DNA of 64,000 nt from an uncultured Thiomicrospira sp. (GTDB lineage: Bacteria; Pseudomonadota; Gammaproteobacteria; CAKMZV01), in assembly GCA_965195345.1 (NCBI GenBank), contig OZ239628.1, positions 1,280,001 through 1,344,000 on the forward strand, given 5' to 3'. Below, one piece after another: positions 1 through 64,000 of the stretch. The notes under the pieces were generated by a model that saw only the letters and a list, made by a program, of their open reading frames with translations, had not been told where the DNA came from and searched no databases. A program made the position numbers and the translations under genes. The first letter of the stretch is position 1; each line of letters begins with the position of its first letter.

Positions 1-515
1 GCAACTTTTGCGATGCGCCTTATTTCGTTTTCATCATAAACATATGTATTAAATCCTTTACGCAACCCATTCTCTAAAGTTATGCCGCGTGGTTCTCCAA
101 AATAGATTCCCCCAGTCAATTCTCTAACGATGAGAATGTCTAAACCACTAACAATTTCTGGTTTGAGCGATGATGCTTGCGCTAATTGTGGATACAGTAT
201 TGCAGGGCGTAAGTTTGCAAACAAATTAAACGTTTTACGCAAATTTAACAAGCCCTTTTCGGGTCTTTGCGCCATCGGCAACTCTTCCCATTTAAAGCCA
301 CCAACGGCTCCAAGAAGAATTGCATCACTTGCTTTTGCTAAATCTAAAGTGGACTCTGGGAGCGGTGTACCTTCAGCATCTATTGCACACCCTCCAACGA
401 GGCTTTTTTCAATTTCAATCGGTAAACCATTTTTTCTAAGTGCTTCAAGGCAGAGTTCTGCTTGATTCATGATTTCAGGGCCAATACCGTCGCCAGCTAA
501 TAATAGTATTTTCAT
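1..515 (-). CDS. leuB: 3-isopropylmalate dehydrogenase (5' part; runs off the window start)
   Basis: Manual translation from ATG at 515 gives [19 protein letters not shown]..., later GAVGGFKW and [13 protein letters not shown]; ATGA overlap with the tyrA stop. Not in the ORF track because it is truncated. Confidence 0.93.
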
Positions 516-1390
516 TTTTCAGTAGTTTTCTTAGTAGAATTTATTATATTATTCATCCATTGATTTCGAGCATTGCGTGCAGTCGACATGATTTCATATA
601 ATTTTTGTTTATTTTTATCTTTTATAGCTTCTTGAATATCATCAAGGCAAGCTTTGAACCCTTCAATCGCCTCAATAATTGCAGGTTCATTGGCAATAGC
701 AATATCACGCCACATATCAGGATGACTGGACGCTGTGCGTGTTAAATCCCCAAAACCGCCTGCCGATAAATCCAAATAGTCTTGAGCGTCTTCCTTTTGG
801 GCGACCAAATTAAACAAAGAAAATGCTATTACATGAGGCAAATGACTAACGTGTGCTAGTAGCAAATCGTGTTCCTTTGCATCCATATTAACAACTATAC
901 CGCCAATAGATGACCACATTTCGTTGAGCACTTTTTGAGCACGTAATGATTGATTCTGATGGGGTGTCACAATTACTTTTGCGCCAACAAACAAATCACT
1001 ACTCGCAGCCTCAAGACCACTTTTTTCTTTGCCAGCTACTGGATGAGAAGGAATGAAATTATCAGGAATTTTTCCAAAAACGGACTTAGCATCTCTAAAA
1101 ACAGATAATTTGGTACTGCCAACATCGGTGCACACCCAAGTATCGCTCCAACAATTTTTCAGATCGGTAAGCAAAGAATGAAAAGTGCCAACTGGTGTGG
1201 CTAATACTACTATATCTGCTCCGTGTACTGCCTCAGCGAGGTTGCTCGATCCTTGGTTAATAATCTGCAAATCCATTGCTTTCTTTATCGTCTCTTCTCT
1301 TCCGTAGCCAGAGACAATCATGCCATTCTTCTTTAATGAAAGTGCCAAAGATCCACCAATCATGCCAACACCCAAAATTGCAGTTTTCAT
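512..1390 (-). CDS. tyrA: prephenate dehydrogenase
   Basis: GVGMIGGS Rossmann motif, [25 protein letters not shown]; follows pheA-hisC. Confidence 0.93.
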
Positions 1391-2484
1391 AATAAGCCTT
1401 CAAGAGCATTGAAAAAAAAAGTATTCTCTTCGGGAGTTCCGATTGACACTCTAAGATGATGCGAAAGCCCATAACCTGAAATATCTCGCACAATCACACC
1501 TTTTTCAAGCAAACATTGATTAATTTCTTTTGCTTGGTTTGGGAAATGAATGCACAGAAAATTGGCTTTAGACGGTATCCATTCAATATTTAGTGTTGCT
1601 AATCTTTCCTCAAATTCCTTCTTTATCTGATGAAATTCATGGGTTGTTTTTTGTATCCACTCTTGATCTTTTAGTGCCATTTCAGCAGCATTAAGAGCTA
1701 ATGTATTTACATTGAATGGTTGTCGAACGCGGTTTAAAACATCTGTTATTTCTGGAGAAGATAATCCATAACCGACCCGCAACCCAGCTAAAGCATAGGC
1801 TTTTGAAAAAGTTCTTGTTATTATTAAATTAGGAAATTCCTCAAGCCATACGGTACTGTCAGTGTAATCATTCGCGTCCAAATACTCTATATACGCTTCA
1901 TCAAGTACGACTACAATATCATCAGGTACTTGTCGTAAAAACCGTAAAATCTTATCAGATGAAACAAATGTACCTGTTGGATTATTAGGATTTGCAATAA
2001 AGACAACGCTTGTGGTTTCGTCGATAGATTGAGCACAACGCTCTAGATCATAACCAAAATTCGTAGCAGGAACAACCTGCAAATGAGCTCCCATGCTTTG
2101 AGAAGAAATTGCATATACTACAAACGCATGTTGAGAGAATAATGCCGACTTCCCTTCTCGAAGAAAAGTCCGTGCAATGAGATCAAGTACATCATTTGAA
2201 CCATTACCAAGCGTGATTTGTTGAGGTGATACTTTATGAAATGAGGCAATAACTTGTTTCAAACGATAACCATTGCCATCAGGATAACGCAACAAATCCT
2301 CAGAATTTGCAGTGAGTGTTTCTAAAATTCTTGGAGACGGTCCAAAAGGATTTTCATTAGAGGCCAGCTTAACAATCTTCTCGATGCCATACTCTCTCTT
2401 AATTTCAGATATAGGACGCCCTGGCTGATATGCTTGTAATGATCGAATTCCCGTGCCTATATTTCGGTTTGTCATCTCATCCAT
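1387..2484 (-). CDS. hisC: histidinol-phosphate aminotransferase
   Basis: KLASNENPFG, GNGSND, NPNNPTG, RTFSKAYALAGLRVGY PLP motifs. Confidence 0.93.
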   Translation of the reverse strand: MDEMTNRNIGTGIRSLQAYQPGRPISEIKREYGIEKIVKLASNENPFGPSPRILETLTANSEDLLRYPDGNGYRLKQVIASFHKVSPQQITLGNGSNDVLDLIARTFLREGKSALFSQHAFVVYAISSQSMGAHLQVVPATNFGYDLERCAQSIDETTSVVFIANPNNPTGTFVSSDKILRFLRQVPDDIVVVLDEAYIEYLDANDYTDSTVWLEEFPNLIITRTFSKAYALAGLRVGYGLSSPEITDVLNRVRQPFNVNTLALNAAEMALKDQEWIQKTTHEFHQIKKEFEERLATLNIEWIPSKANFLCIHFPNQAKEINQCLLEKGVIVRDISGYGLSHHLRVSIGTPEENTFFFNALEGLL

Positions 2485-2491
2485 TGTAGCG

Positions 2492-3586
2492 TTAGTTTGC
2501 TCGTGGAAAAGACCCCAAAACCCTTACCAATTCTACGTTGGTTTTAATCTTTTCCAATACAAGTTTAAGTGCCTCTTCTTGTGCATGCCCATCAACTTCA
2601 ATATAAAAAATATAGTCCCACAGAGCCTGATGCGATGGTCGAGAACTGATGCTGCTCAAGCTTATGCCTTCGTTAGCAAATGGCTGTAAAATATTAAAAA
2701 GCGTGCCCGGTTGATTTTTCACCGCAATAAGCAATGCCGTACGATCGTTACCACTAATGCCCGAATCACAATCCCCAATAACAAGAAAACGTGTGCGATT
2801 ATCTAAAGCATCTTGAATGCGACGCTGCACAATAGGCACTTCATAATGAATTGATGCCTGTTCAGAAGCAATAGCAGCATAACCACTGCCCTTCTCTTTA
2901 ACCAATTTTACAGCACCAGCATTGGAGTCCATATTTTGCAGATGAGCATCAGGAAATCGCTCTAACCATCGACGGCATTGACCAATTGTTTGTTCGTGCG
3001 CAACAATTGTATGGATCTTACTAAAATCATTCCCGTCAAAACTCATAAAACAATGCTCAATTGGCAGCATTAGCTCAAGACATACTTTTATATTTTCGTA
3101 TTTTATTAATGCATCGATCGTTTGATGCACTGTCCCTTCATAAGAATTTTCAATGGGAACCACGCCGAAATGACAACGCTTTTTAGTTACTTCATCAAAT
3201 ATTGCATTGATGTTTTTCAATGAAACAAATTCATTGGATTGACCGAAATATTGTTGACTAACTTGGTGCGTATAGGTTTCTTCAGGACCTAAATAAGCAA
3301 TTATTTGCTGTTGTTCCAAAGACAAACAAGCCGCTATTATTTCGCGATAGATCGCTTTTATAGACGCGTCTGTGAAATTTAAACCATACTCCTTTTTCAA
3401 TTGCAACAATCTGCGAATAATTTGAGATTCTCTCTCAGGTCTGAAATATTGAATTCCTTCTGGTGGGGCTGATACTTTTTTGATACTTGCTACTTGCTCT
3501 GCCAATTGTGCGCGTTGAACAAGCAACTTAAGCACTGCATCATCAGTTGCATCAATCTTTTCACGTAATTTATTCAAGCTATTCAT
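2492..3586 (-). CDS. pheA: chorismate mutase / prephenate dehydratase (P-protein)
   Basis: N-terminal CM (LREKIDATD), YLGPE, GVVPIENS, NRTRFLVI, C-terminal ACT domain. Confidence 0.93.
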   Translation of the reverse strand: MNSLNKLREKIDATDDAVLKLLVQRAQLAEQVASIKKVSAPPEGIQYFRPERESQIIRRLLQLKKEYGLNFTDASIKAIYREIIAACLSLEQQQIIAYLGPEETYTHQVSQQYFGQSNEFVSLKNINAIFDEVTKKRCHFGVVPIENSYEGTVHQTIDALIKYENIKVCLELMLPIEHCFMSFDGNDFSKIHTIVAHEQTIGQCRRWLERFPDAHLQNMDSNAGAVKLVKEKGSGYAAIASEQASIHYEVPIVQRRIQDALDNRTRFLVIGDCDSGISGNDRTALLIAVKNQPGTLFNILQPFANEGISLSSISSRPSHQALWDYIFYIEVDGHAQEEALKLVLEKIKTNVELVRVLGSFPRAN

Positions 3587-4766
3587 CTTTGTACATACAA
3601 TACCGAGCAGAGCGAATACCGTCTATTAACAAAAAATTCATAATCATCTCATCAAGATCGTTTTTTTCCTTATCCTCTATATCAACAATTGTATAGGCAA
3701 CGTCATTGTTAGACTTGTTTAATAGATCTTTGATATTTATGCTTCTCTGCGCTAACTCACCAGTTATTTTTTCAATCATGCCAGGTTTATTGTCATTCGC
3801 GATAACTATTCGCACTTCAAAGTCATCCTGCAAAATAACTTCAGGGAAATTAACAGCATTGGTGACGTTGCCTCTAACAAGAAACTCATTGAGTTGAGAT
3901 GCAACTAAAACAGCACAATTCTCTTCTGCTTCTTTCGTTGATGCTCCTAAGTGAGGCAAAGCAATCACATTATCAAGGTTAGAAACTCTTTCACTTGGAA
4001 AATCAGTCACATAACAACGAACCTTTCCTTGTTCAAGACCACTGATGATAGCATCTTCCTCGACAACTTCTGCCCTAGATAGGTTTATGATTATTTTACC
4101 TTCTGGCAATTTTTTCAACGATTCTGTATTAAATAAATTGCATGTAGAGTCTATCAACGGAACATGGAAGGTAATGAAATCGCACGACTTATAAATATCT
4201 TCCATCGTATTCACTCGAGTAATATTGGAATTAAGTTTCCACGCATTTTTCACCGTGATTTTAGGGTCAAATCCTGCGACCTTCATCCCTAAGGAACAAG
4301 CAGCGTTTGCCACTTCCACCCCTACAGCACCCAGTCCAATAATTCCCAATTTTTTTCCTGCGAGTTCGAAACCTGCAAACTGTTTTTTTCCAGCCTCCAC
4401 TGCTTCGTTCAACGATTCACCATTCATTGTTAAACCTCGAGTGAAATCGTATGCTTGGCAAATATTGCGAGCCGCTAAAAGCATACCCGCTATAGTTAAC
4501 TCTTTAACCGCATTCGCATTTGCTCCTGGCGCGTTGAATACTGGTATACCCCGCTCTGTTAGCATTTCAACCGGAATGTTGTTATATCCTGCTCCAGCAC
4601 GACCTACTGCTTTTAAACTTGAACCAAATTCCATGTCATGCATTTTAAATGATCGAACCATAATGGCATCAGGGTTGTCATGTCGAGTAACCGCTTTACA
4701 AAAATTTTTGTCAAACCGATTCAAACCTGCTCGTGCTATATTATTTAAAGTCAAAATGCTGTACAT
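3579..4766 (-). CDS. serA: D-3-phosphoglycerate dehydrogenase
   Basis: RAGAGYNNI, NANAVKEL, GLGAVG, PHLGAST, C-terminal ACT; next to serC. Confidence 0.9.
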   Translation of the reverse strand: MYSILTLNNIARAGLNRFDKNFCKAVTRHDNPDAIMVRSFKMHDMEFGSSLKAVGRAGAGYNNIPVEMLTERGIPVFNAPGANANAVKELTIAGMLLAARNICQAYDFTRGLTMNGESLNEAVEAGKKQFAGFELAGKKLGIIGLGAVGVEVANAACSLGMKVAGFDPKITVKNAWKLNSNITRVNTMEDIYKSCDFITFHVPLIDSTCNLFNTESLKKLPEGKIIINLSRAEVVEEDAIISGLEQGKVRCYVTDFPSERVSNLDNVIALPHLGASTKEAEENCAVLVASQLNEFLVRGNVTNAVNFPEVILQDDFEVRIVIANDNKPGMIEKITGELAQRSINIKDLLNKSNNDVAYTIVDIEDKEKNDLDEMIMNFLLIDGIRSARYCMYKDE

Positions 4767-4768
4767 TA

Positions 4769-5863
4769 TTATCCGTGTTGCTTGGCAAACTCTGCCATAA
4801 ATTCAATAAGTTTCTCAACACCAGCAAGTGGCATAGAATTGTAAATACTTGCTCGCATTCCACCGATCACCCTATGTCCTTTCAAATTGGTTAAGCCTTC
4901 AGTTTCAGCACGTTCTAAAAACCGTGTCTCCAGTGCACTCTCTCGTAATGTAAAAGGTATATTCATCCAAGATCTTGAACCTTTCTCTATAGGGTTGTTA
5001 TAGAACTCATTATCGTCAATAAATGCATAAAGAATTTCTGCTTTCTGCTTATTAATCTCACCCATGGCTTTCAACCCACCTTGGGCTTTCAGCCATGCAA
5101 AAACCTCCCCTGCCACGTACCAAGAAAAGGTAGCTGGTGTATTAAACATGGAATGATTTTCGCTTTGTTTTTTCCAGTTAAAAATAGTTGGTAAATCTGC
5201 ATCCAAACCATTTATCAAATCCTTCCGAACAATCAAAATAACCATTCCTGCGGGGGCAATGTTTTTCTGCGCTCCAGCATAAATAACGCCAAATTGACTT
5301 ACATCAATGGGTCGAGATAACAGCGTTGAAGAAAAATCAGCAACTAACGGCGTTATTCCACTGGCAGGAATATAGGAAAATTCAACCCCTGTTATTGTTT
5401 CATTAGGCGTGTAGTGCAGATATGCATACTCCTCTTCAAACTGCCATTCCTCAGGTTTTGGTACTCGAAAGTCAGCGGAAGTATCGGATAACACATCAAC
5501 ATCAATATATCGTTTACCTTCAGTTATTGCTTTCTCACCCCAATGCCCTGTTTTAATATACGCAGCTTTGCCTGCTCTATAGCGTAGATTCAAGGGAATA
5601 GCCGAAAATTGTCCCGATGCGCCCCCTTGTAAAAAAAGAACTTCGTAGTTTTCAGGAATGCTTAGTAATTCCCGTAAATTTTTCTCACACAGAGCAGTCA
5701 TTTCCATGAACGCAGCAGATCGATGGCTCACTTCCATAGACGACATGCCACTGCCTTGCCAATTAAGCAAGTCGTGCTGAACTTTCTCCAGCACTGCTTG
5801 AGGCAATTGAGCAGGACCGGGACTAAAATTATAAACTCTTTTCATTTCATTAGATTTATTCAT
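4769..5863 (-). CDS. serC: phosphoserine aminotransferase
   Basis: NFSPGPAQLP, EVSHRS, GAQKN, GHRVIGGMRASIYN. Confidence 0.96.
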   Translation of the reverse strand: MNKSNEMKRVYNFSPGPAQLPQAVLEKVQHDLLNWQGSGMSSMEVSHRSAAFMEMTALCEKNLRELLSIPENYEVLFLQGGASGQFSAIPLNLRYRAGKAAYIKTGHWGEKAITEGKRYIDVDVLSDTSADFRVPKPEEWQFEEEYAYLHYTPNETITGVEFSYIPASGITPLVADFSSTLLSRPIDVSQFGVIYAGAQKNIAPAGMVILIVRKDLINGLDADLPTIFNWKKQSENHSMFNTPATFSWYVAGEVFAWLKAQGGLKAMGEINKQKAEILYAFIDDNEFYNNPIEKGSRSWMNIPFTLRESALETRFLERAETEGLTNLKGHRVIGGMRASIYNSMPLAGVEKLIEFMAEFAKQHG

Positions 5864-5894
5864 AGTATTTGGCTATTAAAAGCCATAAATTATC

Positions 5895-5940
5895 ACCCTA
5901 ACTATTTGAAGCAATTGAAACGCTTCAAATAGTTAAGGGT
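5895..5940. terminator. stem-loop between gyrA and serC (possible terminator or processing site)
   Basis: Perfect 14-bp inverted repeat taactatttgaagc (5899-5912) / gcttcaaatagtta (5922-5935), extendable by accc/gggt; no clear U-tract. Confidence 0.5.
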
Positions 5941-5954
5941 AAACTTGATTTGTA

Positions 5955-8669
5955 CTAATCTTCTGAATGTATATCTGATGCTTTTTCAGCCAATACGTCG
6001 TCTGATTCGGAATGTTCGTCTTGCACATTAGAATCTAAAGTTTCCGTTTCGTGAGAGCTATCCTCTCCTAATCTGTCATGACTTAAGATTTCTTCACCTA
6101 CCTCATCTTCGCCCAATTCTTCTTCTGGACAAATACGTGCAATTCCAGCAAGTGACTCTTTATCGTCAAGACGAATAAGACGCACACCCATCGTGTTTCT
6201 ACCGCTGCTGGAAATCTCATGAACGCCAATGCGCACCATAGTACCCCCATCAGAAATCAACATTACTTCGTCTTCTTCGCGTACCATAACCGCTGCCGCC
6301 ACCTGTCCGTTACGCTCTCCTGTTTTAATTGAAATAACCCCTTTACCGCCACGTCTCTTAACAGGATAATCAGTTACAAGCGTGCGTTTACCGTACCCCA
6401 TGACCGTTGCCGTTAATACCTGAGCATCTTCTTCGGCAATCATCATGGTCATCACCATGTCCTTTTTATCAACGCGCATACCAATCACACCCTTGGCAGT
6501 TCTACCCATAGAGCGCACATCTGATTCTTTAAAGCGCACTGCTTTACCAGTATTAGAAAACAGAAGTATATCTTTAGAACCATCCGTTAAAGCCGCACCA
6601 ATCATCTCATCCCCTTCATTCAAACTAAGGGCAATAATGCCATTAGCACGTTGATTTGAATAGCTGGTGAGTGGGGTTTTTTTGATAATCCCACATTTGG
6701 TCGACATGACAATGTAATGTTCGGGGTCATAGTTTTTTATAGGAAGGACAGCCGTAATAATCTCCTGCCCATCCAATGGCAACAAATTAACAATCGGTTT
6801 GCCTCTAGCTTGTCGAGAGCCTACTGGAACTTCATATACTTTCTTCCAATACACCTTCCCAGCAGATGAAAAACACAGTAATGTATCGTGTGAATTAGCA
6901 ACAAACATTTGTGACAACACATCTTCTTCTTTGGTTGCCGCTGCCATACGTCCCCTACCCCCACGATGTTGGGCTTGATATTCATCCAACGCCTGCGTTT
7001 TAATGTAACCCAAGTGAGAAATTGTAACAACACGCTGCTCAATAGGAATTAAATCCTCTACACTAAGATCTTGAAAATGCTTGCTAATTCGAGAGCGTCT
7101 TGGAGATTGATATTTTTCACGTATCTCAATCAACTCATCGCGAATCACTTGGAGTAATTTGTCTGAATCACGAAGAATTTCTAATAATTTAGCAATAACA
7201 TCAAGCAAAGTTTTAAATTCCTCATGAATCTTTTCTTGCTCTAAACCTGTTAAACGATTCAACCGCAAATCCAAAATGGCTTGAACTTGTATTTCACTTA
7301 ATTGATACTCATCGCCCGACTGTAAACCTACCCCTTCTGGCAAATCTTGAGGACGCGATTGATCAAACCCTTCATCATTGATCAACTGTTTAACGAAACC
7401 TATAGACCACTTCCTATCAAGCAACGCTTGCTTAGCAGTCGCTGGGGATTTTGAATGCCGAATAATCTCAATCATATCGTCAATATTCGCCAATGCAATT
7501 GCCAGACCCTCTAATATATGTGCACGGTTGCGTGCTTTCGCCAAATCAAACAATGATCTACGTGTAACAACATCTGCTCGATGCGCCAAAAAGGCTTCGA
7601 GTATTTGTTTTAAATTCAATAGCCGAGGCTGCCCACCTGATAAAGCGACCATGTTGATGCCAAAAACGCTTTGCATCGCAGTCATTTTATAAAGTTGATT
7701 GAGCACTACTTCTGGTACTTCCCCGCGTTTAAGCTCAATCACCATGCGCATGCCTTGCTTATCTGATTCGTCTCGCAATCCACTAATGGATTCAACCTTT
7801 TTATCTTTAACTAACTCAGCAATGCGTTCAATAAGCCGCGCTTTGTTTACTGCATAAGGTAATTCAGTAACAATAATTGACTGTCTATCACCCTCGCGCG
7901 TTTCAAAATGTGCTTTAGCCCTAGTGTAAACTTTTCCTCGTCCAGTATGATAGGCTTCATGAATACCAGATACTCCATTTATTTCACCGTACGTTGGGAA
8001 ATCAGGTCCAGGAAGAACTTCTATAAGTTCATCAATAGTGGTATCAGGATTGTTTGACAACAACAATGCTGCATCTATAACTTCGGCTAAATTATGTGGA
8101 GGAATGTTAGTTGCCATGCCAACAGCAATGCCACTTGAACCATTTACTAACAGATTGGGTACGCGCGTGGGCAATACGGCAGGTTCTGATTCGGATTCAT
8201 CGTAATTGGGTATAAAGTCGACAGTGTCTTTATCAATATCAATTAACAAGTCATGCGCAATACGCGCCATGCGAATTTCCGTATATCGCATAGCCGCTGC
8301 TGCGTCCCCATCAACCGAGCCAAAGTTACCCTGTCCATCGACAAGCATATTACGCATAGAGAAAGGTTGTGCCATACGAACAATAGCGTCATAAACTGCA
8401 GAATCTCCATGAGGATGGTACTTACCGATGACATCACCAACAATCCGTGCAGATTTCTTATAAGAGGTGTTGTAGCCATTGCCAAGCTCATTCATCGCAA
8501 ACAAAATACGTCGATGAACGGGTTTTAATCCATCACGCACGTCAGGCAAAGCTCTACCGACAATCACGCTCATAGCATAGTCAAGATATGAGTTTTTCAT
8601 TTCTTCTTCGAGAGAAGCAGCAATAATATGATCGTTCAAAATAGTTGATTCGGACGTTGAGTCAGACAT
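5955..8669 (-). CDS. gyrA: DNA gyrase subunit A
   Basis: [32 protein letters not shown] catalytic Tyr, GyrA-box QHRGGRG, acidic tail. Confidence 0.98.
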
Positions 8670-8794
8670 AATGTTATTTGATTTGTTATGCGAAAAAAAT
8701 TGAAAGCATATTATACTGCACTTGGCATGCTTTCTCTTTTCAAAACAAAGGTTCTTGAAAGAGAAATTAGGTAGAATGCAACACCTAAAAATTA

Positions 8795-8882
8795 GGTGAG
8801 ATGTCCGAGTGGTTTAAGGAGCACGCCTGGAACGCGTGTATGGGGAAACTCATCGAGGGTTCGAATCCCTCTCTCACCGCCA
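8795..8882 (+). tRNA. tRNA-Ser(GGA)
   Basis: GGTGAGATGTCCGAGTGGTTTAAGGAGCACGCCTGGAACGCGTG... long variable arm, GGTTCGAATCC T-loop, ends in CCA; anticodon GGA. Confidence 0.96.
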
Positions 8883-9006
8883 ATAAAGTGTTTGCTGTGC
8901 TACCGCCAAATTTAACGATTCGCCAGCCCTCTGCTTCTCTGTTAATAACATTTCTGGCTATTTAGTACTAATAGCAAACGTATTTGGGTATAGTTTGCAT
9001 CATTTA

Positions 9007-9495
9007 TTAGAAAGCCTTAATCATGGCCATGCCGACTGAGTAGTCGGCGACATCATTGGCGGTCATCGCCTTATCTCAGCTTTGGATAACCATATTGAAG
9101 TCAGAATGTGGCTGCTTATAGCACATAAACCATTGTTCTCTAACTATCGTCTCTCCAATAGGCACTGGATACTGTTGATACTGATCAGCAAAGATATAGG
9201 CCCCTAAGTTATTTTTAGTTCCTCTTAATGTTTGCAAGCTTTCACGAGCAGAATTTAATGGTTCGCCTGCTGACGTTTATAAATACCTTCATTCCTTAGT
9301 GTCATCACTTCATTTTTTTCAGCAATGACAGGCAATGCTAATGGCATATACCGGCTACCGCCCTCTTTTCCTTGGCTTTCAGATAACCGGCTAAATCCAT
9401 CTCATGAACGCGTTGCATAACCATAATAATCTCCCCCCATGTTCTTATTGTTAAACGTTGTTATACGTTCTCATCAAACCATCGATTACAATTCT
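9007..9495 (-). pseudogene. phage terminase large-subunit-like fragment
   Basis: Manual translation across stops and frameshifts: NRWFDENV..NNKNMG.IIMVMQRVHEMDLAGYL..LALPVIAEKNE..GAYIFADQYQQYPVP..WF..VIQS*DKA..ADYSV, matching terminase-like motifs (VMQRLHEDDL, AQYQQxP, QSWDTA, DYSV). Confidence 0.7.
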
Positions 9496-9705
9496 CTAAC
9501 CGTTTATGGTTGGCATATGGGAGGCAGTCCACTGCACAGCATTCTCCGCAAGGACTTGGCGAACTTTCATCGAGCACAGTGATTGGGGAAAATGAAATAG
9601 GTGGATATCTGTTTGTGGAGCCACTTTACACGTGACGCCTGTCAACGGCTCCGGAGCTAGCATGTTTTCCGATGAATAAACAGAAAGAGTGTCCAAATCT
9701 GTCAT
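9496..9705 (-). pseudogene. glutathione S-transferase N-terminal fragment
   Basis: HLFHFPQSLCSMKVRQVLAE resembles the GST-N LYHxxxSxCSxKVRxxLAE motif; truncated at 69 aa. Confidence 0.6.
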
Positions 9706-9824
9706 CTCAGGTCCCCTTCTTTCGATTTCGTTTTATCTAATCATAACTAAATAGCCCATCCAGTCAAATCAGAGCTAGATCACGGTAAGAACGTTATGAA
9801 GCTTTTAATTAAGAGCTGCTCTGT

Positions 9825-10712
9825 TTAAGTTCGATTCGAAGCTATAAAACGCTCTATATCTGAGGCCACATGCATAGTTTCATGGTGAGGCTCCGCTTTA
9901 TGGCACATAGCGCAGAGTACAGAAAGGTTGGACTCGCTATTATCCCCCTTCACACCATTAATATGATGGACATGCAATCCTTTCTTCATCTGGCTCATAT
10001 TTACCCCGCATCTTGAGCATTCCCAGCCACATCGTTGACGAAGATCTGTCGATATTTTTGGAAAATAATCAGTGTAGCCACCCCGCGGCTGAGATGCTGC
10101 TGTATGCTTCGGTGTGCGCCTCATGACATTAAATGTGCCATCATTCTCACCTAAGTAAGTCTGTAATGAGAAGTTTTTGACAGCCTCCACTCGATCACCT
10201 TTAAGTTGTCTACAGTCAAAGTCGTGATATTGCAGCTTATCCAAACATCTTTGGCACGGGGCAAGCCTGATATTGTCTAGAACATGATACTCACCATATA
10301 ACGAAATTTGATCTGGCTCTCTCTCTCTTGCCTCTACCTGAAACAGCCCTGACTTAGATCTTGAGAGAACATAACGCTCAAATCTCCCTTTCTTTTCCAT
10401 CTTAACGAGGACATCACACCAAGTAAAGTGGAAGCGGGGGGCGCTCTGTTGAGGAATTTCTGCCTCCAGATCGAGCTTACTGTAATTGGAATTAAAAATG
10501 TAAAGAATCGCAAGAACATCACCTTTATAAGTTAAGAATGGCCCTACGGTCTTGATATCCTCTCGTTCAACTATGAGACCTTCATTTGTCTCTAGCTGAA
10601 CAACTACTCTCTCAAATTCGGACAGCGCAGCTCCAAATTCGAGCTGGACTAAATCGGCTCCTATACGAGCTCTGAGCGAATCAAGCCGATCAGAACTATC
10701 GGAAAGTTTCAC
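9825..10712 (-). CDS. zorE: Zorya type II effector, HNH endonuclease
   Basis: C-terminal CSRCG..LHVHHINGVKGDNSESNLSVLCAMCH HNH motif; overlaps zorB as third gene of the operon. Confidence 0.82.
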   Translation of the reverse strand: MKLSDSSDRLDSLRARIGADLVQLEFGAALSEFERVVVQLETNEGLIVEREDIKTVGPFLTYKGDVLAILYIFNSNYSKLDLEAEIPQQSAPRFHFTWCDVLVKMEKKGRFERYVLSRSKSGLFQVEAREREPDQISLYGEYHVLDNIRLAPCQRCLDKLQYHDFDCRQLKGDRVEAVKNFSLQTYLGENDGTFNVMRRTPKHTAASQPRGGYTDYFPKISTDLRQRCGWECSRCGVNMSQMKKGLHVHHINGVKGDNSESNLSVLCAMCHKAEPHHETMHVASDIERFIASNRT

Positions 10713-11394
10713 TACGTTTCAACTTGGTTACAAGGTTAAGAAGATCATCTTCTGCGCGAGTTTTCATTCTAAATTCAACTCTGCGGGACTTGTCATAAAG
10801 TTCAGCATTACCAGCTTTAATAAGATCACTCGACGACATCCCGTGAGCTGTCATACTTGAAAAACTCCAATCTAGATAGCCAGAATTTGATGCAATGCTA
10901 GGAATGTTCAAAGCATAGCTCATTACGTTTCTAGATCTATTTTGAGATAGCTCAGTGTTATATATGTAACCACTAAGTTTAGTGTCAACTCCTCTAACAT
11001 TAGAGTCGGTGTGCCCCTCGATTCTTAACTCACTTATAGATTCTTTGTAGTCCCATATCACCTCCATAAGCCGAGGCATAAAATTATTCAGCAAATTCCT
11101 AAAGCTCGGAGAGAGACTTGAGCTTGCGCTTTCAAAGCTCGAATCGCTCTCAAAGCGGATCAATAAGCCTCCCTCACATATTGTCATATTCCAACGATCT
11201 ATATCCTGAGAAAATTCAGCGAGTAGATCTCCACATATTTCATCTCGTATGTCACTTACTTCATTAAAATATTTACTAAGATTCTCAATATATATCACTG
11301 CAATAAACAGGAAAATCATCATTAAACCCGCCATCATATCCGCAGCAGAAATCCATGTATCGTCATCGTTAGAACTTTTAGATAGAAAATTCAT
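10696..11394 (-). CDS. zorB: Zorya ZorB (MotB/OmpA-like)
   Basis: WISAADMMAGLMMIFLFI TM helix with conserved Asp; OmpA-like IEGHTDS..NTELSQNRSRNV..SRRVEF. Confidence 0.88.
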   Translation of the reverse strand: MNFLSKSSNDDDTWISAADMMAGLMMIFLFIAVIYIENLSKYFNEVSDIRDEICGDLLAEFSQDIDRWNMTICEGGLLIRFESDSSFESASSSLSPSFRNLLNNFMPRLMEVIWDYKESISELRIEGHTDSNVRGVDTKLSGYIYNTELSQNRSRNVMSYALNIPSIASNSGYLDWSFSSMTAHGMSSSDLIKAGNAELYDKSRRVEFRMKTRAEDDLLNLVTKLKRSETFR

Positions 11395-11405
11395 ATATTG
11401 ACCTA

Positions 11406-12803
11406 TTAATTCCTAGAAATTTTAGAGGTCAGATCAATTATCTTCGATGCAGATTGCTCGTAGGTATCTACAAACTTATCGGTAATCGATACCAAATTAT
11501 TCCCCATTTTGTCGAGCGAACGCTGGAGTTGTTTTTGCATTCCTTCATCTAGAATCTGGAGCGATTGATTCATATGTTCTGTATTCTCGGCAAGAGACTG
11601 ATCAATGCGCGACTTTATATCGTTGGAGGTAGACTGTTGACTGTCACTAAAGTCCTTAACTATTGACTCAACATTGGCACTTACTTTTTTAGTAGAATCT
11701 AGAACATTGTCGGCCGCAATATTAAGGCTATCAAGAACACCTTGAAACTTACTTTGCTGCTCAGCATACATTTTTTCTGAGTGTTCGAATGATGAGGTCA
11801 TCAGATCATTTAAGCCATTTGTTAGGTTTTTTATCGTTTGTTGAGTTTCAATTTGAGAATCACGCATTGACCCAAACTGCTTGTCGATAACAGATAATTC
11901 ATCCTGAATAGACTGCTTCAACCCCTCTGTTAGGCATGTAATCTGCTCCCTGATTGATGGAATTGCATTCTCAGCGTTTTTCCTCATCTCATCTAAAGAA
12001 GATAACCCCTCATGTAACTGGTTCATTCTCTCATCAGTTGCCTCAAAAACAATGGAGATTTTATCCATATGCTCAGGTATCTGCTGAGTAGAACCTTCGA
12101 TCAGCTTAACACTCTTTTGCACTGCATCAATACCAGCTTGGATCGCAAGGAATGCTTCCGTAAGCGCTCTAACTTGTTCTTTGTGCTCCTGTTGCCACTC
12201 TAACTGTGCACCGACTGCCTCATTGAGTTGCTTAAAGTTATCACCAAATTGTTCTGATATCTTTTCATTAAAGTCTTTAATAACAGACTCTAAAGCCTCA
12301 ACAAGTGCTTTACTACCATCCTCAGAAACCTTTTCGGCAAAGTCTCTAAAGTCATTCCTGAGTTTACTGAACTGAGTAGATAGACTTGAGTCACCCTCAC
12401 CAACTAATGCGTCTCTAACTTGGTTAGTCCCTTTAGTTATTTCTCGAAGTTCTAACAGTAAATCTTCTCCGGAAGCATCATTTGCTGATTGCTCGCTTCG
12501 TATTGACGGATACACCACACGGTAAAGAAGGCTTAAACCAAGCCCAACTACACTCGATAAAAATGCTAACTTTAATCCACCAAGAAGTCTCGGAATTGAT
12601 CTGTTCATGTCATTAACATCGAAAGCCTGAAGTGCTAAAAAGATGCCAAGAAAGGTAAAAAATATACCGAACGACGTTAGGATAGTCGGACCACTAGACG
12701 ATACTGCTGACAGCACCTTGCCTTTTGAGTTGATGCCAAAAAGACATAGTGCAAAAGTGAATAATATTAGACTTACTGAAATTGATTGGAGGAGACTTTC
12801 CAC
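11406..12803 (-). CDS. zorA: Zorya ZorA (MotA-like TM domain plus long helical tail)
   Basis: Three N-terminal TM segments (TSFGIFFTFLGI, GLKLAFLSS) followed by about 350 aa of predicted coiled coil; upstream of zorB. Confidence 0.88.
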   Translation of the reverse strand: MESLLQSISVSLILFTFALCLFGINSKGKVLSAVSSSGPTILTSFGIFFTFLGIFLALQAFDVNDMNRSIPRLLGGLKLAFLSSVVGLGLSLLYRVVYPSIRSEQSANDASGEDLLLELREITKGTNQVRDALVGEGDSSLSTQFSKLRNDFRDFAEKVSEDGSKALVEALESVIKDFNEKISEQFGDNFKQLNEAVGAQLEWQQEHKEQVRALTEAFLAIQAGIDAVQKSVKLIEGSTQQIPEHMDKISIVFEATDERMNQLHEGLSSLDEMRKNAENAIPSIREQITCLTEGLKQSIQDELSVIDKQFGSMRDSQIETQQTIKNLTNGLNDLMTSSFEHSEKMYAEQQSKFQGVLDSLNIAADNVLDSTKKVSANVESIVKDFSDSQQSTSNDIKSRIDQSLAENTEHMNQSLQILDEGMQKQLQRSLDKMGNNLVSITDKFVDTYEQSASKIIDLTSKISRN

Positions 12804-12947
12804 GATTGCATCCTAGAGTTTTGTACTAGGCTTGATTGTATAGTCTTTTAACGCACTTTGCTTGCTAGGCACGACAACGAACTCAGGAATAAATAATATA
12901 CTACGGGTCAGATATCGATCATCTAATCGCTTAGGCGAGCCTTAAAA

Positions 12948-13461
12948 TCATCCTATGATTGAAACTACCTTTGTCAAAGGTGTTGAGCATGCGTAATCAC
13001 TATACTTTTGCATCAAGCGACGCCGTTTATCAATAAGATGACTCTTCTGATAGGTGCCAGCTGACTTATCTTTGATCTTATGCGCGAGGGCGATCTCTCC
13101 TGTCAGCCAGTCTTTATCGGCCTTCTCCGTATTCCATGTCTTAAATGTACCTCTAAATCCATTAACCGTGATTAGTTGGCCGCGCCTGTCTTTCCAACTC
13201 TCTTGTTTTTTTGCATTCGTTTCAATGCTGAGGACATTTTGATAATATTGTTCGATTAAAGCAATGGATTGTTTGCTGAGAGGGATGCATATCTTTTAGC
13301 CCTTTCATTCTGCGTGACGGTATAGACCAAATAGCTGGATTTCTCTCTGTTCTGAGATCATTAGATATAGCCACGTCTAAAATAGATGCGATTCTTCTTA
13401 CTCGATCTGCTGTCTCTGTTTTATCAAACCAAATCGGCTGTAATATTTCTAATATTTGCAC
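12948..13461 (-). pseudogene. P4-like tyrosine integrase remnant
   Basis: ILQPIWFDKTETADRVRR..NPAIW|SIPSRRMK and, in another frame, ITVNGFRGTFKTW..EIALAH..GTYQKSHLIDKRRRLMQKYSDY; internal deletion, frameshift and HGFR>NGFR. Confidence 0.85.
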
Positions 13462-13502
13462 CTACTAACTTCAGATACAGGGATTTGTCCTATAGCTGGA
13501 AA

Positions 13503-13613
13503 GGCACATTTTTCCAGAGAGCTGATGCCCTAATCAACCAACACCAACAACAAAAGCAAATCACCAGACTCAATAACATCAAGCAAGCCTGCTTGAGCAA
13601 AATGTTTGTTTAG
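13503..13613 (+). pseudogene. hsdS: type I R-M specificity subunit C-terminal fragment
   Basis: GTFFQRADALINQHQQQ..RLNNIKQACLSKMFV* is the typical HsdS C-terminal helix; directly precedes an hsdR start. Confidence 0.75.
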
Positions 13614-13628
13614 CAAGGAACGTCTACC

Positions 13629-13900
13629 ATGACCATCTTTAAAACCGAAACGCAGTTTGACAGGCCTTTATTGAGGTGCTTACCCATAAGGGGTGGAAGC
13701 TGAGATACTAAAAAATAAAACCGAAACCGAGTTACTAAAAAATTGAGCGGCTATTTTATTTGAAAATAATAAACAACGAAAAACGGGATCGCTTAAACGA
13801 TGTACAGCTCACCGCCAGCGAAATACAGCAGATTATTGAGCAGATAAAAGGACTTAAAACCCCGCTCAAACTAAACGGTTTGATTAACGGTAAAAGTGTT
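13629..13900 (+). pseudogene. hsdR: type I restriction subunit R N-terminal fragment
   Basis: MTIFKTETQF..FIEVLTHKGW..ILKNKTETELLKN*AAILFENN..DRLNDVQLTASEIQQIIEQI..TPLKLNGLINGKSV with frameshifts and a stop. Confidence 0.72.
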
Positions 13901-14125
13901 GGGCATCCTGATACTCTGGCTGATACCATAGCAGAGGAAACCTCTACAAGATACTCAGCCTATTGTTTAAAGAAATTTGGTTTTGTTGCCACCATCGGTT
14001 TGATAAAGTAGTTCTAGCAGGAGGAGAAATAGAAATTAAGTATTTAAAAACCAATATTGTTCGACCAGTAAAAACTTTGCTATTTGGGAAAGCCGTTTTG
14101 CAGTTAGGTAACGATCAAATTCCAA
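13901..14125 (+). pseudogene. archaeal-type S-adenosylmethionine synthetase fragment
   Basis: GHPDTLADTIAEETSTRYSAYCLKKFGFV / frameshift / HHRFDKVVLAGG matches the GHPD..HHNxDKxxLxGG signature of archaeal-type MAT. Confidence 0.65.
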
Positions 14126-14173
14126 TGTGGTGTCATTCAATCTTAGATTGTGAACAGTCGCAAAGCGGCTGGT

Positions 14174-14192
14174 AATCCCTCTCTCACCGCCA
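14174..14192 (+). repeat. att-like direct repeat of the tRNA-Ser 3' end
   Basis: aatccctctctcaccgcca is identical at 8864-8882 and 14174-14192. Confidence 0.92.
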
Positions 14193-14204
14193 TTATAAAA
14201 AATA

Positions 14205-14621
14205 GTGGTTCAATTTCACTCAGTGTATTGCGCTAATCCCACAGTACTGGGAATTTGGCTAGTCTCTTTTTTTGCAATTCTTCAACTGAGACAATTTTTA
14301 GTCCCATCAAGCTTTTCAAGCTTTGCTCCCTCTAACAAAGGCTATCTTACAGAATATTTTTACAATATTGTAAAAATAAATATAGAAGGATTAAAATCCA
14401 TTACAATAGATTCCACTTTTATGACAATATCAGGAAATACTTTGAAAACCCTTCAGGTATTAATGCCATCAAAAGAAAGCTTAAAGCTGCTAAAGTTTAA
14501 AATCAATGAAATTAATTCAAAACTAATTCCTTGCAAGCAACGAAGCCAAATCCTCATCCTACAGACACCCTCTTCCCCAAATTTATCAGCGATAAAATTA
14601 GGAAGATATTTACACCTCTAA
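14205..14621 (+). pseudogene. hsdS: second, different hsdS C-terminal remnant
   Basis: EYFYNIVKINIEGLKSITIDSTFMTISGNTLKTLQVLMP..INSKL..SQIL and, after a frameshift, DTLFPKFISDKIR (compare HsdS GSTF..IS..LK..P and RDTLLPKLMSGEIR). Confidence 0.6.
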
Positions 14622-14633
14622 GACATCTACACT

Positions 14634-15857
14634 ATGAGTAAAAAGACTTTTTTAGAATTGTTTGCGGGAGTTGGAGGTCTGAGCGAAGGTTTTATTGAAA
14701 GTGGTTTTAAACCAGTAGCATTCATTGAAAAAGACAAATATTGTTGTGATACATTAAAAACTAGGCAGGCGTATTTTCATTTAAAGTCAACCGATAAATT
14801 AAACATATATTATCAATATCTATCTAAAAAAATATCAAAGAGTGATTTTTACAACTTCATTCCTAAAAGGAAATTTGATATGATTTTTAACAAGGAAATA
14901 AATAAAAGTAGTATTGATGCATTAATTAGCAATATTGAAAAACGCTTAAAAAACAAGAAATTAGATTTAATATTAGGTGGACCTCCTTGTCAGGCATACT
15001 CTTTAATCGGCAGAGCACAAAATAAAACAAAAAAGAATGATGAAAGACTGTTTTTATATAAATACTATTTGCAATTTTTATCTAAACTAAAGCCTACTAC
15101 CTTTGTTTTTGAGAATGTACCTGGCTTACTGAGCATTGATAAAGGAGATTTATTTAATTCTATTATCAAAGACTTTGAAAAATTGGGGTATAAAGTAACT
15201 TTTGAGACATTAAATTCTCATGATTATGGTGTATTGCAAGAAAGAAAAAGGTTAATAGTAGTAGGAAACATTAATAAAAAAATCAACCTTGCTCAATTAC
15301 AGAAAAACAAGCTCAAATATAATGTTGAAGCTCTTTTTGCAGATCTTAAACCACTAAAACCCAGTGAAATAAAAAATCAATATGTTTCCTCTCCTAATGA
15401 ATATCTTAAAAAAAGTTCAATTAGAAAAGAAGAAGATGTGTTAACTTTACACAATGCAAGACCTCATAATCAAAGAGACTTGGAGATCTATAAATTTGCT
15501 ATAGATTTATGGAACAGAAGTAAAACAAGATTAAAATATTCAGATTTACCCGAAAAACTTAGAACCCATAAAAACGAGAAATCATTTTTAGATAGGTTCA
15601 AAGTAGTATGTGCAGATTTAGAGTCGTCACATACTTTAGTTGCACACATTGCAAAAGATGGACATCATTACATTCACCCAGATGTTAATCAATGCAGAAG
15701 TATATCAGTTAGAGAAGCGGCAAGAATACAGTCTTTCCCTGACAATTTCTTTTTTGAAGGTCCTAGAACCGCCCAATTTACTCAAATTGGCAATGCTGTC
15801 CCTCCATTACTCTCTAAGTCTTTATCCCAAAGTATAAAAAAATGTTATGAAACATAA
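14634..15857 (+). CDS. dcm: DNA (cytosine-5)-methyltransferase
   Basis: Motif I ELFAGVGG, IV GGPPCQAYS, VI ENVPG, VIII QERKR, IX/X REAARIQSFPD..QIGNAVPP. Confidence 0.95.
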   Translation: MSKKTFLELFAGVGGLSEGFIESGFKPVAFIEKDKYCCDTLKTRQAYFHLKSTDKLNIYYQYLSKKISKSDFYNFIPKRKFDMIFNKEINKSSIDALISNIEKRLKNKKLDLILGGPPCQAYSLIGRAQNKTKKNDERLFLYKYYLQFLSKLKPTTFVFENVPGLLSIDKGDLFNSIIKDFEKLGYKVTFETLNSHDYGVLQERKRLIVVGNINKKINLAQLQKNKLKYNVEALFADLKPLKPSEIKNQYVSSPNEYLKKSSIRKEEDVLTLHNARPHNQRDLEIYKFAIDLWNRSKTRLKYSDLPEKLRTHKNEKSFLDRFKVVCADLESSHTLVAHIAKDGHHYIHPDVNQCRSISVREAARIQSFPDNFFFEGPRTAQFTQIGNAVPPLLSKSLSQSIKKCYET

Positions 15858-17955
15858 TTTCAAATTTGAATTTTCTCCTAATTTAATCACCTTATTAGGA
15901 GAACAACTCATACACGATAAAAAAATTGCTGTATCTGAATTGGTAAAAAATGCTTATGATGCAGACGCAGATTGGGTTGAAGTAAATGTTGGGGAAAATT
16001 TCATTTCAATTTACGACAATGGTTGTGGCATGGACATTGATACTATTCAGAATGTTTGGCTAAAACCTGGAGTTAGTTCTAAAGATAATATTAAAACAGG
16101 TAGACTTACCCCAAAACATCATCGAATGCCTATTGGGGAAAAAGGAGTTGGGCGTTTAGGTTCTCATAAATTAGGACAAGCTATTGAACTATTTACCAAG
16201 ACAAAGCAAAGTAATGAAATTCATTTAAGAATAAATTGGCATGATATTGAGAAAGCAGACAGTTTGAGTAATTTGCAGGCTATTGTAGTGACTGAAAATA
16301 GTCAACCTGTTGTTTTCAAAGATAAGCAAACAGGGACGAAAATATTAATATCCGAGTTAAAAGAGACTTGGTTAGACTTGGATTACCAGAATCTTTCAAG
16401 AGATTTAACCAATTTAATTTCACCATTTGCAGGAAAAGATGAAAAATTTCAAATTAGATTTAAAAAAAATACCGAATTATTTACTAACGACTTATTAGAT
16501 GAGGTGAGACTCATTAAAGAAAATGCTTTATTTGAATTTCATGTTTTAATTGCAAATGGATTAATAAAAGATTTTCGGTATAAATTTAAAACTTGGCAAG
16601 GACTAGAAAAAGTGCGCCCAAGAACTATCACGCTTGCAGAAGATAAAGACTTTATAGCTAAAATGATTGGAAAAAAATCTAACTTTTTAAGTGTTGATAA
16701 CGAGATAGAAGAATATCAAAATCTTAATATTGGTGAAATTGAATTTCAAGGAGTCATATATGATTTTGACAATGAATTGTGGGACATTCAAACACAAATG
16801 CCTAAAAATAGAAAAAAAATCACAAAAGATTATATGAAATCAAATGGAGGGGTTCGTGTTTATCGAGATAATTTTAGAATATTTAATTACGGTGAGTATG
16901 GAAGTGATATTTTAGAGCTGGATTTGGAAAGAGTAAATCGCCCTGCTGGAAGAATTAGCTCTAATCAAGTCTTAGCAGCTATAAAGCTGAAAAGAAAAGA
17001 TAGCACAGATTTAATAGAAAAGACAAATAGAGAAGGATTTATAAATAACCGCGCTTTAACGGCTTTTCAAAACTGTCTAAAAGAAGTTACATTTAATTTA
17101 ATTAGCACATTGAAGCAAGATGATAAAGCTAAAATCATAACAGCGCACCTAGAGAATGCCAAAGACAGGGTAACAATAGAACACAAAATTAAGGATATAA
17201 AAAAACTGGTTGCTCAATCAAGTATTGAAGAGGACAAAAAAGAAAAAATAGGGGTAGAACTTGATAAATTATCAAAAGATTTTGATCATACAAAAAACGT
17301 ATTTTTAAGTGCCACCTCCACAGGATTAAATTTGGCAATTGTTGTGCATGAATTAAGACACCTACTAAATAGATTAAGTTCTGACCTCAAATTGGGAAAT
17401 TGGAATAAGGCTATAGATGTAACAAAATTACTACAAACAACAGTTAAAAATTATGGCGATATTATTCGTTTAGACAAAAAAAATAACCTTGTCTCGGTTC
17501 AATCTCTTATTAAAACAACTCTTTTCAATGTCGAGTTAAGGTTTGAAGCACATAATATTAAATATAGATTGGACATACCCAATGATTTAGAAATAAATGT
17601 AAAAAAGAATTTGGTTTCTGGCTTACTAAACAATCTATTTGATAATTGTATATATTGGCTTAATCACCAAAATATTGAAGATAAACAAATATATATAAAA
17701 GCCTACAAGAAAGAAGGGCAAGTGCATCTATTGATTGCGGATAATGGGTTAGGATTTATCATTGATTTTGAGTCTGCCATCATGCCCTTTATCACTGGAA
17801 GGCAAGATGATAGTTCTATGGGTATAGGCCTTTATTTGGCTGACCAAGTGATGACGGCACATCAAGGCTTTCTTTTGCAGGCTCAATTTGAAGAAGAAAA
17901 GCTACCTGATGAGTTTAGCAACGGCGCACTCATTAAATTAATATTTAAGCAATAG
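15847..17955 (+). CDS. MORC/GHKL ATPase fused to a cytoplasmic histidine kinase
   Basis: N-terminal ELVKNAYDADA, DNGCGM, GEKGVGRLG, GTKILI; C-terminal H-box VHELRH (H501), N-box NNLFDNCIYW, DNGLGF, MGIGLYL; no TM segment. Confidence 0.9.
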   Translation: MKHNFKFEFSPNLITLLGEQLIHDKKIAVSELVKNAYDADADWVEVNVGENFISIYDNGCGMDIDTIQNVWLKPGVSSKDNIKTGRLTPKHHRMPIGEKGVGRLGSHKLGQAIELFTKTKQSNEIHLRINWHDIEKADSLSNLQAIVVTENSQPVVFKDKQTGTKILISELKETWLDLDYQNLSRDLTNLISPFAGKDEKFQIRFKKNTELFTNDLLDEVRLIKENALFEFHVLIANGLIKDFRYKFKTWQGLEKVRPRTITLAEDKDFIAKMIGKKSNFLSVDNEIEEYQNLNIGEIEFQGVIYDFDNELWDIQTQMPKNRKKITKDYMKSNGGVRVYRDNFRIFNYGEYGSDILELDLERVNRPAGRISSNQVLAAIKLKRKDSTDLIEKTNREGFINNRALTAFQNCLKEVTFNLISTLKQDDKAKIITAHLENAKDRVTIEHKIKDIKKLVAQSSIEEDKKEKIGVELDKLSKDFDHTKNVFLSATSTGLNLAIVVHELRHLLNRLSSDLKLGNWNKAIDVTKLLQTTVKNYGDIIRLDKKNNLVSVQSLIKTTLFNVELRFEAHNIKYRLDIPNDLEINVKKNLVSGLLNNLFDNCIYWLNHQNIEDKQIYIKAYKKEGQVHLLIADNGLGFIIDFESAIMPFITGRQDDSSMGIGLYLADQVMTAHQGFLLQAQFEEEKLPDEFSNGALIKLIFKQ

Positions 17956-17964
17956 GATTTTATA

Positions 17965-18807
17965 ATGTACGACGTTTTATTTATTGATGATAAGTTTGAA
18001 GAAGTGCAAGAGACATTTTTAACATTAAAAGAATCGCACATTAGATGTTTTTATACCGATGCTGATCCAGAAAAAGATGGTATTTTTCCGTTAGAAAGAG
18101 ACAAACTCCTTTTCAAAAATGTCAAGTATATTTGTTTAGACCTTTTTTTAGCTAATCGTGGGATTGATGAAAGTCATCTTAATAAAAATGCGGTATCTAC
18201 TCTTGCAAATGTGGTTAAAAAATTTACTATCAATAAAGATTATAAAATTATTATTGCATCTGCCCACATAGAGGACTTTAAAAAATATGAAGATGATTTT
18301 AAGGAATATATAGGTGATGTTGAAGTTATTACAGAAGAAAAAGATGCAGATGCTTCAGGAAAACGATTTTCCATTCTTCATAAAAATGAACCTATATTTA
18401 AAGAGATTCTTCAAAACTCTATTCAAAATAATTTAAGGAACCTAATTATTAAAGAAGCGATAGAAATTGAAAATTCAATTTGGGAAAAAATTAATAATGA
18501 AGATTGTCAATTAAAAGGGTTGCTTGAATATTTGCCAACAAGAAGTAATCCTAATTTTGGAACTAAAATTGAACTATTTAACTTTTATTTTGTTAAAGAT
18601 AATAAAAACATTACTATAGAAAACTTACACACGTTTAGAAATCTCCGAAACGACGCGGCTCATAAAGATGATTCAGGTAAATTGATCAAGGATGTCAAAA
18701 AATTTGTAAAACTTTTTGATGAAAAATGTATCGTTGAAAACGAAAAAATTATTGCTGCAACATTGCACAGTATAGAAAAATTAAAGGGAAATATAAAGAA
18801 TGTCTAA
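17965..18807 (+). CDS. receiver-domain protein with a HEPN-like C-terminal domain
   Basis: VLFIDD, YICLD (D59), IIIASAH and EK receiver motifs; helical C-terminus with IIKEAIEIE and RNDAAH (R228-H233). Confidence 0.7.
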   Translation: MYDVLFIDDKFEEVQETFLTLKESHIRCFYTDADPEKDGIFPLERDKLLFKNVKYICLDLFLANRGIDESHLNKNAVSTLANVVKKFTINKDYKIIIASAHIEDFKKYEDDFKEYIGDVEVITEEKDADASGKRFSILHKNEPIFKEILQNSIQNNLRNLIIKEAIEIENSIWEKINNEDCQLKGLLEYLPTRSNPNFGTKIELFNFYFVKDNKNITIENLHTFRNLRNDAAHKDDSGKLIKDVKKFVKLFDEKCIVENEKIIAATLHSIEKLKGNIKNV

Positions 18808-18843
18808 ATTCATCAAACTCGCCTTGAACTGTCAATTATTGCG

Positions 18844-19225
18844 TTAATTCTCAAACAAGGAAACTCTCACATATTTTATGTGGGAAAATTTCGCGTTACT
18901 ATCACAAATATTCAACACAAATAATTTAGTAACATTACCTATGGCTTCACTTTCTCCTGTAACAGGTGTATTACCTGGAATAAAACCATCAAAATATATT
19001 GCTTCCTCTAAAATTTCACCAACTAAATTTTCTGTGTTATTTTTACCGTGATACTGAAGTTCAGCATACAGATTAGCATACGCGGCAGTGATCGCACTCA
19101 TTGCAAATGACCCACCAATAAAGTGAGATGTCCCTTGACTCACAAATCCTTGTCAAAAGTCTCCACCTTGTAACTCGTTAAGTCCATCTCCAACAACACC
19201 TTGGCAGCATGATGTAAAACCCCAC
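18844..19225 (-). pseudogene. orphan Rhs-type toxin tip cassette 4 (degraded)
   Basis: QGVVGDGLNELQGGDF*QGFVSQGTSHFIGGSFAMSAITAAYANLYAE pre-toxin segment followed by about 70 unique residues. Confidence 0.6.
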
Positions 19226-19357
19226 CTTTGAAATTATAATATTCTGCTAATGTGTACCCATTTTTTCAAAGAGTTCTACTTCTTCATACCCTGTTATAGC
19301 AACTGCAAATCTTGCGAAAAGTTTAGTGTTATTACCTAAAGAGATAGGTACACTTCT

Positions 19358-19936
19358 TTAGAATTTTCCTTTGGAGGTTTTGTTTTTTCCGATGACTGTA
19401 AGATAAGCAAATGCAAGCGTTGTACTTGCCCATAAGTTTATTAAAATCATCAAGAAACTCGTAGCGTATGTGAAATAAAAATCTCCATATAAAGCAAAGC
19501 CTCCATATATAAATGATGCAATCACAAATACAATTGTGAACATTGTAAAAAATATTATCGACTGATGATTCTTTGTGGCATACCACGAATCTATAAATAT
19601 AAATTTTTCGTCAACAGCAATGCTAGGAAATACAAAAGAGAATCTGCTCAACGAATACAAAGAAAAAACGACCCATAATAGTGGAACCGTTATTTGAATA
19701 GAGACTGAGTATTGATATCCTATGACCATTATGATGATAATACCTAGAGGGAAAATCAACATTGCAATTAAGTATAACTGATATAGAAAGAAATCTATTT
19801 CACGCCAACCAAATTGAAACTTCCATTTAGGTATTGATTGAGGACCTAATATCACCAAACGATGTACAGCAACAGGAATCACACCAAAAAACATTAATAT
19901 TCCTAAAAATCTAAACACGGCCTCTATATTTTTCAT
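19358..19936 (-). CDS. multi-pass membrane protein (candidate immunity protein)
   Basis: 192 aa, about five hydrophobic segments; start overlaps the end of cassette 3. Confidence 0.6.
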   Translation of the reverse strand: MKNIEAVFRFLGILMFFGVIPVAVHRLVILGPQSIPKWKFQFGWREIDFFLYQLYLIAMLIFPLGIIIIMVIGYQYSVSIQITVPLLWVVFSLYSLSRFSFVFPSIAVDEKFIFIDSWYATKNHQSIIFFTMFTIVFVIASFIYGGFALYGDFYFTYATSFLMILINLWASTTLAFAYLTVIGKNKTSKGKF

Positions 19937-20260
19937 CCACAGGTCCAGTAGGGGCTAAATGACAATCTAGAGGGTTATTGGTTCCACAAGCATTTCCCGC
20001 ATTTCCCGCATTTCCATAATGGCCATCATTGAGCGGATTTCCATGCCGACCATCATGTCCGTTACCTAAGTCATTATACAGATGAGCATACGCGCAGTGA
20101 TCGCACCCATTGCAAATGTCCCACCACTTAACTGCGATATACTACCACCAATTACTGATTGCATTATGGTGGTTCCTGCCATACTCTCTCCTAAAAGATT
20201 ACCGATATCTTCAAACCCACCAAGAAAGTGAGATGTTGCTTGACGCACAAACCCTTGTCA
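19911..20260 (-). pseudogene. orphan Rhs-type toxin tip cassette 3 (frameshifted)
   Basis: ..SQLSGGTFAMGAIT / 1-bp loss near 20095 / AYAHLYNDLGNGHDGRHGNPLNDGHYGNAGNAGNACG..RV*; DNA homology to cassette 4. Confidence 0.62.
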
Positions 20261-20339
20261 CAAAAAGTGGTTTTTTACTTGGTGAGTTTAGCGTGCTTTA
20301 ATTTTGATCATATTACATTTAGCCTATAGAGCTATTCTT

Positions 20340-20792
20340 TTACTTGAACCATTTCAACAATGCTCGTTTAACTGAGTAATACTCTTGACTCATCTTAATA
20401 TTTTTCATTTTAGGAATTGAGATAATAAAGATACCTATAAAATATGCAAGTACGCCTTCAAAAATTCCTGGTGATGGAAACAAAAGCCATAGCAATGAAA
20501 TCGGTACTATTAATGCAAAAATAATGCTCTCTATATCTAAAGGAGAAAAAGAAACTACAAACGTAAATACTGAATGCAGATAACAGTACGACATAATAAT
20601 TAATATTTCATTTTTTCTCCAGAAATATAGTGCTATCATAGGTAATGAAATAGTGAAAATATAAATGGGTAAACCATAGTAAGCAAAAGGTAGATTTATT
20701 TCCCTACTCAACGAAAACGTATATGATCGAAGCTCAGCTGCTAAATAAGCAGTGCTGCCACAAATAATAAAAAAGATAACTGAAGATTTCAT
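20340..20792 (-). CDS. membrane protein, candidate immunity protein for the PLA2-like tip
   Basis: 150 aa, strongly hydrophobic; starts 5 bp after the stop of 20798..21400. Confidence 0.6.
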   Translation of the reverse strand: MKSSVIFFIICGSTAYLAAELRSYTFSLSREINLPFAYYGLPIYIFTISLPMIALYFWRKNEILIIMSYCYLHSVFTFVVSFSPLDIESIIFALIVPISLLWLLFPSPGIFEGVLAYFIGIFIISIPKMKNIKMSQEYYSVKRALLKWFK

Positions 20793-20797
20793 GTGCG

Positions 20798-21420
20798 CTA
20801 CTCAGGTTCATAAGTATTCTTAAACTGCCAATTAATAAACCTAATCATATTTTTTTGTCCATAAGTTAAGCTAGAAGGATTAAGCGAATTTAGAGAATTT
20901 AAATATTTTTGATCAATCAAATGTCTTTTGTAATTTGAATGTTTCCCAGGACTCCATTCAATGTTGTTATTATAAAAATCTATATCATGCTCTTGTGAAA
21001 AACCATCAATTCTATCAATTGGAAGGTATCTTGAGTCCGCAGGATTTGGGTATTGGTCATCATCCGTATGCCCCTTACCGGTGAAATTTCCATAGCGCGG
21101 TTCTTCTGGATTTATATTTCCATCTGTAGTACCACATTGCCCATGAAAACAATCATTATACAGATGTGCAATCGATGAATAATAGGCACCACGAACAAAG
21201 TCATTCCCTGATGCAGCTGCTGCTAATCCTCCTGCAAAACCAACAAAGATCGTGCTACCAATAACTGTTGCTGGATCAGACGAATAATCTTCTCCAAAAT
21301 TTTGTCTAAAGACATAACTAGCTGATTTCGAGATCACACCACGCAAAAATCCACTACCAAAATTACCACCACTAAATTGACTGACTGCCCCCTGTGTCAA
21401 TCCATGGAGTGCAAATACTT
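20798..21420 (-). CDS. orphan Rhs-type toxin tip cassette 2 with phospholipase A2-like domain
   Basis: (FALHGL)TQGAVSQFSGGNFGSGF..SIAHLYND pre-toxin segment, then YGNFTGKGH..PIDRIDGFSQEHDIDF..IDQKYL PLA2-like motifs. Confidence 0.68.
21152..21313. repeat. 162-bp direct repeat, copy 1 (copy 2 at 22473..22634)
   Basis: Aligned by eye: 6 mismatches over 162 bp; encodes RQNFGEDYSSDPATVIG..SSIAH(L/F)YND. Confidence 0.92.
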
Positions 21421-21432
21421 TATAGCTATACG

Positions 21433-21543
21433 GAGTGTCCTTAAACTCAGACCCTATCTCTTAGGCGGTATTCCGACCAAGAAGATGCTGAATGTGGCTT
21501 AACCTTTCTACTAATTTAGTCCCTTTAAAATGGGAGTATTACA
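21433..21543 (+). mobile_element. IS3-family (IS407-group-like) right-end remnant
   Basis: RPYLLGGIPTKKMLNVA* resembles an IS3 transposase C-terminus, followed by ..ccctttaaaatgggagtattaca ending in CA like a terminal IR. Confidence 0.45.
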
Positions 21544-21562
21544 CCGCGCGTTACTGAAGCAA

Positions 21563-22060
21563 CTATAAATTTACCCAAAAAATAAATGCTATAAAGAGAT
21601 TTATCAAACACCAAAAAGCTATGACTTTTTCAAAAATATATTCTCGGAGGTAATTTCTCAAGTATTGAGAATTTGTATCATCTGATTGCAGTGCTTTTAT
21701 CATTTTATAGGTAGTGGTAAAAGTAGGCGCAATTTTTTCTACATAATCTGTCTGATAATTTGTAAAAACACCATTATATGCTGCACTGTTTTTAATAATA
21801 GGTTCAAGCTTTTTCCACATTTCAGGGTGACAATGCTTAATAATATCCCAATTACTAAAATTTATAAGAGTCCTAAAGAAAGTTACGTATGAGACCAGTC
21901 CCGCATTAAGTAGAAAGCATAAAAATGCGTAATCAAATAAAGTATTAGAAAAATAGAAATAAAAAGTAAGAACCGTATTGATTATGCACAAAGTATAAAT
22001 TACGAAACGCTGTACGTTCGACAGAAACTTTGCTTTTTTTTCACAATAAATTCCTTGCAT
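21563..22060 (-). CDS. membrane protein, candidate immunity protein for cassette 1
   Basis: 165 aa with N- and C-terminal hydrophobic segments; starts 4 bp after the cassette 1 stop. Confidence 0.6.
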   Translation of the reverse strand: MQGIYCEKKAKFLSNVQRFVIYTLCIINTVLTFYFYFSNTLFDYAFLCFLLNAGLVSYVTFFRTLINFSNWDIIKHCHPEMWKKLEPIIKNSAAYNGVFTNYQTDYVEKIAPTFTTTYKMIKALQSDDTNSQYLRNYLREYIFEKVIAFWCLINLFIAFIFWVNL

Positions 22061-22064
22061 TAAA

Positions 22065-22634
22065 TTACGGTACGTTATCCGGTATTTGTGGTATCGTTAA
22101 AGGTATTATTTGTGTATGACTTATAACAGAAAATCCAACAAGTGAAAAAAGAGATGGTGACACTCCAAATTCAAAATAGCCTCCTTTATAGTTAGAGCCA
22201 TGTAAAAATGTTCCTCCGTATCCACCAGATATCCCATAGAATGTTAAATCACCCCCAACATCGGTCGAAGACCCTTCAAGCAGTGATAAATCGTTAGTAT
22301 CTTTTATCACAGTTCGTTTAAACGTGAGTGTACCTCCACCTGTACCAACTCTTTTTCCGCCTCCTTTTGAAAACATTCCTTTACATTCTCCATAATCATT
22401 ACAGCCTTTTCCAACACTGATTGCTCCTTCCCCTACTAATCCTCCAGAGATTTCTAATTCTATTATAGTCAGATCATTATAAAAATGTGCAATCGATGAA
22501 TAATAGGCACCACGAACAAAGTCATCCCCTAATGCAGTTGCTGCTAATCCTCCTGCAAAACCAACAAAGATCGTGCTACCAATAACTGTTGCTGGATCAG
22601 ACGAATAATCTTCTCCAAAATTTTGTCTAGAGAC
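22065..22634 (-). CDS. orphan Rhs-type toxin tip cassette 1 (Gly-rich tip; no obvious start for the full frame)
   Basis: Frame is open upstream of the 103-aa ORF: RQNFGEDY..SIAHFYND|LTIIELEISGGLVGEGAISVGKGCNDYGECKGMFSKGGG..; includes repeat copy 2. Confidence 0.65.
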   Translation of the reverse strand, partial: VSRQNFGEDYSSDPATVIGSTIFVGFAGGLAATALGDDFVRGAYYSSIAHFYNDLTIIELEISGGLVGEGAISVGKGCNDYGECKGMFSKGGGKRVGTGGGTLTFKRTVIKDTNDLSLLEGSSTDVGGDLTFYGISGGYGGTFLHGSNYKGGYFEFGVSPSLFSLVGFSVISHTQIIPLTIPQIPDNVP

Positions 22635-22894
22635 GGTACGAGGAACAGTATTCGAGTATCTATGGAGAAAGGTTACCCAATCATACCGTTAATTTTTGAT
22701 GACTTCGTTCCACCATTCGGGAATAGCCGTTCCGTGGGAATAGGTACCGTTGGTTCTTCACTTGTAGTCTTAAATACACATAACTTTTGCCCCTCCTCTG
22801 ATTAGCTTCTGACTTTCGGTAACCTTTCTAATTACATGATAAATAATACTTTTGACAAGGTGTTATTGATTGAATAACTTTTCACAACGTTTGC

Positions 22895-22935
22895 AAAAGC
22901 CTCGCAGAATTTCATATCCTTATGCGAGGCTTTTT
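22895..22935. terminator. rho-independent terminator-like hairpin (bidirectional)
   Basis: aaaagcctcgca (22895-22906) / tgcgaggctttt (22923-22934) with A and T tracts at the base. Confidence 0.65.
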
Positions 22936-23680
22936 GGTTAATTTTTAACTTTCATTACTTGACCACCTTTCTCATAGTATTCAAAAAGAAATATAAATAC
23001 TAATCATCTAGATGTGAGCAGAAAATTGCACAACTATTGAGGGAAAGGAGAACGGCCAGTTATACTATTGTTATGCAACTGAGAATTAACACTATGTTGA
23101 TTAATCGACCTCCACCCAATCCAAGATCACTCTCATCTAAATTGTTCGTTAGCTTAATTTTGTAGCTAACATTCCAGCTTTCTTTGAACGATTGAGTTGG
23201 TGCTTGGTATTACGCATCTACGCTGTAAGATACTAAGCGCTACTGTAGTGTCTTTTGCTGTATAATGCATATCTACAGCTTCTCAGCGACGTCGCCAGCA
23301 ATCGTACTTTAGATGCATCCCCAAAGAAGTGATCCTGTTGTTCAATTTCAATGCGCATAAAAACGGATCTTAAGCATAAAGTTAGCTCTCAGTAACGATA
23401 CAACGTAAATCAACTTTAAAATTTAGTGTTTTATTTGATTATGGTTGTTGATTTCTGATGTGTGTAATTGAAATACGGGGACTGTGAATAATTTTTCGCA
23501 AACGGTTTTAATGGGTTGTGTTTATCATTTTAAATTGAAAAAGAGTATATTTAATCTGATTATTTAATAGGTAGTAGTATCTGTGTATCTCACTTGAATT
23601 TATATAATTCCTCTTTATATTGATTTTTATTTAACCTGTACTTAACTTTATTCTCTTTTAATTTAAAACTTTTTATTTAT

Positions 23681-24994
23681 ATGATTCCATTTTCTGATTT
23701 AGGGTTGTCTGATCCAATACTCCGTGCTTTTAATGACAATGGTTATACTCAGGCCACACCCATTCAAAAAAAAGCGATTCCGGCAATACTATCGGGTGCG
23801 GACATTATGGCTGCTGCACAGACAGGTACAGGTAAAACAGCAGCATTCGTCGCACCAATATTACAACAATTAAATTCTGAAAAAAAAACCAAAGCAAACC
23901 ATACCCGAGCTTTGATATTGACGCCTACTCGAGAGTTGGCTGCACAAGTAGCTGAAAGTATAGTAACTTACAGCAAGCACCTCCCACTAAAATCGACTGC
24001 CGTTTTTGGCGGAGTGAAGATACACCCTCAAATGATGAAGTTAAGATCAGGTGTTGACGTGCTTGTCGCAACTCCTGGTCGACTTCTTGATCTATACAAC
24101 CAAAGGGCAATTAGGTTCTCACAAGTTGAGGTTTTGGTTTTAGATGAAGCCGATAGAATGCTTGATATGGGTTTCATGCCTGATGTTAAGAAAATAATAT
24201 CTCTGATGCCCAAGCAACATCAAAAACTGTTATTTTCGGCTACTTTCTCTGCTGAAATTCGCCAGTTGACTGCTCGGATTCTAACAAATCCAGTCAGAAT
24301 TGAAGTTGCACCAGAAAATACTGCTGCATCAACCGTAAAGCAATCCGTATATTGCGTTGATAAAAACAGAAAAACAGCATTATTAAATCATTTGATTCAC
24401 AGTAACGGTTGGGAGCAGGCGTTGATTTTTGCACGAACCAAACACGGAGCAAATAAGTTAGCAGAGCAATTACATCGCGACAAGATAAGCGCGGTAGCAT
24501 TCCATGGGAACAAAACCCAAGGTGCCCGAACTCGTGCTCTAGCGGACTTTAAATCAGGGAAAGTAAGAGTACTCGTGGCTACAGATATTGCTTCAAGGGG
24601 CATTGATATTATAGATTTGCCGCAAGTTGTTAATTATGAGTTGCCTAATTTGCCTGAGAATTATATACATCGCATTGGGCGTACTGGCAGGGCTGGGGTT
24701 GAAGGAGATGCTATATCTTTGGTCAGTATTGATGAAATGAAATTTCTGAATGATATCGAGCGTTTGCTCCAAAAAAAGATAGAGCGAAAAGAAGAAGTAG
24801 ATTTTGAACCATCGGTGGCGTTTCCTAATCCTGAGTTAAGACCGCTCAAGTCGAAAAAACCGCATAAAGGTAAGTTTCATAAAAAAAGACAATCGAGCGA
24901 TTCTGACAAACCAAAATCTTTTTCTCGGGAGGCTATCAAGCAGAAAAAGTTTCAATCCAAAAAATCTTCAAAACCAAAAAAGCCATCATATTAA
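23681..24994 (+). CDS. rhlE: DEAD-box RNA helicase, RhlE-like
   Basis: [38 protein letters not shown]; basic C-terminal tail. Confidence 0.88.
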
Positions 24995-25154
24995 AGCAAG
25001 CTAATACTGAATCTTACACTTCTTTTTGATCGTCTATTGTGGGTTACTCGTGCCCATTAGGAGTGTTTGTAATAGATGCTAATGGTAACAAGTGCATTAG
25101 TAATATAATGTTATTTCGTTTAAACGCATACAAAACATTTTATTAACTACTCTT

Positions 25155-25922
25155 ATGCACACACATAAAAAAAAGCAAATTTGTGAATTATTAAAAAGTA
25201 TTGAAACTGGTGATCCAAAAGCACTCTCTGTCGTCAATGAGAGTAAATATATCCAGCATAACCCACAAACTTTTGAAGGCAGTGAAGGTTTAGCAGTATT
25301 GTTTAAAAAACTAGCTAAAACATCACCAACAGTAAAAATATTGCGCGCCTTTGAAGACGGCGCTTTTGTTTTTGCGCATACTGAGTATCATTTTTCTTCT
25401 CAAAATGTCGGCTTTGAAATATTTCGTTTTGAAAATGGTCAAGCGGTTGAACATTGGGACAACATTCAAAAGAAGCAATCTCCTAATCGTTTGGGTTACA
25501 TAATGACTGATGGATCAACGAAAATTACAGATGTTGAACTAACAGAGAGCAACCGTTCGATAGTTCAACGTTTCGTGGAAGAAGTCCTCATTAGTAAGCA
25601 TTTAGAAAGATTTGATTGTTATATCGATGCGAAGAAATTCATTGAGCATAGTCCAAGACTTGGAGAGGATTCGGCTCTATTGCAAAAAGACATACCTAAT
25701 TCCGTTCATGCCGATTTAAATAAAGCTGTTTATAGTAAAAGTCATCGTATTCTGGCAGAGGGAAATTTTGTATTGTCCGTTTGTGAGGGCCATATTGATC
25801 AGATTCACACCTCTTTCTTTGATCTTTATCGATTAGAAAACGAAAGAATCGTTGAGCACTGGGATACAACTGAGATCATCCCTCCGCGTAATGAATGGCA
25901 AAACGACAACGGAAAGTTTTGA
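25155..25922 (+). CDS. tandem SnoaL/NTF2-like fold protein
   Basis: Two repeats, YIQHNP..FRFENGQAVEHWD and FIEHSP..YRLENERIVEHWD. Confidence 0.8.
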   Translation: MHTHKKKQICELLKSIETGDPKALSVVNESKYIQHNPQTFEGSEGLAVLFKKLAKTSPTVKILRAFEDGAFVFAHTEYHFSSQNVGFEIFRFENGQAVEHWDNIQKKQSPNRLGYIMTDGSTKITDVELTESNRSIVQRFVEEVLISKHLERFDCYIDAKKFIEHSPRLGEDSALLQKDIPNSVHADLNKAVYSKSHRILAEGNFVLSVCEGHIDQIHTSFFDLYRLENERIVEHWDTTEIIPPRNEWQNDNGKF

Positions 25923-26080
25923 TTATTTGTTTCAATCAACTAAAGAGCAAGAAATGTGTCAAACTGTGAAATAGTAAATTTACTTTTCTCTTTGTAGATT
26001 AACCGCTTTTAAGAAGTGTTGTTACCAATGAAAATGCGTACGATCTTCGCGCTGAAATGACAGAATTCTGAACAATGAAA

Positions 26081-26156
26081 TGGCTCCGGATGCTGGACTC
26101 GAACCAGCGACCAATTGATTAACAGTCAACTGCTCTACCAACTGAGCTAATCCGGA
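26081..26156 (-). tRNA. tRNA-Asn(GTT)
   Basis: Reverse complement TCCGGATTAGCTCAGTTGGTAGAGCAGTTGACTGTTAATCAATTGGTCGCTGGTTCGAGTCCAGCATCCGGAGCCA, 76 nt. Confidence 0.97.
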
Positions 26157-26257
26157 GCGGAGGGTGAATCTATGCAGATTCACAAGGGTGCGTATAATAC
26201 AACTAAATGCTAAAAAATCCAAGTGATATTTGCAATAAATGTCAATTTAAAATGCTC

Positions 26258-26836
26258 CTATCGTTCTTCTAGCCAGTTTTTTATTTTATTGTGCAATGCT
26301 TGCACGGATTGTTCATTGATGAAAACCACATCTGCAATCTCCATACGTTTGTTTGCATCCACTTGAGCACCTATGATTTGCTCAATTTGTTTTTCATTTC
26401 GATTGTCACGTTTAAGGATACGTTCCATTATTATGTCTTGCTGTGCTTCAATAGCGATAACCCAATCAAAAGTTTTATAAGCATCGGGATTTTGTTGCAT
26501 CACTTCATAAAGCAAAGGGATTTCAACTGCCAATCTAGTATGTTGCGCAGACATTGCTAAAATGCTCTTTTGAATCATCGGATGCACAACAGCTTCGTAC
26601 TTTAATTTTTTAGATTTATCCGCAAAAAAATATTTTCCAAATGTTTTTCTATCTATTGCGTTATTTTTCAAAATGTCTGTGCCGTATAATTCAACAGCCG
26701 TTGCTTTTACTTTTTCATCTGCTAAAAGTTCATGTGCCACGTCATCTGCTTTAACACACCAAAAGCCGACATTCTTAAAATAATCAAGAGCGATGCTTTT
26801 CCCACTTCCGATGCCACCAGTAACTATTACTTTCAT
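26258..26836 (-). CDS. coaE: dephospho-CoA kinase
   Basis: VTGGIGSGKS P-loop, IDRK, HP, EIPLLYE. Confidence 0.92.
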   Translation of the reverse strand: MKVIVTGGIGSGKSIALDYFKNVGFWCVKADDVAHELLADEKVKATAVELYGTDILKNNAIDRKTFGKYFFADKSKKLKYEAVVHPMIQKSILAMSAQHTRLAVEIPLLYEVMQQNPDAYKTFDWVIAIEAQQDIIMERILKRDNRNEKQIEQIIGAQVDANKRMEIADVVFINEQSVQALHNKIKNWLEER

Positions 26837-26867
26837 CGTCCCCCGTATAACAGGTTAGAACGCCACA

Positions 26868-27854
26868 CTAATGTTTAAATTGAGCTTGTAGGAAAAGTTG
26901 AGATTCTGGTCGATAGATTCCTGAATAATTCGGATTTTCCGTTACTTCTTCCCAGCCTATCGCAAATAGACTCCATGTGTTTAAATTGTACTGTGCACCT
27001 CCTAAGAAAGCTTCTTGGAGATTAAGAGCATCATCGTTTGTTGCTTGATACCTGAAGTAACCTTTCCATGAGCGATTGAAACGATAACTGAGAGCCCACA
27101 AAGCATTACTGGATGATTCGCCACTGATGCCTCTAATTCCATCCACCCAAGTAAGTTCAAATTCACCTCTCAATTTGGGAGTGAAATAGCCCCATACTCC
27201 AAAGTCAACACCAAATTGATTGTTTAGATTATCTCGTGAATGAAGTTGCCAAAAAAATGATCCTTCAAAATGAATGGCTTTATGAAACTGGTATTCAAAT
27301 CGCGTAGCTATGTTGGGCGCATCGCTTATCCCGTCTAAATTAGTTGAGTCTATCAATGCACTTCGTTCTGCTCTTTGATAAATGCCCAAATGCCAAAATC
27401 CTTGTTTTGCAAAGCGCAGCTTAGAGGATAATCCTAATGCCTCATTGATATTGAAGGTATCAAATCCGCCTCGGTTAATAAATCTTTCGTTACCATCTCG
27501 TCTTGAATAAGCCATCCCAAAAGCTGTTCTTTGCAAACCAACTTTTATAGAGAAAATAGGAACAATCTGATAATTTATCCACGCTTCGTCCAATATAGGT
27601 GTGTATTCTTGTGAGGTGCTTTTATCAGCGTTCACCAAGTCCAAATTGACTAATGCATGTAAATCACCTGTTTGACCAATATATCCTATCTGTGCATGAC
27701 GAAAGCTCAGTTCTTCATCGTTTTCAGATTGATATTGAATATCAATTAATGCTGTTGGTCTTTGTTTGACAAGCGTATTTGCAACTGCGCTAAAACTCAA
27801 GCTCAAGAAGATAATAGACAAACCATTTAGAAAAAAGAAATGCGATCGATTCAT
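26868..27854 (-). CDS. putative outer-membrane porin (beta-barrel)
   Basis: Signal peptide, LDEAWINY..IKVG.Q..AFG porin-like stretch, C-terminal LQAQF. Confidence 0.6.
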   Translation of the reverse strand: MNRSHFFFLNGLSIIFLSLSFSAVANTLVKQRPTALIDIQYQSENDEELSFRHAQIGYIGQTGDLHALVNLDLVNADKSTSQEYTPILDEAWINYQIVPIFSIKVGLQRTAFGMAYSRRDGNERFINRGGFDTFNINEALGLSSKLRFAKQGFWHLGIYQRAERSALIDSTNLDGISDAPNIATRFEYQFHKAIHFEGSFFWQLHSRDNLNNQFGVDFGVWGYFTPKLRGEFELTWVDGIRGISGESSSNALWALSYRFNRSWKGYFRYQATNDDALNLQEAFLGGAQYNLNTWSLFAIGWEEVTENPNYSGIYRPESQLFLQAQFKH

Positions 27855-27978
27855 AATAATTTAATATTCGAATTTAAATAGATATAACAGATATATGTTC
27901 GTAGACTCTAATACAATACAAGAAAGCTTCTTTAAATTTTTCGCCTCGAAACTCACTTTCAAACACACTATTTCATAA

Positions 27979-30705
27979 ATGTGCATTGTAACAGATAACC
28001 TACCTAAAACACTACAAACGCCCTTTCTAATTCGAAGATTGAGAGGCAACTTTTCAAACGATGTCAAAGCATTTCTTGAGTATATAAATTCGCCACTACC
28101 CGTTGATTATCTGCAGCATTTAAACGAAACTGTTCAAGTAGATACAGAAGCTCAAATGCTTACTTCTTTACGCCAGCAGCGGAACAAAATCATGGCGCAT
28201 ATAGCTGCTCGAGAATTACTTCAATTAGACGATATCCGAACGTCTTGTTTTGCTTTGTCTACTTTTGCGGATGGCTGTTTATGGTTTGCTCACAATTTTT
28301 ATCATCCCAAAATGGTCGAACGCTTCGGTGCCCCAATATCCGAAAATGATGGAACTGAACAGTCGCTCATTATTTTAGGAATGGGTAAACTTGGAGGGCA
28401 AGAGTTAAATTTTTCATCAGATATAGACCTGATTTTTGCATTCAATCAAAAAGGAAAAACCAATCATCCAAAATCGCACAGAGCCATTGAAAATTCTGAA
28501 TTTTTCATTCGCCTCAGCAAACAGATTGTTAATGCACTGAACAATCTCGAACATGAAGGGTTCGTTTTTCGAGTAGATACGCGCTTGCGCCCTTACGGTA
28601 AATCAGGTCCTATGGCTTGCGGGTTTGAAACACTTGAACTTTATTTTTTGCATAATGCAAGGCCTTGGGAGCGATTTGCTCTTGGAAAGGCACGCCCTAT
28701 TACAGGATCGAAAAAAGATTGGGACATACTTATCCCCATGTTTGAATCTTTTGTTTATCGTCGCTACACTGACTTTAGCATTCTTGAAGATTTGCGTGAT
28801 ACTAAAGCAATGATTAAGAATAAACTACTGCAAAATATTTCGGATCAGTGGAATGTTAAATTAGGTACTGGAGGAATTCGTGAGGTTGAGTTTTTCTTGC
28901 AGTCCAAACAGCTTATTTATGCTGGAAAGCAGAGGAATTTACGTTGCAGAGGCGTTTTTGAAAGTTTGGAGCAATTCATTCCTAGTGGGCTTTTGTCTAG
29001 AGAAACATCGGAAACTTTGCCTGACGACTATCGATTTTTGCGAAAATTAGAACAACGAATTCAATATTGGAATGATGATCAAACCCACTTGCTGCCAAAT
29101 GATGAAGCTCACCTCAATTGGTTAATCGAATCAATGGGAGCCAAAAATGCCGACGAATTCAATCTGCATATCAAACAAGTTAGAACACGAGTTACAGACG
29201 AATTCCACGAATTGCTGTTCAATGACATTCCTGCTGAGGCTACCATTGAATGGATTAGTATGAGTAACATTGACTCCCTATATAATGAAATTTTTCGTTC
29301 AGGCTATTCCTTTACACCTTCTCAACGATGGTTAGAATTGATCGTCAATTTCAACCAATCCAGAGTTGCGATAAATGCTTCGACAAAAAGTAAGCATCAC
29401 ATGAATACACTGTATTCAATTATCCTTAAGAACCCTCTTGCGCAGAATTACGCGGTACTCGATCACGTGCTAAAAGTACTTTCAACGACTATACAAAGAA
29501 GCAACTATTTAGCGCTACTTGTTGAAAGAACCAACATTCTTGAACTCGTCATTACTGTCGTCAGTAAAAGTAGCTTCCTTGCTGAAGAGCTACAAAAACA
29601 TCCTTCGTTACTTGATTCTATGGTTGTTCCATCACACTCTATAGTTCCTTCACACAAAGTAGAGATGATGCAAATGATTGACAATTTTATGCTGCATGTT
29701 CCGAGCAATGAAATTGAAAATAAATTGAATTTATTGAAAGAGTTCAAGCGCGCAATGGTTTTTCGTATTGCGTTTTCTAATATTAACCAAACCATCTCAA
29801 TTCATAAGACGAGTTTGGTTTTAAGTTGGCTTGCTTATGTGGTTATTCGTAAATCACTTGATGTCGCTATTACTATGATGCAAGGCAGTAGACCCATCGC
29901 TGGTCTTGAAGACTATAGAAAACTCCCTTTGATAATAGTAGGGTATGGAAAAGCGGGCAGCGGTGAGATGGGGCTTGGCTCGGATTTGGATATTGTCCTA
30001 ATTTATGATAAAAATCATGAAAAATTCAAGCTGCCAGAAGATTGGTTTTTACGACTTACTCGCAAACTCATCCAAGTCTTATCTGCCTCAAGTGTCGCTG
30101 GCTTTCTTTATGAAATTGATACCAGATTACGCCCTGATGGTAAATCAGGAACGATGATCGTTAGCTTGGAACAATTCCAAGAATATCAATTAGAAAGAGC
30201 CCAAACTTGGGAGCGTCAGTCACTAGTAAAAGCACGACCTATAGCTGGAGAAAGCAAGCTTGCAGGCAAATTCAATCGTTTTCGCAGAAAACTAATATGC
30301 ACTAAGGTCGATGAGAACGTTTTACGCGAAGAAATTTTAGAAATGCGCCAAAAAATGCGCGAAAGTCTTGATAAAACAACCGATGAATGTTTTGATATCA
30401 AACACGGTCCAGGAGGGCTCGTTGATGCAGAATTTATTACTCAGTATTTGGTTTTGAAAAACGCTTGGCAATTTCCTGAAATAGCTTCTGTACGGTCAGT
30501 ACATGATCAATTATCCAAAATTGCTAAAGTCCTACCAGAGTTTAAAGAAGGCGCACACGAAATATCGGAAAACTACTTGAAATTGCGCCAAATGGGAATG
30601 GATTGTTCGCTACAAAATGAATCAACTCTTATTACTAAGGAACAAGTGGGTGGTATCAGCGAAGTAATTTATAAACATTGGAGAAAAATTTTTGGCGACA
30701 AGTAA
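27979..30705 (+). CDS. glnE: glutamine synthetase adenylyltransferase / adenylyl-removing enzyme
   Basis: Two NTase domains: GMGKLGGQELNFSSDIDL..RVDTRLRPYG and GYGKAGSGEMGLGSDLDI..EIDTRLRPDG. Confidence 0.94.
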   Translation: MCIVTDNLPKTLQTPFLIRRLRGNFSNDVKAFLEYINSPLPVDYLQHLNETVQVDTEAQMLTSLRQQRNKIMAHIAARELLQLDDIRTSCFALSTFADGCLWFAHNFYHPKMVERFGAPISENDGTEQSLIILGMGKLGGQELNFSSDIDLIFAFNQKGKTNHPKSHRAIENSEFFIRLSKQIVNALNNLEHEGFVFRVDTRLRPYGKSGPMACGFETLELYFLHNARPWERFALGKARPITGSKKDWDILIPMFESFVYRRYTDFSILEDLRDTKAMIKNKLLQNISDQWNVKLGTGGIREVEFFLQSKQLIYAGKQRNLRCRGVFESLEQFIPSGLLSRETSETLPDDYRFLRKLEQRIQYWNDDQTHLLPNDEAHLNWLIESMGAKNADEFNLHIKQVRTRVTDEFHELLFNDIPAEATIEWISMSNIDSLYNEIFRSGYSFTPSQRWLELIVNFNQSRVAINASTKSKHHMNTLYSIILKNPLAQNYAVLDHVLKVLSTTIQRSNYLALLVERTNILELVITVVSKSSFLAEELQKHPSLLDSMVVPSHSIVPSHKVEMMQMIDNFMLHVPSNEIENKLNLLKEFKRAMVFRIAFSNINQTISIHKTSLVLSWLAYVVIRKSLDVAITMMQGSRPIAGLEDYRKLPLIIVGYGKAGSGEMGLGSDLDIVLIYDKNHEKFKLPEDWFLRLTRKLIQVLSASSVAGFLYEIDTRLRPDGKSGTMIVSLEQFQEYQLERAQTWERQSLVKARPIAGESKLAGKFNRFRRKLICTKVDENVLREEILEMRQKMRESLDKTTDECFDIKHGPGGLVDAEFITQYLVLKNAWQFPEIASVRSVHDQLSKIAKVLPEFKEGAHEISENYLKLRQMGMDCSLQNESTLITKEQVGGISEVIYKHWRKIFGDK

Positions 30706-30796
30706 CAAAGTCTGCCACGAAAATCCACCAACCATTTAATCAACAATCAGTATCCAAATTGTTATTGCCTTGTTAATTCGTTAGTTGTTGATGAAA

Positions 30797-32764
30797 TCAC
30801 TGCCAACCACTATTGGGGTTTGGCAAAGGTTCTTGCTCATCATCGAACTCTTCGTCCTTTGCTGTGTCCGTCGCTTCAGGCGTATTTTCTGCGTCAATAT
30901 CGTCCTTAGAATCTTCCTCTTCCTGCATATCCCAGCCTGAAGGTGGAGTAATCTCTTCCCCCTCCATGATTTGCTTCACTTGTAATGCTTCAATGGTTTC
31001 ATATTCTAATAACGCTTTACTCATTGTATGGAGCTGATCTTCATGCTTTTTAAGTATAGCTTCGGCTTCAGCATAGCACTCGTCAATTATTTTTCGGATT
31101 TCTAAATCTATTTTATGCAATGTCTCATCCGACGCGTGTGCTTGAGAACCACCACGCCCCATTGTTCTCCCCAAGAAAGGATCATCATCTTCAACGTCAT
31201 AAAGCAATGGACCGAGTGAAGACAAACCCCACTTTGTCACCATACTGCGTGCAATTTGCGTGGCTCGTTGAATGTCATTGGATGCACCAGTTGTAACAAA
31301 ATCAGCACCAAAAACCATTTCTTCAGCAATACGTCCACCAAAAATTGATGTTAATTGACCTAATAAATAGCTCTTTGTATGACTATAGCGATCTTGTTCA
31401 GGCAAATACATAGTAACACCAAGTGCGCGCCCACGTGGAATAATACTTACTTTGTACACAGGGTCATGTTCGGGTAAAAGATAACCTATGATTGCATGGC
31501 CTGCTTCATGATAGGCAGTTAGGTTGCGTTCTTTCTCGCTCATGACCATGCTTTTACGCTCAACCCCCATAATGACTTTATCCTTAGCCAGATCAAACTC
31601 ACGCATACTCACGATCTTACGATTGTATCGAGCAGCGATTAGTGACGCTTCGTTGACCAAATTAGCCAAGTCAGCTCCTGAAAATCCAGGAGTACCACGT
31701 GCAATAAATTCTGGTTTTACATCATCTGCGGTCGGCACTGGACGCATGTGAACTTTAACGATTTGCTCGCGCCCTTTCAAATCAGGCAAAGGTACGACTA
31801 CTTGACGATCAAAGCGACCCGGTCTCAACAATGCAGGGTCAAGCACGTCAGGACGATTGGTTGCTGCAATAACAATTACACCTTCATTTCCTTCAAAACC
31901 GTCCATTTCAACAAGCATTTGATTCAATGTTTGTTCTCGCTCGTCGTTTCCGCCGCCCATTCCAGCCCCTCTATGACGACCAACAGCGTCAATTTCATCA
32001 ATAAAGATGATGCAAGGAGCATGTTCCTTGGCTTGAGCAAACATATTTCGAACTCTTGAGGCTCCGACACCGACAAACATCTCAACGAAATCAGAGCCAG
32101 AAATAGTAAAGAATGGCACAGAGGCTTCACCAGCAATTGATTTTGCAAGCAAAGTTTTACCTGTTCCAGGCTGTCCAACCATCAAAACTCCACGAGGAAT
32201 TTTTCCTCCAAGTTTGCGGTATTTCTCAGGTGATCTAAGGAAATCAACCAATTCGGAGACTTCTTCTTTTGCTTCATCAACACCAGCAACATCACGAAAC
32301 GTGACTTTGACTTCATCAGCCTCCAGCATACGTGCCTTAGACTTGCCAAACGAGAGTGGATTGCCCCGTCCACCTCCCATTCCGCCACCGCCCATCATTG
32401 AACGCATAAAAAACAACCATAGGAAAACCAATAGTAAGATGGGGAACCAAGAAATTAACATTTGCAACCAAAAACTTTCTTCTTTAGGTGGAATTGAACG
32501 TATGCGTACGTTGTAATTGAGCAAGTCACCTATCAACCCACTGTCACCGGGATTGAACGTAATAAAATCCTGTCCTGTTGCTGATTCACCATAGATAGAT
32601 GGTCCATCAATCTCCACGGCACTAATTTGTCCTCCTTTCACTTGTTCAATGAAAGTGGAATATTCAATTGTTTGACGTTTCGAGTTGTTGTCACCTCCAA
32701 ACTGACTAAATAAACTAATCAGTACGAATCCTACAATTACCCAAGTCACTAAATTACGCCACAT
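30797..32764 (-). CDS. ftsH: ATP-dependent zinc metalloprotease FtsH
   Basis: Two TMs, [38 protein letters not shown]. Confidence 0.98.
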
Positions 32765-33039
32765 GTTTATCTCCGTTTTTTTGTTTACGCACTTAGTTCA
32801 ATGCGTAGTGAAATAAAAAATCATTCCACAAAACTATTTTTTTCAATTATCCCCTATACATTCCGCCATCAAATATGGAACAAAGCACGTTGATGATTCA
32901 ACATAATTAATTTGATCATGCTGTATTATATCTGCTGAACTCTTATGATTTTCCACAATACAAAACAATCTATATGGTCGATTAAAAAGTTTACAATAGT
33001 AATACGACATAAAAACTCTAATCACAAGTCCGCAATAAA

Positions 33040-35006
33040 TTGATTTCCATAAAAGCATCAGCAACTTTAGCATTATTATTTGTACTTCAAGCGTGCAATC
33101 CTTTAAATACTCCATACCCTGATGATTCTGAAACGAGCAACACGCTTTACTCTTCGTTTCAAATACGCCCAAAACACCTTGACCCAGCACGTTCCTACAG
33201 TAGTGATGAATACGTTTTCATAGGGCAGATATACGAGCCTCCCCTGCAATATGACTATCTGAAAAGACCTTATCAGCTTATTCCTCTAACTGCTGAACGT
33301 GTCCCCGTATCCTATTTGCAGGACATTGATGGCAAAATGCGATCAGTATACGATATCGAAATTCAACCGGGCATTTACTATGCACCGCACCCTGCATTTG
33401 AAGGGAAAAGAGAATTAACAGCTTCTGATTATATTTACCAAATAAAACGTATTGCTGACCCCAAGAATCAATCACCTATTCGATCACTTATGGCTGCACA
33501 TATCTATGGTTTTCAAGATTTTTCAAAACAAGCGAAAGATGCAAACGATCTCTTAAGCATCGAAATGAAAGGCATTCAAATGCTTTCACGCTATAAATAT
33601 CGAATTATTCTTAATGCGCCATATCCCCAATTTATTTATTGGCTCGCATTGCCTTTCTTCTCACCGATGCCTCCTGAAATAATCGCCTGGCATGCTTCTC
33701 CTGAAAGAGGCACGAATCATCATGCATCGATTGGTACCCCATTGGAACTGGAGCTTACCAATTAACAACCAATAATCCGAATAGAGAAATGGTTCTTGAG
33801 CGTAACCCCAACTATCGCAAAGTGTATTACCCAAATACGAAAGAGCAAATGCCATTTATTGACCGTGTTGTTTTTAAATTAGAGAAAGAAAGCATTCCCT
33901 ATTGGCAAAAGTTTTTACAAGGCTATTATGATGCTTCAGGCGTTGGTTCTGACCAGTTTGATCAAGCTTTACGAATTACAAGCGATGGCGATTTTGAACT
34001 AAGCGAGAAATTTAACAAATTAGGCATCAGTTTGAACAAAAACATTGAACCAAGTATATTTTATTTTGGTTTCAATATGCTTGATGAGACAATAGGAGGA
34101 TACACTCCTGCTAAAAAAGCATTGCGACAAGCCATTGCTATCGCAGTCGATTATGAAGAAATGATTAGTATTTTTGCTAATGGTCGAGGAAAAATAGCGC
34201 ACGCCCCCCTCCCCCCCGGTATTTTTGGACAACGCGAAGGAGAAAGTGGGATTAATCCAATAACCCATCAATGGAAAGACGATAAAGCACAGCGTCATAA
34301 TATTGAGAAAGCTAAAAAACTACTTGTAGAAGCAGGGTACCCCAATGGCATAGATCCTAAAACAGGTAAACAATTAATTTTGCATTTGGATGTATCGGCA
34401 TCTGGCCCAGACAGTCGCCCTCGCCTTAATTGGATGCACAAACAATTCGCCAAGTTAAACATCGAAATGGTAGTACGGTCTACCGATTACAATCGGTTCC
34501 GCGAAAAAATCACTAAAGGAAATGCTCAAATGTTTGAATGGGGTTGGAATGCAGATTATCCTGATCCTGAGAATTTTTTATTCCTGTTATTTGGACCTAA
34601 TAGCAAAGTTTCTTTTGAAGGTGAAAACGCCACTAATTATAATAATGAACAGTTTAATCGTTTATTCAAAAGAATGACCAATCTTCCCAACAATGCTGAA
34701 CGGCAAGAAGTGATTGACCGCATGGTTAATATTTTAAGAGAAGATTCACCATGGCTATGGGGTTGGCATCCTCTTCGAGTTAGCATCTATCATCAGTGGC
34801 TCAGTAACATGCAACCCAATCCTATGGTACACAATAACTTGCAATACCGAAAATTAGACCCTTATTTACGTGTGGAAAAAAGAAACGAATGGAATAATCC
34901 TCGATGGTTTCCGTTATGGTTCTTGCTGCTCGGTTTAACAGGCTCAATATACTATGCATATTTGCGGTATAAAAAACGTCAATTAAGAAAAATTAACGTA
35001 CAGTAA
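33040..35006 (+). CDS. peptide ABC transporter substrate-binding lipoprotein, split by an apparent frameshift near 33700-33725
   Basis: LQAC lipobox, HLDPARSY in ORF 33040..33765; frame of ORF 33789..35006 extends upstream as IDWYPIGTGAYQL..; WNADYPDPENFL; C-terminal TM. Confidence 0.8.
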
Positions 35007-35060
35007 TAATTACACACATAAATATTAAATTTTTAGAATCCTTAACTATTGGAGAATAAT

Positions 35061-35891
35061 ATGAAATCGTATAACACTACAAAATCACACGCAGGCTTTT
35101 CCCATTACTGGAAATCCATTTTTGCGTTTTTACTGCTATTTGCGTCCACTTCACTCTTTGCACAATTGCAAAGCGAGGAGGTAAGCTATACAGACGGCGA
35201 AACAGAAATGATTGGCTATCTTGTTTGGGACGACAAATTCAAAGGGAAACGCCCAGGAATAATTGTCGTACATGAATGGTGGGGACTAAATAGTTATCCG
35301 CGTGAACGTGCTGAGCAGTTGGCAAAGTTGGGATATACGGCCTTAGCAATGGATATTTATGGAGAAGGAAAAGTAGCGGACCACCCCAAAGAAGCGAAAA
35401 AATTTGCGACGATGGTGGCTAAAAACTTGCCTAATGCCAAAGCACGTTTCGAAGCGGCAATGAAAGTACTGTCTGAACACCCTACTGTCGGCAACGATAA
35501 ACTTTCGGCAATAGGATATTGTTTTGGAGGCGGCATTGTATTGAATATGGCACGCATGGGATTGCCACTCAAAGGCGTAGCAAGTTTTCATGGTTCTCTA
35601 GCTGCAGCTACCAAGATTAAAGGCAAGGTTGACACTAAAATAGCCGTTTTTAATGGAAAAGATGATCCCTATATATCGGGTCAACAAGTTGAAAGGTTTC
35701 GCGATGAAATGAATTCAAATGATGTTGATTTTGAACTACATAATTACAAAAGAACCGTTCATTCTTTTACTAATCCTGCTGCAGATCAGGTGGCAGAGAA
35801 GTTTAATTTGACTGGCATTGGCTACAATGAAAAATCGGATAAAGACTCTTGGAAAAGAATGCAATTTTTTCTCAAAGAACTTTATAAATAA
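35061..35891 (+). CDS. dienelactone hydrolase family protein (secreted)
   Basis: HEWWGLN, GYCFGG nucleophile motif, HSFTNP; signal peptide; GGAG upstream of ATG 35061. Confidence 0.9.
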   Translation: MKSYNTTKSHAGFSHYWKSIFAFLLLFASTSLFAQLQSEEVSYTDGETEMIGYLVWDDKFKGKRPGIIVVHEWWGLNSYPRERAEQLAKLGYTALAMDIYGEGKVADHPKEAKKFATMVAKNLPNAKARFEAAMKVLSEHPTVGNDKLSAIGYCFGGGIVLNMARMGLPLKGVASFHGSLAAATKIKGKVDTKIAVFNGKDDPYISGQQVERFRDEMNSNDVDFELHNYKRTVHSFTNPAADQVAEKFNLTGIGYNEKSDKDSWKRMQFFLKELYK

Positions 35892-35914
35892 TTTTTCTTA
35901 ACGTTCGTTAGCAA

Positions 35915-36892
35915 ATGTTAAGTTATTTGGTCCGTAGATTGTTGTATGCTATACCCATACTGATTGGAATCAATATACTTACTTTTTTGCTGTTTTTTGT
36001 CGTCAATTCACCTGATGATATGGCGCGTCTGCATTTAGGTGATCGTCATCTAAACACTGAAAGCATCAGCGAATGGAAACAAGCAAATGGATATGACAAA
36101 CCACTCTTTATCAATGATCAGAAAGATGGATTGGAACAATTAACCGATACCATTTTTTTTGACAAAAGCATTAAACTTTTTGTTTTTGAGTTTGGAAAAT
36201 CGGATGGAGGGCGTTCCATATCAGCGGATATAAAAGAGCGCATGTTCCCCTCATTAGCACTTGCTTTGCCAACTTTTGTCATTGGTCTGCTAACGAACAT
36301 ATCACTTGCGTTATTGGTGCTTTTATTTCGGTTTAGTACGCTTGAAACAATTGTATTGTCAAGTGCCGTTGTCATGATGTCTATTTCTGGGCTTTTCTAC
36401 ATCATAGGCGGACAATATCTGATCAGCGAGTTGTGGCATTGGTTACCTGTTTCAGGCTACGTTTCAGGCGAATATTTATGGCGTTTTGTACTGTTGCCAG
36501 TATTTATAGGTGTGGTTGCTGGTATAGGTATTGGCATCCGTTGGTATCGTATACTTTTTCTTGAAGAAATTGGCAAAGACTATGCACGAACTGCACGGGC
36601 GCTTGGCCTATCCGAAATTCAAATGCTTTTCAAACATATTTTACCAAATGCCATGATCCCAATTCTTACAGGCGTTGTTACAGTAATACCGACCCTATTC
36701 ATGGGCAGCTTGATTATGGAAGCATTTTTTGCCATACCTGGATTGGGGAGCTATACTGTTGATGCCATAGCTTCACAAGATTTTGCTATAGTCCGCAGTA
36801 TGGTATACCTCGGAGCTGTGCTGTACATAGTAGGACTAATCTTGACTGATTTGGCCTATGCATGGGTTGATCCGCGCATACGGTTAAATTAA
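35915..36892 (+). CDS. peptide ABC transporter permease (DppB/OppB family)
   Basis: YLVRRLL, DYARTARALGL, HILPNA, FAIPGLG, VDPRIR. Confidence 0.9.
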   Translation: MLSYLVRRLLYAIPILIGINILTFLLFFVVNSPDDMARLHLGDRHLNTESISEWKQANGYDKPLFINDQKDGLEQLTDTIFFDKSIKLFVFEFGKSDGGRSISADIKERMFPSLALALPTFVIGLLTNISLALLVLLFRFSTLETIVLSSAVVMMSISGLFYIIGGQYLISELWHWLPVSGYVSGEYLWRFVLLPVFIGVVAGIGIGIRWYRILFLEEIGKDYARTARALGLSEIQMLFKHILPNAMIPILTGVVTVIPTLFMGSLIMEAFFAIPGLGSYTVDAIASQDFAIVRSMVYLGAVLYIVGLILTDLAYAWVDPRIRLN

Positions 36893-36894
36893 TA

Positions 36895-38193
36895 ATGCCC
36901 AGTCTTCTTTTATCTGACGTACTCTGGTTTTTGCTGATTGCATTATTAGCTTGGAGTATTCGACGCATTTATAAAGATAAATGGTTGCGTAGTAATTGGA
37001 TAAATATCATCGACCATCCTGTTGGTATCATTTGCGCAATAACGATCATATTTTTCACGGCGATAACAACATTGGATTCAATGCGTTTTTCAACAGAAAA
37101 AGAATCTCATATTACTGTATTAGATACCATTCTGAGCGTCTCCAGAAAACAGGTTGAACGGACTTACTCAAAACCTTTTTCCAGCCATTCAATATATAAA
37201 GAAAGTCGACAAATTGGTGATAAAACAGTGCGCGTCTACAAACCACTTAAGTACGTGGAGCAATTAGACAACCACTTTCAAAACATTGCCAAACTGAGTC
37301 TTTATGCCTTTGTTCTGGGTGTTTCAATTAGTGCTTTGCTGTTGCTTCTTTTGACACGAATATCTGCAATCAAAAAACTGCGGTTTAAAAAGACTTTATA
37401 CCTTTCAATTACCAGTGCCATTTTCATAGTAACTTGGGCATTGATATTGTCGAAACATTACCATCTGCTTGGAACGGATAAAGTGGGTCAGGATGTTTTT
37501 TTTGAAGTGGTTAAAGGTACACGAACCGCTGTACTTATAGGCACGCTTACAACGCTCATCATGCTGCCTTTTGCCATTACGCTCGGCATAATGGCGGGTT
37601 ATTTCCGAGGGATAGTAGACGACATTATTCAATATTTATACACCACGTTGAACTCAATCCCTGGCATACTCTTAATTGCTTCCATGATTCTATTGGCACA
37701 AGCGTTTATTCAAAATAATGCCGATTTGTTTGATAGCGAAATTGCACGCGTAGATTTTCGTTTTATGATGCTTTGTGCAATACTCGGACTTACTTCTTGG
37801 ACGGGTATGTGTCGACTTTTACGTGCAGAAACTCTGAAAATACGAACCTTAGACTATATTAATGCTGCTCGTTCGTTCGGTGTACCTTCAGGCAGCATTC
37901 TTAGACAGCATATACTACCTAACGTTGGACATATAATCCTTATCACCATCGTCCTTGATTTTAGTGGGCTTGTATTGGCAGAAGCTGTGCTCTCCTATAT
38001 AGGTATCGGTGTTGAACCAAGTATGCCAAGCTGGGGGAATATGATAAATCACTCTCGCTTTGAGTTATCACGGATACCCGTTGTATGGTGGCCCTTGGCT
38101 TCCGTATTTTTCTTTATGCTGGTATTAGTTTTGGCAGTAAATTTACTTGCCGATAGAATTAGAGATGCCTTTGACCCAAGAAAAACTTTATGA
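36895..38193 (+). CDS. peptide ABC transporter permease (DppC/OppC family)
   Basis: HLLGTDKVGQD, DYINAARSFG, HILPN, AEAVLSYIGIG, RDAFDPR. Confidence 0.9.
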   Translation: MPSLLLSDVLWFLLIALLAWSIRRIYKDKWLRSNWINIIDHPVGIICAITIIFFTAITTLDSMRFSTEKESHITVLDTILSVSRKQVERTYSKPFSSHSIYKESRQIGDKTVRVYKPLKYVEQLDNHFQNIAKLSLYAFVLGVSISALLLLLLTRISAIKKLRFKKTLYLSITSAIFIVTWALILSKHYHLLGTDKVGQDVFFEVVKGTRTAVLIGTLTTLIMLPFAITLGIMAGYFRGIVDDIIQYLYTTLNSIPGILLIASMILLAQAFIQNNADLFDSEIARVDFRFMMLCAILGLTSWTGMCRLLRAETLKIRTLDYINAARSFGVPSGSILRQHILPNVGHIILITIVLDFSGLVLAEAVLSYIGIGVEPSMPSWGNMINHSRFELSRIPVVWWPLASVFFFMLVLVLAVNLLADRIRDAFDPRKTL

Positions 38194-39785
38194 ATGATAT
38201 ACCTATTTTAAATATCTCTAATTTGCAGTTGCATTTCAACGCTAATCAACCAATTATTAAAGGGATTAACCTAACCATAAAGAAAGGCGAAGTTTATGCT
38301 CTAGTGGGTGAATCTGGTAGTGGCAAATCACTAACAGCCCTTTCAGTCATGCGGTTACTACCCGACAATGCTAACTTAACAGGTGAAATACGCTTTGCCG
38401 AATCAGATTTATTTACGCTGACCGAAAAACAAATGCAATCGATTCGGGGGGCTCGCATAGGAATGATTTTTCAAGAGCCTCAATCTGCCCTTAACCCAGT
38501 GCGTACAATAGGCGAGCATATTATTGAAGTATTGCAGCTCCATCTTAACCTTTCAGGAAAAAAGGCACGCATACGTGCGATTGAACTATTAGCTGAAGTG
38601 ACGTTACCAGATCCTGAATTGCGTATAGATTGGTATCCTCATCAATTATCCGGTGGACAGAAACAACGCGCAATGATTGCTTGTGCACTGGCTGCCAAAC
38701 CTGATTTATTGATAGCTGACGAACCAACCACTGCGCTTGATGTAACCATACAAGCACAAATTCTTGAGTTGCTTTTGCAACTGAAAAAAACTCGACAGCT
38801 GAGTATTTTACTGATTACACACGATATGGGTGTAGTAGCAAAAATAGCAGATCGTGTGGGTGTAATGCGCCATGGAGAACTGCTTGAAGAGGGAGAGACT
38901 CAAGCGTTTTTTAAAAACCCTCAAACTCAATACAGTAAGCACCTTATTCATTTACTTCCCTCTGCCAAAGAATTTCGCGAACAAGTTCAACCGAAGGTGC
39001 TGCTTGACGTTCAACAGTTAAATGTCTATTTCCCAATTCAGAAAGGGCTTTTAAAAAGAACTGTTGGTCATATTAAAGCCGTTGACGGTGTTGACTTCCA
39101 AATATACCACGGAGAAACTTTAGCGGTTGTAGGGGAGTCAGGCAGTGGCAAAAGCACTCTTGGACGCGCCATTATTAATCTACAGCCCATCACGAATGGT
39201 AATATTTTTTTTGAAGGTGCTGACATACATCGAACAGATAAAAAAGCCTTACATCTACTGCGCAAAAAGATACAAATCATTTTCCAAGATCCTTTTTCTT
39301 CAATGAACCCACGTATGCGTATAGGGGAAATAATCAGTGAAGGCATACGCGCGCTTGGATTGGTGGATAAAAAAGAAGAAGCATTAGAAATTTCAAAATC
39401 TATGCTTATAAAAATCGGACTTGAAGCCGAGCATTTAGACCGCTTCCCTCACGAATTCTCTGGAGGGCAACGACAGCGTATTGCCATTGCACGTGCGCTT
39501 GCCGTAGAACCTGAGTTGATTATTTGTGATGAACCAACTAGTGCCCTTGACGTTTCAGTTCGTTCGCAAATTTTAACCTTGCTCGATGAATTACAACGTG
39601 AGAAACAACTCACCTACTTATTCATAACCCACGATCTATCCTTGATTGCACGCATTGCTCACCGAGTTGCCGTTATGAAAGATGGTAAGATAATCGAATC
39701 TGGGGTTACTAAAAAAATATTTGAATCACCTGAGAATGAATACACGAGAGCATTAATTGCAGCAACACCAATAATCCCAAAATGA
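38190..39785 (+). CDS. peptide ABC transporter ATP-binding protein (two fused ABC domains)
   Basis: Two GESGSGKS Walker A motifs, LSGGQKQR and FSGGQRQR, DEPT. Confidence 0.93.
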   Translation: MNDIPILNISNLQLHFNANQPIIKGINLTIKKGEVYALVGESGSGKSLTALSVMRLLPDNANLTGEIRFAESDLFTLTEKQMQSIRGARIGMIFQEPQSALNPVRTIGEHIIEVLQLHLNLSGKKARIRAIELLAEVTLPDPELRIDWYPHQLSGGQKQRAMIACALAAKPDLLIADEPTTALDVTIQAQILELLLQLKKTRQLSILLITHDMGVVAKIADRVGVMRHGELLEEGETQAFFKNPQTQYSKHLIHLLPSAKEFREQVQPKVLLDVQQLNVYFPIQKGLLKRTVGHIKAVDGVDFQIYHGETLAVVGESGSGKSTLGRAIINLQPITNGNIFFEGADIHRTDKKALHLLRKKIQIIFQDPFSSMNPRMRIGEIISEGIRALGLVDKKEEALEISKSMLIKIGLEAEHLDRFPHEFSGGQRQRIAIARALAVEPELIICDEPTSALDVSVRSQILTLLDELQREKQLTYLFITHDLSLIARIAHRVAVMKDGKIIESGVTKKIFESPENEYTRALIAATPIIPK

Positions 39786-39896
39786 TAACAAGAATATAAC
39801 TTATAATTTGCGCCTTATTTTACGGCTCAAGATAATTCTATTACGAATTTCTATTATAATGAGGCGCTCAATTCTCAAAATATACTACTAAAAAAA

Positions 39897-40610
39897 ATGA
39901 ACATGAATAGAACAACTTATAAATTACTTACTGGCGTTGGAGCATTTGCTCTTTTATTTTCTCAAACTGTCTTCGCTGATGAAACAAAATTAGAATCAAG
40001 CTTAGATCGTCAGTCTTATGCTATAGGAATAAATATTGGGTTTTCAATTAAAGCCCAGGATCTTGTAATTGACTTAGATAAGTTCATTGCAGGAGTGAAG
40101 GCTGGATTGAGTGAAAATGAAAATTTGCTAACTCCTGAAGAAATGCAAACTATTTTCGAAGAAATTGAACAAAAAATTCAAAGCAAGAATCTTGAAAAGC
40201 AAGCTGCATCTGCCACGGAGAATCTCAAAAAAGGCATTCAATATTTGGCAGATAATAAGAAAAAAGAAGGCGTAAAAGTAACCAAGTCAGGACTTCAATA
40301 CAAAGTTATTAAGGAAGGAACTGGTGTGAAACCGAAGGCAACGGACACAGTCACTGTCCACTATGCTGGACGTTTTATTAACGGTGAAGAATTTGATTCA
40401 TCTTACGCACGACAGCAAGCAGCAACTTTTACCCTTAATCAAGTAATTAAAGGCTGGTCTGAAGCACTTCAGTTAATGACTCCTGGTTCAAAATATTTGG
40501 TAACTATTCCAGCTGAAATCGCTTATGGAGAAAATGCGCCTCCTGCTATAGGTCCAAACCAAGTATTAGTTTTTGATATTGAGCTTATTGAAGTCAAAAA
40601 AACTCAATAA
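39897..40610 (+). CDS. FKBP-type peptidyl-prolyl isomerase (FkpA/Mip family)
   Basis: Signal peptide, SYAIG, SGLQYKV, VHYAG, FDSSY, VIKGW. Confidence 0.92.
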   Translation: MNMNRTTYKLLTGVGAFALLFSQTVFADETKLESSLDRQSYAIGINIGFSIKAQDLVIDLDKFIAGVKAGLSENENLLTPEEMQTIFEEIEQKIQSKNLEKQAASATENLKKGIQYLADNKKKEGVKVTKSGLQYKVIKEGTGVKPKATDTVTVHYAGRFINGEEFDSSYARQQAATFTLNQVIKGWSEALQLMTPGSKYLVTIPAEIAYGENAPPAIGPNQVLVFDIELIEVKKTQ

Positions 40611-40619
40611 ATATTTTTT

Positions 40620-41444
40620 TCAATCGCGCTCAATATTCATAGAATCAATAATTCCCACTCCTAAATCGGTTGTCGCGAAAGGGCCACCGTGGCATGTTGC
40701 AGCAAGATCGGTTAGATCGCCATAGTCTTCTTTTGCCAGCATTTCATCGGCGTATATTTCTGCGTTATCATTAGGACGATACCCCAGAAAGGAAGCATCT
40801 GAGTTATCAACATTGACGCGATCGTTATTCGACACCCCATAAACAATACTAAACCCTGTGACCTGCGCCTGTACTGCGCGGGTTACCAACTGTATTAAGT
40901 CGTCATACGAGAGCCACGTACTCAATGAGCGTACATTGTTCACTTTTGCACAAGAGTAAATTCGCAAGTGCACCGATTCTAAATTATTTTTATCGAAATA
41001 CATACGCCCCAAATCTTCGCTAAAACACTTAGCCAAGCCATAAAAAGTATCAGGACGGTGTGCCATAGTGGCGTTAAGCAGTTGCGTTCTTGGATACATT
41101 CCTACAGCATGAATAGAGCTGGCATATATCACACGGCGTGCTCCAGTACGATAGGCTGCTTCCCATACATTATAAGAACCTATGAAATTTGGACCAAGCA
41201 ACTTATCAAACGATCCTTCGTCAACAATAGCACCAAAATGAACAACCATATCCGCCCCTTCGATAACGTCCATCATTTGATCAAAGTTTGCTAAATCAGC
41301 ACGTTTGTAGATTTCACCGTCTAATAAGTCCCCTATGTCTTCAACAATATCCGTGGATACCAAACAATCAGCCATTTTGGATAAAGGTTTACGCAAATAA
41401 GTAGCCAAACGACCATTTGCTCCCGTCAGTACAATTTTATTCAT
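40620..41444 (-). CDS. NAD-dependent epimerase/dehydratase, uronate dehydrogenase-like
   Basis: TGANG.LA, YASSIHAVG, RPDTFYGLAKCF, LSTWLSYDD, YGVSNN. Confidence 0.75.
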   Translation of the reverse strand: MNKIVLTGANGRLATYLRKPLSKMADCLVSTDIVEDIGDLLDGEIYKRADLANFDQMMDVIEGADMVVHFGAIVDEGSFDKLLGPNFIGSYNVWEAAYRTGARRVIYASSIHAVGMYPRTQLLNATMAHRPDTFYGLAKCFSEDLGRMYFDKNNLESVHLRIYSCAKVNNVRSLSTWLSYDDLIQLVTRAVQAQVTGFSIVYGVSNNDRVNVDNSDASFLGYRPNDNAEIYADEMLAKEDYGDLTDLAATCHGGPFATTDLGVGIIDSMNIERD

Positions 41445-41764
41445 AATTTTAATTTACCCCGATTTTTTACAATTAACGATCAGTTTATTGAAACGATCCA
41501 TCCATTCTTTGCTCTTATATTTTAAAGTAGCCTAAGTACCACTCAACTCACTTTCACATTTTAAAGGATTCAATGCGTGGTGAACACAAGAATGTACTAA
41601 AGTGCACGCTACTATAAACGAGTAAGTTCAAATCAAGCAAAGCAGCATGTGTATCCTTAGTGATTTTCTTTCTTAGTGCATTGAAAAGTGCTAAACTATA
41701 CTTTTAAAATTCGCTACCAATACAATTTCGCTACTTTGTAACTTTGAATTGTCGATCCATTATT

Positions 41765-42610
41765 ATGCATATCCCTCAAGGTGCCATTCTCATTACAGGC
41801 TGCTCCAGCGGCATTGGGCTTTATTGCGCCCAAGCTCTTAAAAAATCAGGGTTTCAGGTATTGGCAAGCGCACGAAAAGAAACGGATGTTGAACTTTTAA
41901 AAGAACAAGGATTGAACGCATGTGTACTAGACGTTGATGATCCTCAAAGTATCGAATCAGGCTTGCAATGGGCAATTGAACAAAGCGACGGCAATTTATA
42001 CGCCCTTTTTAATAATGCTGGATTCGGGATTGTTAGCGCTGTTGAGGATTTGAGTCACGATGCTATGCTCGCGCAATTCTCTACTAACGTAATTGGCACA
42101 CAGACCTTAACCAACCAGTTTATTAACCATTTACGTCGCAATGGTAGCCCACCAGCACGTATTATTTATAATTCGTCGGTATTAGGATATGTTTCTATTC
42201 CTTTTCGTGGTGCTTACAATGCAAGTAAATACGCATTAGAAGGCTTTGCAGATAGTCTACGCTTAGAATTGGCACGCGATCCAATTGAGATCGTTTTGAT
42301 TGAACCCGGTCCTATTACCAGCAAATTTCGCCTTAACGCTATTGCTTCTTTTAATCGTTGGATTGATCCCGATAAAAGCCACTTCAAAGGCTATTACGCC
42401 AAACAAGCGGCAATATATAGTGATGTCAATAATTTACCTAAAATCCCTTTTACTCTTGAACCCGATGCCGTATATCGTGCTTTGTTACATGCGCTCACTA
42501 ACCGACATCCTAAGGCGCGCTATCGCATTACTTTCCCAAGCAAGCTGTTTTATTTATGCAAACGTCTATTACCAACGCGCTGGCTTGATGCCGTCTTATT
42601 AAAGATTTAA
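41765..42610 (+). CDS. short-chain dehydrogenase/reductase (YbbO-like)
   Basis: ITGCSSGIG, LFNNAG, YNASK. Confidence 0.85.
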   Translation: MHIPQGAILITGCSSGIGLYCAQALKKSGFQVLASARKETDVELLKEQGLNACVLDVDDPQSIESGLQWAIEQSDGNLYALFNNAGFGIVSAVEDLSHDAMLAQFSTNVIGTQTLTNQFINHLRRNGSPPARIIYNSSVLGYVSIPFRGAYNASKYALEGFADSLRLELARDPIEIVLIEPGPITSKFRLNAIASFNRWIDPDKSHFKGYYAKQAAIYSDVNNLPKIPFTLEPDAVYRALLHALTNRHPKARYRITFPSKLFYLCKRLLPTRWLDAVLLKI

Positions 42611-42701
42611 AAAACAGATTAAATCTTTAGAAGATGGCAGATCTTCCATTCAAAAAAATTCACCAAGAATCCGAATATATCAGTATTCAATTTAGCAAAA
42701 A

Positions 42702-44768
42702 TTATACACTCGGCTTTATATGTTCCCAGATGATGGGATAGATGAACTGATGAAGAAATGTGCGTCCTTCAGGGTTATCGGCTATGGCAGTTTGAGTGCT
42801 GATGTTTTGACAAAAATCAACCTGATTTTGTAATGTACGCTTTTGTTGCTCAAGACGATGTAAGTATCCACGTTTTATGGGTGGGCGCTGCATCCATGAT
42901 TTCTTCTGTATTTCTCGAATTTCTCTATAGCACTTATCAATACTTTGTTCTATCTCATTAATACGACGATTAAAACGCTGATAGACTGTAGGAACGTACG
43001 CAGCTAATGCATGCAAATCGGATGATTTACTATGCCAAGCATTGGGAACGCACTGGCGACCGTACAATGTTTCCAAAAGTTCATGATTTTCGTCAGAATC
43101 TAATTGTTTACCTGAAACTTTTTCTCCAAATCGTTTGAAATCAGCAAGCACCAAATCCCACCAAATGAAGTCTGATCCTTTACCTTTCGGTGGCATTGCC
43201 AAAAATAAAGCAATGTGTTCTCTTTTAGCAAAGCGATAAATTAAATTTTCAGCTATGTGCTGAGCAGTTCGCCGCCCTATCGTATCAGCAATACAATCTG
43301 CCAATCGGGAAATAAAAGCATCAACTTCAGCAAGGAAATCATCCAAACTTTTCTTTGAGATACTGCTTGCGTGCCTGCCTCCACCAACCCTCCATAAGTT
43401 AGTGAACGGTTTATCACCAACAAAGACGCGAGAGGCTGACAAGTTAATCAGTTCATCTTTTGGTTGGCTTATCCGATCAGGATCATTGGCATTTCCGTAG
43501 CAGTAAACGAAACCAAAATGCCCTAATACTAAATTCGCAAAGTCAGGCGTAATGTTAAGATACATTTGTTCGAATGCAAGGCTTTCTGGATCGTTGCAGT
43601 TTCTGTTGGAACTGTAACTAAAGACTGCTTGGCGACAAACAATGTCTGCTGATGGTGTCACTAATGGGGGTTTTCCAGCATCTCTTCGCACGCGAGCAAC
43701 GTATTGTAAGTATGTATCAAGAAAAGCAATTTGTTCGTCGTGATTGGCTTCGGCATATTCTTTACTGAACTGAGTGCTCAGCATTTTAACAACCGATGGA
43801 ACCGCACCACCAGGAACACCTGCTAAGCAAAATCGCTCGCGTACATCTTGAGGAATTTGAGTATCAATGCGCGTTACATTTGCAAAATAACTATGAAGAT
43901 AATCTATGATTTTATTGAGTCCATCACGATTGAGCGTTTGAACGTTTTGAAGATCGACAAAGTCCATCATATCGTGGTGTGCTGTGCCACGAATTAAAGG
44001 AGGTAAGGCAAGTTCAATACCGTCTATATTACATGCCAATGCTGTTTCGATGGTTTTTAAGGATTGGCTCTCATAGGTAGAATGAATATGTAGAGTGATG
44101 GGATGATTAGGAAATGCTTGCTTAAGTCGAGTAATTAATTCTCTTGCGCGATCCGCACTAAGTTGTCCTGCCATATCTTTTATACATAAGGATTTAAAGC
44201 CCTTTTCAACCAGTTTACGCGCATAATTCAAATAATATTCAATCGTATAAATAGGTTCTTCGCCTGTTTTTAAATCACCGTCGGTGGTGTATGATAACGC
44301 CCCCTGCATATGAATATTGCTGTCAGCATCAAAGTTAAAAAAGTTTATATTTCTTATATCATTCAAAGCATCGAAAGTTCTGAAAACCTGAATGCCAGCT
44401 TGGGCATGTTGTCTGATTAGTTCTTCTTGTACACTGGGATCGACTGGATCAAATCCCATACCGTTGGGACCACGCATCAACACTTGCAATTGCAGCTTAC
44501 TATCTCTTTTATCCAAATTATCTATCTCGTCTTTCGATTTATGAATTAATCGAAAAGGATTCTGACCATTTAGAATCGCAATTTCCCAAAACCGTCCACC
44601 ACCAATCTCCATAGCAGGAATATTTGCTTCAATCGCAGCATCTGTCAACTCAATTAGCTTTGTACCACTTACAGCCCACTGATCATCAGCAAGTGTCGAC
44701 TGTTGAGAATCACGCAACAACCATAATATCTGCGTTTTATTCTCCGCTTGGGCTTTTTTTAAGTACAT
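42702..44768 (-). CDS. divergent pyruvate carboxyltransferase (OadA/PycB/transcarboxylase 5S-like) without a biotinyl domain
   Basis: LRDSQQS, LMRGPN, VFRTFDALND, CIKDMAG, LHIH, VPGG, PPLVTPS; no AMKM motif. Confidence 0.75.
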   Translation of the reverse strand: MYLKKAQAENKTQILWLLRDSQQSTLADDQWAVSGTKLIELTDAAIEANIPAMEIGGGRFWEIAILNGQNPFRLIHKSKDEIDNLDKRDSKLQLQVLMRGPNGMGFDPVDPSVQEELIRQHAQAGIQVFRTFDALNDIRNINFFNFDADSNIHMQGALSYTTDGDLKTGEEPIYTIEYYLNYARKLVEKGFKSLCIKDMAGQLSADRARELITRLKQAFPNHPITLHIHSTYESQSLKTIETALACNIDGIELALPPLIRGTAHHDMMDFVDLQNVQTLNRDGLNKIIDYLHSYFANVTRIDTQIPQDVRERFCLAGVPGGAVPSVVKMLSTQFSKEYAEANHDEQIAFLDTYLQYVARVRRDAGKPPLVTPSADIVCRQAVFSYSSNRNCNDPESLAFEQMYLNITPDFANLVLGHFGFVYCYGNANDPDRISQPKDELINLSASRVFVGDKPFTNLWRVGGGRHASSISKKSLDDFLAEVDAFISRLADCIADTIGRRTAQHIAENLIYRFAKREHIALFLAMPPKGKGSDFIWWDLVLADFKRFGEKVSGKQLDSDENHELLETLYGRQCVPNAWHSKSSDLHALAAYVPTVYQRFNRRINEIEQSIDKCYREIREIQKKSWMQRPPIKRGYLHRLEQQKRTLQNQVDFCQNISTQTAIADNPEGRTFLHQFIYPIIWEHIKPSV

Positions 44769-44878
44769 CTTTTATCTCTCGTTTAGACTCAGGGCGGGGT
44801 ATTATACTTTGATGCATCGCCTAATTGATGAAGGAGACTGCACGAGGTTTAATAAATTGTTGCTTTTTAACACTATGA

Positions 44879-45352
44879 TTACTTCCTACTATAAACTTCA
44901 AAGGTATAGTCATATCCATGGCGCGCATCAGCATTGTGCTTTTCATGTGTTTCAAGCACCCATTCATCTTTATTCCAATTTGGAAAATAAGCATCGCCGT
45001 CAATATTGATATCGACGTGCGTCAGATACAAATAATTTGCAATATCAATCGTAGCTTCATATATCTGAGCCCCTCCAATAATCATCACATCTTCCTCACT
45101 ATCAAGACAGGAGAAATTGTCAACACATTCAGTATTAAGAGGCAAATCCAGACTTTGACGGCTAAGCACCAAATTGCGGCGACCAGGCAACGGTTTAATT
45201 GGCAAAGAATCCCATGTTTTTCTGCCCATGAAAATCGTTTTTCCAAGTGTATGTTTTTTAAAAAATGCAAAATCGTTTGGCAAGTGCCATAACATTTGAT
45301 TGTCTTTACCGATAACACCGTTAGTACCTACAGCACAGATTAATGAAATCAT
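44879..45352 (-). CDS. folA: dihydrofolate reductase
   Basis: [36 protein letters not shown]. Confidence 0.96.
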
Positions 45353-46140
45353 ACAGCAATAGGAGCAGAAATATGCGGGTGCGCTTGATAGTTTTCCAGC
45401 CTAAAATCAGAAAAGCTAAAAGCATCAATGCTTTGAACACTAGGATTAAGAGTCAACGTTGATAACACCATTGGCTCTCTTTGTAACTGCACTTTTGCCT
45501 GATCTATATGGTTTTCGTATATGTGGACATCCCCTCCTGTCCATACAAAATCCCCTACTTGCAGACCACAAACTTGTGCAACCATCATCGTTAATAAAGC
45601 GTAGCTTGCAATGTTGAATGGAACGCCTAAAAAAGCATCCGCTGAACGTTGATAAAGTTGACAACTAAGCCGTCCATCGGCTACGTAAAATTGAAACAAA
45701 CAATGACAAGGTGTTAATGCCATTTTGTCAAGTTCTCCAACATTCCAAGCCGAGACGATCAATCGCCTTGAATCAGGATTATTTTTAATTTCATTGATGA
45801 TTTTAAGTAATTGATCGATTTCACCATCCGAACTTTTCCAACTGCGCCATTGGCTTCCATATATAGGTCCAAGATCACCCTGTTCATCCGCCCACTCATT
45901 CCAAATGCGCACGCCATTTTCTTGTAAGTACTTAATATTGGTATCACCTTTAATGAACCATAGCAATTCATACAAAATTGATTTAAAGTGCAATTTTTTT
46001 GTAGTTAATAGTGGAAATCCATTGTTAAGATTAAATCGCATTTGATAACCTAATACCGAACGCGTTCCAACGCCAGTACGATCGCTTTTATGGCACCCTT
46101 TTTTCAAAACATGATCAAGCAGCTGTAAATACTGATGCAT
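45349..46140 (-). CDS. thyA: thymidylate synthase
   Basis: Start at MHQYL (46140); DRTGVGT, PCH, YQRSAD, FNIASY. Confidence 0.97.
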
Positions 46141-46145
46141 TTTAA

Positions 46146-46952
46146 CTATTTTGCTGGAGCCTTTGAATAAGCCCAAATGATCAGTCCAATGCCTAAAAGC
46201 AACATCGGTAAAGACAGGAGGTGTCCCATTGTTAGCCAATCCCCTGTTAAGTAGCCAATATGTGCATCAGGAACTCGCCATATTTCGACGGTGGATCGAA
46301 ATACGGCATACCCAATGAGAAAAAGTCCTGTAATCACTTTTCTTCTAGGTTTAACATACCTTGCAATAATCCATAAAATAGCTAATAGCGCAACGCCTTC
46401 AAGAGCAAATTCAAGCAATTGAGTTGGGTATTTTTCTACATCTTTAGCAAGCGCAACATCGTAAACACGCATGCCCCAGAAAGAGCCTTCAGGAGCCTGT
46501 TTTCCCCAAAGCTCAGAGTTTATAAAATTGCCAATTCGACCTGCACCAAGCCCAGGTGGCACACACATCGCGACAAAATCAGTAACCGCAAACAAAGAGA
46601 TTTTATGTTTTTTTGCAAATAGAAAGAGTGATAAAGAAACACCAATCAAACCGCCATGGAAGGACATTCCACCTTGCCAAACTCGTAATAATGCTACAGG
46701 GTTTTCAATGTAGTAGTCTAAGTTGTAAAAAAGCATGTAGCCAATGCGTCCACCAACAATCATGCCAATGGCGATGTAAAACACCACATCATCAACCATG
46801 ACTTTGGTCCACGCATTATTTGGCCATTTACACTGTATTCGTCCAAGCCACCAACCTAAAAAACAGCCGACAACGTACATAAGTCCGTACCAATGCACGA
46901 CCACCGCTCCAAAGTCTAAGGCTACTGGATTTGGATACGGATATTCAAACAT
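46146..46952 (-). CDS. lgt: prolipoprotein diacylglyceryl transferase
   Basis: [34 protein letters not shown]. Confidence 0.96.
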
Positions 46953-46956
46953 TTTT

Positions 46957-49032
46957 TCAGGAGAGTAATGCCTTCATCGATAACCGAACACGTCCTTGCT
47001 TATCAACACTCAAAACCTTCACTTTTACAGTGTCTCCTTCCTTTAAGTACTCTTTAACATCGTGTACACGGTCATTGGCAATTTCAGAAATATGAACCAA
47101 CCCTTCTTTACTTGGTAATACCGATACGAAAGCACCAAAATCAACAATTTTAATAACGGTCCCTTCATACACTCTATTAACTTCAACTTCTTCAACCAGC
47201 TGCTCAACCCATTTTTTAGCTTTTTCTGCCGCTTCTCCATCGCTTGCAGCAATAGTAACTAACCCTTCATCATTGATTGAAACTTCTGTGCCCGTTTCTT
47301 CTTGGATATTACGAATGACAGAACCGCCCTTACCAATAACATCACCGATTTTATCAACTGGAACTTGAATGGTTGTCAAACGGGGAGCATACTGTGAGTA
47401 ATCATCACGCTTTGTTGATATGGTTTTTGCCATTTCATTCAATATGTGAATTCGCCCATCATTCGCTTGCGATAAAGCTTTCTCCATTATCTCGCGCGTA
47501 ATGCCTTCGATTTTTATGTCCATTTGCAAAGCGGTTACTCCATTAGCAGTTCCTGCAACTTTGAAATCCATATCGCCCAAATGATCTTCATCACCCAGTA
47601 TGTCTGAAAGCACTCGATAGTTGTCACCCTCTTTGATGAGCCCCATTGCGATCCCAGAGACAGGTGCTTTTATAGGCACACCTGCATCCATCAATGCCAT
47701 AGATGAGCCACATACCGAAGCCATTGAGCTGGAACCATTTGATTCGGTTATTTCAGATACCATGCGCAATACATAGGGAAAGTCTTCACTGTTTGGCAGT
47801 ACTGCCATGATCCCTCTTTTAGCAAGCATTCCGTGCCCAATTTCACGACGTGAAGTTACACCTGAACGCCCGCATTCTCCAACTGAGTAGGAAGGGAAGT
47901 TGTAGTGGAAAAGGCAATTGCTTTTGTACTCTCCTTCAATGTCATCAATGCGTTGAGAGTCACGCTCAGTACCCATTGTTACTGTTACGATGGATTGCGT
48001 TTCGCCACGAGTAAATAACGAGGAACCATGTGTTCTTGGTAGCACACCAACGCGTGTATTAATTGGTCTTACCGTAACCAAATCACGTCCATCAATACGA
48101 GGTTCATCATTGAGTATGCGCCCACGAACGATGCTTTTTTCCAATTTGTTTAGTAGCCCAGAAACTTCTTCAGCGTTTTCATCGCTGGCAATTTCGGCTA
48201 CCATCTGCTCTTTAACTGCGCGTACTGCAATCTGTCTTTGTTGCTTATCAGAAATATCATACGCTTTTGACAATTCACTTTCAGCAGCTTGTTTTACTTT
48301 CTCCACAAGGCTTGCATCCGATTCATCGAGCTGCCAATTCCATTTTTCTTTCCCTGCTTCTGCTACCAATTCATTGATGGCATTGATGGCAATTTGCATT
48401 TGTTCGTGTCCGTATGTAACCGCATCAAGCATCACTTGTTCTGATAGCTCGTCTGCTTGGGACTCAACCATCAAAACAGCATTTGCAGTACCAGCAACCG
48501 AAAGTTCAAGCTTCGATTCTTTCAATTGTTCGTGACTGGGGTTAAGTACTAATTGACTGTCCACATATCCAATTTTAACTGCACCAATTGGACCGTTAAA
48601 CGGCACACCTGATAAAGCAAGGGCTGCTGAAGTACCTAGCATAGCAGCTACTTCCGCGCCCATTGAAGGATCAAGAGACATAACTTGTGCCGTAACCTGC
48701 ACTTCATTTAGAAATCCTTTAGGAAATAACGGACGGATTGGACGATCTATCAAACGAGACGTTAAGATTTCTTTCTCAGTTGGACGCCCTTCGCGACGGA
48801 AGAAACTTCCTGGAATGCGGCCTGCCGCATAATGCTTCTCAATATAGTTGACTGTAAGCGGGAAAAAACTTTGTCCTTCTTTGGCACTATCGGAGGCAAC
48901 AACTGCGACTAATACATAAGTATCTCCAATCTTTACTTCTACCGATCCTGTTGCTTGTCTAGCAACTTCTCCAGTCCGCAATATCACTTCATGCGCTCCG
49001 TATTGAAAACGCTTCTCTACTATGTTACTCAT
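46957..49032 (-). CDS. pnp: polyribonucleotide nucleotidyltransferase
   Basis: [34 protein letters not shown] and S1 domains. Confidence 0.98.
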
Positions 49033-49142
49033 AAATTTCCTGTAATTCTCTGCAGATCATGCAGAATGATAAAAAATCGAGGCATGCCAAATTAAGATTC
49101 AACTGCTCTGTGCCAAAATGTCTAAAAATGCGAATAATAATG

Positions 49143-49412
49143 TTATTTACGCAAACCAAGACGACCTATCAATTCAAGATATCTGTGATGCGACTTGCTC
49201 TGTAAGTAGCGTAGCAGACGACGACGTTTGTTAACTTGGCGCAACAAACCTTGACGAGAATGATGATCTTTTTTATGGGTTTTAAAGTGCTCAGTTAAGT
49301 GTTTAATGCTAGCTGTTAGCAAAGCCACTTGTACTTCTGGGGATCCTGTATCGCCCTCGTGAACTGCATAATCAGTAATAATAGTACGTTTTGTATCGAC
49401 ATCAATTGACAT
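49143..49412 (-). CDS. rpsO: 30S ribosomal protein S15
   Basis: [27 protein letters not shown]. Confidence 0.98.
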
Positions 49413-49625
49413 ATAACTCCTTGAAAGTTAGAACGATCTTAAAAATCTAAAAATTGTTATCACACCACGACCGTTTGCAGAGTGATAACTTACCATTGTA
49501 TCTTATCATCACTACGGTATGCTTTCTTGAATGCCAATTATCTCCATAATGTTAGAATAAAACATACAGCATCTCATTAACTGTTTCTGAGTGCTATCTA
49601 TTTCATTAAACCTGAGGATATTGCA

Positions 49626-50063
49626 ATGCTTAAAGTTCAAACGGGAGGATGTTTGTGCAAGGAAGTGCGTTTCAAAGTTAATGGCCCTTTGCGTGGTGTG
49701 GTGAATTGCCACTGCAGCATGTGCCGTAAGCTAATGGGTTGCTATGGTGCGCATACTAAAGCACGTAACGAGCATATTGAAATAACCAAGTCTGATGGAC
49801 TTAAATGGTATTCGTGTGATGACGGAATTGCATTGCGTGGTTTTTGTAGTCAGTGTGGCTCAACAATTTTTTGGAAACCAGAAAACCAAGAAGCTACTGG
49901 CATTGTTGCTGGCTGCATGGATAATATTGATCACCTTGAAACCATTGGTCATATTTTTGTAGCAGATAAAGCGCAATTCTATGAAATTGCCGATAATTTA
50001 CCACAATTCTCTGGTTCATCCAATGGGCAATTACCCGACGATACGTTAAAAAAATCTGAATAA
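49626..50063 (+). CDS. GFA/CENP-V family zinc protein
   Basis: GGCLC, CHCSMCRK, RGFCSQCGS. Confidence 0.88.
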   Translation: MLKVQTGGCLCKEVRFKVNGPLRGVVNCHCSMCRKLMGCYGAHTKARNEHIEITKSDGLKWYSCDDGIALRGFCSQCGSTIFWKPENQEATGIVAGCMDNIDHLETIGHIFVADKAQFYEIADNLPQFSGSSNGQLPDDTLKKSE

Positions 50064-50106
50064 TATTGAATTTTAAACGACATTGTTCTACTTAAATCCA
50101 TTCAAT

Positions 50107-50847
50107 CTAAAACGAATCTTTAGTAAAATTTGATTGTAAGTTCGTAAGCTCTTCCGCCATTGTGGCATCAAAACGTTGTGGAAGTTTTTTTTGCGTCGCC
50201 AATAAAGACTGATAACGCCTCCATTGAACAATTCTACGGTGATCCCCACTTAATAGCACAGATGGCACAGTCATTCCGTCAACGCTATCTGGACGTGTGT
50301 AGTGAGGACAATCAAGGCTTCCATCCACACCAAAAGAATCCTCCTCAGAAGACGCATCGTTCCCAAGCACTCCAGGAATTAAGCGCGCACAAGCATCTAT
50401 AATGCTCATAGCAGCCAATTCTCCCCCACTTAACACAAAAGGTCCAATACTAAGTTCTTCACAAACAAAAGCATCAATAACTCGCTGATCTATTCCTTCA
50501 TATCTTCCACAAAGCAAAGCAAAATGTGTGTTAGTACACATTTTTCGTGCCTTATTTTGATTAAATTGCTTACCTTGAGGGGATAAATAATAAATCGGTA
50601 TTTTAGGATTATTTTTCTTTAAAGCTCGTATGCAATTTGCTAATGGTTCATACATCATCACCATTCCAGGACCACCACCAAAAGGGCGATCATCAACTCG
50701 TTTCCATTTATCATCAACAAAATCACGAGGATTCCAAAATCCAAATTCCACTAAACCCCGTTTATGGGCTCGTGCAACAATTCCTTCTTCACGTAAAGCA
50801 TCAAAGATAGATGGGAATAATGTGATTATTTCGACTTTCACAACCAA
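50107..50847 (-). CDS. trmD: tRNA (guanine37-N1)-methyltransferase
   Basis: VDDRPFGGGPGM, LSPQG, CGRYEGIDQR, VLSGGE. Confidence 0.97.
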   Translation of the reverse strand: MVVKVEIITLFPSIFDALREEGIVARAHKRGLVEFGFWNPRDFVDDKWKRVDDRPFGGGPGMVMMYEPLANCIRALKKNNPKIPIYYLSPQGKQFNQNKARKMCTNTHFALLCGRYEGIDQRVIDAFVCEELSIGPFVLSGGELAAMSIIDACARLIPGVLGNDASSEEDSFGVDGSLDCPHYTRPDSVDGMTVPSVLLSGDHRRIVQWRRYQSLLATQKKLPQRFDATMAEELTNLQSNFTKDSF

Positions 50848-51359
50848 TCTTTTTGCCAGTGAACTCGGATTGCATCGCCAATTTGGTACACTATTTCAGG
50901 ACGACGAAAAGGTATCAAATAACGATTTTTACCCTCAACCACAAGCACATCATTTGCGCCTGTTTCCATTAAATCAATAACTTTTCCCATAACGATTCCA
51001 TCACTGTTTATCACTTCTTTGCCTATTAATTCATGCCAATAATACTCCCCCTCTTGCAAAGGAGGAAGTTGATCATCATCTATATAAATAGTGCTTTTTT
51101 GATAATTGATGGATGCTTCTGGAGAATCTAATCCAGCTAATTTTGCCAAAATAGATTGACCACCTTTATGCTCTTTACCGTCTTCAAGTTTAAAAGACAA
51201 CAGAGTATTTTTGTGTTCAATTTTCCAATTCGAATATTGCAATATTCCAACACGTGGTTGCATATAAGAGTAAATCCGCAGCCAGCCTTTTACTCCGTAT
51301 GTTCCATTTATATGTCCTACTTGTATTGGCAAAATTATTTGATTGGTTTTGCTACGCAA
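50838..51359 (-). CDS. rimM: ribosome maturation factor RimM (start uncertain)
   Basis: VGHINGTYGVKGW, EGEYYWHELIG, ETGANDV, LIPF. Confidence 0.93.
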   Translation of the reverse strand: MRSKTNQIILPIQVGHINGTYGVKGWLRIYSYMQPRVGILQYSNWKIEHKNTLLSFKLEDGKEHKGGQSILAKLAGLDSPEASINYQKSTIYIDDDQLPPLQEGEYYWHELIGKEVINSDGIVMGKVIDLMETGANDVLVVEGKNRYLIPFRRPEIVYQIGDAIRVHWQKDWL

Positions 51360-52263
51360 CCTTTGAATGAATGAAATTGATGGGAACGTCGGATTCGTTG
51401 TCAAACTCAACAACTGTCCATCTCTCGGATAATTCGTTGAGCGCGCGCAACAATTTGTTATTCAAAGCATGCCCCGATTTGTGCGCAGTGTAACTGCCAA
51501 TTATGTAATATCCAAAAACATATAAATCACCAACGGCATCAAGTACTTTATGCTTAACAGGCTCTTCATCAATACGAAAGCCTCCTTCATTTATTGGTCC
51601 ATTGTCACCTAAAACGATTGCATTGTTAACACTGCCGCCCAGCGCCATGTTATTGTTCTGCAACATCTCAACATCTTTTAAAAAACCAAAAGTACGCGCA
51701 CGCGCTACTTCTTTTAAAAAGGAGGTATTCGAAAAATCCACAGTGGAAAAATTAGACTCATTATTGAATGCAGGATGTTCAAAATCAACGGTGAAAGTCA
51801 GCTTAAATCCTTCATAAGGTTCGAGACGAGCCCAACCGCCTTTTTCATCATGTACTTCAATCGTATCAAGTATGCGTAAGAATTGTTTAGGAACATCTTG
51901 CTCTTGCAGCCCAGCCGACTGTAATACAAATATAAATTCGGAAGCAGAACCGTCAAGAATGGGGACTTCAAACGAGTTAATATCGATGAATATATTATCG
52001 ATGCCTAAACCATACAAGGAAGACATTAAGTGTTCTATTGTTGTAACCTTTACATTGCCCTTAACTAAACTCGTACAAAGCATAGTTTCTTTAACTAAAT
52101 CGGTTGACACTTTAAATTCAACCACTGGATCCAAATCAATTCGTCTGAACACAATACCCGTGTTAATCGGAGCGGGGTTTAAAGTGATTGTAACGGGCAA
52201 TCCATTATGCAGTCCCACGCCTGAAACACTGATTACATATTTGATTGTTGCTTGATTTTTCAT
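51352..52263 (-). CDS. lpxC: UDP-3-O-acyl-N-acetylglucosamine deacetylase
   Basis: GVGLH, TIEHLMS, ARARTFGF, HKVLDAVGDL, SGHALN. Confidence 0.97.
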   Translation of the reverse strand: MKNQATIKYVISVSGVGLHNGLPVTITLNPAPINTGIVFRRIDLDPVVEFKVSTDLVKETMLCTSLVKGNVKVTTIEHLMSSLYGLGIDNIFIDINSFEVPILDGSASEFIFVLQSAGLQEQDVPKQFLRILDTIEVHDEKGGWARLEPYEGFKLTFTVDFEHPAFNNESNFSTVDFSNTSFLKEVARARTFGFLKDVEMLQNNNMALGGSVNNAIVLGDNGPINEGGFRIDEEPVKHKVLDAVGDLYVFGYYIIGSYTAHKSGHALNNKLLRALNELSERWTVVEFDNESDVPINFIHSKVA

Positions 52264-52278
52264 GTATTTTCCTAGAAA

Positions 52279-53511
52279 TTAAAAGTGTTTCCCAATCCAG
52301 CCTGTCATTTTTTTCACGACATTAGAACGTTCATTTTGCTTTTCAATGCTGGAACTTTTATCATTACTGCTCACATACTTCAATAAACCTATAGAAGTTG
52401 CAAATTGTGGGTCAAAGACTTCATTAACCAACGACTTCACTCCATGAGGTTCACCTACACGTGCAGGCATTTCCATAACCTCTTCCACTAATTCTACTAA
52501 TCCAAATACTTTAGAAGCGCCACCAGTCAAAACTATTCCAGCACGCAACATATCATAATAACCGGTATTTATTAAATGCTCTCTAACAGATTTCAATAAT
52601 TCAGCATAACGTGCTTCCACGGCAGGTGCCAAGGTTGCAATGGTCATTTCACGAGGCGCTCGCCCTCCTACACTTGGCACTTCGACAATTTCTTCTGCAG
52701 AAGCTAACTCTGACCAAGCACATGCATGATTCAGTTTGATTTTTTCTGCATCATAGTGTGGTGTTCTAAGTAGCATGGCGATATCACGAGTTACTTGTTG
52801 TCCTGCGATCGGTATTGTTGATATATGGCGAATTGCACCATCAAAGAAAACCACCAAATCGGTCGTCCCAGCACCTATATCAATTAAACATATACCAAGT
52901 TCACGTTCATCTTCTGTAAGAACCGCTTTACTTGCTGCTAAAGACTCCAGTACCACGCTATTTACTCTGAGTTGACATTGACGCACACATTTCATTAAAT
53001 TTTGTATAGCACTAGTGGCACAAGTAATCATATGCACTTTTGCTTCTAAGCGTACACCTGCCATACCGACAGGCTCAAGAACACCTGATTGGCTATCAAT
53101 CATAAATTCTTGCGGCAATACATGTAATACATGTTGATCTGCTGTCAAAGCGACTGTGCTGGCACTGTCAAGAACCCTTTGCACATCTTCTTTGCTCACT
53201 TCTTTGTGGGATATAGCAACCATACCTGTGGTATCTCGTGATGCTATATGCGTTCCGGCTATATTAACAACAACTTCTTCAATTTTACAGCCCGCTATTA
53301 ATTCAACCTGTCCTATAACTTCCTTAATGGCATGGACAGTGCTTTCAATATTTACCACCACGCCTTGTTTAATGCCGTGGGATGGGTGACTTGCTTGAGC
53401 AATTATTTCAAAAGTTTTATCAGCGTGTCTTTCAGCAACAACCACCAAAACTCTTGAAGTTCCAACATCCAAGCTTGTAACCAGTTCTCTTTGCAACTTA
53501 TCTTGCGCCAC
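52279..53511 (-). CDS. ftsA: cell division protein FtsA
   Basis: LDVGTS, DIGAGTTD, AEKIK, VLTGG. Confidence 0.96.
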   Translation of the reverse strand: MAQDKLQRELVTSLDVGTSRVLVVVAERHADKTFEIIAQASHPSHGIKQGVVVNIESTVHAIKEVIGQVELIAGCKIEEVVVNIAGTHIASRDTTGMVAISHKEVSKEDVQRVLDSASTVALTADQHVLHVLPQEFMIDSQSGVLEPVGMAGVRLEAKVHMITCATSAIQNLMKCVRQCQLRVNSVVLESLAASKAVLTEDERELGICLIDIGAGTTDLVVFFDGAIRHISTIPIAGQQVTRDIAMLLRTPHYDAEKIKLNHACAWSELASAEEIVEVPSVGGRAPREMTIATLAPAVEARYAELLKSVREHLINTGYYDMLRAGIVLTGGASKVFGLVELVEEVMEMPARVGEPHGVKSLVNEVFDPQFATSIGLLKYVSSNDKSSSIEKQNERSNVVKKMTGWIGKHF

Positions 53512-53512
53512 T

Positions 53513-54193
53513 TTAACTCCGTTTTATATTGCTTATACTGAAGCCATTATTGTAACGTAAATCTATGCGCTTTATACTCTTCCCATCATAATCAGGATTC
53601 AATTTAATAAAAATCATTATTTCATTGATTTTTTTGAGTATATCCTTCTCATCAAATACAATTTGACTGCCACTTTTCAATGTAAACTCAATAGTTTTCC
53701 AAGGAGTTATTTTAAGCGACTCTAGTTCAATATTATTCTTATCAAACGCTTCTTTCGCCTGATAAAGAATAGGAAGCAATAAATTTAAAGACTGAGTACT
53801 ACTTTCTACCTTTGGCAAATGCGCCCATTCGCTCAATTCTTCATTATTGGGAATAAACCACTGCCCTGTTTTTGAAATCAAATAATTTCCTTTCCAACGC
53901 AGTATCGGTTCGTGCTCTTGCAAAGTAATTAAAACACTTTTTGGCCACCTTTTATTAACTGTTACTTCTCGCACCCACGCAAGCTCACTTAACTCATCAC
54001 TCAATGCTTCTTCATCAAGCAACCACCAACTCTTATTATCTATTTCTTTAAGTTGCATGCGCAACGTCTTAAGATCAACGTGTGGATGGTACCCTGTAAC
54101 TTCTACACGTTCTATTTTTTCCAACATAACTCCACCGATGACTACAGCAATAAGTAGCAATGAAACCCCAGCTATTATCCGAATTAATTGCAT
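53513..54193 (-). CDS. ftsQ: cell division protein FtsQ
   Basis: N-terminal TM, POTRA-like WVREVTVNKRWP, IDLRYNNGF; between ddl and ftsA. Confidence 0.88.
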   Translation of the reverse strand: MQLIRIIAGVSLLLIAVVIGGVMLEKIERVEVTGYHPHVDLKTLRMQLKEIDNKSWWLLDEEALSDELSELAWVREVTVNKRWPKSVLITLQEHEPILRWKGNYLISKTGQWFIPNNEELSEWAHLPKVESSTQSLNLLLPILYQAKEAFDKNNIELESLKITPWKTIEFTLKSGSQIVFDEKDILKKINEIMIFIKLNPDYDGKSIKRIDLRYNNGFSISNIKRS

Positions 54194-55128
54194 GCAATCA
54201 TTGCTACTAATTGATCAATACTTAATCCAGCTTTTTTTGCTGCCGTAGGTACCAAACTGTGATCGGTCATGCCAGGTATCGTATTAATTTCTATCAACCA
54301 TGGCTGCTCTTTTTCATCGATCATAAAATCAACCCGCCCCCAACCAGTTGCCCCCGTTACATTAAATGCTTTAAGAGCTATATCTTGTAATTGTTGAGAA
54401 TGCCGCTTTGAAAAGTTTCGTGGAGGAGATAAAAACTGTGTATCTTCGGCAATATATTTTGCATGATAATCATATATTCCACTGGATGGTATGATTTCAA
54501 TGGCGGGCAAAGCAACGTCCGAAACAATACCGACTGTTATTTCCTTTCCTTTAATGTATTGCTCAACCATCATAAATGTAAATTGTTGTGTTTTTTCCAA
54601 CGCTGCATTTAGTTCGTCTGTATTGTGAACAATAAAAAGGCCCAATGATGATCCTTGTGCAACAGGTTTAACAACCAGTGGAAACGGAATTTTCAGTTCA
54701 TTAGCCGACTTCAATTGTTGCGACTGTGGTGTTTTAAACCCATATGCCTCCCACACTTTCTTAGTCTGAATTTTATTCATGCACAATGCGGAAGCTTGTG
54801 CTTTGCTACCAACATAAGGGATCCCCATCCCATCAAGCAAACATTGCATGCCTCCATCTTCTCCAAACTCTCCGTGCAAAATTGAAAAAACTTTATCAGG
54901 CTTCACTTCCTGAAGTTGTTTTTCAACATCATCCCAACGATCAATAACTACATCAACCACATCAGCTCCAGAGCGCACAAGTGCTTCAAGTACAAATTGA
55001 CCACTTATGAGCGAAACCGCTCGCTCTCCAGATTCGCCTCCGCGCAAAATTGCTAAACGACCTAATTTAGGTAATTTATTAATCGCGACATTAGCCTGTT
55101 CAATTAAGTTCATTACTTGCTTGTTCAC
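54184..55128 (-). CDS. ddl: D-alanine--D-alanine ligase
   Basis: GGESGERAVS, LHGEFGEDG, GSSLG, YDYHAKY, EINTIPG. Confidence 0.95.
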   Translation of the reverse strand: MNKQVMNLIEQANVAINKLPKLGRLAILRGGESGERAVSLISGQFVLEALVRSGADVVDVVIDRWDDVEKQLQEVKPDKVFSILHGEFGEDGGMQCLLDGMGIPYVGSKAQASALCMNKIQTKKVWEAYGFKTPQSQQLKSANELKIPFPLVVKPVAQGSSLGLFIVHNTDELNAALEKTQQFTFMMVEQYIKGKEITVGIVSDVALPAIEIIPSSGIYDYHAKYIAEDTQFLSPPRNFSKRHSQQLQDIALKAFNVTGATGWGRVDFMIDEKEQPWLIEINTIPGMTDHSLVPTAAKKAGLSIDQLVAMIACN

Positions 55129-56515
55129 TTGGCATATCTTGCATTAACTGGCGCATCCACCCCGAAATACTCCCTGCTCCCATGCTAATTAAAATGTCTT
55201 CTTCTTCAACTATATTGCTAAGCACATCCTCCAATTCAATATTATCAGCAACCTGTATTAGGTGCTTCACCCCGCGCAAACGCAATGCGTTAGCTATCGT
55301 TTCTGCACTACCACCTTGTGAAGGATCTTCTCCAGCTGAACAAACATCCATCAGAATAAGCACGTCTGGTGTAACCAAACTCAATTCACGCACAAAACGA
55401 TCAAACAATTCAATAATTCGACTGTAACGATGAGGCTGAAAAATCAATATTCTTCTTTTATCTGGCCAACAACGGATAACTGCGTCCCACGTAACAGCCA
55501 ATTCTTTAGGATGATGCGCGTAATCATCCACCCATGTTAATGGTTTAGACTGAAAAGAAACTTCATGTATTTCAAAACGCCGCCCTACTCCAGAAAAACT
55601 TTCCAATGCCTCTTTTACATCTTTTAAAGAAATATCCAGCTTATCAGCAACAGCTATTGCTGCTAAGGCATTGCAAACGCTATGAACACCTGGGAAATTT
55701 AAAATTATCCTCCCATTGGGTACTCCTCTTACTTCGAGGTTAAAGTGCATTTTTATCCCTTCTTGCTTTAAATTGGTTGCACGGAAGTCTGCTTCTTCAC
55801 TCAATCCGTAAGTAACCACTTTACGAGCAATATTTGGCATGATTTGGCGCACACCCTCATCATCTATGCACAGGACAGCAAGCCCCCAAAAAGGCAAATG
55901 ATGTAAAAAATCAGAAAATGCGTTATACAAAACCTGTATTTTATGATCGTAAGTTTGCATATGATCTTCATCAATATTGGTCACAACCGAAATAACGGGT
56001 TGTAGCTGTAAAAATGAACCATCGCTTTCATCCGCTTCAGCAACTAAGTACTGCCCTTCACCCAGCTTTGCATTTGCAGATATTGCATTAAAGCGCCCTC
56101 CAATAACATAGGTAGGATCTAACTTTGCGCTAGCGAGGACGGTAGCGATCATTGAAGTCGTCGTAGTTTTCCCATGCGTTCCCGCAACGGCAATACCATA
56201 TTTAAAACGCATCAATTCAGCCAACATTTGTGCACGCGTTATAACGGGTATACGAGCTTCTTTTGCTGTAATTAATTCAACATTGTCCGATGCTATCGCA
56301 GAAGAGACCACCACCACATCAGCGCCCAAAAGGGCTTCGGAAGAATGACCAATAAATATCTTTGCGCCTTGTTTGCGCAATCGATGTGTCATCGCACTAT
56401 TTTGAATATCACTTCCAGTAATATTGTAGCCAACACCAATAAGCAACTCAGCTATTCCTGACATTCCTGTGCCGCCTATACCAACAAGATGAATGTGTTG
56501 CACACTTTCTCGCAT
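55100..56515 (-). CDS. murC: UDP-N-acetylmuramate--L-alanine ligase
   Basis: GIGGTGMSG, GTHGKTTT, EADESDGSF, DDYAHHP. Confidence 0.97.
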   Translation of the reverse strand: MRESVQHIHLVGIGGTGMSGIAELLIGVGYNITGSDIQNSAMTHRLRKQGAKIFIGHSSEALLGADVVVVSSAIASDNVELITAKEARIPVITRAQMLAELMRFKYGIAVAGTHGKTTTTSMIATVLASAKLDPTYVIGGRFNAISANAKLGEGQYLVAEADESDGSFLQLQPVISVVTNIDEDHMQTYDHKIQVLYNAFSDFLHHLPFWGLAVLCIDDEGVRQIMPNIARKVVTYGLSEEADFRATNLKQEGIKMHFNLEVRGVPNGRIILNFPGVHSVCNALAAIAVADKLDISLKDVKEALESFSGVGRRFEIHEVSFQSKPLTWVDDYAHHPKELAVTWDAVIRCWPDKRRILIFQPHRYSRIIELFDRFVRELSLVTPDVLILMDVCSAGEDPSQGGSAETIANALRLRGVKHLIQVADNIELEDVLSNIVEEEDILISMGAGSISGWMRQLMQDMPSEQASNELN

Positions 56516-56610
56516 ACTTTTCCTTATATTATTTAACCTTTATAAACCTACGCAACTATGAATAAGTGCTAAAGCGTTCATTTTCAAAAATTTATTATAA
56601 AGTCTGTTCT

Positions 56611-57744
56611 TTATATTCGCTTGTTAGACAAAACATCAGCATTTGTATCATCCAACTGTTGTAAGCATAATTTGCTTACCTGTTGAGTAGCATTGTTTTC
56701 AATCTGCTTTAGTGTATTATGCGCGCGCTCAATCAAAAGCGGATTATTGTATAAATCTATTATTTTTCCTGTTAAGCTTTCAACGTTCAAATTACTTTGT
56801 TGCATCACCCATCCTCCACCGTTTTTTTGAAAAAGTGACGCATTGACACTTTGATGATCGTGGGTAGCGTAAGGAAATGGTATAAGTATTGCAGGTTTTT
56901 GAACTTGTGTAAGTTCACTTATTGTGATTGCTCCAGAACGTGCAATAACGACATCAGTATTGCTATAGGCTGTCATCATATTATCTATAAAGTCGACCAA
57001 TTCCAATTGCCCTGAAGCCACCATATCTGAATATTGTAACGCTATGCTTTCAGAACGTCCACGTCCACATTGCAATAAACATTTAATGTGTCTCCCATCT
57101 TGCAATAGCGATTGGATAGTTCTCGGTATAATTTCATTAAATGCTACAGCACCTAAACTGCCTCCAAACACCAAAATTTTCAGTGGTCGTTTTTCATCAA
57201 AAAATGTCGGCGCACTCCAATTTAATCTATGGATGCTTCCACGCAATGGATTGCCTGTGGTTACCACTTTTTTGCCTTTTGGAAATGCACCATCAAATCC
57301 TTGACAAACTGTTCCTGCAAAATAAAAAGCAAATCTATTACCTACTCCAGCGCGTGCATTTTGTTCATGCAATATGATAGGGATTTTCAAGAATCTGGCT
57401 GCTAAGACCGTCGGAACACTGATATACCCCCCCATAACCAACAACACACTATTACTGCGCAAAACTCTTAAAATTTTTTGACATTGCAAAAAAGACCTAA
57501 ATAGCTTCCAAAGCAATGTTAACCATTGCATCAATCCTTTTCCTAGAAATCCAGAAAAATTGATGGAATGAAAGGTATGCGGTGTATGAGAAACAATGTC
57601 CTCTTCCATGCTAGATGAAATGCCAATCCAATGAACTTTAGCGCTTTGCTCGTAAACATAATTAGCAACAGCAAGCGCTGGGAAAATATGCCCGCCCGTA
57701 CCAGCAGCAGCCACTATGAGCGTTTTATTTTTCCACAACTTCAT
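56611..57744 (-). CDS. murG: lipid II GlcNAc transferase
   Basis: AAGTGGHIFP, HEQN, GNPLR, GGSLGA, RSGA; ATGA overlap with ftsW places the start at 57744. Confidence 0.95.
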   Translation of the reverse strand: MKLWKNKTLIVAAAGTGGHIFPALAVANYVYEQSAKVHWIGISSSMEEDIVSHTPHTFHSINFSGFLGKGLMQWLTLLWKLFRSFLQCQKILRVLRSNSVLLVMGGYISVPTVLAARFLKIPIILHEQNARAGVGNRFAFYFAGTVCQGFDGAFPKGKKVVTTGNPLRGSIHRLNWSAPTFFDEKRPLKILVFGGSLGAVAFNEIIPRTIQSLLQDGRHIKCLLQCGRGRSESIALQYSDMVASGQLELVDFIDNMMTAYSNTDVVIARSGAITISELTQVQKPAILIPFPYATHDHQSVNASLFQKNGGGWVMQQSNLNVESLTGKIIDLYNNPLLIERAHNTLKQIENNATQQVSKLCLQQLDDTNADVLSNKRI

Positions 57745-58925
57745 AACAAACGCCTCAACTCTATGTCGGCTCTTAAAACAAGTCCAAAAGTAATACACAT
57801 CATTAACAAATTACTACCTCCATGACTGATCAATGGCAGTATCAATCCTTTGGGAGGAAGCAACCCGAAAGCAGAACCTATGTTGACAATAATTTGAAAT
57901 AAAATCCAAAGACCTAGCCCAAGCGGCAATGATCCCAGAAATAATGCTTTAACTTTCCATGCTCTAATCACCATAGCGAACAAGCGCCAAAGAATCGTCA
58001 AGTATAGTGATAAAACTATGCAAAACCCAATAAAACCAACTTCTTCAATAATAACTGCAATGATGAAATCAGAATGCTGATCGGGCAAAAAACCCGTCTT
58101 CTGTACAGAATTCCCCAAGCCTACTCCAAACCATCCACCTTCTGATATAGCCATCAAAGAATTCGACACCTGATAACCTGCACCTTCCTTATGAGCCCAT
58201 GGATCAAGAAAAGTCAACCACCGTTGCAGGCGATATTCTGTAAAAAAGATAAGCGAAAAAAGCAAGCCGACAACGCCCGTTGAAAGAATAGCGTACCCTA
58301 TTAGATTTGCTCCTGCGAAAAACATCATTCCCATAACAATAAAAAGCATTCCCGCCATTGCGCCAGCATCTGGCTCAAAAAACAACAGCAACAACACCAA
58401 TGCCATAGGTAACGTGACCACTTTCAATGTGTTGTGCCAATCTCTGCGCATGACTACAGAAAACTTTTCTATATAGCCTGCCATGAATATTATGAAAGCA
58501 AATTTCATATATTCCGAAGGTTGAAAACTAAAACCTGGTAGATTTAACCAACGGCGACTTCCTTTGATTTCCACACCAATTCCTGGGATGAGCACCAAAA
58601 TGAGCATAGTCAAGCCAATAATAAATATCGGCCATCGCAATGTGCGCCAAATATCCAATGGAATTTTGCTGATAAACCAAAACAATAGCAGTCCAAAAAA
58701 AAGCACACTCCACTGCCTTAAAGCCATTACGGCTGGCAAATTAAAATGTGTTTGACTGTAGTAGACGGTTGCTGATAAAACCATCACGCTGCCGAACATA
58801 ATGATAAGAGAAAATGCACCCCAAAGGATATGGTCTATTTCGCCATTAAGAAGTGCGCTGATATTTGATGATATTTTATCTTTCACCATAGGTGACGCAT
58901 TGTACTCATCAAAGGAGTGTGGCAT
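57741..58925 (-). CDS. ftsW: peptidoglycan glycosyltransferase FtsW
   Basis: GSRRW, FQPSE, GLGNSVQK, HSDFI, LPLISHGG; upstream of murG. Confidence 0.94.
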   Translation of the reverse strand: MPHSFDEYNASPMVKDKISSNISALLNGEIDHILWGAFSLIIMFGSVMVLSATVYYSQTHFNLPAVMALRQWSVLFFGLLLFWFISKIPLDIWRTLRWPIFIIGLTMLILVLIPGIGVEIKGSRRWLNLPGFSFQPSEYMKFAFIIFMAGYIEKFSVVMRRDWHNTLKVVTLPMALVLLLLFFEPDAGAMAGMLFIVMGMMFFAGANLIGYAILSTGVVGLLFSLIFFTEYRLQRWLTFLDPWAHKEGAGYQVSNSLMAISEGGWFGVGLGNSVQKTGFLPDQHSDFIIAVIIEEVGFIGFCIVLSLYLTILWRLFAMVIRAWKVKALFLGSLPLGLGLWILFQIIVNIGSAFGLLPPKGLILPLISHGGSNLLMMCITFGLVLRADIELRRLL

Positions 58926-59215
58926 TTGAATTTGCTGTTAAATACTTTTGATATACTTGCATCACCCATAAAATGTGTTTATTGCACTTTGTTTGCCAGC
59001 GACTCCTTATTCAGGGTTTATCTTTCAAAGATTTGAAAAATAACTATATATCATTTTTGATATTAATAAAGCCATTATGTAAATAAAATATAGACTAATA
59101 GATGACATTAGTATATCGTTTATGTAATTTATTGTTGAATAAGTTATTTTAAATTTCCACCTTGATTTCGATTGTAATTACATTTGAGATTACGGAAGAG
59201 TGTAAAATTTCAAGA

Positions 59216-60232
59216 ATGCATACAATCCTTTCCATTGATGGTGGCGGAATACGAGGCTTGATTCCTGCTCGCCTACTAAAGTGGGTTGAAAAAAGGCTTC
59301 AAGAGAAGACTGATAATAATGAATTGCGCCTTGCTGACGTGTTTGACTTCATGGCAGGAACATCCACTGGTGGCATTATGGTTAGTGCTTACCTTAAGGC
59401 GCATCCCGATACTAAGCGTCCTGAGTTTAGCACAGATGAAGTTGAACAGCTCTACATCAAAAACGGTGCAAAGATATTTGATTTGAATGCTTTTCAACAA
59501 CTAAAAAGCGGTTGGGGAATAGCTGACTCCAAATTCTCTTCAGCAGGTATTGAGGATTGTATGTTAAAGTATTTTGGCAATACAAAGACGAGTGAGTTAC
59601 TGCGTCCTTGCATAATAACTGCTTATGATTTGCACTCTCACAACAGTCTGTTTTTTGGTCAACATCATGCTTTGGAAAACCCCACTAAAGATTTTTATGT
59701 CCGTGATATAACGAGAGCGACTTCAAGTGCTCCGGTTTTCTTCCCAGCAGCCGATGTGTCAAGCATTGATGGGAAAAAAGAATTCTTATGCATAGATGGT
59801 AGCTTATTCGCATATAGCCCTGCTATTTCTGCTTATGCTGAGATGCGTCGGTTAAATCCAGAAGATCATGCCGATTCAATGTTCCTGTTGTCGCTCGGCA
59901 CAGGTGAAGCAGTATTAGATCATTCGCACGAAACAATTAAACACTGGGGCATGTTTGAGTGGTCACAAGTGCTTAGTGATTTGGTTTGCGACTCCAATGG
60001 GAACAACGTTGATTTTAACCTTAATCAAGTTTTCAGGAATTCTCCTGATCAATACTATCGGTTAAATCCAATGATAAAAGGCAAAGTTCCCATGATGGAA
60101 GCAAGTAAAAAAAGCATAAGAAATATTCTCACTATTGCAGATAGTTACATTGAAGAAAATCAAAGCCAGCTAGAGAAAATAGCAGATATATTATTCAAAA
60201 ATTTTGAAGAAAGATCATCAAAGATTTCATGA
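59216..60232 (+). CDS. patatin-like phospholipase
   Basis: LSIDGGGIRG, AGTSTGG (GxSxG), RATSSAP, DGS variant of DGG, SLGTG. Confidence 0.9.
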   Translation: MHTILSIDGGGIRGLIPARLLKWVEKRLQEKTDNNELRLADVFDFMAGTSTGGIMVSAYLKAHPDTKRPEFSTDEVEQLYIKNGAKIFDLNAFQQLKSGWGIADSKFSSAGIEDCMLKYFGNTKTSELLRPCIITAYDLHSHNSLFFGQHHALENPTKDFYVRDITRATSSAPVFFPAADVSSIDGKKEFLCIDGSLFAYSPAISAYAEMRRLNPEDHADSMFLLSLGTGEAVLDHSHETIKHWGMFEWSQVLSDLVCDSNGNNVDFNLNQVFRNSPDQYYRLNPMIKGKVPMMEASKKSIRNILTIADSYIEENQSQLEKIADILFKNFEERSSKIS

Positions 60233-61908
60233 GAAAAGCATCATTAAACATTTCTAAACCTTGGTTAACAAGCTACCCTCCAGGGGTTCCAGAGTTTATA
60301 GATGCAGATAAATACGAAAACATTCCATTGCTAATTGATGAGGCTTGTCAAAAATTTAGCGAGCGCGTTGCCTTTGAAAACTTTGGTGCTCAGTTAACTT
60401 TTAAAGCAATGAAAAATTTGAGCGATGCTACTGCTGCTTGGTTACAAAGCCAATCTTTTGAACAAGGGGATCGTGTTGCTATTATGATGCCCAACTGCCT
60501 CGCTTACCCAGTCATTCTTCACAGCATATTAAAAGCAGGATTATGTGTTGTTAACATTAATCCACAATACTCTGTTCGAGAGCTTAAGCACGTTTTGAAT
60601 GATAGCAAGGCAAAACTCATATTTTTGTGGGAAGGATCCGCTCATACCCTAAGCATTACAAAAATAGATGCTCCAATAAAACTAGTACTCGTTACCATCG
60701 GTGATTTGATGGGCATCAAAGGTATTGCGATAAACGCTGTAATTCGTTATGTTAAAAAAGCAGTCAAACCCTTTTCAATGACAAGCGCAATACCTTTTTC
60801 AGAAGTCATTAAATTAGGGAAAAAACGAAACCTTCACCAAGTAAAAATCAATTCAACTGATACTGCTTTTTTTCAATACACTGGTGGAACAACTGGCGCA
60901 TCCAAAGCTGCAATTCTGACTCATCGCAATCTCATCGCCAATACCGAACAAGCGGACGCATACCTCAACCCTACTCTGACACGTGCTGATAAGCAGATAA
61001 CTATCATTGCGCCATTACCGCTGTATCACATCTTTTCACTTATGGTTAACGGTATATTGATGCCAAAACTGGGGGCACTGAATGTCCTCATTACTAATCC
61101 TAAAGATATATCTTCTTTTATTAAAACACTGAGTAGTCATAAATTCAATGCACTGCCTGGAGTAAATACACTGTTTGCGGCACTGCTTGATCATCCTAAT
61201 TTCGCTAGCGTTGATTTCTCACATCTGCAATTAACGCTTGGTGGTGGTATGGCTGTACAAAGCAATACCGCGCGCCAATGGCAAAGCACCACAGGGTGTC
61301 CAATACATCAGGCTTATGGCTTAACTGAAACTTCACCTGGGGTGTGTGTGATGCCTCACACTAATCTCGAATTTTCAGGGAGCATTGGCTTACCACTCCC
61401 CTCAACAGAAGTAGTCATTTTTGATGATTTCAATAACCCTCAGCCTACAGGAGAAATTGGCGAATTATGTGTTCGTGGACCGCAAGTCATGCAAGGTTAT
61501 TGGCAAGAGAACGAAGACATTGAGGATACTGATCACACCAACTGGCTACGTACTGGTGATATTGCTAAAATCGATGAAAATGGCTATGTGTATATAGTTG
61601 ATCGAAAAAATGATATGATCTTAACATCCGGCTTTAATGTATATCCAAATGAAATTGAAGATGTGTTAACCTCTCATCCTGCAATTAAAGAATGTGGTTG
61701 CATAGGTGTGGATGATGAGCGAAGCGGGCAGATAGTAAAAGCTTATATCGTTTTTAATGCTTCATTTGCTGCAACCGACGAAGAGTTAAAGGCATTTTGT
61801 GAAACACAATTAACCAGCTACAAAATACCAAAACTATTCGAATCCATTGATGCACTTCCGAAAAATAATGTCGGGAAGGTTCTTCGACGCGAACTACGTA
61901 CGATTTAA
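60229..61908 (+). CDS. fadD: long-chain fatty acid--CoA ligase
   Basis: QYTGGTTGASK, AYGLTETSP, RTGD, LPKNNVGK. Confidence 0.9.
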   Translation: MRKASLNISKPWLTSYPPGVPEFIDADKYENIPLLIDEACQKFSERVAFENFGAQLTFKAMKNLSDATAAWLQSQSFEQGDRVAIMMPNCLAYPVILHSILKAGLCVVNINPQYSVRELKHVLNDSKAKLIFLWEGSAHTLSITKIDAPIKLVLVTIGDLMGIKGIAINAVIRYVKKAVKPFSMTSAIPFSEVIKLGKKRNLHQVKINSTDTAFFQYTGGTTGASKAAILTHRNLIANTEQADAYLNPTLTRADKQITIIAPLPLYHIFSLMVNGILMPKLGALNVLITNPKDISSFIKTLSSHKFNALPGVNTLFAALLDHPNFASVDFSHLQLTLGGGMAVQSNTARQWQSTTGCPIHQAYGLTETSPGVCVMPHTNLEFSGSIGLPLPSTEVVIFDDFNNPQPTGEIGELCVRGPQVMQGYWQENEDIEDTDHTNWLRTGDIAKIDENGYVYIVDRKNDMILTSGFNVYPNEIEDVLTSHPAIKECGCIGVDDERSGQIVKAYIVFNASFAATDEELKAFCETQLTSYKIPKLFESIDALPKNNVGKVLRRELRTI

Positions 61909-62053
61909 TTTACTCACTTTTATCGGCGTTATCGACGTAAAGAGGCATTATAAACACCATCCAAAATGGTTATAATAGCGACCTACGTTAGGTTCCTATA
62001 TCAAAGTTCTCAACGTAGCTTTCATCAATTCACCGTTAAGCTAATATTAAAAA

Positions 62054-63397
62054 GTGTCCTCATTAAACTACGATGTAGTAATCATTGGTGCTGGGGTAAC
62101 CGGCACTTCATTATTTTACTTACTTAATCAATTCAGCGATGTTACGTCCAGCTGTTTGATTGAAAAAAATCATGGTGTAGCCGAACTTAACTCAAGTTCA
62201 AAAGCAAATTCTCAAACGTTACATTTGGGTGAAATTGAATCTAATTATTCTCTTGAAAAAGCCAAGAAAGTCAAGTTGCAAGGCAATATGATTAGAAACT
62301 ATGCGCTTAAGCAAACCAATCGAGATGAAATCATTCACGCTTTACCTAAAATGTTGCTTGCAGTTGGTGAAAAAGAAATAGATTCTTTGCATGCTCGATA
62401 CGCTGAGTTTAAAGAATGCTATCCTGAAATTGAATGGTGGGATATTAATAAGATACATAAGTTTGAACCATTAATTGCTCAAGATGGTAATGGCAAAAAA
62501 CGTAAAGAACCTATTGCGGCTATTGGATGTGAGAAAGACTGGTGTGCGGTCAATTATTCTAAGCTGTGTGAATCCTTGCTCAACAATGCACTCGTCAACA
62601 AACCACAAGCGCACGTTTATTTTAATAGCAATGTTCATCGCATTCACAAAACCGAGTGCGGATATACCATTGAAGTTATTCGTAATGGCAACGTACTGCA
62701 AGAAATTAAAACGAAGTTTCTCGTCGTAGCTGCTGGAGCTTACAGCTTGCTATTTGCTCATCGGCTTGGTTACGGCAAACACCTTTCCACCATATCCGTA
62801 GGCGGCAGCTTTTATTTTTGCGACTTCCCTTTAAAGGGCAAGGTTTACACTATGCAGAACCCACAACTTCCATTTGCCGCAATACATGGTGACCCTGATA
62901 TCGCTGTTGATAAAACACGTATTGGACCAACCGCCGTATTTATGATGCAATTGGAGCGTTATCGTAAAGGAACTGTGAAAGATTTTTTCGAATTGATAAA
63001 GTTTGATAAAGGAATGCTGAAAGCAATTTGGAAAATCTTCAAAGAACCAGGTGTTAGAACGTATTTATTGTTAAATGTGTTGTATGAAATACCTTTTGTT
63101 CGAGAGTATCTTTTCGCCAAAAGTGCCCAAAAAATATTCCCATCTTTGACCAGTGAAAATATAACTTTTGCACAAGGTTTTGGAGGTAATCGCCCTCAAG
63201 TTATTGACCGTGCCAATGGCAATGTTATAATGGGCTCAGTTGCAGTAGCAGGTGATCGATCTTTGTTTAACATCACCCCCTCCTATGGAGCAACTGCCTG
63301 CTTAGCAAATGCAAGAGATAATCTTAGTACCATTGCTGAAAAATTAAACTTGACTATTAGCGAAGATAAAATAACTGAAGTTCTTGATTATGACTAA
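62054..63397 (+). CDS. mqo: FAD-dependent malate:quinone oxidoreductase-like protein
   Basis: IIGAGVTG, NSQTLH.GEIESNY, LPFAAIHGDPD, FNITPS.GAT; overlaps sdhC. Confidence 0.72.
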   Translation: MSSLNYDVVIIGAGVTGTSLFYLLNQFSDVTSSCLIEKNHGVAELNSSSKANSQTLHLGEIESNYSLEKAKKVKLQGNMIRNYALKQTNRDEIIHALPKMLLAVGEKEIDSLHARYAEFKECYPEIEWWDINKIHKFEPLIAQDGNGKKRKEPIAAIGCEKDWCAVNYSKLCESLLNNALVNKPQAHVYFNSNVHRIHKTECGYTIEVIRNGNVLQEIKTKFLVVAAGAYSLLFAHRLGYGKHLSTISVGGSFYFCDFPLKGKVYTMQNPQLPFAAIHGDPDIAVDKTRIGPTAVFMMQLERYRKGTVKDFFELIKFDKGMLKAIWKIFKEPGVRTYLLLNVLYEIPFVREYLFAKSAQKIFPSLTSENITFAQGFGGNRPQVIDRANGNVIMGSVAVAGDRSLFNITPSYGATACLANARDNLSTIAEKLNLTISEDKITEVLDYD

Positions 63398-63764
63398 ACG
63401 ACCGATTGTTACCTCGCCTCATTTGCAAATCTACAAGCCACAGCTCACTTCGATGTTATCGATATCACATCGCATATCGGGTATGATTTTGTTTTTGGGT
63501 TTTGTATTGCTTGCATTATCGATGAGCTTTGCAATTCTCCATCCCGTCGCCTACGATGCACTGGCTTCGTCTTTACTTTCATGGATAATTTATTTTGCTA
63601 TTTTTGCAGTAAGTGCTGCTTGGATATTCCATTTTTTAGCCGGAATTCGCCATCTTGCATGGGATAAACTGATAGGGTTAGAGCTCAGACATGCATATTG
63701 CAGTGGATACGCCGTCATTGCTATATGGGCAATAACTCTAATAGCCGTTTGGGTAATATTATGA
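63390..63764 (+). CDS. sdhC: succinate dehydrogenase cytochrome b556 subunit
   Basis: RP..SPHLQIY, SISHRISG, HFLAGIRHL.WD. Confidence 0.93.
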   Translation: MTKRPIVTSPHLQIYKPQLTSMLSISHRISGMILFLGFVLLALSMSFAILHPVAYDALASSLLSWIIYFAIFAVSAAWIFHFLAGIRHLAWDKLIGLELRHAYCSGYAVIAIWAITLIAVWVIL

Positions 63765-64000
63765 CTCCTGCTAAGCATTGGAAAATTCAAGGTTACAGCG
63801 CTTATGCCCTTATTCCACTTAGTTTGTGGCTGTTCATCAGTTTATTTAATCTAGCAGCTTATGAAGCCTATGTCCTTTTGACTTGGATTAGCCAACCCTT
63901 CAATGCCATCTTTTTTGTGCTAACTATATCGATTGGTTTTTATCACGGAAAATTAGGTGTTGATGTGATTCTTGAAGATTACATTCCAAACCCAAAGTCG
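63761..64000 (+). CDS. sdhD: succinate dehydrogenase membrane anchor (partial; runs off the window end)
   Basis: Manual translation MTPAKHWKIQ..ALIPL..HGKLGVDVILEDYIP; ATGA overlap with sdhC. Confidence 0.88.
   Translation, partial: MTPAKHWKIQGYSAYALIPLSLWLFISLFNLAAYEAYVLLTWISQPFNAIFFVLTISIGFYHGKLGVDVILEDYIPNPKS

Follow-up and report, generated by a model that had tools for sequence, protein, structure and literature searches.

Cassette and island setting

The window analysed here, 64,000 nucleotides of a contig from an uncultured Thiomicrospira sp., contains three adjacent plus-strand genes encoding a C5 cytosine DNA methyltransferase (gene 1, 14634..15857, 407 aa), a soluble protein with two GHKL domains (gene 2, 15847..17955, 702 aa) and a receiver-HEPN-like protein (gene 3, 17965-18807, 280 aa). 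As originally noted, the three genes are intact and tightly coupled, with an 11-bp overlap between genes 1 and 2 and a 9-bp gap between genes 2 and 3, and the ORF and codon check indicated translational coupling of all three. The cassette is also AT-rich, as had been noted, with a GC content of 0.30 versus 0.395 for the window outside 14-23 kb.

The GC content drops from 0.40 to 0.32 at 14174-14195, just upstream of the cassette. This plus-strand segment is an att-like second copy (direct repeat D8) of the 3' end of the tRNA-Ser (GGA) gene found by ARAGORN at 8795..8885 on the plus strand, and 21 of its 22 nucleotides are identical to those at 8864-8885. The repeat marks the boundary between the Zorya island and the cassette-bearing block. 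The flanking genes had been described as Zorya/hsd debris, which is correct for the hsdS piece at 14205-14621, a fragment, and incorrect for the Zorya type II genes (ZorA2 E 3e-75, ZorB2 6e-61, ZorE2 2e-56), which seem to be intact. It is this intact Zorya II system that the cassette adjoins at the tRNA-Ser island. A search of two genomes of the same genus found no copy of the cassette. Relatives of gene 2 are present on 63 plasmid records, 51 of which were typed as conjugative. No relatives of gene 3 were found in 50,697 phage records, an observation that bears on neither a defence nor a purely selfish reading of the cassette.

Domain composition of the three proteins

The sequence matches identify the gene 1 product as a C5 methyltransferase. 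It matches PF00145 DNA_methylase (E 1.5e-62), TIGR00675 dcm (5e-54) and, as the best PADLOC model, DrmMII (PDLC02649, 4e-157) across its full length, and its PCQ catalytic motif was located by codon check at residues 118-120 (nt 14985-14993).

Profile and alignment matches identify the gene 2 product as a soluble fusion of a GHL/paraMORC-type ATPase with a HisKA-type kinase core. The N-terminal ATPase (about aa 5-192) includes a HATPase_c_3 match at residues 27-145 (E 1.5e-16) and matches the sequences of Hsp90 (2e-6), MutL (9e-6) and MORC3 (2.5e-5), with E31, N35, D38, D57, G59 and G61 invariant in 25 of 25 relatives. Its original description as MORC/MutL-like needs correction to GHL/paraMORC-like, the domain not being demonstrably MORC. 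The best named family for this region is the N-terminus of the BbrUII/HgiDII GHKL restriction enzymes (NF050001), which matches the first 188-192 residues (6e-28; 97.7 bits versus a family cut-off of 550), and REBASE-derived models label it 'Type II restriction enzyme'. Both these enzymes and gene 2 pair with C5 methylases, whereas in gene 2 the histidine-kinase core stands in place of the BbrUII/HgiDII C-terminal part, and Pfam, named-family and PDB profile comparisons detected no nuclease domain. The fold of the middle region, between the ATPase and the DHp helix, was not recognised. The DHp helix carries H501-E502 (nt 17347-17352) and is followed by the kinase catalytic domain (about aa 545-700; HATPase_c 1e-11); the DHp and catalytic core aligns with PDB histidine kinases over residues ~511-680 (best E 8e-10). 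In agreement with the predicted kinase with H-box H501, all 25 aligned relatives have the same residues at H501, E502, N596, N600, D632, G634, G636, G659 and G661. The protein also proved to be free of a membrane sensor, having no hydrophobic segment (highest 19-residue Kyte-Doolittle mean 1.32).

The N-terminal half of gene 3 (17965..18384, aa 1-140) is predicted to form a divergent receiver (REC) domain. In structural comparisons of the full-length AlphaFold2 model (pLDDT 89.9), residues 1 to ~155 matched receiver domains (Z 8.3-9.8), and Foldseek matched this half to FixJ (E 9.4e-4); no Pfam receiver model matches the protein. A complete receiver site had been proposed, and the model places its residues in the canonical positions, with D8/D9 and K126 following beta-1 and beta-5, respectively, and D59 (nt 18139-18141) and S99 at the ends of beta-3 and beta-4. 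D8/D9, D59, S/T99 and K126 are nearly invariant in the alignment of 26 sequences. Pfam profiles detected no DNA-binding domain in gene 3.

The C-terminal half (18388..18807, aa 142-280) contains the motif RNDAAH (R228-H233, nt 18646-18663) and was predicted to be HEPN-like, which both motif conservation and structural matches support. All 26 gene 3 relatives have R228, N229, A232 and H233 (mean column identity 40%), and R158 and E169 in the first helix of the domain are conserved. With a model of the domain alone (pLDDT 84.3), the first 13 of 50 listed structural matches were all of HEPN type, with Z from 9.5 to 6.9, values in a range (below ~13) that can reflect a common helical-bundle arrangement. 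The best listed match was MtlR (Z 9.5, rmsd 3.2, 120 aligned residues), and others included YggD (9.3), HepS (8.8), a Cas13-type nuclease (8.3), Csm6 (7.7) and HEPN toxins (7.3 and 7.2). The same HEPN matches were recovered with residues 155-279 of the full-length model; Foldseek found no significant match for the domain-only model (best row MtlR, E 0.16). MtlR itself is a regulator from a family considered to include many non-catalytic members (PMC3710099). Weak matches to HEPN-clan Pfam families were present in up to 16 of the 26 family members, the best being HEPN_Swt1 (E 3.2e-4) and DUF4145 (1.3e-3), and none of the listed thresholds gave a Pfam HEPN match for gene 3 of this window. A domain profile weakly aligned F..KI and RNxxAH with HepS (E 0.15), where the second motif reads IRNKYAH; assuming a numbering offset of 2, we infer that its Arg and His are the catalytic R100 and H105 (PMC13043305). 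The models and the motif suggest that the C-terminal domain of gene 3 is likely to be an RNA-cutting HEPN domain.

Linkage of the genes and relation to known systems

The order of methylase (~410 aa), GHKL-kinase (~700 aa) and receiver-HEPN protein (~250 aa) is kept in seven of seven related loci, which come from Spirochaetia, Gammaproteobacteria (three, one of them Ca. Spongiihabitans), Fibrobacteria, Ekhidna and Cloacimonadales. The methylase frame reads through in six; in L005 it is frameshifted twice, possibly by assembly error, and the partner genes are intact. Twelve of 17 other gene 3 relatives were inferred to share a contig with a close relative of gene 2, and the gene 3 family comprises 18 clusters among 5.8 billion proteins. 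Three distant relatives of gene 2 (L023, L024 and L027) have no adjacent methylase. The cassette has moved between phyla together with its methylase. Other R-M or toxin genes lie beside it in five of the seven loci; R-M neighbours, which differ by locus, are found in four (L001, L002, L003 and L006) and missing from L005 and L007. In line with the proposal that the system has no separate endonuclease, the seven loci share no additional nuclease; with the HEPN-like C-terminus and its conserved Rx4H motif, neither of the two computational grounds for rejection set out with that proposal applies.

The exact combination was also put forward as one with no known experimental description. Novelty appears to apply only to the receiver-HEPN effector, the architecture of C5 methylase, HATPase_c_3-kinase and receiver-like protein having been published in 2021, when Bellieny-Rabelo et al. 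described 644 such regions (PMC8011034). As described there, these HEF_HK/Response_reg_2 modules share with the cassette an upstream C5 methylase, R-M-rich surroundings, a soluble HATPase_c_3, His-Glu DHp and HATPase_c protein with no transmembrane segment, and an adjacent receiver-like protein with DD, D, T and K residues. Unlike these modules, genes 2 and 3 are not matched by PF19191 and PF19192, and a PF19192 profile search of this genome gave no match. The PF19192 partners seen in this analysis have 555-617 aa versus 280 aa in gene 3 and differ in their C-terminal region, which carries a conserved Cys-Asp, ends in an RVGL motif and lacks RNxxxH. The term HEPN occurs 0 times in the text of the 2021 paper (PMC8011034), literature searches turned up no account of a receiver-HEPN effector, and only this effector appears to be undescribed.

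Ambrosia, a related five-gene system shown in 2025 to defend against phage, likewise clusters a methylase, a histidine-kinase/Hsp90-like ATPase and a receiver protein, each reported as required for defence, with an essential receiver aspartate (bioRxiv 10.1101/2025.09.30.679545). By its description, it includes an XRE regulator, an N6-adenine methylase, a REC-wHTH transcription factor and an HNH nuclease, whereas the three-gene operon of the cassette contains neither an XRE nor an HNH gene, its methylase being of the C5 type and its receiver protein a REC-HEPN protein. In Detocs, as proposed for the cassette, a kinase passes phosphate to a receiver whose usual DNA-binding domain is replaced by a swappable cell-stopping effector, and the kinase-activated receiver-effector proteins give abortive infection (bioRxiv 10.1101/2023.01.24.525353). 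However, the system as described there lacks a methylase, uses a TPR-sensor kinase and includes a buffer receiver as a stand-alone protein, and its main-text effectors are PNP, REase, TOPRIM and transmembrane proteins, with HEPN not among them. Fusions of paraMORC ATPases to Ymh-type HEPN domains, such as R.NmeAIP, also couple a GHL/paraMORC ATPase to a HEPN RNase in R-M neighbourhoods (PMC3710099; PMC2441816) and were proposed as PrrC/RloC analogues (PMC3710099). They combine both activities in one polypeptide, whereas in the cassette His-Asp phosphotransfer would stand between them and the HEPN domain is non-Ymh. The closest solved protein with demonstrated defence activity is HepS, a HEPN anticodon nuclease of the Gifsy-1 prophage (PMC13043305; PDB 9oij, 9oik; Z 8.8-9.2 to gene 3), which has F..KI and RNxxAH in common with gene 3. 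In contrast to gene 3, it is described as a single-domain tetramer activated by a phage tail-tip protein, with no receiver, kinase or methylase.

Proposed function and alternative readings

We see about an even chance that the cassette works as a conflict module that is self-contained, horizontally mobile and linked to methylation, with a phosphorelay-controlled HEPN ribonuclease as its output. The C5 methyltransferase would mark host DNA, and the GHL/paraMORC-type ATPase of gene 2 would serve as a cytoplasmic sensor, most likely clamping unmarked DNA or detecting another infection cue. This sensor would drive autophosphorylation of H501 in the protein's own kinase core, from which the phosphoryl group would move to D59 of the gene 3 receiver. 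Dimerisation or reorientation of the receiver could then create a composite R228/H233 site from two HEPN domains, which would cut RNA, possibly tRNA like HepS, so that the infected cell stops growing (abortive infection). Since the two-component part of Ambrosia acts by controlling transcription, and phage gained no protection from methylation, the methylation-sensing link may be non-classical.

The same conserved catalytic residues would be expected if the polarity were reversed, with constitutive receiver phosphorylation holding the RNase off in an antitoxin-like manner until phosphate flow is cut by infection, by loss of ATP or by inhibition of the methylase or ATPase, which would leave the HEPN domain unphosphorylated and active. 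The cassette has no separate antitoxin or buffer receiver, and loss of the buffer-receiver aspartate in Detocs is toxic, indicating a need for control over phosphate flux (bioRxiv 10.1101/2023.01.24.525353). We nevertheless regard this polarity as fairly unlikely, because mutation of the receiver aspartate in the validated Detocs and Ambrosia systems abolishes defence rather than causing toxicity, and because receiver phosphorylation usually favours dimerisation and HEPN sites require dimers (PMC13043305). It is quite unlikely that the HEPN domain is a non-catalytic, MtlR-like RNA or protein binder and that the two-component pair does no more than adjust how strongly the methylase or an unlinked restriction enzyme is expressed, as has been proposed for Ambrosia or as a C-protein would. 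MtlR and YggD are indeed the best listed structural matches, but the R, N, A and H of RNxxAH are invariant in every relative, and this motif is reported to be lost in inactive MtlR-type members (PMC3710099). For the REC protein of Ambrosia a transcriptional role has been proposed (bioRxiv 10.1101/2025.09.30.679545), whereas gene 3 has no detected DNA-binding domain. Similarly, the restriction-enzyme label of the gene 2 N-terminus is not accompanied by a detectable nuclease domain, and the R-M genes adjoining the cassette in four loci vary between loci and are absent from two.

R-M systems can act as addiction modules, stabilising their carrier. An AT-rich, island-borne cassette that is patchy across phyla and has gene 2 relatives on conjugative plasmids might show such behaviour, with the methylase and HEPN toxin killing island-losing cells via demethylated DNA. 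That this is its only function, with no role against phage, is unlikely: phage defence and post-segregational killing can coexist, the related architectures Ambrosia and Detocs defend against phage, and the neighbouring genes are defence genes. Housekeeping epigenetic signalling, in which an orphan Dcm-type methylase and a two-component system process cellular RNA on a metabolic signal, would fit the suggestion of 'environmental responses' in the 2021 paper, which left the function open and reported a Pectobacterium homologue induced in planta (PMC8011034). This reading is very improbable given that the cassette was not found in the two same-genus genomes searched, that gene 3 clusters are few, that transfer between phyla included the methylase and that the surroundings are those of a tRNA-associated defence island. 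Returning to the phosphorelay-controlled ribonuclease, the cassette represents a rare version of a methylation-linked two-component system, with a role that is probably bacterial defence against phages.

Organization and genomic context of the cassette

The cassette consists of three open reading frames on the forward strand encoding proteins of 407 (gene 1, 14634-15857), 702 (gene 2, 15847-17955) and 280 amino acids (gene 3, 17965-18807), with an 11-bp overlap between genes 1 and 2 and a 9-bp spacing between genes 2 and 3, exactly as originally predicted. Its GC content is 30%, compared with 39.5% in the window when 14-23 kb is excluded. Gene 1 encodes a C5 cytosine methyltransferase (PF00145, E 1.5e-62) with the PCQ motif at residues 118-120, and its top PADLOC model is the DISARM-type methylase DrmMII (PDLC02649, 4e-157). 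This similarity prompted us to consider a DISARM system, which was dropped because none of the neighbouring genes matches a core component of DISARM (DrmA helicase, DrmB/DUF1998, DrmC or others). The sole DISARM-type match in the neighbourhood is a weak hit to DrmD (2e-13) in a DEAD-box helicase at a distance of 5 kb.

All seven related loci retain the gene order, with a methylase of 406-416 aa, a GHKL-kinase of 701-716 aa and a receiver-HEPN protein of 243-286 aa; their hosts are recorded as Spirochaetia, Fibrobacteria, Ekhidna, Cloacimonadales and, in three cases, Gammaproteobacteria (one of them Ca. Spongiihabitans). In six of these loci the methylase frame is uninterrupted, and in the seventh (L005) it is split by two frameshifts, which may reflect an assembly error. 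The flanking genes vary and include type I hsdR (L001, L004), Eco57I-like type IIG enzymes (L002, L003), a ResIII/RE_endonuc protein (L006), zeta toxin and TPR proteins, and nothing defence-like was found in the flanks of L005 and L007. Since these flanks differ among the seven loci, an additional nuclease is not a conserved part of the system, which supports the reading of the cassette as one with no restriction nuclease. In the Spirochaetia locus L001, a full-length type I hsdR gene (8858-12109) begins within the receiver-HEPN gene, 4 bp ahead of its stop codon, and could thus share a transcript with the cassette.

Upstream of the cassette, a tRNA-Ser (GGA) gene (8795-8885) lies directly after gyrA, and its 22-nt 3' end recurs as a near-copy (21/22) at 14174-14195, 5.3 kb downstream and ahead of the cassette. 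The tRNA gene and this copy bracket an integrase remnant (13222-13461) and the genes of a type II Zorya system on the reverse strand (9825-12803), an arrangement that looks as though islands had accreted in tandem at a single tRNA gene, the cassette occupying the next block. The Zorya genes had been taken for debris; all three look intact, with PADLOC E-values of 3e-75 for ZorA2 (11406-12803), 6e-61 for ZorB2 (10696-11394) and 2e-56 for the HNH protein ZorE2 (9825-10712). An hsdS fragment (14205-14621) is located just upstream of the methylase gene. Just upstream of this fragment, two short forward-strand ORFs in different frames (13760-14175) match positions 6-55 and 55-102 of PF01941 and appear to be a broken archaeal-type S-adenosylmethionine synthetase gene within the defence island.

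On the other side of the cassette, the region 19061-22634, with its ORFs on the reverse strand, carries sequence modules that recur every 1.0-1.3 kb, including one 162-nt pair with 96% identity. The small ORFs between the repeats have no family match, and a 60-aa ORF (20066-20248) shows weak similarity to the end of DUF637, a CdiA-like pre-toxin region (E 0.024). These features are consistent with a series of orphan toxin-immunity cassettes. The three-gene cassette was not found in two genomes of the same genus, which are too distant to set the island borders (GyrA 72-73% identical, helicase 41%). Among public sequencing runs under one species label, it was detected in only four, all from one study, with no RNA run listed among them.

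Domain architecture of the ATPase-kinase and receiver-HEPN proteins

The N-terminal part of the gene 2 product contains a HATPase_c_3 domain (residues 27-145, 1.5e-16), and the protein also matches the BbrUII/HgiDII restriction-enzyme model over the first 188 model positions (E 6e-28, with 97.7 bits where the cut-off is 550). A profile built from 25 relatives matched solved structures of Hsp90-type proteins (2e-6), MutL (9e-6) and MORC3 (2.5e-5). Because all three match, as does the start of the BbrUII/HgiDII model, the domain is best described from its sequence as a GHL/paraMORC-like ATPase and not as a proven MORC. MORC proper combines the GHKL domain with a following S5-fold domain and a MORC-specific motif (Iyer et al. 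2008, PMC2292703). Here the matches cover only the GHKL portion, and the predicted MORC/MutL-like ATPase is upheld as a GHL/paraMORC-like one. REase_II was the one PADLOC match for gene 2.

HisKA-type kinase cores align with the C-terminal part of the protein (positions ~511-680, best 8e-10), and no transmembrane segment was found in it. Across all 25 relatives (35-79% identity), H501 and E502 are invariant, as are N596, N600, D632, G634, G636, G659 and G661 of the C-terminal part and E31, N35, D38, D57, G59 and G61 of the N-terminal ATPase. A complex prediction with two copies of the kinase core (aa 470-702) and the receiver (aa 1-140) gave a score of 0.21 versus a mark of 0.32, a value that speaks neither for nor against binding.

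The gene 3 product has no match in Pfam or NCBIfam and no credible one in PADLOC, where its hit to PDC-M08A is at chance level. Its family is tiny, with 18 proteins found among 5.8 billion clusters and 18 representatives among 1.84 billion. No relatives were found in 50,697 phage records, a search for longer, fused forms scored none (absence being weak evidence in this type of search), and an ESM Atlas search returned unnamed 'response regulator' clusters that are leads at best. An AlphaFold2 model based on 26 relatives (pLDDT 89.9) matches receiver domains over residues 1 to ~155 (Z 8.3-9.8; FixJ by Foldseek, 9.4e-4), with D8/D9, D59, S99 and K126 placed at the ends of β1, β3, β4 and β5, respectively.

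The C-terminal half of this protein is helical. Residues 155-279 of the full model match MtlR (Z 9.9 and 9.8), HepS, the HEPN anticodon nuclease of the Gifsy-1 prophage (9.2), and YggD (8.3), and in a domain-only model (pLDDT 84.3) HEPN-type chains fill ranks 1-13 of 50 listed rows with Z-scores of 9.5-6.9, including MtlR (9.5), YggD (9.3), 1wwp (8.9), HepS (8.8), a Cas13-type nuclease (8.3), Csm6 (7.7), SO_3166 (7.5), HI0074 (7.3), HEPN toxins (7.3 and 7.2), YutE (7.0) and AF_0298 (6.9); according to the warning of the tool, these values lie in a range where helical bundles can share a common arrangement. Here, 1wwp, 1jog, 1ylm and 5yep are presumed to be HEPN proteins. MtlR and YggD (3brj, 3c8g) constitute one of the HEPN families (PMC3710099). 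A Foldseek search with the HEPN-only model produced no row at E ≤0.001 (best 0.16), and no HEPN Pfam model matches the gene 3 protein of the window itself. Among the 26 relatives, matches to HEPN-clan families are weak (best E 3.2e-4, none above the curated family cut-off) and comprise DUF4145 (16/26), HEPN_Swt1 (12/26), HEPN_Apea (five), RiboL-PSP (four), MAE_28990 (two) and Cthe_2314 (one).

The HEPN motif is Rx4-6H with a polar residue after the Arg (PMC3710099), a pattern that the RNDAAH sequence at residues 228-233 satisfies. R228, N229, A232 and H233 are invariant in all 26 relatives, where the mean column identity is 40%. In a profile comparison, RNDAAH and the upstream F..KI align with the IRNKYAH sequence of HepS (E 0.15), a proven anticodon nuclease in which the corresponding Arg and His are the catalytic R100 and H105 (PMC13043305). 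We regard the C-terminal domain as HEPN-like because the invariance of the motif and the alignment with HepS outweigh the limits of the Z-score, Foldseek and Pfam results. The predicted HEPN domain is upheld by structural matches and an invariant Rx4H motif, and falls short of significance with Foldseek and curated family models.

Gene 2 family and comparison with known systems

The gene 2 family is large, with at least 3,312 proteins at E ≤0.001 among 8,000 candidates examined. Its distant members (25-34% identity) are also located directly 5' of a receiver-like gene, with partners of 353, 428, 464, 555 and 617 aa whose C-terminal region differs from that of gene 3, in that Cys-Asp is conserved, the terminus carries RVGL or RQGQP, and RNxxxH is missing. 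PF19192 (Response_reg_2) matches only the 555- and 617-aa partners. Comparison of the gene 3 family with six other partners by hhalign gave a probability of 3.6%, covering only the 'DD' stretch of β1 and based on a poor six-sequence alignment. A C5 methylase is encoded upstream in three of these distant loci (L025, L026, L028) and in none of the other three (L023, L024, L027). Since the commoner partners have no RNxxxH and the family is large, the HEPN partner looks like a rare effector swap inside the gene 2 family.

In the GHKL-kinase family, these 353-617-aa proteins (L023-L028 and the plasmid loci L029-L031) are the more frequent partners, and their Cys-Asp domain, an unexplained effector domain, has no family or fold match; Atlas clusters for relatives of the 353-aa partner have 53-127 members. 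In L024, a gene for a LEM-3-like GIY-YIG nuclease (4707-5303) runs into the beginning of the GHKL-kinase gene, with an integrase gene just upstream and no methylase. Gene 2 relatives occur on 63 plasmid records, 41 of them from Campylobacter and 51 typed as conjugative, and in Rhizobium and Burkholderia the plasmid-borne kinase-receiver pair has dcm, vsr and restriction genes next to it. On the Campylobacter jejuni plasmid CP120313.1 (L031), one of the conjugative Campylobacter plasmids, matches to the gene 2 relative fall on two separate proteins, a 'hypothetical protein' of 62 aa and a 'sensor histidine kinase' of 659 aa, pointing to a gene that is split or frameshifted. A 'response regulator' of 331 aa is encoded next, and no methylase gene is adjacent.

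The closest described arrangement combines a C5 methylase, a HATPase_c_3-HEF_HK-HATPase_c protein and Response_reg_2 in 644 regions, with its function left open and HEPN never mentioned (PMC8011034). Gene 2 shares with the HEF_HK protein the soluble HATPase_c_3, a His-Glu DHp and HATPase_c, and the cassette shares with this module the C5 methylase and an adjacent receiver-like protein with an acidic pair, phospho-Asp, Thr/Ser and Lys. Gene 2 does not match PF19191 (HEF_HK) at E up to 0.1, and a 55%-identical relative scores 17.6 bits against a cut-off of 24.1. PF19192 appears neither among the listed matches of gene 3 nor among the top 25 families matched by its 26 relatives, and has no match anywhere in the whole genome. 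Earlier work on REBASE described one family that couples a GHKL N-terminus to a C-terminus resembling kinases, and another that carries a Ymh C-terminus (PMC2441816). Ymh is a HEPN domain, and paraMORC-HEPN fusions were proposed as PrrC/RloC analogues (PMC3710099).

Among validated defence systems, Ambrosia consists of five genes for an XRE regulator, N6 methylase, HATPase, REC-wHTH and HNH nuclease (bioRxiv 10.1101/2025.09.30.679545), whereas the cassette has three genes, with a C5 instead of an N6-adenine-type methylase and REC-HEPN instead of REC-wHTH. The only nearby HNH gene is that of ZorE, on the opposite strand ~4 kb upstream of the cassette. In Detocs, a kinase can switch on a receiver-effector leading to abortive infection (bioRxiv 10.1101/2023.01.24.525353). 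Detocs has a stand-alone buffer receiver, whereas no stand-alone receiver gene is present in or beside the cassette. Defence by paraMORC proteins is still presented as a proposal in a 2026 preprint (10.64898/2026.09.30.754977), and the paraMORC3-type VcSduA has been validated (PMC12137116). A full-text literature search found no description of a receiver-HEPN partner, which could be listed in the supplementary tables of these papers.

Proposed function and its implications

With chances that we judge to be about even, the cassette may represent a methylation-linked, phosphorelay-gated HEPN RNase that triggers abortive infection or growth arrest, a model in which we infer all mechanistic steps. 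More tentatively, the GHL/paraMORC clamp could act as a cytoplasmic sensor of DNA methylation, with His-Asp phosphotransfer straight to the HEPN ribonuclease. The same parts might operate with reversed polarity, which we consider unlikely. Slightly lower is the probability that the cassette is a purely selfish addiction module, and marginally lower again that the HEPN domain, whose structural matches are headed by MtlR, is a non-catalytic, MtlR-like regulator. A housekeeping signalling pathway appears highly improbable.

If the phosphorelay-gated RNase model holds, the receiver would directly turn an RNase on or off, bypassing transcription, and the methylase-linked ATPase would serve as the infection sensor, representing a new control mode for HEPN nucleases. 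It would also clarify the role of the widespread, unexplained methylase-plus-kinase modules found on chromosomes and conjugative plasmids, and provide a compact three-gene system in which each step (methylation, ATPase, His, Asp and Rx4H) is open to point mutants. If the methylation-sensor reading is also true, the cassette would contain the first phosphorylation-gated HEPN RNase and would wire self/non-self discrimination of the restriction-modification style directly to abortive infection, thereby re-creating the PrrC/RloC principle in two-component form. The gene 2 family, with its thousands of members and at least four other partner types, would then constitute a large effector-swapping set of immune two-component systems.
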